Origin: Candidatus Saccharimonadota bacterium
GTDB lineage: Bacteria > Patescibacteriota > Patescibacteriia > 2-12-FULL-60-25
NCBI GenBank assembly: GCA_022843095.1
Contig: JALHOH010000002.1
Span: 210,001 to 242,000, forward strand
Length of the DNA stretch: 32,000 nucleotides
Direction: 5' to 3'
Shown here: positions 1 to 32,000 of the stretch, one piece after another
How positions within the stretch are numbered: position 1 is the stretch's first letter
How the letters are laid out: the number at the start of each line of letters is the position of its first letter
Position numbers and translations under genes: made by a program
Notes under the pieces: generated by a model
Told to the model about the DNA's origin: nothing
The model's input: the letters and a program-made list of their open reading frames with translations, nothing else
Databases searched by the model: none

Positions 1-2349
1 GTCTGGCGCAAGATGAGGCTTCACCTTCATCGTCATTTCTACTTCTTTCACCTTTCCAGCATTTCCTTCCGTCTTCGCCTCATCGTAGGAAGCGGCGAGG
101 TTCTTCTTCTGATCCTCAATCATGACACCCGTCTGCGCGACAGACTTTCGTGACGCATTCTCTTTTTCAACAGAACGAGATTCTGCATCTGCCACATTCT
201 TCATCGTCACAGAAACGTCCGCTTGAGCCCTCTCGGGTGAACCCGCGTTCTTCCCCAAAGCCGCCTTAAACGCCACCTTATATTCCCGATCTGCGTTCGC
301 ATACAACGCCTTGGCATCGTCTTGCGTGATCTGGCCCGACTTCACACGAGAATCAATGTCTTTCTTTGCCTGCTCGTAGGTCGCCTTTGCGGCTTCCGCT
401 GTTTTCGCGCCACTACCAGCCTTGTTTGCAACCGGATTATTTGACACCTCTTGCACACTACCCGGTGCTGCTGGGGCAAGAGAGGCTTCCACCTGTTTGC
501 GAATATCTGCCGCATTTGTGACAGCCGCCGCTTTCGTCGCCTCTCGTTCCTTGGAGGCACCATCTAACTTCTGCAACCGCTCCACTTCCAGCTGCTTTTT
601 CTCTGATTCAAGCGCGGTACCCGCTACCTTCCCATCATATTCCTTATTGATCGCGCGGACGTCCTGGGCATACTTCGCATCCGCCTGCTCTTCCACGTAT
701 TTGCGATCAGCGCGGTTCTGCGTCATCGCCCCGACCTTCTCTGCGGCATATGCACCCGGCTTCTTGGCAATTTCCAACGCCTTCGCACCAACCGCCTGCT
801 TCGTTTCTGTCCATTTCGCCTCCTCTTCCGCCATTCGCTGCTTAAAATCAATCCCCTTTTCTTTTAGCATTGCATCAATCTTTTCCTTTGCACGTAATTC
901 TTCAGGCTTATCACCCAATGATTTGCGATAACGGTACAAGGCCTCCGGATCATTCTTTAATCCGCGAGCATTTGCCAAATAATCCTTGGTGCGATCTGCG
1001 ATGCGCGCCTGTTCCGCCCCCGCCATCTTCGCAAGCGTGCCGCCGGCGATGGAACGGACACCCGGCACAGCAAGCCCCGCCTTCCCAACCGCCGCTGTCG
1101 CCTTGGTTGTCAACCCGTACCGCTGATTCACCAAACCGGCGCCACGCTGGACGCCACGTCCTGCCAAAGCCGCTGCGCCAAGAGCAACGCCACCCGCAAC
1201 CGCACCTACCTGCAACCCACGCTTTGGAAGGCTCTGCAACAACCCATTCACACGGTCAAAACCCGGCAACGCCCCCGCCGTCTTGCCGGCCGCCTGAAGC
1301 CCCATCCACATCATCGCGATCGAGACGATAAACGTGGTGATCGTATCCACATTGCCAAGCTGAGAGGCAAACGCATCAAATCCTGAGGTAGAAGGGCTGG
1401 TCATGAGACCCGTCGCTTCTCCCAATCGACCACCGTTTGCCGCAGATGCACGCTGAATCGTGGCGAGCGTAATATACAAGAAGAATGCCATCACCGGACC
1501 GCTTACCAAATACCCGCTATAGTTTCGCCAAAAATCGCTCGTAAACGCACTGACCGCATCCTGCAACTTCCCAGGAAGTGCGGTTGCAAAAAAAGCGACT
1601 GGAGAAAAAATCATGAGCATCCACAACCCCAAAATGCGCACAAGCACAAATGCGATCATGGCGAGCACCGTCATGATCATGATCCCAATACACACGATCG
1701 CCAGCAAAATCGTAATGAAAAGTTTCATTTGATCCACACTCGCCTGCGCTGCCGCTTCTGACCCCGGTCGAAACTGCATGGCACCGTTTAATCCGAACCC
1801 ATTCACGAAGTTTCCCGCCGCCGCATCCTTGAATGCGTTCACAAAGGTGAGCATCACCACCTGCGAAAAATCGATGCCTAACGCCAAAATAGTACGACTG
1901 AAGTTAATAAGAACCGCCATGAGCAATAGTTTTGGCAGGACGCGGGTGTAATGGAACTCGTCACGATACCCAATGATGGTGGCAAATGCCGAAACAAGCA
2001 GCACGATGATAAAAAACATGTTGACCACGTCGCGGACGACCGTCCATCCGATTTCAACCGGAAACGCACTTCGGAATCCATTGTATTGCGCGAACTGGAT
2101 AAAGATATCCAACAAGAACAACAAAATAGATCCCAAGAACTTCACGATGTGCAACAGGTAATAGTTGATACACCCGATCGCATTAAAACTCCGCAATTCG
2201 CAGGCAGGATCTGTGGATTGGGCATACGCAAGCACGGGAAATGCAAGTCCGATAACAAGCAGTGCAAGCAGGGATCGACGATGCGTAAACGCCCACGCAG
2301 AAAGAGCGCTTGCAACACGTAGAAAATGCGCGCGTAAAGATGCGAACAT
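1..2349 (-). CDS. Large secreted/polytopic membrane protein (at least 783 aa; its C-terminus lies beyond the left window edge) with a signal peptide, multiple hydrophobic helices and a long Lys/Ala/Glu-rich coiled-coil tail; possibly TrbL/VirB6-like
   Basis: The ORF is absent from the supplied track because it runs off the window edge. I scanned plus-strand triplets 1-3, 4-6 and onward and found no tta/cta/tca up to the tta at 2377-2379. The first ATG is at 2349 (MFASLRAHFLRVASALSAWAFTHRRSLLALLVIGLAFPVLAYAQS...). Hydrophobic segments include VVNMFFIIVLLVSAFATII and LFITILLAIVCIGIMIMTVLAMIAFVLV. The tail is rich in A/K/E heptad-like sequence. The family label is pattern-level only. Confidence 0.75.
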   Translation of the reverse strand, partial: MFASLRAHFLRVASALSAWAFTHRRSLLALLVIGLAFPVLAYAQSTDPACELRSFNAIGCINYYLLHIVKFLGSILLFLLDIFIQFAQYNGFRSAFPVEIGWTVVRDVVNMFFIIVLLVSAFATIIGYRDEFHYTRVLPKLLLMAVLINFSRTILALGIDFSQVVMLTFVNAFKDAAAGNFVNGFGLNGAMQFRPGSEAAAQASVDQMKLFITILLAIVCIGIMIMTVLAMIAFVLVRILGLWMLMIFSPVAFFATALPGKLQDAVSAFTSDFWRNYSGYLVSGPVMAFFLYITLATIQRASAANGGRLGEATGLMTSPSTSGFDAFASQLGNVDTITTFIVSIAMMWMGLQAAGKTAGALPGFDRVNGLLQSLPKRGLQVGAVAGGVALGAAALAGRGVQRGAGLVNQRYGLTTKATAAVGKAGLAVPGVRSIAGGTLAKMAGAEQARIADRTKDYLANARGLKNDPEALYRYRKSLGDKPEELRAKEKIDAMLKEKGIDFKQRMAEEEAKWTETKQAVGAKALEIAKKPGAYAAEKVGAMTQNRADRKYVEEQADAKYAQDVRAINKEYDGKVAGTALESEKKQLEVERLQKLDGASKEREATKAAAVTNAADIRKQVEASLAPAAPGSVQEVSNNPVANKAGSGAKTAEAAKATYEQAKKDIDSRVKSGQITQDDAKALYANADREYKVAFKAALGKNAGSPERAQADVSVTMKNVADAESRSVEKENASRKSVAQTGVMIEDQKKNLAASYDEAKTEGNAGKVKEVEMTMKVKPHLAPD

Positions 2350-2421
2350 ACAGGTCTCACGGGTAGCATACCACAATTACTCGACGCTGTGCATGAGACA
2401 AAAGCGATACTTCTCCACACG

Positions 2422-2450
2422 TTGCGAAAAGGAACGGACGCTGGTACCCT
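2422..2450 (+). promoter_or_regulatory. Putative sigma70-type promoter of the LCP gene
   Basis: TTGCGA (2422-2427), a 17-nt spacer, then TGg-TACCCT (2445-2450). The ATG is 12 nt downstream. Confidence 0.4.
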
Positions 2451-2462
2451 AAAACTATCCTC

Positions 2463-3962
2463 ATGCTCGGGAAACCTGATTCCAATCCGACCGATCTGAC
2501 GGCAAATTTCTTGCCTTCCGATCCTGGCACGAGCGCCTCCCGCCAAACCTACGTCATGGCGGGCATTTTTGCCGTGGTTGTCGCGATCGCGGCCACGCTT
2601 GGCGCCGGGGCAAGCTATCGCGCCGTGACACACGGGACAAACGTTTTCTCCGAGGTTGGGAATCTTCCGATCATCTCCGATATTCGCCGGGCCGTGCTCC
2701 CTTCCGCGGGCGAGGAAGGAACCTCCCCTATCGCGAAAGATGACAAACTGAAGATTCTCTTCCTTGGGATTGGTGGCGATGGACACGAAGGATCTCAACT
2801 CACGGATACCATCATCCTGACCTCCATCGATTTCAAAGAAAAAAAGGCCGGCATGTTATCGCTTCCACGCGATCTCGCCTATCCACTTGGTGGGGGCCGA
2901 TTTGAAAAAATCAATTCCATCAACGCGTACGCCGAACTGGAACATCCAGGAGAAGGCGCCGTGCGAACGGGGCAAGCCATCTCAAAACTGCTGGATGTAG
3001 AAATCGATCACGTGGTGCGCGTGGATTTTCGTGGATTCTCAGAATTCGTGGATGCGATCGGTGGCATCGACGTCACGGTGGAACGCTCCTTTACGGATCC
3101 GCAATATCCGACCTACGACGACAAGTGGACCACCGTCAGCTTTAAAAAAGGGGTGCAGCACATGGATGGCAAAACAGCCTTGACGTTCGCGCGTTCCCGC
3201 CACGGAAACAACGGCGAGGGATCTGATTTCGCGCGAAGCAAGCGACAGCAGCTCGTGATCATGGCTATTCGCGAAAAACTCCTTTCCTTGAACACGTTGG
3301 GAAATCCAAAAAAATTGGCGGCACTGTACGCAACCGTGAGTCGAAATATCCAAACCGATCTCAGTATCTGGGATTTGGTGGAGCTCGCAAATAAGGCGAA
3401 GGACTTCTCCAAAGACCAGGTCACGACCCGCGTCTTAACGGATGCGCAAAACGGCGAACTCGTGCCATCGACCGTGAACGGGGCATTCATGCTATTCCCC
3501 CGAAAGCCCGATTGGTCCGCCATTCGCGCCATCGCGCAAAACCCTTACCAAACAGCAGAGCAAGAAGTCGCCGCCGCACGACCTGTCGAAACCATCAAAA
3601 TCGAGATCAAAAACGGGACGTCACGCACCGGTTTTGCCTCACAAGCTGCTGCAAAACTCGAAAAAATGGGGTACGAAATCACCGCATTTGGGAATGCGGG
3701 CAAAAAAGGATATGAACGAAGCGTCATCTTTGATTTGACGAATGGCAAAAAGCGTGCGGAACTGTTGAAACTCAAAAACGTGCTAGATGCGGAAATTTCC
3801 CTGTCAGCCCCGGTCCCCGGCGACGCGGAAACGACGAAAATCGTGTACGGCAATGATTTGACACCGGAACGAATTCTTTCGTTTTCCAGTGATTTCTTAG
3901 TGATATTAGGAGATGGAACTGCCGCTTTCTTGGAACAGCAGACAGCGCAGGCCACTCCGTAA
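2463..3962 (+). CDS. LytR-CpsA-Psr (LCP) family cell-envelope polymer transferase with a C-terminal LytR_C-like module
   Basis: An N-terminal TM helix (MAGIFAVVVAIAATLGAGA) is followed by the LCP core LKILFLGIGGDGHEGSQLTDTIILTSID...LSLPRDL...VDFRGF..VDAIGGIDV. The C-terminal module reads IKIEIKNGTSRTGFASQAAAKLEKMGYEI. An alternative start is ATG 2556. Confidence 0.85.
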   Translation: MLGKPDSNPTDLTANFLPSDPGTSASRQTYVMAGIFAVVVAIAATLGAGASYRAVTHGTNVFSEVGNLPIISDIRRAVLPSAGEEGTSPIAKDDKLKILFLGIGGDGHEGSQLTDTIILTSIDFKEKKAGMLSLPRDLAYPLGGGRFEKINSINAYAELEHPGEGAVRTGQAISKLLDVEIDHVVRVDFRGFSEFVDAIGGIDVTVERSFTDPQYPTYDDKWTTVSFKKGVQHMDGKTALTFARSRHGNNGEGSDFARSKRQQLVIMAIREKLLSLNTLGNPKKLAALYATVSRNIQTDLSIWDLVELANKAKDFSKDQVTTRVLTDAQNGELVPSTVNGAFMLFPRKPDWSAIRAIAQNPYQTAEQEVAAARPVETIKIEIKNGTSRTGFASQAAAKLEKMGYEITAFGNAGKKGYERSVIFDLTNGKKRAELLKLKNVLDAEISLSAPVPGDAETTKIVYGNDLTPERILSFSSDFLVILGDGTAAFLEQQTAQATP

Positions 3963-3966
3963 ACGT

Positions 3967-5430
3967 ATGCCCATCCGCCGAACCACCTCCCTTCCGATCG
4001 TTGCCCTGGCCGGACGCACCAATGTAGGCAAAAGCACACTCTGGAACCGCCTCACCTCGGAATCCAATGCGCTTGTGAGTGATGAACCGCACACCACGCG
4101 CGATCGCAACTACGGCCTCGTCACTTGGCGTGGTCAGTCCTTTTATTTGGTAGATACCGGTGGGATGGACGTCGAAAAAGACTTTATCGGTGAACAAATC
4201 AAGGCCCAAGCTGAACGCGCCGTCGCAGAGGCGGATCTGGTGCTTTTTGTTGTCGATGCCCAAACGGGGGTCGGAACCGAAGACCGCCGCATCGCAAAAA
4301 TCGTGCGGTCCTTAAACAACAAACTGTGGCTGGTTGCAAACAAGGTGGACAAATCCGGACTCCTGTCCGAAGCCTTTGCCCCAGAATTATTTCAGCTTGG
4401 CCTCGGAGAAGCGCATGCCGTCAGCGCCGCGACAAGCCTTGGCATCGGCGATTTATTGGATGCCATCGTGGCAGAACTGTCACGCCTTGGCGTTCCGGCG
4501 CACCAGGCAGAAGAGAAAACCGCGCTCCGACTCTCCTTTATTGGACGTCCGAATGTGGGGAAGTCTTCGTTAGTCAACGCGATCTTGGGAGAACCGCGCG
4601 TCATCGTCTCCCCCATTGCCCACACGACCCGCGAACCGCAGGACACCGAACTGCGCTACAAGGATCAAAACATCATTCTCGTAGACACGGCAGGGATGCG
4701 CAAAAAATCCCACATCAAAACTCGGCTGGAAGAACAGGGCATTCAACGCAACCTCGACGCCATCGAAGCGTCGGATGTCGCTTTTCTCGTGTTTGATGCA
4801 ACCGAAGATCCCACAAACCAAGATCGCCACCTCGCCGGATTGCTGGAGGGGCGCAGCAAGGGGTTGATCCTCGTGGCCAACAAATGGGATTTGGTGGAAC
4901 AAAAAACCACGGCTTCGACAAAAGAATATGAAGGGTTGATTCGTCAGCTCTTCCCGTTCTTGGACTGGGCGCCGATGATTTTTACGAGCGCCGTCACCGG
5001 ACAGCGTGCGACCAAGTTGCTGGACATGGCCTTGACGGCAGAGGCAGAACGCCATCGCCACATCGACTACAACGCCTTAAACCGCTTGCTCAAAACCTGC
5101 ATCAAGGCCAAGCGACCGATCGCCGAATACGGACCCAAGTCTCCCCGCATTTACGATGTGGCTCAAATCGGAGACGCACCTCCGGAATTCCTGGTGACCG
5201 TGCTTGGAGAAAAGGAAGGGATCCATCCAAGCTGGCTTCGGTTCTTTGAACGACGTCTCCGGGAAAAATTCGGCTTCATCGGAACACCGATCGTGGTCAA
5301 GATGCGCAACGTCCCGGTTGCCAAATCCACGCGCAAACGCAACGTGCACGGACCAGGGATGGTCGCGGTTGCCGGGGCGATTAAGGAAAACCGCACAGTC
5401 AACCAAACGCGTCGCCGACAAAAAACATAA
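3967..5430 (+). CDS. der: Ribosome-associated GTPase Der/EngA (tandem GTPase domains)
   Basis: Two G domains are present: GRTNVGKST...DTGG...NKVD and GRPNVGKSS...DTAG...NKWD. A KH-like C-terminal domain carries a basic tail. I moved the start to ATG 3967 (MPIRRTTSLPIVALAG), 4 nt after the LCP stop. The track ORF start at 3913 overlaps the LCP gene. Confidence 0.95.
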   Translation: MPIRRTTSLPIVALAGRTNVGKSTLWNRLTSESNALVSDEPHTTRDRNYGLVTWRGQSFYLVDTGGMDVEKDFIGEQIKAQAERAVAEADLVLFVVDAQTGVGTEDRRIAKIVRSLNNKLWLVANKVDKSGLLSEAFAPELFQLGLGEAHAVSAATSLGIGDLLDAIVAELSRLGVPAHQAEEKTALRLSFIGRPNVGKSSLVNAILGEPRVIVSPIAHTTREPQDTELRYKDQNIILVDTAGMRKKSHIKTRLEEQGIQRNLDAIEASDVAFLVFDATEDPTNQDRHLAGLLEGRSKGLILVANKWDLVEQKTTASTKEYEGLIRQLFPFLDWAPMIFTSAVTGQRATKLLDMALTAEAERHRHIDYNALNRLLKTCIKAKRPIAEYGPKSPRIYDVAQIGDAPPEFLVTVLGEKEGIHPSWLRFFERRLREKFGFIGTPIVVKMRNVPVAKSTRKRNVHGPGMVAVAGAIKENRTVNQTRRRQKT

Positions 5431-5433
5431 GGT

Positions 5434-6015
5434 ATGAAGTTGCTCGTTGGACTCGGAAATCCGGGGCGTGAATACGCGACGACTCGCCACAACATCGGAT
5501 GGCGTGCGTTGGATACGCTCCTTGCGGATCAAGCGTCTGCATTTGCGACCCGGGCGGACTTTCAAGCGGACATCGCCGAGTGGCGTGCGGGGGGCGAAAA
5601 AATCCTCCTCGCGAAGCCGCTGACCTATATGAACCGATCGGGCGAGGCCGTTCAACGGATTGTCGGATTCTACAAAATCCCACACGAGCACATCCTAATC
5701 GTCCACGATGAACTGGACTTTCCCCTGGGACGACTGGCGTTTCTCGCCGAAGGACGGCCAGGAGGACACAACGGTGTTGCATCCATCCAAGAACGACTAG
5801 GTACCACCGCTATCCCTCGCCTACGCATCGGCATTGGACGCCCGCAGGATCAACGTCCCGTCGATGTCCACGTCTTATCCTCGTTTACGCCAGAAGAAGA
5901 ACGGACAGCGCAGGAAATCCTGAAACGCGCAGCAAACGCCATCCGTGACTGGGTTGCCGTCGGGACGACAAACGCGATGAACCAATGGAATAAGAAAGAA
6001 ACAATCGGCCCTTGA
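5434..6015 (+). CDS. pth: Peptidyl-tRNA hydrolase
   Basis: The hallmark N-terminus MKLLVGLGNPGREYATTRHNIGW and the motif VHDELD are present. The length (193 aa) fits. The gene starts 3 nt after the der stop. Confidence 0.95.
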   Translation: MKLLVGLGNPGREYATTRHNIGWRALDTLLADQASAFATRADFQADIAEWRAGGEKILLAKPLTYMNRSGEAVQRIVGFYKIPHEHILIVHDELDFPLGRLAFLAEGRPGGHNGVASIQERLGTTAIPRLRIGIGRPQDQRPVDVHVLSSFTPEEERTAQEILKRAANAIRDWVAVGTTNAMNQWNKKETIGP

Positions 6016-6032
6016 CGGGTCGATTGTTTTTT
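6002..6032 (+). terminator. Rho-independent terminator after pth
   Basis: The stem is CAATCGGCCC / GGGTCGATTG with one mismatch. The loop TTGAC contains the pth stop codon. A T6 run follows. Confidence 0.6.
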
Positions 6033-6047
6033 GGAACGTGGTGAAGT

Positions 6048-7142
6048 ATGCCCCAGGATCACCGTACGACGCGCATCGCCATGCTCGCTGCGCCCGGTTT
6101 TACCAACCGCGAACGCCGCCATCTCCGTCGGGCGGTTCAAGGCGCGTGGGACGAGGCGTGGTCTATGCCTCCCTCTTTGCTAATGCAACGCGGATGTACC
6201 GAAACGCTTTGTCGGCATCTTGAAGCGTGGAAAACGCGCCTGGGTCATCCGGAGGCATTCCACGATCAACTGAGGCGAGCAGAGATCACCCCCCTCCTTC
6301 CAGAAGACGTCGCGTATCCGCTCGCGTTCCTGCACATGCCTGATGCGCCAGAACTCCTGTTTCTACGAGGATCACTTCCCCCGCACCCCTGCCTTTCCAT
6401 CGTCGGGACGCGACGGATGACCTCCTATGGCGTCCGTGTGCTACAAGAGCTCCTTCCACCTGCGATCGCACACGGATTTGGCATTATCTCCGGACTTGCG
6501 CTCGGAATCGATGGAACCGCACATCGCATCACGCTCGACCATCACGGATACACCCTTGGCATTCTGGGGACAGGAATCGAGAACGCCTCGATCTATCCTC
6601 GTAGCCACCTGTCACTCACGACTCGAATTCTTGCAGAAGGTGGTGGTCTCCTATCGGAATTTCCTCCAGGCACAGAAGGGCTCCCCCATCACTTTCCGCT
6701 GCGTAACCGCCTCATCGCCGCTGCCGGGATGGCGACTGTCGTGATCGAAGCAGACGTCGATTCCGGCTCGCTCATCACCGCGCGCGCGGCGCTCGATCTT
6801 GGAAAAGATGTGTTTGCCGTTCCCGGCTCTATCTTCTCTTCGGCGTCACAAGGAACGCATGCATTGCTCTCACAAGGAGCCCATCCATGCGTCTCGGTCG
6901 CGGCGCTCATCGACGCGATCGCGCTGGATCGCCCTGTCCTCGCCGATGCCGTTGCCATGACCCTCCCGGACGATCCATTTGCGCGGGCGATCCTGGAAAC
7001 CCTCACCGAACCGCTCACGACTGATACCTTAGCCGAGCGGCTGGATCGCCCCGTTCCGGACGTTCTTGCTGCCCTCGCCCTACTTGAACTCGATAGTCGC
7101 GTCGCCTCTCCAGATCGACTGACCTGGATCCGCCTGCGTTGA
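6048..7142 (+). CDS. dprA: DNA-processing protein DprA/Smf
   Basis: The DprA Rossmann core reads LSIVGTRRMTSYG...GIISGLALGIDGTAHRITL...ATVVIEADVDSGSLITA. The dprA-topA arrangement matches a common synteny. Confidence 0.9.
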   Translation: MPQDHRTTRIAMLAAPGFTNRERRHLRRAVQGAWDEAWSMPPSLLMQRGCTETLCRHLEAWKTRLGHPEAFHDQLRRAEITPLLPEDVAYPLAFLHMPDAPELLFLRGSLPPHPCLSIVGTRRMTSYGVRVLQELLPPAIAHGFGIISGLALGIDGTAHRITLDHHGYTLGILGTGIENASIYPRSHLSLTTRILAEGGGLLSEFPPGTEGLPHHFPLRNRLIAAAGMATVVIEADVDSGSLITARAALDLGKDVFAVPGSIFSSASQGTHALLSQGAHPCVSVAALIDAIALDRPVLADAVAMTLPDDPFARAILETLTEPLTTDTLAERLDRPVPDVLAALALLELDSRVASPDRLTWIRLR

Positions 7143-7222
7143 CGACCTTTCAAATCCCGTGGTATTGCCAGTCCCGTTGTGACGCCCCACGTCCTGGCGT
7201 GATAGTATCCAACCGATCTCCT

Positions 7223-9775
7223 ATGCATCTCGTCATCGTCGAGTCCCCCACCAAAGCGAAGACCATTCGCAAATTTTTGGGCAACGATTATACCGTTGTT
7301 GCCTCCATGGGGCATGTCCGCGATCTGCCAGAAACGGCGGCCGACATTCCTGCTGAATACAAAAAAACCACGGCAGGCCAGCTTGGTGTTGATGTGGATC
7401 ATGATTTTCAGCCGATCTACGTCGTTTCCAAGAACAAAACCAAGGTCGTGACCGAGCTCAAAAAACTCATCAAAGACGCAGAAGACGTGTACCTGGCGAC
7501 GGATGAAGACCGTGAAGGAGAAAGCATCAGCTGGCACCTGTTGCAATTACTGAAACCAAAAATCCCGGTCAAACGCATGGTGTTCCACGAAATCACCAAA
7601 GGCGCGATCGAACAGGCACTCGCGCATCCCCGCGATATCGACGAACGACTGGTGCGCGCTCAAGAAACACGTCGCGTATTGGACCGGTTGGTTGGGTATC
7701 TCATTTCACCTATTTTGTGGAAAAAAATCGCCTATGGATTGTCCGCCGGACGCGTCCAATCCGCGGCGCTCAAATCCATCGTCGATCGAGAACGTGCACG
7801 CATGGCGTTCCGCCAGGCAGCCTATTGGGATGTCCGCGCCGAGGTCCAAAAAGGACCGGACGCCTTTGAAGCACGCTTAATTGAGACAGGGGGAAACACA
7901 GTCGCCACCGGAAAAGATTTTGATGAACAAACCGGCGCTCTAAAAGAAGGGACGCACCGCATCGTCGTGGATGAGGCGCGGGCGAAATCCATTGCGGAAG
8001 CGGTCAAAACACACCCGTGGACCGTTTCGGATGTGCAAGAACGTCCGGTGACGCGTCGCCCAAGCCCGCCGTTCATCACCTCTACGTTCCAGCAGGAAGC
8101 AAACCGAAAGCTTGGATTGTCCTCTAAAGAAGCGATGCGTGCCGCACAATCGTTGTACGAAAAAGGGTTTATCACCTACATGCGTACCGATTCCGTGTCA
8201 CTCTCACAGGACGCCATCGCCGGAGCACGTCGATTTATTGGACGATATTTTGGCGAATCCTACGTTCCTGCATCCCCACGGTACTACGAATCTAAGTCCA
8301 AGGGGGCGCAAGAAGCGCACGAAGCGATCCGTCCAAGTTTGAACTTTACCCCACCGGATGAAACCGGACTCGCCGGCGCAGAAAAAGACGTCTACGAGCT
8401 GATCTGGATGCGCACGCTCGCAAGCCAAATGCCGGATAGCAAAGGATTGCAGGTGACGGCAAAACTTCGCACCGGATCCCACCTCTTCCAGGCAAATGGC
8501 ATGACTATTTTGGAACCTGGATTTTTGCGCGCCTATCAAGAGGCAAGCGACGAATCTGATGCCGTCGCCGAAAAAGAACGCCCGCTTCCAGCGCTTGCGG
8601 TACACGAGACGGTCATCTGCAACACCGCCGAGCCGCAGAACCACGAAACCAAGCCACCCGCACGATTCACCGAAGCCGGGTTGATTCAATTCATGGAAAA
8701 AGAAGGGATCGGCCGTCCAAGTACCTACGCAACCGTTATCTCGACCTTGCTTGATCGCGGATACGTCCGAAAACAAAGCAGCGCATTGGTTCCAACCTTC
8801 ACCGGATTTGCGGTCGCGCAATTCATGGAACGACACTTCGCGAAATTCGTTGACGTCGGATTTACTTCCACCATGGAAGCGTCGCTGGATGCCATCGCGG
8901 ATGGCTCAAAACTATGGCTCCCCTATCTGCGTGAGCTGTATGACGGACCAGAGGGGTTGGCCGCGCAGGTCAAAGAAAAGACGGCAAGCGCAGACGCAGA
9001 AGAGGCGCGCACCGTCATCGTCCCCACGGCGCCAAACGTTCCTGTGCGCATTGGTCGTTTTGGTCCGTACTTCGAAACCATCCATCCGCGCAGCGGTACC
9101 GAGGCAAAAGGCTCCGTTCCCGAAGAAATTGCACCAGCGGATTTTACCACCGACACCGTTCACAAATTACTCGAAAAGGTGAACCAAGGCCCGACAACAC
9201 TGGGTGATGATCCAAAAACGGGACTCCCCATCTTCCTAAAAACCGGAGCATTCGGTCCGTATCTTCAGCTCGGAGAAGACCCAACCGACCCAAAGCAAAA
9301 ACCAAAACGCGTCAGCATCCCCAAAGAAATCCCGCTCACCGAACTCGATTCCGCAAAGGCAATCGCGCTCGTCAGCCTTCCCCGGACACTTGGAACACAT
9401 CCCGAAACCGGCGAGTCGATCACCGCAGGACTTGGACGGTTTGGCCCGTATGTGAAACATGGCAGCGACTTCCGTTCGCTCAAAAAAGAAGACAATATAT
9501 TCACCATCGAACTTCCACGCGCACTTGAACTCCTTGCCATGCCAAAAGGCGGGCGTGGCGGCAAACAACTTCGTACGATCGGCGATCATCCGGACGACGG
9601 AAAACCGATCACGCTGCATGAAGGGAAATTCGGCGTGTACGTGAAACACGGCAAGACGAATGCCACCCTTCAAAAAGGGATGGACCCGGCGACGCTCACC
9701 TTGGAGCAGGCGACGGCACTCCTTGCAGAAAAAAAGACGACCAAACGCGCAAAAACAACTCGACGGAAAGCATAA
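7223..9775 (+). CDS. topA: DNA topoisomerase I (type IA) with a zinc-less C-terminal repeat domain
   Basis: TOPRIM elements MHLVIVESPTKAKTIRKFLG and DEDREGE are present, and the active-site region reads GFITYMRTDS. Four C-terminal repeats of the GRFGPY type follow (RIGRFGPYFE, KTGAFGPYLQ, GLGRFGPYVKHG, HEGKFGVYVKHG). No CxxC zinc fingers are present and the tail is Lys-rich. I set the start at ATG 7223. The track start at 7139 is a TTG that overlaps dprA. Confidence 0.95.
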   Translation: MHLVIVESPTKAKTIRKFLGNDYTVVASMGHVRDLPETAADIPAEYKKTTAGQLGVDVDHDFQPIYVVSKNKTKVVTELKKLIKDAEDVYLATDEDREGESISWHLLQLLKPKIPVKRMVFHEITKGAIEQALAHPRDIDERLVRAQETRRVLDRLVGYLISPILWKKIAYGLSAGRVQSAALKSIVDRERARMAFRQAAYWDVRAEVQKGPDAFEARLIETGGNTVATGKDFDEQTGALKEGTHRIVVDEARAKSIAEAVKTHPWTVSDVQERPVTRRPSPPFITSTFQQEANRKLGLSSKEAMRAAQSLYEKGFITYMRTDSVSLSQDAIAGARRFIGRYFGESYVPASPRYYESKSKGAQEAHEAIRPSLNFTPPDETGLAGAEKDVYELIWMRTLASQMPDSKGLQVTAKLRTGSHLFQANGMTILEPGFLRAYQEASDESDAVAEKERPLPALAVHETVICNTAEPQNHETKPPARFTEAGLIQFMEKEGIGRPSTYATVISTLLDRGYVRKQSSALVPTFTGFAVAQFMERHFAKFVDVGFTSTMEASLDAIADGSKLWLPYLRELYDGPEGLAAQVKEKTASADAEEARTVIVPTAPNVPVRIGRFGPYFETIHPRSGTEAKGSVPEEIAPADFTTDTVHKLLEKVNQGPTTLGDDPKTGLPIFLKTGAFGPYLQLGEDPTDPKQKPKRVSIPKEIPLTELDSAKAIALVSLPRTLGTHPETGESITAGLGRFGPYVKHGSDFRSLKKEDNIFTIELPRALELLAMPKGGRGGKQLRTIGDHPDDGKPITLHEGKFGVYVKHGKTNATLQKGMDPATLTLEQATALLAEKKTTKRAKTTRRKA

Positions 9776-9777
9776 CC

Positions 9778-9805
9778 AGAAACGCCCCACGAATGGGGCG
9801 TTTCT
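9778..9805. terminator. Bidirectional hairpin terminator between convergent topA and the 752-aa gene
   Basis: AGAAACGCCCC - acgaat - GGGGCGTTTCT forms a perfect 11-bp stem. It fills the 31-bp gap between the two stop codons. Confidence 0.6.
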
Positions 9806-9806
9806 G

Positions 9807-12065
9807 TTAGGTTGGCGTTCCCGGTTCTGCGGGCGCACCAAGCACCTTGTAGCGCAACTTGAGACGCCTTGCCTGGGCAAGTAAGGCCGTTTGCGAGGCG
9901 TTCATCACCACTGCCCCCTCAAGCTCCAGCTCCTCGGGCAATTCCGTCACCTGCGTCCCTGCCAGATTCAAATCCCCCTCAATCCGCTTGGGCAGCCCTC
10001 TCACATCCCGCAACTCCTCACATGCGGAGAGATCCACATCCCCCTTCACGAATTTAAGCCCCTTAGGAAACGATTCTAGATCTGGCTTCGTGACCTCAAG
10101 CCCCCCTTCGATAAACATATCTCCATCATCTTCAATCGTCACGAGAGATTTGGTTTGATCGACGGAGAATCCAAGTTTTCCGCCAAACTCCATCACCTTC
10201 TTATTTTTTTTCTCTGGATCCAGCCCTTCGCCGCCCTCTGAATATCCAGCGCCGATATAACTCATGCGCTTCTCTTCTTCTTTCAGATATTTTCTCCGCT
10301 GATCCTCGTTCATGCCCGTCATTTTTTCTCCGATCCAGTTCATGAGACGGGATTGTTTCCCTCCCGTATCCAATTTTCGTGCAAGCCAGAAGAAGAACCG
10401 AGAACCACCACTCAATGTCCCAACCGCACCCTTGGTCAACACTGATGCCGTTTCAATCGCAACGCCACCGATCCCCGCCCCTGTGGCTACCACCCCTTCC
10501 GTGAGTCCCCGTTCAAATTTGGACGGTTCGTGATAGGTAGAACGTTCCGTTTCTTTTGCGGCATACTCCTGCTCCAAACGCTGCTTTTCTGCCTGAATCG
10601 TCGTTCGCGTTTCACCAAGATGCAGAAGGTTCGATTGATGCGCCTCCAACGCCGTGCGCGCCGCCTGCGCCTTTTGTTCTGCTTGTGCGAGCTCATTCTT
10701 TAACGCTTCGTCCCCTCCCTCGATGGCAGTGACCGCGGATGCATTCAGATGCGCCGTCTCCAACGCCTGCTTTTTGGTCGCCGCCTCCTCGCTCGCCGTG
10801 CGCGCTAGAACCAGCAACTGCGCCTCTTTCTTTTGCGCTTCCGCGATCGCAAGTTCCGTCCCCACCTCTTCCTGCTCTTTCTGATTCAACAGTTTATATG
10901 CGGTAAACGCCGCAAGTGCCTTCGCATATCCTTCTTCGGTCGTAAAATCATTGCGACGAAGATTCATCACGGCGGCTTGCGCGGCTTTTCCGTTTTCGGC
11001 CACCTGCGCCGCTTCGCGTGACCACTTTTCCACATCCACCGCCTCAAGCACCGGCTTCAGGTCCGGAACGACGTCCTTTGGCGCTTCATACACCACAGGA
11101 ATCGTTTCATCGACCGCTGGGGGCGGGGTCAGCCCCTCCACCAATGCCTGATGCGACGCCAACTCTTCCGACGTGGCCTTGGCAGTTACCTCCGGAACCG
11201 GCTCGTCTTCGATGATTTCGATCTCTGGTCCGTCGTCCTCCGTCGTCATTGAAGACGCTTCTGCCACGGGTGGAGCCACGGATTCAGGAGCACTCGTCAC
11301 AGGAGCCGCAACGGTCGGAGCCACTTCAGCGGATGGCGGCTCTGATGTTTCCGCGGCAAGCGCTTCTAACGATTGGATCTGAGCCTGCAATTTTTTGGCA
11401 TTCTCCCCCGCAGGCGAGGCCTGTTCTGCAAGCAACTTCTTTTTCCCCTCCTGAACATGCTTCAAAAACGCCTGCGGATCATCCGCGACACGCGCAAGCA
11501 TGCCATATCGCGCCACTTCTGCCGGGACCTGCTGATGCGTCCCTTCCAACCGTTTTAACTCGTCCACCACGCCCTTCCGAAAATCCGGATCATGGACGAC
11601 GTAATGAACCAATTCAAGCGGCATGAGTCCTGGATTTCTAAGCCCCGCGATCGCATCGGTTCGTTTTTGCTTCACCCCTGCTTCGACATCCGATTCTGTC
11701 GGTGGAACCACCTCCGTCACCCGCTTCGCCAACGATTCCGCCTTGGTCTGCAACGCCACCCGTTTTGCATTCGCATCCGATCGCACCGCTGCGACCTGGG
11801 ACTGCGCCTCCGGAGATTCCCCCGCCACAATCCCCGCCGCGACCGTTCCGTACTTCTCTCCCTCTTGCGCGACCTCATTTTTGATCTCCTTCATCAAAAC
11901 CTTCGCCTGCTCCATTGGTGGGATATCTTTTAACAAAGACAACATGCGTTCTGCATCCGCATCGGCTATCGGAAGATCTCGTGCAGTGGATTCTCCTTGT
12001 TCGGAATGATGGAGAGCTGTTTCCTGCGCGGAAGTCTGAGCGGTTGAGGACGTCGCTGCGTTCAT
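9807..12065 (-). CDS. Hypothetical 752-aa protein: acidic/Pro-Ala-rich and coiled-coil regions, a Gly-rich hydrophobic segment and three C-terminal ~22-residue LRR-like repeats
   Basis: The track shows a continuous 933-aa ORF, but its first 181 codons are antisense to rel. I therefore trimmed the start to ATG 12065 (MNAATSSTAQ...), which has TGgTAGGAT 11 nt upstream. An alternative start is ATG 11945. No family-diagnostic motif was recognised. The C-terminus reads PDLESFPKGLKFVKGDVDLSAC / EELRDVRGLPKRIEGDLNLAGT / QVTELPEELELEGAVVMNASQT. Confidence 0.7.
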   Translation of the reverse strand: MNAATSSTAQTSAQETALHHSEQGESTARDLPIADADAERMLSLLKDIPPMEQAKVLMKEIKNEVAQEGEKYGTVAAGIVAGESPEAQSQVAAVRSDANAKRVALQTKAESLAKRVTEVVPPTESDVEAGVKQKRTDAIAGLRNPGLMPLELVHYVVHDPDFRKGVVDELKRLEGTHQQVPAEVARYGMLARVADDPQAFLKHVQEGKKKLLAEQASPAGENAKKLQAQIQSLEALAAETSEPPSAEVAPTVAAPVTSAPESVAPPVAEASSMTTEDDGPEIEIIEDEPVPEVTAKATSEELASHQALVEGLTPPPAVDETIPVVYEAPKDVVPDLKPVLEAVDVEKWSREAAQVAENGKAAQAAVMNLRRNDFTTEEGYAKALAAFTAYKLLNQKEQEEVGTELAIAEAQKKEAQLLVLARTASEEAATKKQALETAHLNASAVTAIEGGDEALKNELAQAEQKAQAARTALEAHQSNLLHLGETRTTIQAEKQRLEQEYAAKETERSTYHEPSKFERGLTEGVVATGAGIGGVAIETASVLTKGAVGTLSGGSRFFFWLARKLDTGGKQSRLMNWIGEKMTGMNEDQRRKYLKEEEKRMSYIGAGYSEGGEGLDPEKKNKKVMEFGGKLGFSVDQTKSLVTIEDDGDMFIEGGLEVTKPDLESFPKGLKFVKGDVDLSACEELRDVRGLPKRIEGDLNLAGTQVTELPEELELEGAVVMNASQTALLAQARRLKLRYKVLGAPAEPGTPT

Positions 12066-12076
12066 AGGATGACCAC

Positions 12077-12085
12077 ATCCTACCA
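12077..12085 (-). promoter_or_regulatory. Putative extended -10 element for the 752-aa hypothetical gene
   Basis: The minus strand reads TGgTAGGAT, 11 nt upstream of ATG 12065. Confidence 0.3.
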
Positions 12086-12093
12086 CAAAGACG

Positions 12094-12122
12094 TTGCCAG
12101 CGCCTGTAAACAGGGGCACACT
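12094..12122 (+). promoter_or_regulatory. Putative rel promoter (leaderless configuration)
   Basis: TTGCCA (12094-12099), a 17-nt spacer, CACACT (12117-12122), then 6 nt to ATG 12129. Confidence 0.45.
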
Positions 12123-12128
12123 GCAGAC

Positions 12129-13634
12129 ATGCCTACCGTCGCCCCCGTACAAACCATTGATGGCCTCTGCGAGGCCGTTCTTGCCTTTGATCCGCAAGCA
12201 GATACGGCGCTCATTCGACGTGCCTACGCGTTTGCGGAGGAAGCCCATCGCCCACAAAAACGCGCGACCGGAGAACCCTACATCATCCATCCGCTTGCCA
12301 CGGCGTTTACCCTCGCCGACATGAAGCTCCCGACGAGCATCATCGTCGCTGGGCTTTTGCATGATGTTCCAGAAGACACGGAGCGCACGCTGGAAGAAAT
12401 CGAATCCGCGTTCGGCGCCGATGTCGCTGGGATGGTGGGCGGAATTACGAAACTGGGAAAAATTAAATACCGCGGCATGGAGCGGTACATGGAAAACCTC
12501 CGAAAAATGTTCTTGGCGATGGCTGCGGACGTTCGGGTGGTTTTCATCAAATTCGCGGATCGCCTGCACAATCTTCAAACACTCGAAGCCATCCCTCCGC
12601 AAAAACAATATCGCATCGCGTTGGAATCCCTAGAAATCTATGCCCCTATTGCGAACCGACTGGGCATGGGGGAAATGAAAGGACGTCTCGAAGACGCGGC
12701 GTTCAAATACGTCCTGCCGAAGGAATATCAGTGGAGCAAAGAGCTTGCGAAAAAAACACGTGAAGACAAACAGCAATACCTTGACCGCGTCCTTGTGCTT
12801 GCCGAGGAAGAGCTCAAAGAAACGGGCATTCGTTTCACTGAAGTGCATGGTCGTGCCAAGCACCTGTATTCGTTATACAAAAAATTACTCAAAAACGAAC
12901 GCAATATTGCGCGGATTTATGACATCATGGCGGTACGCGTCATCGTGGAGAACGTCGCGGATTGCTATGCCGCTTTGGGCGTCATTCACGGACGATGGAC
13001 GCCGCTAAAAGGTCGGATCAAGGACTACATCGCTCAGCCAAAACCCAACGGATACCGTTCGCTTCACACCACCGTCTTTTGCGAGGATGGTGAAATTGTG
13101 GAGTTTCAAATTCGAACGCTCGAGATGCATCGCGAGGCGGAATACGGGATCGCGGCACACTGGTCCTACGACGAAGAAAAAAAGAAGTACATCACCGGCA
13201 AAGACGCCTCCGTCCCAACCTGGGTCAAGGAATTGGCAGACATTCAAGAAGAATTACAGGACAAAAAACGCTATGTCGAATCGCTGGAAGAGCTCAAAAT
13301 CGACATGTTTAAGGACCGTATTTTCGTCTTTACCCCAAAAGGCGACGTGATCGATCTCCCTGAAGAAAGTACCTGTGTCGATTTTGCGTACGCCATTCAC
13401 ACGGACATCGGGAATACCTGCAGCGGCGCAAAAGTGAATGATGCCGTGAGTCCGCTGGAACGCATCCTAAAAAATGGCGACATGGTCGAGATCATCGTGG
13501 ACAAAGGACGAAAAGGGCCCAATCCCGACTGGATCAAGTTCGTAAAAACGCACCACGCTAAATCAAAAATCCGACAATACGCAAAAACGACCTTGCGGTC
13601 GTGGATTGCGGGGATGATTCCCGGGCACAAGTAG
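12129..13634 (+). CDS. rel: Short bifunctional (p)ppGpp synthetase/hydrolase (RelA/SpoT homolog) that ends soon after the TGS domain
   Basis: The HD hydrolase motifs are HRPQKRATGEPYIIHPL...LLHDVPEDT. The synthetase motifs are YRSLHTTV...EFQIRTLEMHREAEYGIAAHWSYDE. The TGS domain reads IFVFTPKGDVIDLPEESTCVDFAYAIHTDIG. I set the start at ATG 12129 because TTGCCA-17-CACACT lies 6 nt upstream. The track start is 12069. Confidence 0.9.
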   Translation: MPTVAPVQTIDGLCEAVLAFDPQADTALIRRAYAFAEEAHRPQKRATGEPYIIHPLATAFTLADMKLPTSIIVAGLLHDVPEDTERTLEEIESAFGADVAGMVGGITKLGKIKYRGMERYMENLRKMFLAMAADVRVVFIKFADRLHNLQTLEAIPPQKQYRIALESLEIYAPIANRLGMGEMKGRLEDAAFKYVLPKEYQWSKELAKKTREDKQQYLDRVLVLAEEELKETGIRFTEVHGRAKHLYSLYKKLLKNERNIARIYDIMAVRVIVENVADCYAALGVIHGRWTPLKGRIKDYIAQPKPNGYRSLHTTVFCEDGEIVEFQIRTLEMHREAEYGIAAHWSYDEEKKKYITGKDASVPTWVKELADIQEELQDKKRYVESLEELKIDMFKDRIFVFTPKGDVIDLPEESTCVDFAYAIHTDIGNTCSGAKVNDAVSPLERILKNGDMVEIIVDKGRKGPNPDWIKFVKTHHAKSKIRQYAKTTLRSWIAGMIPGHK

Positions 13635-13637
13635 CAG

Positions 13638-14630
13638 CTAGTCCGATTCGCGAAGATCGCGGAGCAACGCCTGAAGTTCTTCATCGCTCCCGAATTTGAT
13701 CCGGATTTCTCCGGAACCCTTTTCGTTCCGACGAATGTCCACCTTTGTTCGAAATTGTTCGCGCAACGCGTCCTGAACGGCGCGCAAATTTGGGTCTAAC
13801 AATCTCCGGTTTCGTGGGGCGCGTACCTGGTCTTCGGTTTGACGCACCGTGAATTCTTGTGAGACGAGTTTCTGGAACACCTCCATCCGTTCTTTATCCG
13901 TGGAAAGCGTCAGAAGGGTGCGCGCATTGGAGGCGCTAATTTTGCCATCTACAAGCGCCTGTTGGATGACCTCTGGCAATTGGAGCAATCGAATGGTGTT
14001 CGCCACCTGAGGACGGCTTTTCCCCACTTTCCGTGCAATGTCATCCTGCGTTAGATGAAACTCTTCCTGCAGGCGGAGATACGCCTTCGCCTCTTCCACT
14101 GGATTCAGGTCTTGGCGCTGAATGTTTTCGATGAGCGCGAGTTCCAGCTTCTCTTGATCCACCGCCTCACGAATCACGACCGGAATTTCTTCTAAACCCG
14201 CAATCGTCGCAGCCCGCAATCGACGTTCCCCCGCAATGAGCTGATATCGCCCGTTGGACAACTTGGTGACGAGAATCGGCTGGATGACCCCATGTTCTTT
14301 GATACTCGCGATCAGATCCTCCATGTGCGCATGATCAAAATGCGCGCGCGGCTGATGCGGATTTCGATCAATCTGAATCACCGGAATGGACGGAATCGAC
14401 GCCATGCGTTCTGCGCCCGTAGAAACCGCCTTTACGGGCTCAGGCTGCGCTTTTGCCGCAACCGGTGCCGGAGGAGGCGTGTGCGCCGGAGTCGAATCAA
14501 CCGAGGCGGGTGCCGAGGGAGGAGGCGTGGCAGCTGGTTTTTGCGTCGGCACGGGTTTTGGCGGAATGATCGCGCCCAATCCCCGGCCTAACCCCGATTG
14601 TCGTTGAAGGATCATACGTGCATGATGCAT
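13638..14630 (-). CDS. parB: Chromosome partitioning protein ParB/Spo0J with a ~70-aa Pro/Ala-rich N-terminal linker
   Basis: ParB motifs present include GLGRGLGAIIP, IQIDRNPHQPR, GVIQPILV, LIAGERRLRAA and an HTH region. The track start at 14633 is a TTG. The ATG at 14630 overlaps the parA stop TGA by 1 nt. Confidence 0.9.
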   Translation of the reverse strand: MHHARMILQRQSGLGRGLGAIIPPKPVPTQKPAATPPPSAPASVDSTPAHTPPPAPVAAKAQPEPVKAVSTGAERMASIPSIPVIQIDRNPHQPRAHFDHAHMEDLIASIKEHGVIQPILVTKLSNGRYQLIAGERRLRAATIAGLEEIPVVIREAVDQEKLELALIENIQRQDLNPVEEAKAYLRLQEEFHLTQDDIARKVGKSRPQVANTIRLLQLPEVIQQALVDGKISASNARTLLTLSTDKERMEVFQKLVSQEFTVRQTEDQVRAPRNRRLLDPNLRAVQDALREQFRTKVDIRRNEKGSGEIRIKFGSDEELQALLRDLRESD

Positions 14631-15418
14631 CAAATAGATCGAATGCGATACCCATCAATTTCTCGTTCAATGATTTCCATCGCAAGCCGTTCATAGGCTT
14701 TCGCCCCTTTGGACCCTCCATCGAAATGCGCGATGGAACGGCCGAACGAAGGGGCTTCTGCCAAACGGACATTCCGCGGGATGACAGAACGGAAAATGTT
14801 GTTCGGAAAATACTTGTAAAGTTCGTGCAGTACGTCGTCGGATAATTTGGTTCGGCCGTCGTACATCGTGATCACCGCCCCAAGAATATCCACCTCCGGA
14901 CGAATGCGCTCTTTCACCAACTGCACCGTTTCAAGCAACTGCCCAAGCCCTTCCAACGCGTAATATTCGGCCTGTACCGGGATCAAGATTTCATCTCCGG
15001 CCACTAACCCGTTTAGCGTAATCAACCCAAGCGTGGGCGGACAATCGATCAGGATAAAATCGTAGTCGTTCCGAATTTCCAAAATCGCTTCACGAAGCTT
15101 GTATTCACGGCGTTCCAAATTCACCAATTCAATGTTCAACCCTGCAAGCGCGGTCGTTGCTGGCGCGATTTTGAGCGATTCATGCGAGGTGGGCTGGACG
15201 ATGTCTTTTAACGAAACATTCCCCAAAATCGCCTCATACACCCCCTGCTCCAGCGACCGATGATCCACGCCAAGCCCAGAACTCGCGTTCGCCTGCGGAT
15301 CAAGGTCCACAATCAATACAAACTTCCCTAACTCCGCGAGATAGGCGCCTACGTTAATTGCGGTGGTGGTTTTCCCGACCCCGCCTTTTTGATTGACGAT
15401 CGAAATCACGCGGGCCAT
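14630..15418 (-). CDS. parA: Chromosome partitioning ATPase ParA/Soj
   Basis: The deviant Walker A is MARVISIVNQKGGVGKTTTAINVGAYLA. Also present are FVLIVDLDPQANAS and ILIDCPP. Confidence 0.93.
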   Translation of the reverse strand: MARVISIVNQKGGVGKTTTAINVGAYLAELGKFVLIVDLDPQANASSGLGVDHRSLEQGVYEAILGNVSLKDIVQPTSHESLKIAPATTALAGLNIELVNLERREYKLREAILEIRNDYDFILIDCPPTLGLITLNGLVAGDEILIPVQAEYYALEGLGQLLETVQLVKERIRPEVDILGAVITMYDGRTKLSDDVLHELYKYFPNNIFRSVIPRNVRLAEAPSFGRSIAHFDGGSKGAKAYERLAMEIIEREIDGYRIRSI

Positions 15419-15437
15419 ACGGACAAAATCTTCGCCA

Positions 15438-15467
15438 AGTGTACGCTATCCGGGAAAGAGAGGGCAA
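15438..15467 (-). promoter_or_regulatory. Putative parAB promoter
   Basis: The minus strand reads TTGCCC (15467-15462), an 18-nt spacer, then TACACT (15443-15438). The parA ATG is 19 nt downstream. Confidence 0.35.
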
Positions 15468-15475
15468 GGCCAAGG

Positions 15476-17146
15476 CTAGACGCGGCACAGTCGATCATTG
15501 ATGTCACACACGTGCTTATCCCGTTCTTCCCCAAATTTCGAGGGATCAAGGCCAAATTGACGAATCATGCGCGCCGCCATGTTTCCGCCAAGATAATGGG
15601 GCAAGATGACATAGGTCGCTCCCGCATCGTAAAGCGTCTTGCCCGCCTCCAGCGAATGGGCGATAAAAATGGCGATCGCATCAGTATTCTGCCCGCGGAG
15701 TTTGGTTAAGAAGAGTCGATTTGCCTCGATGTCCGGGATGGTCGAGATGACGAGCTTCAAACGCTTCATATCCAAATCCTCCAAAAACTCCGGATCGCTC
15801 ATATCGCCGTACAGGGACGGCTCCTGCATCGTCTGCAGGCGCTGCATCACCTCTGGATCAAAATCGATGACGACATACGACCCGCCAATCGCACGAATAA
15901 CCGGCAAAAAATCGTATCCAAGCCGATGGCACCCAAATAGCACCGTATCGTAGGAGATGAGCTCATCAATGGTTTCCTTCTTTTCGTTTCGAATAAACAG
16001 GAACTGCTTCACCCGTTCATACAACTGCTCGCTGCGGTGGATAAACGATGTCGACAGGGCAATCGTCACAAACGCCACAACGGCAAGGAGGGTCGCGACC
16101 TCCGTCGAAATATGCCCGGCGCGGAGGCCGAATAGCGCAAGCACCAACGAAAACTCGCTCATTTGCGCGATAGGAATCGCCGTCAAAAAACCCGTCCGGG
16201 GATGATATCCCAACCATCGGAGCGCCCCCTGCACAAGCAGCGGCTTTCCAATAAGCACGACGAGCGAAAGTAGGATGGCCGGCACAACTAACCCGCCGAC
16301 CTGATCAAAATTGAGCTGCGCACCAAGGAGGACAAAAAATGCCACCAAAAAGAAGTCGCGCACCAGGCGAATCTTTGCGGAGATTTCTACCGCAAACCCG
16401 GAGGAAGCAAGCGTAATCCCCGCAGCAAGCGCCCCGATTTCAAGCGAAAGGCCGATCGCATGAAACAGCGCCGCCATCCCCATCCCCCACGCCACGGAAA
16501 ACAAGAAGAGCAGCTCTTGCGATGCGCCCAAAAGATGCTCGACGCGAGGCAACAACGTCTTTGTCAAAAGGAACAACAATATCCCACCAGCAAGCAACGT
16601 CCCAATCGCCGTCGCCACCGCCTCGGACGCCTGCGCTCCTCCCACCGCAGCCGATAACCCAATGAGCAAAAAACAGGCGGCGAGATCTTGAACCAAGAGA
16701 ATACCAACGGCCAATTTCCCATGCAGACGGCCAATTTCTTTCTTGTCTGCCAACAATTTTGTCACGACGATGGTACTCGAAAATGCAAGTGCCGCCGCAA
16801 CATAGACGGACGAAATAAGTGGCAGATCAAACACCCACCCGAGACCAAACCCAATGGCCATGGTCAACAGGATTTGGCTTAACCCGGCGATAAAACTTGG
16901 TCTACCCACCTCTCCAATGACCTTGGGATTCAAGCTAAGACCAACGACATACAACAATGAGACAATCCCAAGCTCCGCAAACAAGGACACTGCGCCTTCA
17001 ATGGGAAACAGTGCAAAAAGCGCTGGGCCAACCACAACCCCGGTCAGCAGATATCCCAAAAGCAGCGGCTGTTTTAATCGATGCATGAGGAACGAAATGC
17101 CACATGCAACCGAAAACATGATCGCAACATGAGAAAACGCATCCAT
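15476..17146 (-). CDS. Kef-type monovalent cation:proton antiporter (CPA2) with a C-terminal RCK/TrkA-N-like domain
   Basis: The polytopic exchanger domain begins MDAFSHVAIMFSVACGISFLMHRLKQPLLLGYLLTGVVVGP. The C-terminal soluble domain reads TVLFGCHRLGYDF...VVIDFDPE, in which the GxGxxG motif is degenerate (GCHRLG). Confidence 0.85.
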   Translation of the reverse strand: MDAFSHVAIMFSVACGISFLMHRLKQPLLLGYLLTGVVVGPALFALFPIEGAVSLFAELGIVSLLYVVGLSLNPKVIGEVGRPSFIAGLSQILLTMAIGFGLGWVFDLPLISSVYVAAALAFSSTIVVTKLLADKKEIGRLHGKLAVGILLVQDLAACFLLIGLSAAVGGAQASEAVATAIGTLLAGGILLFLLTKTLLPRVEHLLGASQELLFLFSVAWGMGMAALFHAIGLSLEIGALAAGITLASSGFAVEISAKIRLVRDFFLVAFFVLLGAQLNFDQVGGLVVPAILLSLVVLIGKPLLVQGALRWLGYHPRTGFLTAIPIAQMSEFSLVLALFGLRAGHISTEVATLLAVVAFVTIALSTSFIHRSEQLYERVKQFLFIRNEKKETIDELISYDTVLFGCHRLGYDFLPVIRAIGGSYVVIDFDPEVMQRLQTMQEPSLYGDMSDPEFLEDLDMKRLKLVISTIPDIEANRLFLTKLRGQNTDAIAIFIAHSLEAGKTLYDAGATYVILPHYLGGNMAARMIRQFGLDPSKFGEERDKHVCDINDRLCRV

Positions 17147-17152
17147 GTGCGC

Positions 17153-17161
17153 ATCATAGCA
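17153..17161 (-). promoter_or_regulatory. Putative extended -10 promoter of the Kef-type gene (leaderless configuration)
   Basis: The minus strand reads TGcTATGAT, followed by 6 nt (GCGCAC) and then ATG 17146. Confidence 0.4.
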
Positions 17162-17213
17162 TATTTTTACCCCACGAAGCCCGTACGGCGCCCTTCAAAT
17201 CCCACCCCAAAAC

Positions 17214-17239
17214 AAAAAACCTCCTTGCGGAGATTTTTT
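17214..17239 (-). terminator. Rho-independent terminator after tRNA-fMet
   Basis: The minus strand reads AAAAAATCTCC-GCAA-GGAGGTTTTTT followed by GTTTTGG. It lies immediately 3' of the tRNA CCA end. Confidence 0.65.
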
Positions 17240-17242
17240 GTG

Positions 17243-17317
17243 TGGTTGCGGGGGTGGGATTTGAACCCACGACCTCCGGGTTATGGGCCCGGCGAGCTGC
17301 CGCTGCTCTACCCCGCT
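17243..17317 (-). tRNA. Initiator-type tRNA-fMet (anticodon CAT), CCA encoded
   Basis: Reverse complement: A GCGGGG TA GAGC AGCGGCA GCTC G CCGGG CCCATAA CCCGG AGGTC GTGGG TTCAAAT CCCAC CCCCGCA ACCA. Positions 1:72 are an A x A mismatch. Three G:C pairs close the anticodon stem. It is near-identical in layout to E. coli tRNA-fMet. Position 33 is C rather than U. Confidence 0.85.
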
Positions 17318-17331
17318 TCGGATGTGCCAGC

Positions 17332-17360
17332 ACAATAATCCGACGAATGATTCTCGTCAA
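17332..17360 (-). promoter_or_regulatory. Putative promoter of tRNA-fMet
   Basis: The minus strand reads TTGACG (17360-17355), a 17-nt spacer, then TATTGT (17337-17332). The mature tRNA 5' end is 14 nt downstream. Confidence 0.5.
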
Positions 17361-18865
17361 GCCGCATCGTGTGACCGAATCGTATCAGGAGCGATCGTTT
17401 GCTCTAACCCAATTCCCGGGGCAAGCGTCGCCTCCATTCCATATCCCGTGGACGGCGCTTTTTCCCCGCGGGCCCACGCCAAAATCTGTTCTGCGTCCAT
17501 CTGCGCCAGCTCCGGAATCTGCAATCGCTTCTCCGATCCAAGCGCTGCCGCAAACCCATTCAGCGTCTTAACCGTGTTCAATCCATTCATGAGCACCACG
17601 TAATCCGACATTTCCGTTGTTTCGCCGCGTTGAATTTTTTGCAATGTTTTTTGAAACGCCTTCAAATTGATCGGCGCGTCCGGACTATCACTAATCAACG
17701 GATCCGGCATACGCAATTTCCAAGGCCCATTCGGTGTTTCTTTAGCAAATTGGATGTTATCGGCGCCAGCAAAATCCAATATCTCCCCTGATTTCGCAGA
17801 ATACTCAATAAGCTGCTCCACAGAGGTTTTTGCCGTGTTTCGCAATTGATCCGCCTCTGTAGGATCTGTTTGTGCAAGTCGATCGATCGTCTCCAAGATA
17901 GGACGGATATTTCCCGCAACCTCCTTCACTGCCTCTGCCCTAGACGGATCCATAGGCCCGCCCTTCAGAAGAACATCGAACGCATTCTTGTAGCTGGCTT
18001 CAAAACGTTGCGCCTCTGGCTGATCCCGTCCTTCCATCGCCTGGTTTTTGTACTGTCGCTCTGCATACCCGGCCCCAAATGACACCTTTTCGGCCACCGG
18101 CTTTAGGCGACGCTGCACCATGATCCACACCGGCATTTTTTCACGAAAATCATCCGGCACCTGATCCGCGAATTCCGGGACAAGTGCCTGCACCATTTCT
18201 TTCGTCACCTCGATATCCGGCGTGAAGTACTTTGCTGCAGGAAAGACCTCCGGACCAAAGGCGCGCAATAATTCCCGCGTCCTCCCGAACTCCGCTTTTG
18301 TCTGTGCCAGCATCCGTTCCTTGCCGTGGTCTTCTTGCACACCGCCAAGCGACTCCATGCGTTCCAACAATTCACGCTTATGCAAACCGAGTTTTAATGC
18401 CTCTGCCAGCTTTTGATCCTCCGTCGCGCCCTCTCGTTGCATCACCTGCGATGTCATCTGATCCACCGACGCCACTGACGAAGCGAGTTGTCGCGCTTCT
18501 AAAAATCGCTTGATGTTTTCTGCCGTTTTTTGATAATTGACCTTATACACGATATTTTTTGCGACCTCGCTTTCAAAGAGAAGGACAGCGTGTTCCCCTC
18601 CTTTGAATGATTGCGGCGTATCTCCGGATTGAAACCCTTCATGAAACTGCTTCATGAAATCCGGGTGTTTGGCAAAAAATCCCTGTACCTCCTCCTGCGC
18701 TGCAGACAATGCAAACTTCTCCCCCGATTCTACCGGAGATGTGCCGCGCTCTGTTCGCTCAGTCGCCATCGCCTCCTGATGCTTTTTCTGCTCTTCCAGT
18801 GCAAGCTGCTCCGGGGTAATGGTTCGATCTGCGACGGCTCCGCCTTCAAATCCCATACCCTTCAT
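17357..18865 (-). CDS. Hypothetical 502-aa protein with protein/lipid-kinase-like motifs
   Basis: The track ORF is 17357..18925. Its first 20 codons (TTG start, GGRQGWCHSGCGWGEGQGK) look non-coding, so I chose ATG 18865 (MKGMGFEGG). No recognisable family was found. Kinase-like strings are GGEHAVLLFESEVAKNIVYKV and ILDFAGADNIQFAKETPNGPWKLRMPDP. Confidence 0.65.
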   Translation of the reverse strand: MKGMGFEGGAVADRTITPEQLALEEQKKHQEAMATERTERGTSPVESGEKFALSAAQEEVQGFFAKHPDFMKQFHEGFQSGDTPQSFKGGEHAVLLFESEVAKNIVYKVNYQKTAENIKRFLEARQLASSVASVDQMTSQVMQREGATEDQKLAEALKLGLHKRELLERMESLGGVQEDHGKERMLAQTKAEFGRTRELLRAFGPEVFPAAKYFTPDIEVTKEMVQALVPEFADQVPDDFREKMPVWIMVQRRLKPVAEKVSFGAGYAERQYKNQAMEGRDQPEAQRFEASYKNAFDVLLKGGPMDPSRAEAVKEVAGNIRPILETIDRLAQTDPTEADQLRNTAKTSVEQLIEYSAKSGEILDFAGADNIQFAKETPNGPWKLRMPDPLISDSPDAPINLKAFQKTLQKIQRGETTEMSDYVVLMNGLNTVKTLNGFAAALGSEKRLQIPELAQMDAEQILAWARGEKAPSTGYGMEATLAPGIGLEQTIAPDTIRSHDAA

Positions 18866-18910
18866 CTTACCCTGTCCCTCACCCCATCCACAACCGGAGT
18901 GACACCACCC

Positions 18911-18939
18911 TTGTCGTCCTCCCAATCATTCAGTATGCT
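18911..18939 (+). promoter_or_regulatory. Putative promoter of the tRNA-Leu transcription unit
   Basis: TTGTCG (18911-18916), a 17-nt spacer, TATGCT (18934-18939), then a GC-rich discriminator (TTCCCCGC). The predicted leader before the tRNA is ~79 nt. Confidence 0.45.
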
Positions 18940-18980
18940 TTCCCCGCTTCCCAGCAATCTTCGGCGGAGTTTCCCCGGGG

Positions 18981-19018
18981 TCCCCGTTTGCGAAGGTCTG
19001 CCGAAGCAAATGGGGTAC
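18981..19018 (+). repeat. Leader hairpin motif copy 1 (TCCCCGTTTGCgAAGG...AAATGGGGTA), 9 nt upstream of tRNA-Leu
   Basis: A 10-bp stem CCCCGTTTGC/GCAAATGGGG (one G-U pair) encloses a 14-nt loop. The flanks are shared with copy 2. Confidence 0.6.
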
Positions 19019-19024
19019 AAGCAA

Positions 19025-19111
19025 GCCGCGGTGGCGGAATTGGTAGACGCACGGGACTCAAAATCCCGCGATCGAAAGGTCATGAGAGTTCGATTCTCTC
19101 CCGCGGCACCA
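19025..19111 (+). tRNA. tRNA-Leu (anticodon CAA), class II long variable arm, CCA encoded
   Basis: GCCGCGG TG GCGG AATTGGTAGAC ... CGGGA CTCAAAA TCCCG ... GAGAG TTCGATT CTCTC CCGCGGC A CCA. The acceptor stem pairs perfectly. Confidence 0.9.
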
Positions 19112-19112
19112 C

Positions 19113-19144
19113 AAAAACACATCCCTTCCGGGATGTGTTTTTTT
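19113..19144. terminator. Bidirectional terminator between tRNA-Leu and the convergent YdjM-like gene
   Basis: AAAAACACATCCC - ttcc - GGGATGTGTTTTT forms a 13-bp stem flanked by A and T runs. Confidence 0.7.
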
Positions 19145-19159
19145 AGACCTTCTAGACAA

Positions 19160-19627
19160 CTATGCCAACCGTGATAAAAGCGCGCTCAAAAAGACCATTT
19201 GCATCGCAAATCCGGAGGGAAACGAAAGGTCGCCGTGCCGGTGCGTCACCATGTTATGAAAGAAAAAATGGACGCGGTGCAACGGAATCAACCACTTCGT
19301 TTTCGTCACCTCATACAGTCCAACCAATAAATCCGGTAAAACGCCTCCCAAAATCCCCATCGAAATCGCTGCACGATTTTCGATCAGCCGGGTATTAAAA
19401 AGGAATAGGACGAAGACGAGCGAAATAACCCCATCGATCGTGACATAGGCGATCGCGCGCTTCACCTTACTTCCGGCCACATACCCCTTGTAGAGCTGCG
19501 AATCCCCGTGTGGGATAATATCGCTCAAAAAATGGCTAAGCAGACCCAAGCCAAACGCGAGGAGCGGCTGATCCGGCACCCATTCTGCCACGATCGCGCC
19601 AAGCGCCGCGTGGGTCGTGATAAACAT
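19160..19627 (-). CDS. Small polytopic membrane protein, YdjM-like putative membrane-bound metal-dependent hydrolase
   Basis: The 155-aa product begins MFITTHAALGAIVAEW and contains LLSHFLSDIIPHGD and HNMVTHRHGD His/Asp motifs within hydrophobic helices. The assignment comes from motif recall only. Confidence 0.6.
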   Translation of the reverse strand: MFITTHAALGAIVAEWVPDQPLLAFGLGLLSHFLSDIIPHGDSQLYKGYVAGSKVKRAIAYVTIDGVISLVFVLFLFNTRLIENRAAISMGILGGVLPDLLVGLYEVTKTKWLIPLHRVHFFFHNMVTHRHGDLSFPSGFAMQMVFLSALLSRLA

Positions 19628-19669
19628 ATTGCGGATATAGTCTACCAGAAACCCTCTATTTTCGGAATC

Positions 19670-19698
19670 TTGTCAGGCGTTTTGATCTCCGGTATCCT
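19670..19698 (+). promoter_or_regulatory. Putative promoter of the leader-RNA/tRNA(CAT) transcription unit
   Basis: TTGTCA (19670-19675), a 17-nt spacer, TATCCT (19693-19698), then a GC-rich discriminator (TCCCGCGC). It is paralogous to the tRNA-Leu promoter. Confidence 0.5.
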
Positions 19699-19704
19699 TC
19701 CCGC

Positions 19705-19886
19705 GCAACCCGAATGGGATCCCCGTTTGCAAAGGAAATGGGGTATGTGCAGCAGGAAGGGGTTAGCGAACGAAGTAAGCGCGAAGGGGAAGCCCGGAAC
19801 GGGTTGCCCCTCGAGCGCAGCGGTTGCGCAGACCCAAGCGAACATCGAAAGATGTGAACGGGTGGTCGGCGCAACAACGCGAGCAA
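19705..19886 (+). ncRNA. Candidate structured leader RNA or novel sRNA co-transcribed with the downstream CAT-anticodon tRNA
   Basis: The region lies downstream of a TTGTCA-17-TATCCT promoter. It contains three hairpins: CCCCGTTT/AAATGGGG (19721-19743), a long imperfect hairpin at 19779-19818 (GCGC..GGGG..GCCCG-GAA-CGGGT..CCCC..GCGC), and a hairpin at 19823-19875 whose apex is ACATC-GAAA-GATGT (GNRA loop). It ends at the tRNA 5' end, a predicted RNase P site. The 5' boundary is inferred. Confidence 0.3.
19720..19746 (+). repeat. Leader hairpin motif copy 2 (TCCCCGTTTGCaAAGGAAATGGGGTA)
   Basis: An 8-bp stem CCCCGTTT/AAATGGGG encloses a 7-nt loop. It sits in the same position relative to a similar promoter as copy 1. 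Confidence 0.6.
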
Positions 19887-19963
19887 GGCGGGGTAGCTCA
19901 GTTGGTTAGAGCGAGGGACTCATAAGCCCTAGGTCGCCAGTTCGATCCTGGCCCCCGCTACCA
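19887..19963 (+). tRNA. Elongator-type tRNA with anticodon CAT (tRNA-Met or lysidine-dependent tRNA-Ile2), CCA encoded
   Basis: GGCGGGG TA GCTC AGTTGGTTA GAGC G AGGGA CTCATAA GCCCT AGGTC GCCAG TTCGATC CTGGC CCCCGCT A CCA. Position 1:72 is a G-U wobble and 31:39 is an A x G mismatch. Met versus Ile2 identity cannot be decided by eye. Confidence 0.85.
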
Positions 19964-19966
19964 TGA

Positions 19967-19993
19967 AAACACGCACCAGATAGGTGCGTGTTT
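19967..19993. terminator. Bidirectional terminator between tRNA(CAT) and the convergent DD-carboxypeptidase gene
   Basis: AAACACGCACC - agata - GGTGCGTGTTT forms an 11-bp stem. Confidence 0.65.
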
Positions 19994-19996
19994 GCG

Positions 19997-20944
19997 TTAC
20001 ATTCTTCCGTCTTCTCGGGGCACCCATGCCGCCTTCTTTGGCCATTCATAGGTTTTAAACGCCCAAAACGTCAACGCCTTCACATCGTCGTACCGCGCAA
20101 AATGGTTGTCACTCCCCAAAATCACCGCGATCACCTCGTTCCCCTCTCCATCCTTTGTCGTTTGCGCCAAGCAATATCCCGCCTCAGGCAACGAGCCCGT
20201 TTTTGCCACGACAATCCGATACGGTGCCTTGTTCAAAAATGAACCAAGCAATTGATTCGTGGATTTAATCAAATACCGTCTTCGATTCAACCGACCGCGC
20301 AACTCAATCTGTTGCAAGTCCGTAATCTCTCGAATTTCGGAATAATTTAAGGCGGCGCGCATCATTCGCGCGACGTCACGAGCGGTACCGCGATTGTCCG
20401 CATCCAATCCGGTTGGATCCGTAAACACAGCTTCTTTTAATCCAAGCTCCCCGGACTTCCGGTTCATCTGGCGAACAAACGCCTCCATCCCCCCAGGAAA
20501 CGTCCGGCCAAGCGCATTCCCCGCCTCATTCACACTCCCCACAAGCAACGCCTCCAGCAATTCACGGCGCGTTAACCGTTCCCCGATCTGGAACACCATC
20601 TTTCCTTCGCTTGGGGTATCTTCCGCCGTGACCGTCACCACCTCCTCCGGATCAAGCCGCTCATCCAAAAGCACCATCGCCGTCATGAGCTTCGTAATAC
20701 TGGCGATAGGATATGCCGTTGCCGCGTCTTTTTCGTACAACGTCACCCCGCTCGCAACATCCATCACGACAGCAGATCGTGCGGAAACCGCCACGCCAAA
20801 CGACCCGATATCACGCTTTACAGGCGCGGGGATGGACGGTTGGACATATTTGGATACCGGTAATTCTGCGCGAGCAGACGGTACCACCGGGTGCCCCTGC
20901 AACGCCGCCGTGGCCAACACGGTAATAAGGGATTCCGCAAACAT
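19997..20944 (-). CDS. Serine-type D-Ala-D-Ala carboxypeptidase (PBP5/S11-like)
   Basis: An N-terminal export signal is present, together with the SxxK (ASITK), SxN (SVNEA) and KTG (KTGS) motifs in the correct order. Confidence 0.85.
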   Translation of the reverse strand: MFAESLITVLATAALQGHPVVPSARAELPVSKYVQPSIPAPVKRDIGSFGVAVSARSAVVMDVASGVTLYEKDAATAYPIASITKLMTAMVLLDERLDPEEVVTVTAEDTPSEGKMVFQIGERLTRRELLEALLVGSVNEAGNALGRTFPGGMEAFVRQMNRKSGELGLKEAVFTDPTGLDADNRGTARDVARMMRAALNYSEIREITDLQQIELRGRLNRRRYLIKSTNQLLGSFLNKAPYRIVVAKTGSLPEAGYCLAQTTKDGEGNEVIAVILGSDNHFARYDDVKALTFWAFKTYEWPKKAAWVPREDGRM

Positions 20945-20951
20945 AGACGCT

Positions 20952-20980
20952 ATCGTACGAAAAACGAATCAATTCTGCAA
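20952..20980 (-). promoter_or_regulatory. Putative DD-carboxypeptidase promoter (leaderless configuration)
   Basis: The minus strand reads TTGCAG (20980-20975), a 17-nt spacer, TACGAT (20957-20952), then 7 nt to ATG 20944. Confidence 0.5.
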
Positions 20981-21688
20981 TCACGTCAGGATATGGAGTC
21001 CGAAAGCGTCTCCCACAAGCCGACCGATCAAAAACCCCAAAACGGCCGCCGTCATCGAGACTGCGACCATCTCGAGGCCACTTCGCCAGACATTCCCAAC
21101 CGTTAAGCGCGCCTTTTGTGCCCCGATCACGAACAACGCGCAGACGGTACAAATGAATCCGACGATGCTTGCTTGTCCAAGAGGAAGAAAGAAAAACGGC
21201 GCAACCGGAATCATCCCACCCACAATGTACATACTCCCCATTAACACCGCCCCCATCCTTGGCACCCCTTCCGTATCCGCATCACCATGGGTTACACCCA
21301 TCACTTTCCCGCTCAATTCCTCGACCCATAATGCAGGCTTCGCCGTTACCCGCTTCATCAAAATGGCCGTTTCTTTGACGGTAAATCCGCGCGCTCGATA
21401 CTGCTTTGCCAACCGCTTCTTTTCCGTCTCAGGATCTGCCACGATACGTTCACGCACCTCCTCGATCTGACGTCGCGCCATTTCTGCCTGTGATTTATTC
21501 GAAAGATACGATCCCGCCGCCATGGAAAGCGCCTCAACCGCCACCAACACCAATCCCGACAAAATGACGACGCGTCGATCACTTGAACCTGCTGCAATCC
21601 CGATGACGGCACCCAGCGTAGAAACAAGCCCGTCCTCTAATCCAAACACAAACTCACGGACGTGGGCAGAAACGCGCAAGGACGGCAT
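20981..21688 (-). CDS. VIT1/CCC1-family iron/manganese transporter
   Basis: The sequence REFVFGLEDGLVSTLGAVIGIAAG is followed by a soluble helical insert and C-terminal TM helices. The track start at 21694 is a GTG. I chose ATG 21688, which lies 8 nt downstream of TATACT. Confidence 0.85.
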   Translation of the reverse strand: MPSLRVSAHVREFVFGLEDGLVSTLGAVIGIAAGSSDRRVVILSGLVLVAVEALSMAAGSYLSNKSQAEMARRQIEEVRERIVADPETEKKRLAKQYRARGFTVKETAILMKRVTAKPALWVEELSGKVMGVTHGDADTEGVPRMGAVLMGSMYIVGGMIPVAPFFFLPLGQASIVGFICTVCALFVIGAQKARLTVGNVWRSGLEMVAVSMTAAVLGFLIGRLVGDAFGLHILT

Positions 21689-21715
21689 ACCCACGCAGTA
21701 TACCGTATTCCTGGA

Positions 21716-22300
21716 CTATGTCTGTAGTGTCGCATCCCCTGCACGTGGCGTCGGCGCTGATTCATCTAATTCCGCCAACACCTGCTGCACCACGGGATGA
21801 TGATGCAACGTTTCAAAATCCGGCAATGCCTCGACCCTAGGAACCCCGACCGTCTTCAAAAACTCCCCCGTTACGCCGTATACCGGTTGCCCCATGCGTA
21901 CGTCTTCTTTCATCTCGACCAATCCACGCATGACAAGATTTCGTAAAATCATAGCAGATTGCACCCCACGGATTTGCTCGAGCTCCGGACGGGTCAACGG
22001 TCCGCGGTAGGCCAAAATCGACAACGCCTCAAGCGATGGTTTGGACAATTCCCCCGTCGCATCGGCACGGATCGCTTGGCGGACCATCTCGGCATATTCC
22101 GGACGCGTCACCAATTCAACTGAACCTGCGTGACGAATCAGCTGAAGCGCGCTCCCAGAGGACGCATACCGCGCATCCAATGCATCCAATGCCTCCAGAA
22201 CCTCCGAGAGCTCGACCTGAACAAGAGATGCGAGCTTTGCGAGCGGTTGACGCTCGGCGGAGGCAAATAACACAGCTTCTACGGTTGATGCGAGAGACAT
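21716..22300 (-). CDS. scpB: Segregation and condensation protein B
   Basis: The sequences VEAVLFASAERQPLAKLASL and LEALSILAYRGPLTRPELEQIRGV indicate tandem winged helices. I chose ATG 22300, 7 nt after the scpA stop, rather than the track start 22336, which overlaps scpA. Confidence 0.88.
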   Translation of the reverse strand: MSLASTVEAVLFASAERQPLAKLASLVQVELSEVLEALDALDARYASSGSALQLIRHAGSVELVTRPEYAEMVRQAIRADATGELSKPSLEALSILAYRGPLTRPELEQIRGVQSAMILRNLVMRGLVEMKEDVRMGQPVYGVTGEFLKTVGVPRVEALPDFETLHHHPVVQQVLAELDESAPTPRAGDATLQT

Positions 22301-22307
22301 AAAGGGG

Positions 22308-23012
22308 TTACGCCAACTCCAAGTGAATATCTTCAAATAATGCGGATTGATTCACACGAACCATGCGCTGTTTTACAAGTTCCAGCAGTGCCAAAAAGGA
22401 AACCACCATTTCTTGCCGCGTTTGTGATTCCTTGAGTACACGATGAAAAGAAACACGGAGCATTTTCCCAACACGTGTACGCAGTTCTTCAATCTTCTCT
22501 TCGATCGTGAACGCACGTTCAAGTGACGCGCGTGGCAAGGCCAAAAGCGGCGTTAATTTTTTCACGATCCCACGAAACGCGGTGGCAAGCGTATCCGCGG
22601 AGACGTTGGATGGCGGATGAAACCCGTTCTCCGGGGCCAACACAAGGGGCCGTAGACGCCCAAACGAAACGCGACCGGTTTTTGCCAGCTCACCGATCGT
22701 GCGCGCCGCATCTACATATTGCTTGTACAAACGGAGCTGCGTTTCTAAATCCGGCCCTTCTTCCAGCAAAGGATCATGCAATTCCGGCAACAGCGCCTTG
22801 GATTTGAGGTAGACAAGTTTTGCCGCCACCACCAAAAAATCCGCCAATTCTTCTGGCGGGATCGCCCCGTGACGTTCGCGGACATGCGCAACAAACGGCT
22901 CTGTCACCTGCAACAGCGACACCGAGGTAATATCGAGCTCTTCCTGTTCAATCAATTGCAATAAGAGGTCCAATGGGCCCTCAAAATGCTCAATTCGAAC
23001 GGTGTAGGACAT
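22308..23012 (-). CDS. scpA: Segregation and condensation protein A (kleisin)
   Basis: The N-terminus reads MSYTVRIEHFEGPLDLLLQLIEQEELDITSVSLLQVTEPF. I set the start at ATG 23012 because GTGACA-17-TACGCT lies 7 nt upstream. The track start is 23087. Confidence 0.88.
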   Translation of the reverse strand: MSYTVRIEHFEGPLDLLLQLIEQEELDITSVSLLQVTEPFVAHVRERHGAIPPEELADFLVVAAKLVYLKSKALLPELHDPLLEEGPDLETQLRLYKQYVDAARTIGELAKTGRVSFGRLRPLVLAPENGFHPPSNVSADTLATAFRGIVKKLTPLLALPRASLERAFTIEEKIEELRTRVGKMLRVSFHRVLKESQTRQEMVVSFLALLELVKQRMVRVNQSALFEDIHLELA

Positions 23013-23019
23013 CCCCGAG

Positions 23020-23048
23020 AGCGTATCCCAGGACGCGTCTGCTGTCAC
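23020..23048 (-). promoter_or_regulatory. Putative scpAB promoter (leaderless configuration)
   Basis: The minus strand reads GTGACA (23048-23043), a 17-nt spacer, TACGCT (23025-23020), then 7 nt to ATG 23012. Confidence 0.45.
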
Positions 23049-23061
23049 CTGGCGTCCAAAG

Positions 23062-23149
23062 TTATCCCCACCTCGCCCCATCTTCATCCACCCCCATGAA
23101 ACCCTTCATCCCAAACCCCTCTTCCGTAGTCCCAAACCACCCCCTAAGA
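23062..23149 (+). repeat. Four imperfect, phased ~22-bp direct repeats in the C-rich scpA-dnaB divergent intergenic region
   Basis: The units start at 23062 (TTATCCCCACC), 23083 (TTCATCCACCCCC), 23105 (TTCATCCCAAACCCC) and 23127 (TAGTCCCAAACCACCCCC). The first core is 8/9 identical to the DnaA-box consensus TTATCCACA. Confidence 0.5.
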
Positions 23150-23165
23150 TGACCCTACACCCCCT

Positions 23166-24626
23166 ATGGCCCTCGAGCGTCTGACCCCCCAAAACATCGA
23201 AGCGGAACAGTCCTTTTTAGGATCGCTCCTCTTGGATAAGGACGCCATGATCCGCGTGGCCGATAACCTGTCTCCGGAGGATTTTTATCTGGATAAACAT
23301 CGACGCATCTACGAGGCGATGCTTGATCTCTATCGTCGCAATGAACCGATCGACCTCTTGTCGCTTGGAAACCGCTTAAACGAACGGGGCGATTTGGAGT
23401 CTATTGGTGGACGCGCAGAACTCATCGCGCTTTCAAACACAGTGCCAACCGCCTCGCACGTGGTCCACTATGCAGAAATCGTCCAAAAAAAATCCACGTT
23501 GCGTCGGTTGCTGCAGGCAGCTGGAGAGATCACGGCGCTTGGATACGAGCAGGCGGAGGATGTCGAAAACCTGCTGGACCAAGCGGAACGCACGTTGTTT
23601 AACGTGTCGCAAAAATTCCTGAAACGTTCGTTCGCAAACATCCGCGACGTGCTTGCGGATGCGTTTGACCGCATCGATGAACTCCACCGCGAAAAAGGAA
23701 AGTTGCGTGGCGTCCCCAGCGGCTATCACGATCTAGATTCGCTGTTAGGCGGGCTACAGAAAAGCGACCTCATCGTTCTGGCGGCGCGTCCATCCTGTGG
23801 AAAAACGGCGTTTGCGTTGGACTTGGCGCGCCACGCCGCCGTCAAAGCAAAGGTGCCCGTCGGCGTCTTTTCGCTTGAAATGTCCAAAGAACAGCTGGTT
23901 GATCGTATGCTGTGCGCCGAGGCGAACGTCGATTTGTGGCGGATGCGTACCGGCAAATTAAACGACGGTCCGGGTTCGGAGGACTTTCCGCGGATCGGTC
24001 ATGCCTTGGGCGTGTTGTCCGAAGCACCGATCTACATCGATGACAGTGCTAACGCGAACATCATGCAGATCCGTACCAAAGCCCGACGTCTCCAAATGGA
24101 ACACGGCCTCGGCATGCTCATCATCGACTATTTGCAGCTCATGGAATCGCGTGGCGGGGGAAAAGACGAAAACCGCACCCAAGAAATCGCGGAAATCACC
24201 CGTGGTCTCAAATCCATCGCGCGTGAATTGAATGTGCCGGTCATTGCGCTCTCACAGCTTTCTCGTTCGGTGGAATTGCAAAAACCGGCTATCCCACGCT
24301 TGGCACACCTGCGTGAATCCGGATCCATTGAACAAGATGCAGACGTCGTCCTGTTCATCTACCGAAAAGCAACGGATCGCAACTATCGCCCAGAAGACCT
24401 GTCGCCCGAAGAACGAAATCAGGCGGAAATCCACATCGCCAAACACCGCAACGGTCCAACCGGCGTCGTCAAACTCTTCTTCGATGCAGAACGCGCCTGT
24501 TTCCGAAACCTCCAAAAATCCCCCCTTCCTCCCCCACCGCCGGGGTCACTGGGTAGCAACGCCCCGCCACCGCTTCCGCCCTCCGGAGCACCGGTCCCGG
24601 TCGTCGGCGCTTCCCAGCCGTTCTAG
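23166..24626 (+). CDS. dnaB: Replicative DNA helicase DnaB with a Pro-rich C-terminal tail
   Basis: The N-terminal domain contains NIEAEQSFLGSLLLD. The Walker A is AARPSCGKTAFAL and the Walker B is LIIDYLQLM. Also present are IALSQLSR and ESGSIEQDADVV. The tail reads PLPPPPPGSLGSNAPPPLPPSGAPVPVV. Confidence 0.95.
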   Translation: MALERLTPQNIEAEQSFLGSLLLDKDAMIRVADNLSPEDFYLDKHRRIYEAMLDLYRRNEPIDLLSLGNRLNERGDLESIGGRAELIALSNTVPTASHVVHYAEIVQKKSTLRRLLQAAGEITALGYEQAEDVENLLDQAERTLFNVSQKFLKRSFANIRDVLADAFDRIDELHREKGKLRGVPSGYHDLDSLLGGLQKSDLIVLAARPSCGKTAFALDLARHAAVKAKVPVGVFSLEMSKEQLVDRMLCAEANVDLWRMRTGKLNDGPGSEDFPRIGHALGVLSEAPIYIDDSANANIMQIRTKARRLQMEHGLGMLIIDYLQLMESRGGGKDENRTQEIAEITRGLKSIARELNVPVIALSQLSRSVELQKPAIPRLAHLRESGSIEQDADVVLFIYRKATDRNYRPEDLSPEERNQAEIHIAKHRNGPTGVVKLFFDAERACFRNLQKSPLPPPPPGSLGSNAPPPLPPSGAPVPVVGASQPF

Positions 24627-24662
24627 CGAAATCCTAAGCATCACGCTACACTGAACCCCGCT

Positions 24663-24983
24663 ATGAGCATTTTCTCCAAACTGAAGCAAATCAACGACAT
24701 TCGCAGCAAAGCAAAGCAGCTCCAAGAAGCGCTTGCTAAAGAATCCGTGGAAGGAACCGCCGGATGGGGCAAGGTGAAGGTCACCATCAACGGCAACCAA
24801 CAAATTTTAGGTGTCTCCATCGATGAAGCCGCGATGAGCGACCGCGCCGCGCTGGAAGGGATGGTTCGGGATGCGACGAACGATGCCATCAAGAAAATCC
24901 AGCAAACCATGGCGACCAAGCTCAAAGATATCGGCGGTCTGGATTTGGCGAAAGAAATGGGCGACGTGATGAACCAGGGCTAA
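24663..24983 (+). CDS. ybaB: Nucleoid-associated protein YbaB/EbfC
   Basis: The 106-aa product contains KAKQLQEALAKESVEGTAGWGKVKVTINGNQQILGVSID. It is followed 3 nt later by recR, the classic ybaB-recR pair. Confidence 0.9.
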   Translation: MSIFSKLKQINDIRSKAKQLQEALAKESVEGTAGWGKVKVTINGNQQILGVSIDEAAMSDRAALEGMVRDATNDAIKKIQQTMATKLKDIGGLDLAKEMGDVMNQG

Positions 24984-24986
24984 TCC

Positions 24987-25586
24987 ATGCGCATCCCCGA
25001 TCCCCTTGAACGCGCCGCTGCGGCGTTTGACGCTCTGCCGGGGATCGGTCCTCGCGCCGCGTTGCGGTATGCCTATTGGCTTGTGACGCAACCCGCGACA
25101 CAAATCCAGCAATTTGCCGCCGCTATCCAAGGACTCGTGGGGACCGTGCGAACTTGCCCTTCCTGCCACCAATGGACGGAAGGAGATCAATGCCGCGTCT
25201 GTACCGACGCCACCCGCGACGGAACCCTGCTTTGCGTCGTTAGCTCTTCGCAGGATGCACAGGCCATCGAAGACACGCGTGCGTTCAAAGGACGGTACCA
25301 TGTTCTGGGTGGGACGATCGATCCGATCGAAGGACGAACGCCGGAGAAGCTCACGATCCCGCATCTTCTCGAACGCATCCGTCGCGCCACCCCTTCGATC
25401 ACCGAAGTGATCCTTGCGCTGGACACAGACGTGCAAGGAGACACGACGGCGCTGTATCTGCGCAAACAACTGGTCCCTCTGGGCGTCCGTGTGTCTGCGC
25501 TTGCCCGAGGCCTTCCGAGCGGTGCCGCGCTTGAATACGCCGATCCGCACACGTTGGCAGATGCCCTCATGAACCGAAAGCCCTAG
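24987..25586 (+). CDS. recR: Recombination protein RecR
   Basis: The HhH motif is ALPGIGPRAALRYAYWL and the C4 zinc finger is CPSCHQWTEGDQCRVC. A Toprim region (VILALDTDVQGDTTALYL) is also present. Confidence 0.95.
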   Translation: MRIPDPLERAAAAFDALPGIGPRAALRYAYWLVTQPATQIQQFAAAIQGLVGTVRTCPSCHQWTEGDQCRVCTDATRDGTLLCVVSSSQDAQAIEDTRAFKGRYHVLGGTIDPIEGRTPEKLTIPHLLERIRRATPSITEVILALDTDVQGDTTALYLRKQLVPLGVRVSALARGLPSGAALEYADPHTLADALMNRKP

Positions 25587-25595
25587 GATACAAAC

Positions 25596-25623
25596 AAAAT
25601 CCCCTCCGTGTGGAGGGGATTTT
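25596..25623. terminator. Bidirectional terminator between convergent recR and rplU
   Basis: AAAATCCCCTCC - gtgt - GGAGGGGATTTT forms a perfect 12-bp stem. Confidence 0.7.
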
Positions 25624-25634
25624 TGCTGTCTCGA

Positions 25635-25934
25635 TTAGGCGATCTTCGTGATCTTGACCTGGGTAAACGCCTGGCGGTGTCCCACCCGGCGGGTGTAGCG
25701 CACCTTCGGCTTATACTTCACGACCTCGATTTTCTTTGCTCGGCCCTGCGCCAAGACTTCTGCGGAAACCTTCGAGGAAAGCGTCGGGGATCCGACATCT
25801 ACCTTTTCCCCTTCTCCCTTCATCAGCACTTCAAAGGTGACGGTCTCGCCCGGCTGCGCCGCGAGCTTTTCCACCTTTAACGTCTCGCCTTCCTGGACGA
25901 GATACTGTTTTCCGCCGGTCTTGATGACAGCAAA
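25635..25934 (-). CDS. rplU: 50S ribosomal protein L21
   Basis: The 99-aa product begins MFAVIKTGGKQYLVQEGETLKVEKL and contains KKIEVVKYKPKVRYTRRVGHRQ. I set the start at ATG 25934. The track start 25982 lies within the promoter. Confidence 0.95.
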   Translation of the reverse strand, partial: FAVIKTGGKQYLVQEGETLKVEKLAAQPGETVTFEVLMKGEGEKVDVGSPTLSSKVSAEVLAQGRAKKIEVVKYKPKVRYTRRVGHRQAFTQVKITKIA

Positions 25935-25953
25935 CATATTCAATGATGGGAAA

Positions 25954-25982
25954 AGAATAAAGAAAACCCGATCTTCTGTCAA
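25954..25982 (-). promoter_or_regulatory. Putative rplU promoter
   Basis: The minus strand reads TTGACA (25982-25977), a 17-nt spacer, then TATTCT (25959-25954). The ATG is 19 nt downstream of the -10 hexamer. Confidence 0.55.
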
Positions 25983-25991
25983 TACGACTTA

Positions 25992-26016
25992 CAAAAAAAC
26001 GGCTCCGAGGAGCCGT
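25992..26016 (-). terminator. Rho-independent terminator after the 203-aa hypothetical gene
   Basis: The minus strand reads ACGGCTC-CTCG-GAGCCGT followed by T7. It separates the orphan gene from the rplU promoter. Confidence 0.65.
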
Positions 26017-26021
26017 AGCGG

Positions 26022-26633
26022 TTAGTTCAGGGTGTTCTGCTGTGAAAAACAGCCTAAATACCGCTGAAGAACCAGTTCCCACGCGTCTAAATCTGGAAAG
26101 TCCTGTTGCTGCATCACCTCAGTCAATAGGGCAGCCCAGCGCGCATCTCGTACGTCAGGGGTAAAAGGACTTGCCTCAAGCGCCTTGGCCGCCGCAAGCA
26201 GGTACTGAGGATTAACGAGAAGAAGCCCGATGCTCGCATAGAGCACATTCTTAATCTCATCTTCCCCCTCAGGAGAAATCCTCACCGATGCACTCCTGGA
26301 AACAGGAAAGAGGCGGCGGAGGTCCAATCCCAGGCTGGAAAGTCCACACAGAAATGCACAGAACGGATTCCCGCCGACCAACCGATCGATCAGGAGGGCA
26401 ATCAGCGGAACCTTGCCGGGCATTGGCGGAGTCGCTCCGGTATACCCATGCACGTCACGCACATGTCGCACCATCGCGTCATAGAAGCGACGCAATTCCT
26501 CTCCACTGATCTGCCGGCTTGGGTCATTCTCTTGCAAAATGCTGAGCTGCACTTGTGCACAATCCTCAGCACTCGCAGAGCCGTGAACACGAAGGGTCGC
26601 GAACCACACGTTTACCAATTGCTCCAATGTCAT
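26022..26633 (-). CDS. Hypothetical 203-aa protein (predicted mostly helical, no recognised family)
   Basis: The ORF is open throughout. A strong SD (AGGAGG) lies 5 nt upstream of ATG 26633; the track start 26636 is a GTG. The gene has its own rho-independent terminator at 25992-26016. Its codon choice looks different from neighbours, being richer in CAG and CTG. Confidence 0.6.
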   Translation of the reverse strand: MTLEQLVNVWFATLRVHGSASAEDCAQVQLSILQENDPSRQISGEELRRFYDAMVRHVRDVHGYTGATPPMPGKVPLIALLIDRLVGGNPFCAFLCGLSSLGLDLRRLFPVSRSASVRISPEGEDEIKNVLYASIGLLLVNPQYLLAAAKALEASPFTPDVRDARWAALLTEVMQQQDFPDLDAWELVLQRYLGCFSQQNTLN

Positions 26634-26676
26634 CACAACCTCCTGTTCCGGAATAGATCAAAAAAAGGGAAAAAGG

Positions 26677-27204
26677 TCAATATGCTTCGATATTGTTCAC
26701 ATCAGGAAGGATGGAACCGACACGAATCCCGTACCGTGCCGCATCTCCCGCCGGAACTTCCAGAATATGCGTCGCGGAAACCGGGGGAATCACGGTGCGC
26801 GGGATCCCATGGGTCTCGGACGGGGGCTGGACACGTTCCGCAAGAAATACCACCCGCCCATCTGCAATCCACAGGATATCGATCGGAAAATGCATATCTT
26901 TCATCCAAAACGGGTGGATCCCCCGTGCGCCCATCACAAACAGCATCCCCGTCCCGGTCGCCATTTCCGATCGTCCTCCCAAGCCACGTCTGAGCCCCTC
27001 CGGCCGCGTCACCACCTCCACGGTGATGCGTTCGGTCCCAATATCCCACGTTTCCATACGTGGCGCCTCCCAACGATCCTCCGACGACACAACCAACGTC
27101 GCGCTTTGCCCCGTAACGAATCGCCACACAAAAAATCCGAACCCTCCAAGAACAAGCCCTGCAAAGAAAAGCAAGAAAAAAACGCGTCGCATACCGTGCA
27201 TCAT
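26677..27204 (-). CDS. DUF192-domain protein with an N-terminal membrane anchor
   Basis: The DUF192 signature is GLGGRSEMATGTGMLFVMGARGIHPFWMKDMHFPIDILWIADGRVV...ATHILEVPAGDAARYGIRVG. The TM helix is RRVFFLLFFAGLVLGGFGFFVW. ATG 27204 lies 1 nt after the TAG stop of the upstream transferase. Confidence 0.8.
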   Translation of the reverse strand: MMHGMRRVFFLLFFAGLVLGGFGFFVWRFVTGQSATLVVSSEDRWEAPRMETWDIGTERITVEVVTRPEGLRRGLGGRSEMATGTGMLFVMGARGIHPFWMKDMHFPIDILWIADGRVVFLAERVQPPSETHGIPRTVIPPVSATHILEVPAGDAARYGIRVGSILPDVNNIEAY

Positions 27205-27205
27205 G

Positions 27206-28279
27206 CTACGGTCGGCGATGACGTGCAATCCAACCTGCCCCAAAGGACAGCGCCGAGGTCAACAAACAAAGCCCCACCAAGACCAACAATTTCCCGCGCG
27301 TCTGCAACCCCAAGGCCAACAAACCGGCGCACAGGGAAAGCGACCAGATCACGATGACCGCCTGCCCCTTGGAGAGGCCGGCGTCCAACAAACGGTGATG
27401 CAAATGCGAACGATCTCCCTGAGTCAACGGCGCACGACGCCAAAGCCGTCCAAGCAATACGACGGCAGCATCTACAATCGGAACGCCAAGCACCATAAGC
27501 GCCGTCGCCACCTTTGTCCCAGAAACGATGGACAAAAACGCTAACGAAAATCCCACGATCGTACTCCCCGATTCTCCAAGAAACTGCCGCGCCGGCCAAA
27601 TGTTTCGCGGAAGAAACCCCACAAACGATCCACCGACGATCGCCGCGAGGGTCGTCACGGCCGGTTGGTAAAACGTCACCGATTGCGTGAGCGCCGCGAT
27701 CATACCGGCCCCGATGATTCCGAGCCCCGTGATCAACCCATCCAACCCGTCCATGAGTTTGGTCGCATACGTCACCCCAAGCAGCCAGCAAAACGTCAGC
27801 ACATCTGCCGGCAACGAAAAGGCCCCTCCCCATGGAAACGGCCATTGCCACCATCCAAGTCCAAACGCCCCCGTTCCCGACCAATGCGTGACCTGGACAA
27901 TCCCGGTTCCCGTCAGCATGACCGCGATGGCAGCAAGCAAAGGAAACACAATCTGGATGCGTGGCGGAAGGGTGTACCGATCATCCGCATATCCGCCAAG
28001 AAGCAACAGGAGAATACCGATGCCGAATCCAACCAATTGCACCGGACGAATCTCCCCTGCAAACGCTCCGAATCCGTACGCCACCACCCCAACCACGAGC
28101 ATCGCGATCCCGATCCCCATCCCGCCGAATTCGGGCGTCGGATGCGCGTGGATATGCCGTCCGCCCAGTGGAGCCTTCACGATCCCTGTCCGCACCGCCC
28201 AACGCGCCCACACCCAAGAGAGTCCGGCGGCACAAATGGCCGAGACACAGGCATATCCGACAAACGAGAGGTCGCGCAT
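27206..28279 (-). CDS. Polyprenyl-phosphate N-acetylhexosamine-1-phosphate transferase (Glycos_transf_4; WecA/TagO-like rather than MraY)
   Basis: This is a polytopic protein with the motifs GGYADDRYTL, KLMDGLDGL, GESGSTIVGF and DRSHLHHRLLDAG. I set the start at ATG 28279 (MRDLSFVGYA) because TTGCGT-17-TACCAT lies upstream. The track start 28336 would remove the divergent intergenic region. Confidence 0.85.
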   Translation of the reverse strand: MRDLSFVGYACVSAICAAGLSWVWARWAVRTGIVKAPLGGRHIHAHPTPEFGGMGIGIAMLVVGVVAYGFGAFAGEIRPVQLVGFGIGILLLLLGGYADDRYTLPPRIQIVFPLLAAIAVMLTGTGIVQVTHWSGTGAFGLGWWQWPFPWGGAFSLPADVLTFCWLLGVTYATKLMDGLDGLITGLGIIGAGMIAALTQSVTFYQPAVTTLAAIVGGSFVGFLPRNIWPARQFLGESGSTIVGFSLAFLSIVSGTKVATALMVLGVPIVDAAVVLLGRLWRRAPLTQGDRSHLHHRLLDAGLSKGQAVIVIWSLSLCAGLLALGLQTRGKLLVLVGLCLLTSALSFGAGWIARHRRP

Positions 28280-28292
28280 TGACTTCCCCCCT

Positions 28293-28321
28293 ATGGTATG
28301 GTGCGCTTTTCCTGCACGCAA
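28293..28321 (-). promoter_or_regulatory. Putative promoter of the WecA/TagO-like and DUF192 operon
   Basis: The minus strand reads TTGCGT (28321-28316), a 17-nt spacer, then TACCAT (28298-28293). ATG 28279 is 13 nt downstream. Confidence 0.45.
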
Positions 28322-28334
28322 GAAAGGAGGGGGC

Positions 28335-28763
28335 ATGACGTCCCAGAAACTGCGCGTTCACATCTTCGATCATGACGAAGAGATGCGCCTGCAGATTCTG
28401 GAGGAATTGCAGCGCGCAACACCCGTACCTCCGGCGATGATCGCGCCAACTGCCTACGTCGAATGCTGGTGGCACAGCGCCGCACTTCCCGAACCGAACG
28501 ACATGCTCCCCGTCCCCGTCGACATCGCCATCGTGGATCTAAGCCTGATTCCGGACGATCTCGCAGTGACGAAATTCATCACCCGGATGACGCAAGCGAA
28601 CCGGTTGTATCCGGTCACGTTTTTGCTCATAGGTGATGACTGGGCCCTTCAATCCACTCGAACAAAATACGCGCCATTCGGCATCGAGCACGGATGTACG
28701 CGAGGCGACTGGAAACGCTTTCACGCCATGCTCGAAAAAATCCGGGTAAAACTCCTGGGCTAA
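28335..28763 (+). CDS. Stand-alone receiver (REC)-like protein with a degenerate phospho-acceptor pocket
   Basis: This is the last 142 codons of track ORF 27687..28763. ATG 28335 is preceded by AAGGAGG with a 4-nt spacer. The beta-alpha pattern is LRVHIFDHDEE / VDIAIVDLSLIPDD / PVTFLLIGDD. The conserved Thr/Ser and Lys positions are not evident. Confidence 0.55.
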   Translation: MTSQKLRVHIFDHDEEMRLQILEELQRATPVPPAMIAPTAYVECWWHSAALPEPNDMLPVPVDIAIVDLSLIPDDLAVTKFITRMTQANRLYPVTFLLIGDDWALQSTRTKYAPFGIEHGCTRGDWKRFHAMLEKIRVKLLG

Positions 28764-28795
28764 CCCCCTCTCTCTACGGAAGGGGGTCTTTTTTA
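28763..28795 (+). terminator. Terminator after the REC-like gene, overlapping the stop codon of the convergent Clp-like gene
   Basis: ACCCCCT - 11-nt loop - AGGGGGT is followed by CTTTTTT. Confidence 0.5.
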
Positions 28796-31495
28796 TCCGT
28801 GAAACGGCTCTACGCGCAGTGTCCCGCCCGCATCCAACACGATGGTGTCTTTGCGTGCCACGGCTTTCTTCAACAGAAGATCCGCCAGTTGATTTTCGAT
28901 GCGATCCTGCAACACGCGCCGCAGCGGACGTGCGCCAAACAACGGATCAAACCCCGCACGTGCCAATTCCTCCACCGCGGATGCATCCGCACGGAATCCG
29001 ATCCCTTTTTCTGCCAAGCGCGCCTCCATTTTGGCGAGCAGCAGGTGTGCGATTTGAACGACCGAGGAAAGTGCGAGCGGCGTAAAGACGATCACGCCAT
29101 CAAAACGATTCAAGAACTCCGGACGAAAGGTCCCCTTTAATTCCTGCTCCAATAACGCCGTCTTGATCTGCTCCACCGGCGCGCCGGAACGCACACGATC
29201 CTGGATAAAGGCCGTGCCCGCATTCGACGTCGCAATGAGAACAACGTTCGTAAAATCAACCGTCCGACCAACGCCATCCGTCAGTCGCCCATCATCCATC
29301 ACCTGCAAAAAGAGGGTCAGAATATCCGGATGCGCTTTTTCCAACTCATCCAGCAACACGATGGCAAACGGCCGTTTACGCACCGCTTCCGTCAATAATC
29401 CGCCTCGTGGATCACCCGCCGCACCGATCATGCGCGCGATGGACGCAGCGTCCTGATACTCGGACATATCGAGACGCACCATCGCTTGCTCACTGCCAAA
29501 ATATTCTGCCGCCAGCGCCTTGGCGAGCTCGGTTTTTCCAACACCCGTTGGTCCAAGAAACAAAAAGTTGGCGATTGGACGACGCGTCTCACGCACCTCT
29601 GCACGCGCACGTCGCATCGCGGCCGCGACCGCCTGCACCGCCTCCTCCTGTCCGATGACCCGCGCATGCAAACGCTCCTCCAATGCGAGCAACTTCGCCG
29701 ACTCATCCACCCCAACCGCCTCCACTGGAATCTGGGTTTTCTCTTGTACGACTTGCGCAACATCTTCCCCGGTTACAAAGGCTCCATCCCCATGCGCTTT
29801 GCGTGCCAGTACCGCCGCTTCTTTCATGAGTCCAATCGCAGACTCCGGTAACCGCACGTCGCGCAAATATTTTCCGGCAAAAAACACGGCACGTTCCAGC
29901 GCAGCGTACGAAAAAAAGACGTTTTGTTCGTATTCAATGGAACCGCTTCGCGCCATCAGGACCTGCACCGCCTCGTCTGACGGCAATTCACGCACCAGAA
30001 TCTTCGCGAGCTTTCCTCCAAGCGAACGCCGCTCCAAAAACGACGTCCACGCTTCCGGGGTCGTGGTTGCAAGGACCTGCACAGAACCACGATCAAGTTC
30101 GGTCGCCAAGGTCTCCGCCAAATCCATCGGACCCATTCCGTGACCCCCCGTGAGCGCTTCAATCCCTTCCAACACCAGCACAATATTTCCGCTGATCCCC
30201 ACTTCACGCAGCATGGTCAACAGGCGCTCTGGCGCCTCGGCCGGATCACCGGAAGCCAATAATTCAGGCAACTTAATGGAGACAAGTCGCTTATCAAACA
30301 GGATTTTTGGCACCGTCTCTTCGACCATGGCGCGCGCCAATTGCTCGACCAGCGCCGTTTTTCCCACCCCGGATTCTCCCACCAACACGATCCCGCTTTT
30401 CCCGCTCTCAAACGCACGAAACAGCTCTTCTCGCTCGCGATGTCTTCCCACCATTGGACCAATGTATCCTCGACGGGCCGCATGCGTCAGATCTTCGCTA
30501 AATCGATCCAATAGAGGCGTTTGGCGTGCGGTCATGGTCCGGTTCATCGCGGTATCTGGCTTCAACCGCGCAAGCAACGCGAACCGATCATGTTCTTCAC
30601 GCAATTGCTCTTGGATACGCAACCATTCCGCAACGTGCTGGACATGTGCCGGCGGAAAACCCGCTGCATCAAGCGCATCCTGAACGCCTTGATCGGCGGC
30701 ATAGGCGGCCAAAAAGATTTCCACGGCGCTTACATGCTTCCGACCCACGGTCCGCGCATCCAAATAGGCACGCAACAACACCTCTTTCGCTTCACGAGAC
30801 AATCGCGTGGGCGTCCCCACCTGTCCCTCGCGCAATAGGGCCACCAACCGATCTTTCACCGCTTCAAACGGCATGGCGAGACGCGTCAAAAAAATCCCAC
30901 CCGTCGGCGAGGTCAACGCCGCCACAAACAAATGAGCGGGCACAAGCTCGGTGCGTCCCACTTTTTTGGCAAAGCCATATGCGTCTTCGATCACCTGCCA
31001 GGCGGATGAAAGAAAATACGGCGAAACGTCATGCGCATGTGCCGGTGCTTCGTTCGGGACCTCAGATACACCGGATCGCATCCCCCAATGTGGAAGCGTT
31101 TTCACCTCTTCACGAAACACACGAAGGCGAAACACGAGGAACGATCCAAGAAACACCGCCGCCCAAAATGCCTGCACAAACCAATATCCCGACGTCCAAA
31201 AGGTGGCGGAAAGCAAGGCATCGGCATCGTCCAAACGCACCAAGCCATACACAAACAACGAAAACAGGACCACAACGACGCCTCCAAGCCCCGCATGCAA
31301 CAGCACATGAATGCGGTGTTTTGTCTTCCGGAACGCCAGAGAAAAATCATCAATCGGCGCAAGCCAGACCAGCTGCCCGTCCTGAGACGGAAGCGAAAGG
31401 CCCGCCCCCTGACATTCGCGACATCCAACAGAGGCGCGCGGATCACCGCCGCAACGCGGACACATAACCGGAGAAACGTGGGCGTCAGGAGCCAT
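28793..31495 (-). CDS. Membrane-anchored Clp/Hsp100-family double AAA+ ATPase with an N-terminal 4-Cys zinc ribbon, two TM helices and a Clp_N domain
   Basis: The zinc ribbon is CPRCGGDPRASVGCRECQGAG. The TM helices are VLLHAGLGGVVVVLFSLFVYGLV and WFVQAFWAAVFLGSFLVFRL. Clp_N repeats include VPAHLFVAALT and SAVEIFLAAYA. D1 has Walker A GESGVGKT. D2 has Walker A GPTGVGKT, Walker B VLLDELEKAH and GARPLRR. An alternative start is ATG 31465 (MCPRCGG). Confidence 0.85.
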   Translation of the reverse strand: MAPDAHVSPVMCPRCGGDPRASVGCRECQGAGLSLPSQDGQLVWLAPIDDFSLAFRKTKHRIHVLLHAGLGGVVVVLFSLFVYGLVRLDDADALLSATFWTSGYWFVQAFWAAVFLGSFLVFRLRVFREEVKTLPHWGMRSGVSEVPNEAPAHAHDVSPYFLSSAWQVIEDAYGFAKKVGRTELVPAHLFVAALTSPTGGIFLTRLAMPFEAVKDRLVALLREGQVGTPTRLSREAKEVLLRAYLDARTVGRKHVSAVEIFLAAYAADQGVQDALDAAGFPPAHVQHVAEWLRIQEQLREEHDRFALLARLKPDTAMNRTMTARQTPLLDRFSEDLTHAARRGYIGPMVGRHREREELFRAFESGKSGIVLVGESGVGKTALVEQLARAMVEETVPKILFDKRLVSIKLPELLASGDPAEAPERLLTMLREVGISGNIVLVLEGIEALTGGHGMGPMDLAETLATELDRGSVQVLATTTPEAWTSFLERRSLGGKLAKILVRELPSDEAVQVLMARSGSIEYEQNVFFSYAALERAVFFAGKYLRDVRLPESAIGLMKEAAVLARKAHGDGAFVTGEDVAQVVQEKTQIPVEAVGVDESAKLLALEERLHARVIGQEEAVQAVAAAMRRARAEVRETRRPIANFLFLGPTGVGKTELAKALAAEYFGSEQAMVRLDMSEYQDAASIARMIGAAGDPRGGLLTEAVRKRPFAIVLLDELEKAHPDILTLFLQVMDDGRLTDGVGRTVDFTNVVLIATSNAGTAFIQDRVRSGAPVEQIKTALLEQELKGTFRPEFLNRFDGVIVFTPLALSSVVQIAHLLLAKMEARLAEKGIGFRADASAVEELARAGFDPLFGARPLRRVLQDRIENQLADLLLKKAVARKDTIVLDAGGTLRVEPFHG

Positions 31496-31898
31496 ACGAA
31501 GAAAAAACGGAAGTCAATGGATTCCATCCAATACCATCGGAGATGTTTACCACGAGCAAAAACAACGCAATCGGCGGCCAACCCATCCACAAAAGGACGA
31601 TCAGCGCGTAGACAAGCGCCTCAATCCCGAGTGCGATCGCGCGGAAGAAGATCACCACAAACCGCATGAGAACACTGATCAGACGACCGGACCATTCGTG
31701 TTCTCCGTACATCGGCACAAAGAAATGACGCAACCAAAGTGGGATTGCATAGGCACGTGCGCGATACCTGAGTCCTTGCCACCCCCAACGCGCGACCGCA
31801 ACCACGCCATCCGAATACCACCACACCGGAAAACGGACCACGCTCCCCGCAAGATCAACCACGGCAAACGAAAGAAGCGAACGCAGGGCCTGGGCCAT
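31485..31898 (-). CDS. Small Trp-rich membrane protein, overlapping or coupled to the Clp-like ATPase gene
   Basis: The product begins MAQALRSLLSFAVVDLAGSVVRFPVWWYSDG. C-terminal hydrophobic helices include VLMRFVVIFFRAIALGIEALVYALIVLLWMGWPPIALFLLVV. Its stop (31485-31487) lies 11 nt inside the Clp-like ORF. I chose ATG 31898 because TGgTATACT lies 8 nt upstream. The track start is 31925. Confidence 0.55.
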   Translation of the reverse strand: MAQALRSLLSFAVVDLAGSVVRFPVWWYSDGVVAVARWGWQGLRYRARAYAIPLWLRHFFVPMYGEHEWSGRLISVLMRFVVIFFRAIALGIEALVYALIVLLWMGWPPIALFLLVVNISDGIGWNPLTSVFSSYGS

Positions 31899-31906
31899 AT
31901 GGGTGC

Positions 31907-31915
31907 AGTATACCA
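31907..31915 (-). promoter_or_regulatory. Putative extended -10 promoter of the small membrane protein and Clp-like operon
   Basis: The minus strand reads TGgTATACT, followed by 8 nt and then ATG 31898. Confidence 0.4.
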
Positions 31916-32000
31916 AATGACGCATAAAAAAACTTCCCCGAACACGCCAATGTCGGAGAAGTCATCCACACGCGACAGAACCCGCGCGGCAACAGCGTTC

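Follow-up and report, generated by a model that had tools for sequence, protein, structure and literature searches.

Introduction

FtsH carries two transmembrane (TM) helices per protomer, and in PTEX of Plasmodium (HSP101-EXP2) a ClpB-type ATPase is functionally coupled to a membrane protein. Torsins are Clp-related, membrane-associated AAA+ proteins that lack aromatic pore loops, depend on membrane-protein partners and are thought to act without processive threading (PMC5425593). Here, we analyze a stretch of 32,000 nt (the window) that encodes a small membrane protein and a membrane-anchored ATPase of the Clp/Hsp100 type. A literature search on this ATPase found nothing. The gene pair is specific to an Uhrbacteria-type lineage of ultra-small Patescibacteria.

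Results

The ATPase and a small membrane protein form a conserved gene pair

The features of the locus are collected in Table 1. The start of the ATPase open reading frame and the end of the small-protein frame share exactly 11 nt (ATGGCTCCTGA), the overlap stated in an earlier note on this DNA. The note's gene pair also recurs in related genomes: the ATPase lies directly downstream of the small gene in 79/79 testable loci, the sole exception among the 80 loci found via the small protein being a contig end, and all five loci found via the ATPase carry the small gene upstream. More than 120 clusters of full-length ATPase homologues were identified at 56-66% identity, most of them unnamed and the named ones assigned to Uhrbacteria/Patescibacteria. 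The species-level comparison used 70 homologues with 38-62% identity.

Table 1. Features of the gene pair and its surroundings, given as positions within the 32,000-nt window.
Feature	Position (nt)	Strand	Residues	Basis and remarks
Membrane-anchored Clp/Hsp100-type double-AAA+ protein	28793..31495	(-)	900 aa	ATG start; ORF and Pfam AAA_2, ClpB_D2-small, AAA_lid_9
Putative 4-Cys zinc ribbon, CPRCGG...CRECQGAG (CxxCGGD...CxxCxGAG)	31400..31462	(-)	aa 12-32	DnaJ-type CxxCxGxG
Two-helix TM hairpin	31115..31315	(-)	aa ~61-127	Hydropathy, AF2, homologue conservation
Clp_N-type N-domain	30566..31009	(-)	aa ~163-310	Aligned to ClpC/ClpA/TIGR02639; PF02861 precomputed
D1, degenerate AAA+ module (predicted pseudo-ATPase)	29786..30517	(-)		Motif alignments; AAA_lid_9 at aa 507-568
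D1 pore-1 loop region, LLASGDPAEAPER, no aromatic	30224..30262	(-)	aa 412-424	Alignments
D1 degenerate Walker B, IVLVLEGIE (ClpB ILFIDELH)	30158..30184	(-)	aa 438-446	Alignments
D2, catalytically complete AAA+ by motifs, with D2-small domain	28826..29776	(-)		Conserved motifs, Pfam
D2 pore-1 loop, IGAAGDPRGG, no Tyr	29399..29428	(-)	aa 690-699	ClpB counterpart contains GYVG
Small conserved membrane protein	31485..31898	(-)	137 aa	From conserved ATG; ORF reaches 31925 (31485..31925, 146 aa)
Extended -10 promoter element TGGTATACT	31907..31915	(-)		8 nt before ATG at 31898
GC hairpin (CTTCTCCG / CGGGGAAG, 13-nt loop) then T7	31926..31961	(-)		Sequence
WecA/TagO-like polyprenyl-phosphate sugar-1-phosphate transferase (Glycos_transf_4, GT4)	27206..28336	(-)		Pfam PF00953
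DUF192 protein	26677..27243	(-)		Pfam PF02643; downstream neighbour in 53/61 loci

Judged by its alignment, the small protein represents a conserved, unannotated family comprising 511 clusters at 50% identity and found in 244 species genomes, with FPxWWY, W64, VPMYG, GR..S, R88 and R95 invariant. Pfam and NCBIfam scans returned no match for it, and neither did a structural search with its AF2 model (pLDDT 88.5), which consists of two long helices. Its earlier description as a polytopic, Trp-rich membrane protein stands with regard to the membrane, while polytopic is uncertain, strong hydrophobicity being confined to residues ~85-130, and Trp-rich is overstated given that three of nine Trp are conserved. 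Gene adjacency suggests physical contact between the small protein and the ATPase.

The ATPase carries an N-terminal membrane module

The domain order of the ATPase is a DnaJ-like 4-Cys ribbon, two TM helices, a Clp_N domain, D1 and D2. In the window protein the second ribbon motif (CRECQGAG) is an exact CxxCxGxG fit and the first reads CPRCGGD; a divergent clade possesses both canonical DnaJ-type motifs (CPxCxGxG..CxxCxGxG). The ribbon Cys columns are filled in 98-100 of 120 homologues. A Pfam scan of the ribbon yielded a faint Anti-TRAP match alone (E 0.4), and zinc binding is putative. The 4-Cys ribbon reported earlier is present in the window protein, but its status as a defining feature was overstated as it is found in 49/70 species loci and missing from the other 21.

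Hydropathy places two hydrophobic segments at residues 61-91 and 104-127, the AF2 model shows helices at 50-86 and 105-128, and two such segments are found in 59/70 homologues. As read from the sequence, basic residues border both cytoplasmic ends of the hairpin, and we infer that both of its termini face the cytoplasm. About 190 homologues retain the N-terminal membrane module in their protein sequence, which contradicts a translation start downstream of the TM helices. So does the small-gene stop: it usually abuts the ATPase start or overlaps it by a few nt, and in 59/70 loci it lies between -8 and +8 nt of that start, the window protein having served in part as the alignment guide for assigning starts.

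The N-domain aligns with ClpC residues 11-140, with ClpA from residue 25 onward and with TIGR02639 from position 7. PF02861 (Clp_N) is precomputed for an identical protein (P0001) and for most homologues; a direct Pfam scan of the N-terminus of the window ATPase did not recover Clp_N.

D1 is degenerate while D2 retains its catalytic motifs

The earlier note had listed departures from ClpB in both AAA+ modules. These were tested by HMMER alignment to 1qvr ClpB, Staphylococcus aureus ClpC and Bacillus subtilis ClpC, and by MAFFT alignment with the canonical ClpB that a related genome encodes at locus L074. Both approaches agree that the two pore loops lack the Tyr. In D1, the window ATPase has LLASGD-PAEAPERL where ClpB has LLAGAKYRGEFEERL, and no F/Y/W is found in this region in 70 of 71 family sequences. 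In D2, IGA----AGDPRGG stands against IGAPPGYVGYEEGG in ClpB, the loop is shortened by 4-6 residues (4 in the window ATPase), and 66/71 sequences contain no aromatic. The exceptions in both modules have a Phe somewhere in the scanned region, not the pore-loop Tyr.

The claimed loss of the D1 Walker B, with Asp replaced by Glu and the catalytic Glu by Gly, is likewise borne out: IVLVLEGIEAL takes the place of ILFIDELHTV and contains no Asp-Glu. Nearly all of the 70 species-level homologues have Gly or Asn in place of the catalytic Glu, and two have Asp (L075, L079). The D1 Walker A reads GESGVGKT in the window, while its Thr/Ser position varies over the family (T/G/A/D/M/S/K/L/Q) and is lost in many members, and the D1 Arg-finger pair is not conserved. 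Based on the absence of the Walker-B Asp-Glu, the frequent loss of the Walker-A Thr/Ser and the lack of a conserved Arg finger, the D1 ring is predicted to be a catalytically dead pseudo-ATPase.

D2 matches Pfam AAA_2 at residues 639-799 (4e-54) and ClpB_D2-small at residues 810-886 (4.6e-21). In addition to the Walker A (GPTGVGKT), Walker B (LLDELEKA) and GARPLRR (sensor 2) motifs already described as intact, sensor 1 (TSN) and the Arg finger (NRFD) are present, all of them invariant or nearly so; the finger residue R797 is invariant. Positions with at least 93% conservation make up 36% of D2, 16% of D1 and 0% of the TM module. Pore-loop sequences are constant within clades and differ between them (GDERGG, GE--PG, GQKGTG, DGTLG), with D1 loops varying even more than D2 loops. 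The core clade conserves both strongly as GDP in D1 (D and P each in 105/120 homologues) and GD[ED]RGG in D2 (D in 120/120, R in 113/120), which could reflect binding of a specific, unusual substrate rather than idle loops. All motif departures recur in the 120 close and the 70 species-level homologues. They are real and common to the whole ATPase family rather than to one protein.

The ATPase is a specialised ClpB/ClpC paralogue lacking an M-domain and a ClpP loop

The D1 lid is followed by the D2 linker after 41 residues in the window ATPase as opposed to 165 in ClpB, indicating that no M-domain is present, and the HMMER alignment passes over ClpB residues 409-518. The stretch corresponding to the ClpP loop of ClpA/ClpC aligns without gaps to ClpB and not to the ClpC insertion bearing VGF/AGF. 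Across residues 740-800, an [ILVM]G[FL] tripeptide was found in one of 71 sequences, as an LGL in L011 that is unlike a docking loop. Alignments and motif scan thus agree with the reported absence of both the M-domain and the IGF/IGL ClpP-docking tripeptide.

The AF2 model of the ATPase monomer has a pLDDT of 86, and a Foldseek search with it ranks chains of ClpC and ClpB highest (E 1e-55 to 1e-42, about 800 columns). The class I (double-ring) Clp/Hsp100 architecture is present with an N-domain, two AAA+ modules and the AAA_2 and ClpB_D2-small domains. The aromatic pore-1 residues of this class (D1 KYR, D2 GYVG) are absent, and of the two Walker B motifs (hhhhDE) D2 has LLDELE while D1 fails (VLVLEG). 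Every curated NCBIfam Clp equivalog scores far under its cut-off, with 525.7 bits against 1232.1 for ClpB (TIGR03346) and 442.8 against 993.15 for ClpA (TIGR02639). Besides the family member, L074 encodes a canonical ClpB whose pore loops are aromatic (AKFRGE in D1, GYVGY in D2) and whose gene lies divergently beside the pair, and at least a canonical ClpB D1 region occupies the same position in L078. This coexistence argues for a specialised paralogue and against drift of an only Hsp100. On these alignments, the membrane-anchored ATPase is a paralogue of ClpB/ClpC.

The pair has its own promoter within a conserved neighbourhood

A -10 hexamer ends 5-11 nt (typically 6-8) before the ATG of the small gene in 62/69 loci and is TGn-extended in 51. 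None of the 69 loci shows a Shine-Dalgarno-like sequence, and a generic sigma-70 scan of the window promoter region that required a -35 element found nothing. The conserved extended -10 abutting the ATG and the lack of a Shine-Dalgarno sequence imply that the pair is transcribed as a leaderless mRNA, lending comparative support to the leaderless-type promoter proposed earlier. The GC hairpin standing between the pair and the mraZ operon has an equivalent, with its T-run, in many homologous loci and probably terminates transcription of the ftsL-like gene upstream.

Synteny with mraZ/rsmH is found in 51/56 loci, the pair lying between mraZ-rsmH-ftsL-like genes and the WecA/TagO-like transferase. 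The best NCBIfam match of the latter is wecA, far under cut-off, with mraY lower still. GT4 is encoded downstream on the same strand in 55/61 loci, including clades at 38-43% identity; it follows the pair by 35-105 nt in divergent clades, and an opposite-strand gene separates the two in the window. A TM-anchored 332-aa D1-only AAA+ protein (GTRYRGE, ILFIDELH, DRRF) adjoins the pair in L004, L048 and L051. Together with clpB, such Clp-type neighbours were seen at just 5 of about 85 loci.

Discussion

Because the parts used to grip and thread a polypeptide are lost and the constant neighbour is a small membrane protein, the ATPase probably does something other than conventional unfolding. The earlier suggestion that it is unlikely to be a conventional unfoldase is strengthened by the family-wide pattern, itself a pattern of sequence. 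The reading we favour, holding it about as probable as its negation, is a two-protein integral-membrane AAA+ machine, a D2-powered and non-threading membrane remodeller that is functionally Torsin-like. The ATPase would be anchored via its two-helix hairpin and form a Clp-like hexamer, a prediction made from modelled monomers, with the N-domain/D1 face held at the cytoplasmic side of the membrane since the anchor precedes the N-domain. D1 would act as a static assembly ring with D2 alone burning ATP. The D2 core is nearly invariant, whereas pore-loop sequences change from clade to clade and would give no hold on a polypeptide. ATP turnover may therefore drive a conformational switch, or assemble and disassemble a client or partner bound to the membrane, instead of threading a chain hand over hand, with contacts probably made by the small subunit and the N-domain. 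Such a mode of action would resemble that proposed for Torsin. A membrane-facing entry side and a retained N-domain are also expected of a membrane-protein extractase.

The fixed position of the pair between the mraZ-rsmH-ftsL-like genes and the WecA/TagO-like transferase with DUF192 suggests that the client probably functions in envelope biogenesis or division. This gene order could also be inherited without functional meaning as a terminator and a promoter of its own set the pair apart from the mraZ operon and, in the window, an opposite-strand gene lies between it and GT4. Tentatively, and with somewhat more doubt than belief, we propose a bacterial counterpart of Torsin, that is, an Hsp100 derivative without threading, built into the membrane with a dedicated small subunit, in which D2 as the single live ring switches or remodels an envelope or division complex. 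If true, Patescibacteria would possess a lineage-defining membrane machine that has so far gone unrecognised, and one that offers a natural experiment on Clp ring function without pore-loop paddles.

It is rather unlikely, though worth weighing, that the ATPase is still a translocase whose short charged loops, with Asp in D1 and both Asp and Arg in D2, act on an unusual kind of polymer. This could be the basic juxtamembrane segments of membrane proteins, making it an FtsH/Msp1-style dislocase without a protease, or a non-protein polymer tied to the neighbouring glycosyl-phosphate transferase. By its motifs D2 would be a complete motor, the core-clade pore loops are conserved instead of decaying, the N-domain is retained and the N-terminal anchor would, like that of FtsH, turn the face where substrate enters toward the membrane. 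However, no threading AAA+ protein is known to carry an acidic residue where the aromatic paddle would be, clades of the family do not share the loop motif, least of all in D1, and the shortened D2 loop should widen the pore. The predicted pseudo-ATPase D1 and the Clp-type neighbours described above would also fit a tether or regulator that forms hetero-oligomers with, or recruits, a canonical ClpB or D1-type AAA+ supplying the threading loops. The scarcity of such neighbours makes this improbable, as does the full D2 catalytic machinery, superfluous in a passive tether, and mixed rings find no support in the evidence.

Databases name the protein an ATP-dependent Clp protease ATP-binding subunit, and its fold and D2 do resemble ClpC and ClpB. 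An ordinary ClpC-type ATPase unfolding for ClpP is nevertheless highly improbable and already contradicted by the sequence, which lacks the ClpP-docking [LIV]-G-[FL] loop, the M-domain, the pore-loop aromatics and the D1 Walker B and stays far under the Clp equivalog cut-offs (ClpA 443/993, ClpB 526/1232). In PADLOC the D2 core (residues 598-766) has partial matches to DolB and PDC-M37B, as would fit an anti-phage defence module of a ClpB-like ATPase and a membrane effector, as in Dodola. We find this scarcely credible given that the matches cover only the generic AAA_2 core (DolB at residues 598-758), that PADLOC gives no match for the small protein and hence no DolA partner beside the ATPase, and that in 244 species genomes the pair keeps a fixed place among housekeeping genes and is not found in variable islands.

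The proposed D2-powered remodeller combines traits of several known systems. With ClpB, ClpC and ClpA the window ATPase shares a Clp_N-type N-domain, two AAA+ modules and the D2-small domain; its D2 core is 40-50% identical to that of ClpB/ClpC with all catalytic motifs, and the predicted fold superposes. It differs from all three in being integral to the membrane, with a ribbon at the N-terminus and a TM hairpin, in its apparently dead D1, in pore-1 loops without an aromatic, of which the D2 loop is short, and in its obligate pairing with a small membrane protein. It also lacks the M-domain of ClpB and ClpC and the ClpP loop of ClpA and ClpC. In carrying a putative N-terminal C4 zinc module, the window ATPase is similar to ClpX and ClpE, and the CxxCxGxG motif type of this module resembles the cysteine-rich centre of DnaJ; here, in contrast to ClpX/ClpE, a TM hairpin lies between ribbon and ATPase, and 21/70 homologues have no ribbon. 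As in FtsH and Msp1, an N-terminal TM anchor would set the ring entry face at the membrane. The aromatic pore loops and single ring of those proteins, and the protease domain of FtsH, have no equivalent in the window ATPase. HSP101 of PTEX, in contrast, retains tyrosines in its pore loops, is not embedded in the membrane itself and feeds cargo into a pore by threading. Like the window ATPase, Torsin is Clp-related, membrane-associated and without aromatic pore loops. However, it is a lumenal protein of the eukaryotic ER/nuclear envelope with one AAA+ module related to the Clp/Hsp100 D2, and it has no Arg finger of its own, LAP1/LULL1 supplying it, whereas R797 is invariant in D2 of the window family. 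The window ATPase, predicted to be cytoplasmic, has an extra pseudo-D1 ring and an N-domain, and its partner is a small helical protein instead of an AAA-like fold. The window ATPase is consequently an analogue of Torsin and not a member of that family.

A membrane-anchored protein of Clp/Hsp100 descent

The window ATPase is clearly a Clp/Hsp100 protein by descent. Pfam identifies AAA_2, ClpB_D2-small and AAA_lid_9 regions (see table) and matches D1 with generic P-loop models, and the best NCBIfam models are ClpB, ClpA, ClpK, ClpG and ClpV. None of the curated NCBIfam cut-offs is reached (526 vs 1232 for ClpB, 443 vs 993 for ClpA). An AF2 model based on a 70-sequence alignment (pLDDT 86, pTM 0.67) contains a helical N-domain at residues 163-310, and a Foldseek search of the PDB returns ClpC and ClpB chains on top (E 1e-55 to 1e-42). 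At least 120 clusters of full-length homologues with 56-66% identity were found; their source names are mostly absent, those given being Candidatus Uhrbacteria or Patescibacteria.

Positions of the ATPase, its domains and neighbouring features (window nucleotides unless marked aa)
Feature	Position	Strand	Remarks
ATPase ORF	28793..31495	minus	900 aa, ATG start
AAA_lid_9	aa 507-568 of ATPase		Pfam
AAA_2	aa 639-799 of ATPase		Pfam, 4e-54
ClpB_D2-small	aa 810-886 of ATPase		Pfam
ERRS	aa 488-491 of ATPase, nt ~30023-30034	minus	part of L-E-R-R-S
Small ORF	31485..31925	minus	146 aa, upstream of ATPase ORF
GC hairpin then T-run	31961-31926	minus	directly upstream of the pair; likewise in many loci
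Terminator-like hairpin	28768-28786	plus	by the 142-aa ORF
Opposite-strand ORF	~28335-28763	plus	142 aa, convergent with ATPase, fills the ATPase-GT4 gap
GT4 (Glycos_transf_4)	27206-28336	minus	after ATPase, opposite-strand ORF between
DUF192	26677-27243	minus	after GT4
ORF	26022-26636	minus	204 aa
ORF	24807-25550	minus	247 aa
ORF	17357-18925	minus	522 aa
ORF	9807-12608	minus	933 aa

Hydropathy analysis reveals hydrophobic segments at residues 61-91 and 104-127, and the AF2 model shows helices at 50-86 and 105-128 preceded by a small beta-rich ribbon at 10-43. Because this hairpin has basic flanks (FRKTKHR ahead of TM1, RLRVFREEVK behind TM2) and a short acidic loop between its helices, we infer an N-in/C-in topology with both the ribbon and the ATPase on the cytoplasmic side. 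Two hydrophobic segments are retained in 59/70 homologues at a strict threshold and the TM region is alignable at the protein level throughout, so a translation start downstream of the TM helices is ruled out and the membrane tether proposed in the earlier note stands. The ribbon (CxxCGGD..R.S..CxxCxGAG) is an accessory module, present in 49 of 70 homologues, missing from several subclades and carrying two canonical DnaJ-type CxxCxGxG motifs in a divergent clade. When the first 173 residues, comprising ribbon and TM module, were used as a homology query for other architectures that carry them, no match was returned.

Loss of pore-loop aromatics, D1 catalytic residues and accessory elements

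Several features that define working forms of ClpA, ClpB and ClpC are missing from the window ATPase. The earlier note had listed four departures from ClpB, namely the D1 pore loop, the D1 Walker B motif, the D2 pore loop and the absent M-domain and ClpP loop. All four are seen in HMMER alignments to the solved Thermus thermophilus ClpB (1qvr) and to S. aureus and B. subtilis ClpC, where the residues flanking the departures have high posterior support. They recur in a MAFFT alignment of the window ATPase and 15 diverse family members with a same-lineage canonical ClpB, encoded next to the pair in the homologous locus L074. The D1 pore-loop region reads LLASGD-PAEAPERL vs LLAGAKYRGEFEERL, the D1 Walker B region NIVLVLEGIEAL vs EVILFIDELHTV and the D2 pore-loop region IGA----AGDPRGGLLTE vs IGAPPGYVGYEEGGQLTE (HMMER). 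The ClpB M-domain (residues 409-518) is skipped, with the D1 lid at around residue 568 leading to the D2 linker at around residue 571, and 41 residues occupy its position in the MAFFT alignment vs 165 in L074 ClpB; without an M-domain, the ATPase therefore lacks a ClpB-type element for coupling to DnaK. At the site of the VGF/AGF ClpP-docking insertion of ClpC, the ATPase segment aligns to ClpB without insertion (HMMER). The D2 motifs are intact and include Walker A (GPTGVGKT), Walker B (LLDELEKAH), sensor 1 (TSN), the Arg finger (NRFD) and sensor 2 (GARPLRR), in line with the earlier reading of the Walker motifs and GARPLRR. The alignments show a D1 module predicted to be dead and a D2 module predicted to be live.

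These departures are, as read from the alignments, a property of the family and not of one decaying gene. Over the 120 homologue clusters at 56-66% identity, the D1 loop follows the consensus AAGDPxLAxERL (D and P 105/120 each), the D1 Walker B motif reads IILVL[HEQNY]G-I-E with Gly (109) or Asn (11) at the catalytic-Glu position, and the D2 loop reads IG[AE]PGD[ED]RGGL (D 120/120, R 113/120); the D2 catalytic residues are all invariant. A second set of 70 full-length species-level homologues with 38-62% identity was independently recovered via the small-protein scan. Aromatic residues are absent from the D1 loop in 70/71 and from the D2 loop in 66/71 family sequences, the few exceptions having a Phe somewhere in the scanned stretch and not the pore-loop Tyr. 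Among the 70 species-level homologues, the D1 catalytic-Glu position is nearly always Gly or Asn (Asp in loci L075 and L079) and no M-domain is found. No family member has a recognisable ClpP-docking loop; in the stretch scanned for one, [ILVM]G[FL] occurs a single time, as LGL in locus L011.

Neither the Thr/Ser position of D1 Walker A, which is freely variable across the family (GKT/GKG/GKA/GKD/GKM/GKS/GKK/GKL/GKQ), nor the D1 Arg-finger pair is conserved, so D1 is predicted to be a pseudo-ATPase ring family-wide. A conserved L-E-R-R-S in the core clade resembles the L-E-R-R-F Arg-finger motif of ClpB; sequence alignment places its ERRS four residues upstream of the Arg-finger position, and it could be a shifted D1 Arg finger. 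Pore-loop sequences differ by clade and are conserved inside each one, both in D1 (GDP, QGG, TTP, ADS) and in D2 (GDERGG, GE--PG, GQKGTG, DGTLG). Positions conserved to at least 93% account for 36% of D2, 16% of D1, 5% of the N-domain and 0% of the TM module. Clade-varying pore loops next to a conserved D2 are the pattern expected if the D2 ATP-hydrolysing core works and the pore loops do not.

The L074 clpB (4038-6677, minus strand) is divergent to the pair and encodes a canonical full-length protein of 879 aa with the aromatic pore loops AKFRGE and GYVGY, an Asp-Glu Walker B (IFIDELH), a coiled-coil M-domain and GSPPGYVGYDEGG. At the same position, L078 carries at least a canonical ClpB D1 region (~5644-6363, minus); both loci belong to a distant AT-rich clade. 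Because canonical ClpB or its D1 region coexists with it there, the membrane form is shown, at the level of gene content, to be a paralogue. In three further loci, the gene upstream of the pair is divergent and specifies a 332-aa protein (L004 4433-5431, L048 ~5789-6784 and L051 ~5354-6346, all minus). It combines one N-terminal TM helix with just one AAA+ module, which is of the canonical Clp D1 type (GEPGVGKT, GTRYRGE, ILFIDELH, DRRF, AAA_lid_9); a Clp-like ATPase with a single ring and a membrane anchor seems unusual in its own right.

A small membrane protein coupled to the ATPase

The small ORF overlaps the ATPase ORF by 11 nt (ATGGCTCCTGA, window sequence), and the start conserved in its family corresponds to M10 of the ORF at window position 31898. 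It has no Pfam, NCBIfam or PADLOC match. Searched with the family profile, 1.84 billion representative proteins yielded 511 clusters, almost all of them stand-alone proteins of 115-135 aa, and the family invariants are FPxWWY..G, W64, VPMYG, GR..S, R88 and R95. The AF2 model consists of two long helices (pLDDT 88.5) and has no structural relative in the PDB by Foldseek, helical matches being at chance level (E above 2). Strong hydrophobicity is confined to residues ~85-130, with R88, R95 and E102 on one helical face. Of the earlier description as a small polytopic Trp-rich protein, the membrane-type stretch holds, the polytopic character is in doubt, and conservation extends to no more than three Trp.

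When a single genome from each GTDB species was scanned, the small-protein profile matched 244 genomes, from which 80 loci were kept. A Clp-like ATPase gene lies directly downstream on the same strand in 79 of them, the contig of the remaining one ending 7 nt past the small gene, and all five loci reached from the ATPase side have the small gene upstream; the gene pair is thus conserved in related genomes, as the proposal of a two-component membrane module had presupposed. In 59/70 loci, the small-gene stop and the assigned ATPase start are no more than 8 nt apart in either direction, a spacing that is approximate given that ATPase starts were assigned partly via alignment to the window protein. 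What the loci and alignments show is an ATPase devoid of gripping loops, M-domain and ClpP loop, with a seemingly obligatory small membrane partner. A natural fusion of the two proteins, if true, would directly indicate that they form a complex. The 414-aa database protein P0200, which is the small protein run into the ATPase N-terminus (L083 ~1484-2251 plus ATPase start), was rejected as an informative fusion and is most likely a frameshift or gene-calling artefact. Many of the MAGs with this locus (L011, L015, L018, L019, L023, L025, L029, L079 and others) bear titles such as 'Candidatus Kapaibacterium', 'uncultured Gammaproteobacteria' or 'Candidatus Methylomirabilis'; judging from shared synteny and sequence identity, these titles are probably taxonomic mislabels or bin contamination.

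Transcription unit and gene context

Reading and comparison located TGGTATACT 8 nt 5' of the conserved small-gene ATG in the window, where no Shine-Dalgarno sequence precedes the ATG. In 62 of 69 homologous loci, 5-11 nt (typically 6-8) separate the end of a TATAAT or TATACT hexamer from the ATG, with an extended TGn in 51 of the 62, and none of the 69 has a Shine-Dalgarno-like motif. A generic sigma-70 scan, which requires a -35, found no promoter in the window. The comparison bears out the leaderless-type promoter of the earlier note and supports a conserved leaderless mRNA for the pair. The GC hairpin and T-run upstream can be read as the terminator of the preceding gene; because of this terminator and its own promoter, the pair probably forms its own transcription unit. 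The hairpin loop, just upstream of the small gene, is strikingly alike across loci (..TCGCGTG.., ..TTGGCGTG.., ..GCGCGTG..; window, L025, L027, L036, L044, L054-L060, L062, L073). The role of the hairpin may go beyond termination, for instance as a site bound by a protein or an RNA; the window yields no match to any Rfam family.

The order in homologous loci is uvrC ... mraZ - rsmH - FtsL-like - [terminator, promoter] - small - ATPase - Glycos_transf_4 - DUF192 - L21 ... recR, ybaB, dnaB, the FtsL-like protein having ~121 aa with TM/coiled-coil character and lying directly upstream of the pair. mraZ and rsmH are found upstream in 51/56 loci (L007-L086) and also in L001 and L003-L006; for the window pair, whose mraZ/rsmH/ftsL would fall past position 32000, their presence is taken solely from the homologous loci. 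In the classical dcw cluster, the position after mraZ - rsmH - ftsL is held by ftsI and mur genes. Downstream, GT4 is present in 55/61 and DUF192 in 53/61 loci. Clades whose identity is down to 38-43% still keep the small-ATPase-GT4 string, and there 35-105 nt lie between the ATPase and GT4. wecA is the best NCBIfam model for GT4 and mraY scores lower, both far below cut-off; an assignment as MraY was rejected (45.5 vs a cut-off of 192). Its motif DRSHLHHRL is presumably WecA/TagO-like. The GT4 and DUF192 synteny suggests a functional link between the pair and the initiation of a lipid-linked glycan.

The 142-aa ORF between ATPase and GT4 has no Pfam match and only weakly resembles the gene found in the corresponding place in L001 (E 0.18); genes of 153-166 aa occupy this place in L001, L005 and L006, and loci where GT4 abuts the ATPase have no counterpart. 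Elsewhere in the window, the 933-, 522-, 247- and 204-aa ORFs have no Pfam match at E <= 1e-5, and the latter three no NCBIfam match either, the 933-aa ORF having been scanned by Pfam only. Their surroundings are otherwise housekeeping (parA, parB, scpA, scpB, dnaB, relA/spoT, genes for a Na+/H+ exchanger and a D-Ala-D-Ala carboxypeptidase, and three tRNAs).

Possible mechanism and comparison with known systems

In the accepted Clp/Hsp100 motor mechanism, aromatic pore loops grip the polypeptide. We propose that the ATPase would form a Clp-like hexamer with its N-domain/D1 face at the membrane and D1 as a static assembly ring, and that ATP turnover in D2 would drive a conformational switch, or the assembly or disassembly of a membrane-bound client or partner, instead of threading. 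The fixed place of the pair, with division genes on one side and a WecA/TagO-like transferase on the other, is a weak pointer to a client in envelope biogenesis or division.

Charged residues recur in the pore loops of the 120 clusters, and loop sequences change from clade to clade; it is possible, if rather unlikely, that the ATPase is a translocase whose charged loops engage an unusual substrate. A role as tether or regulator for other Clp-type ATPases we regard as improbable; a canonical ClpB is encoded beside the pair in L074, and the ATPase itself retains every D2 motif. Family proteins are labelled 'ClpC / ATP-dependent Clp protease ATP-binding subunit' in databases, which is misleading and offers no basis for inferring ClpP-dependent proteolysis, and an ordinary ClpC is very hard to reconcile with the missing features. 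Still slightly less credible is a defence module, a reading rejected on the PADLOC result and synteny.

Under the proposed non-threading mechanism, a family under purifying selection in hundreds of species has kept a complete D2 motor but has given up its gripping loops and the activity of D1 and become membrane-embedded, showing that the Clp scaffold is reusable for another kind of work. Full-text literature searches returned no account of a Patescibacteria Clp that is anchored in the membrane and lacks aromatic residues in its pore loops. Very little is known of the cell biology of these bacteria, for which the ATPase, its partner protein and their conserved setting among envelope/division genes provide a candidate membrane machine. 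That a conserved, membrane-embedded Hsp100 should be paddle-less and D2-only and have a partner of its own would surprise an AAA+ specialist; set against this, its function is a prediction and the organisms are uncultured. The family also offers a prokaryotic, sequence-rich system for asking how Torsin-like non-threading AAA+ proteins turn ATP hydrolysis into function. Torsin, which is Clp-related, membrane-associated, devoid of aromatic pore loops and reliant on membrane cofactors, represents the closest functional precedent for the proposed mechanism (PMC5425593).
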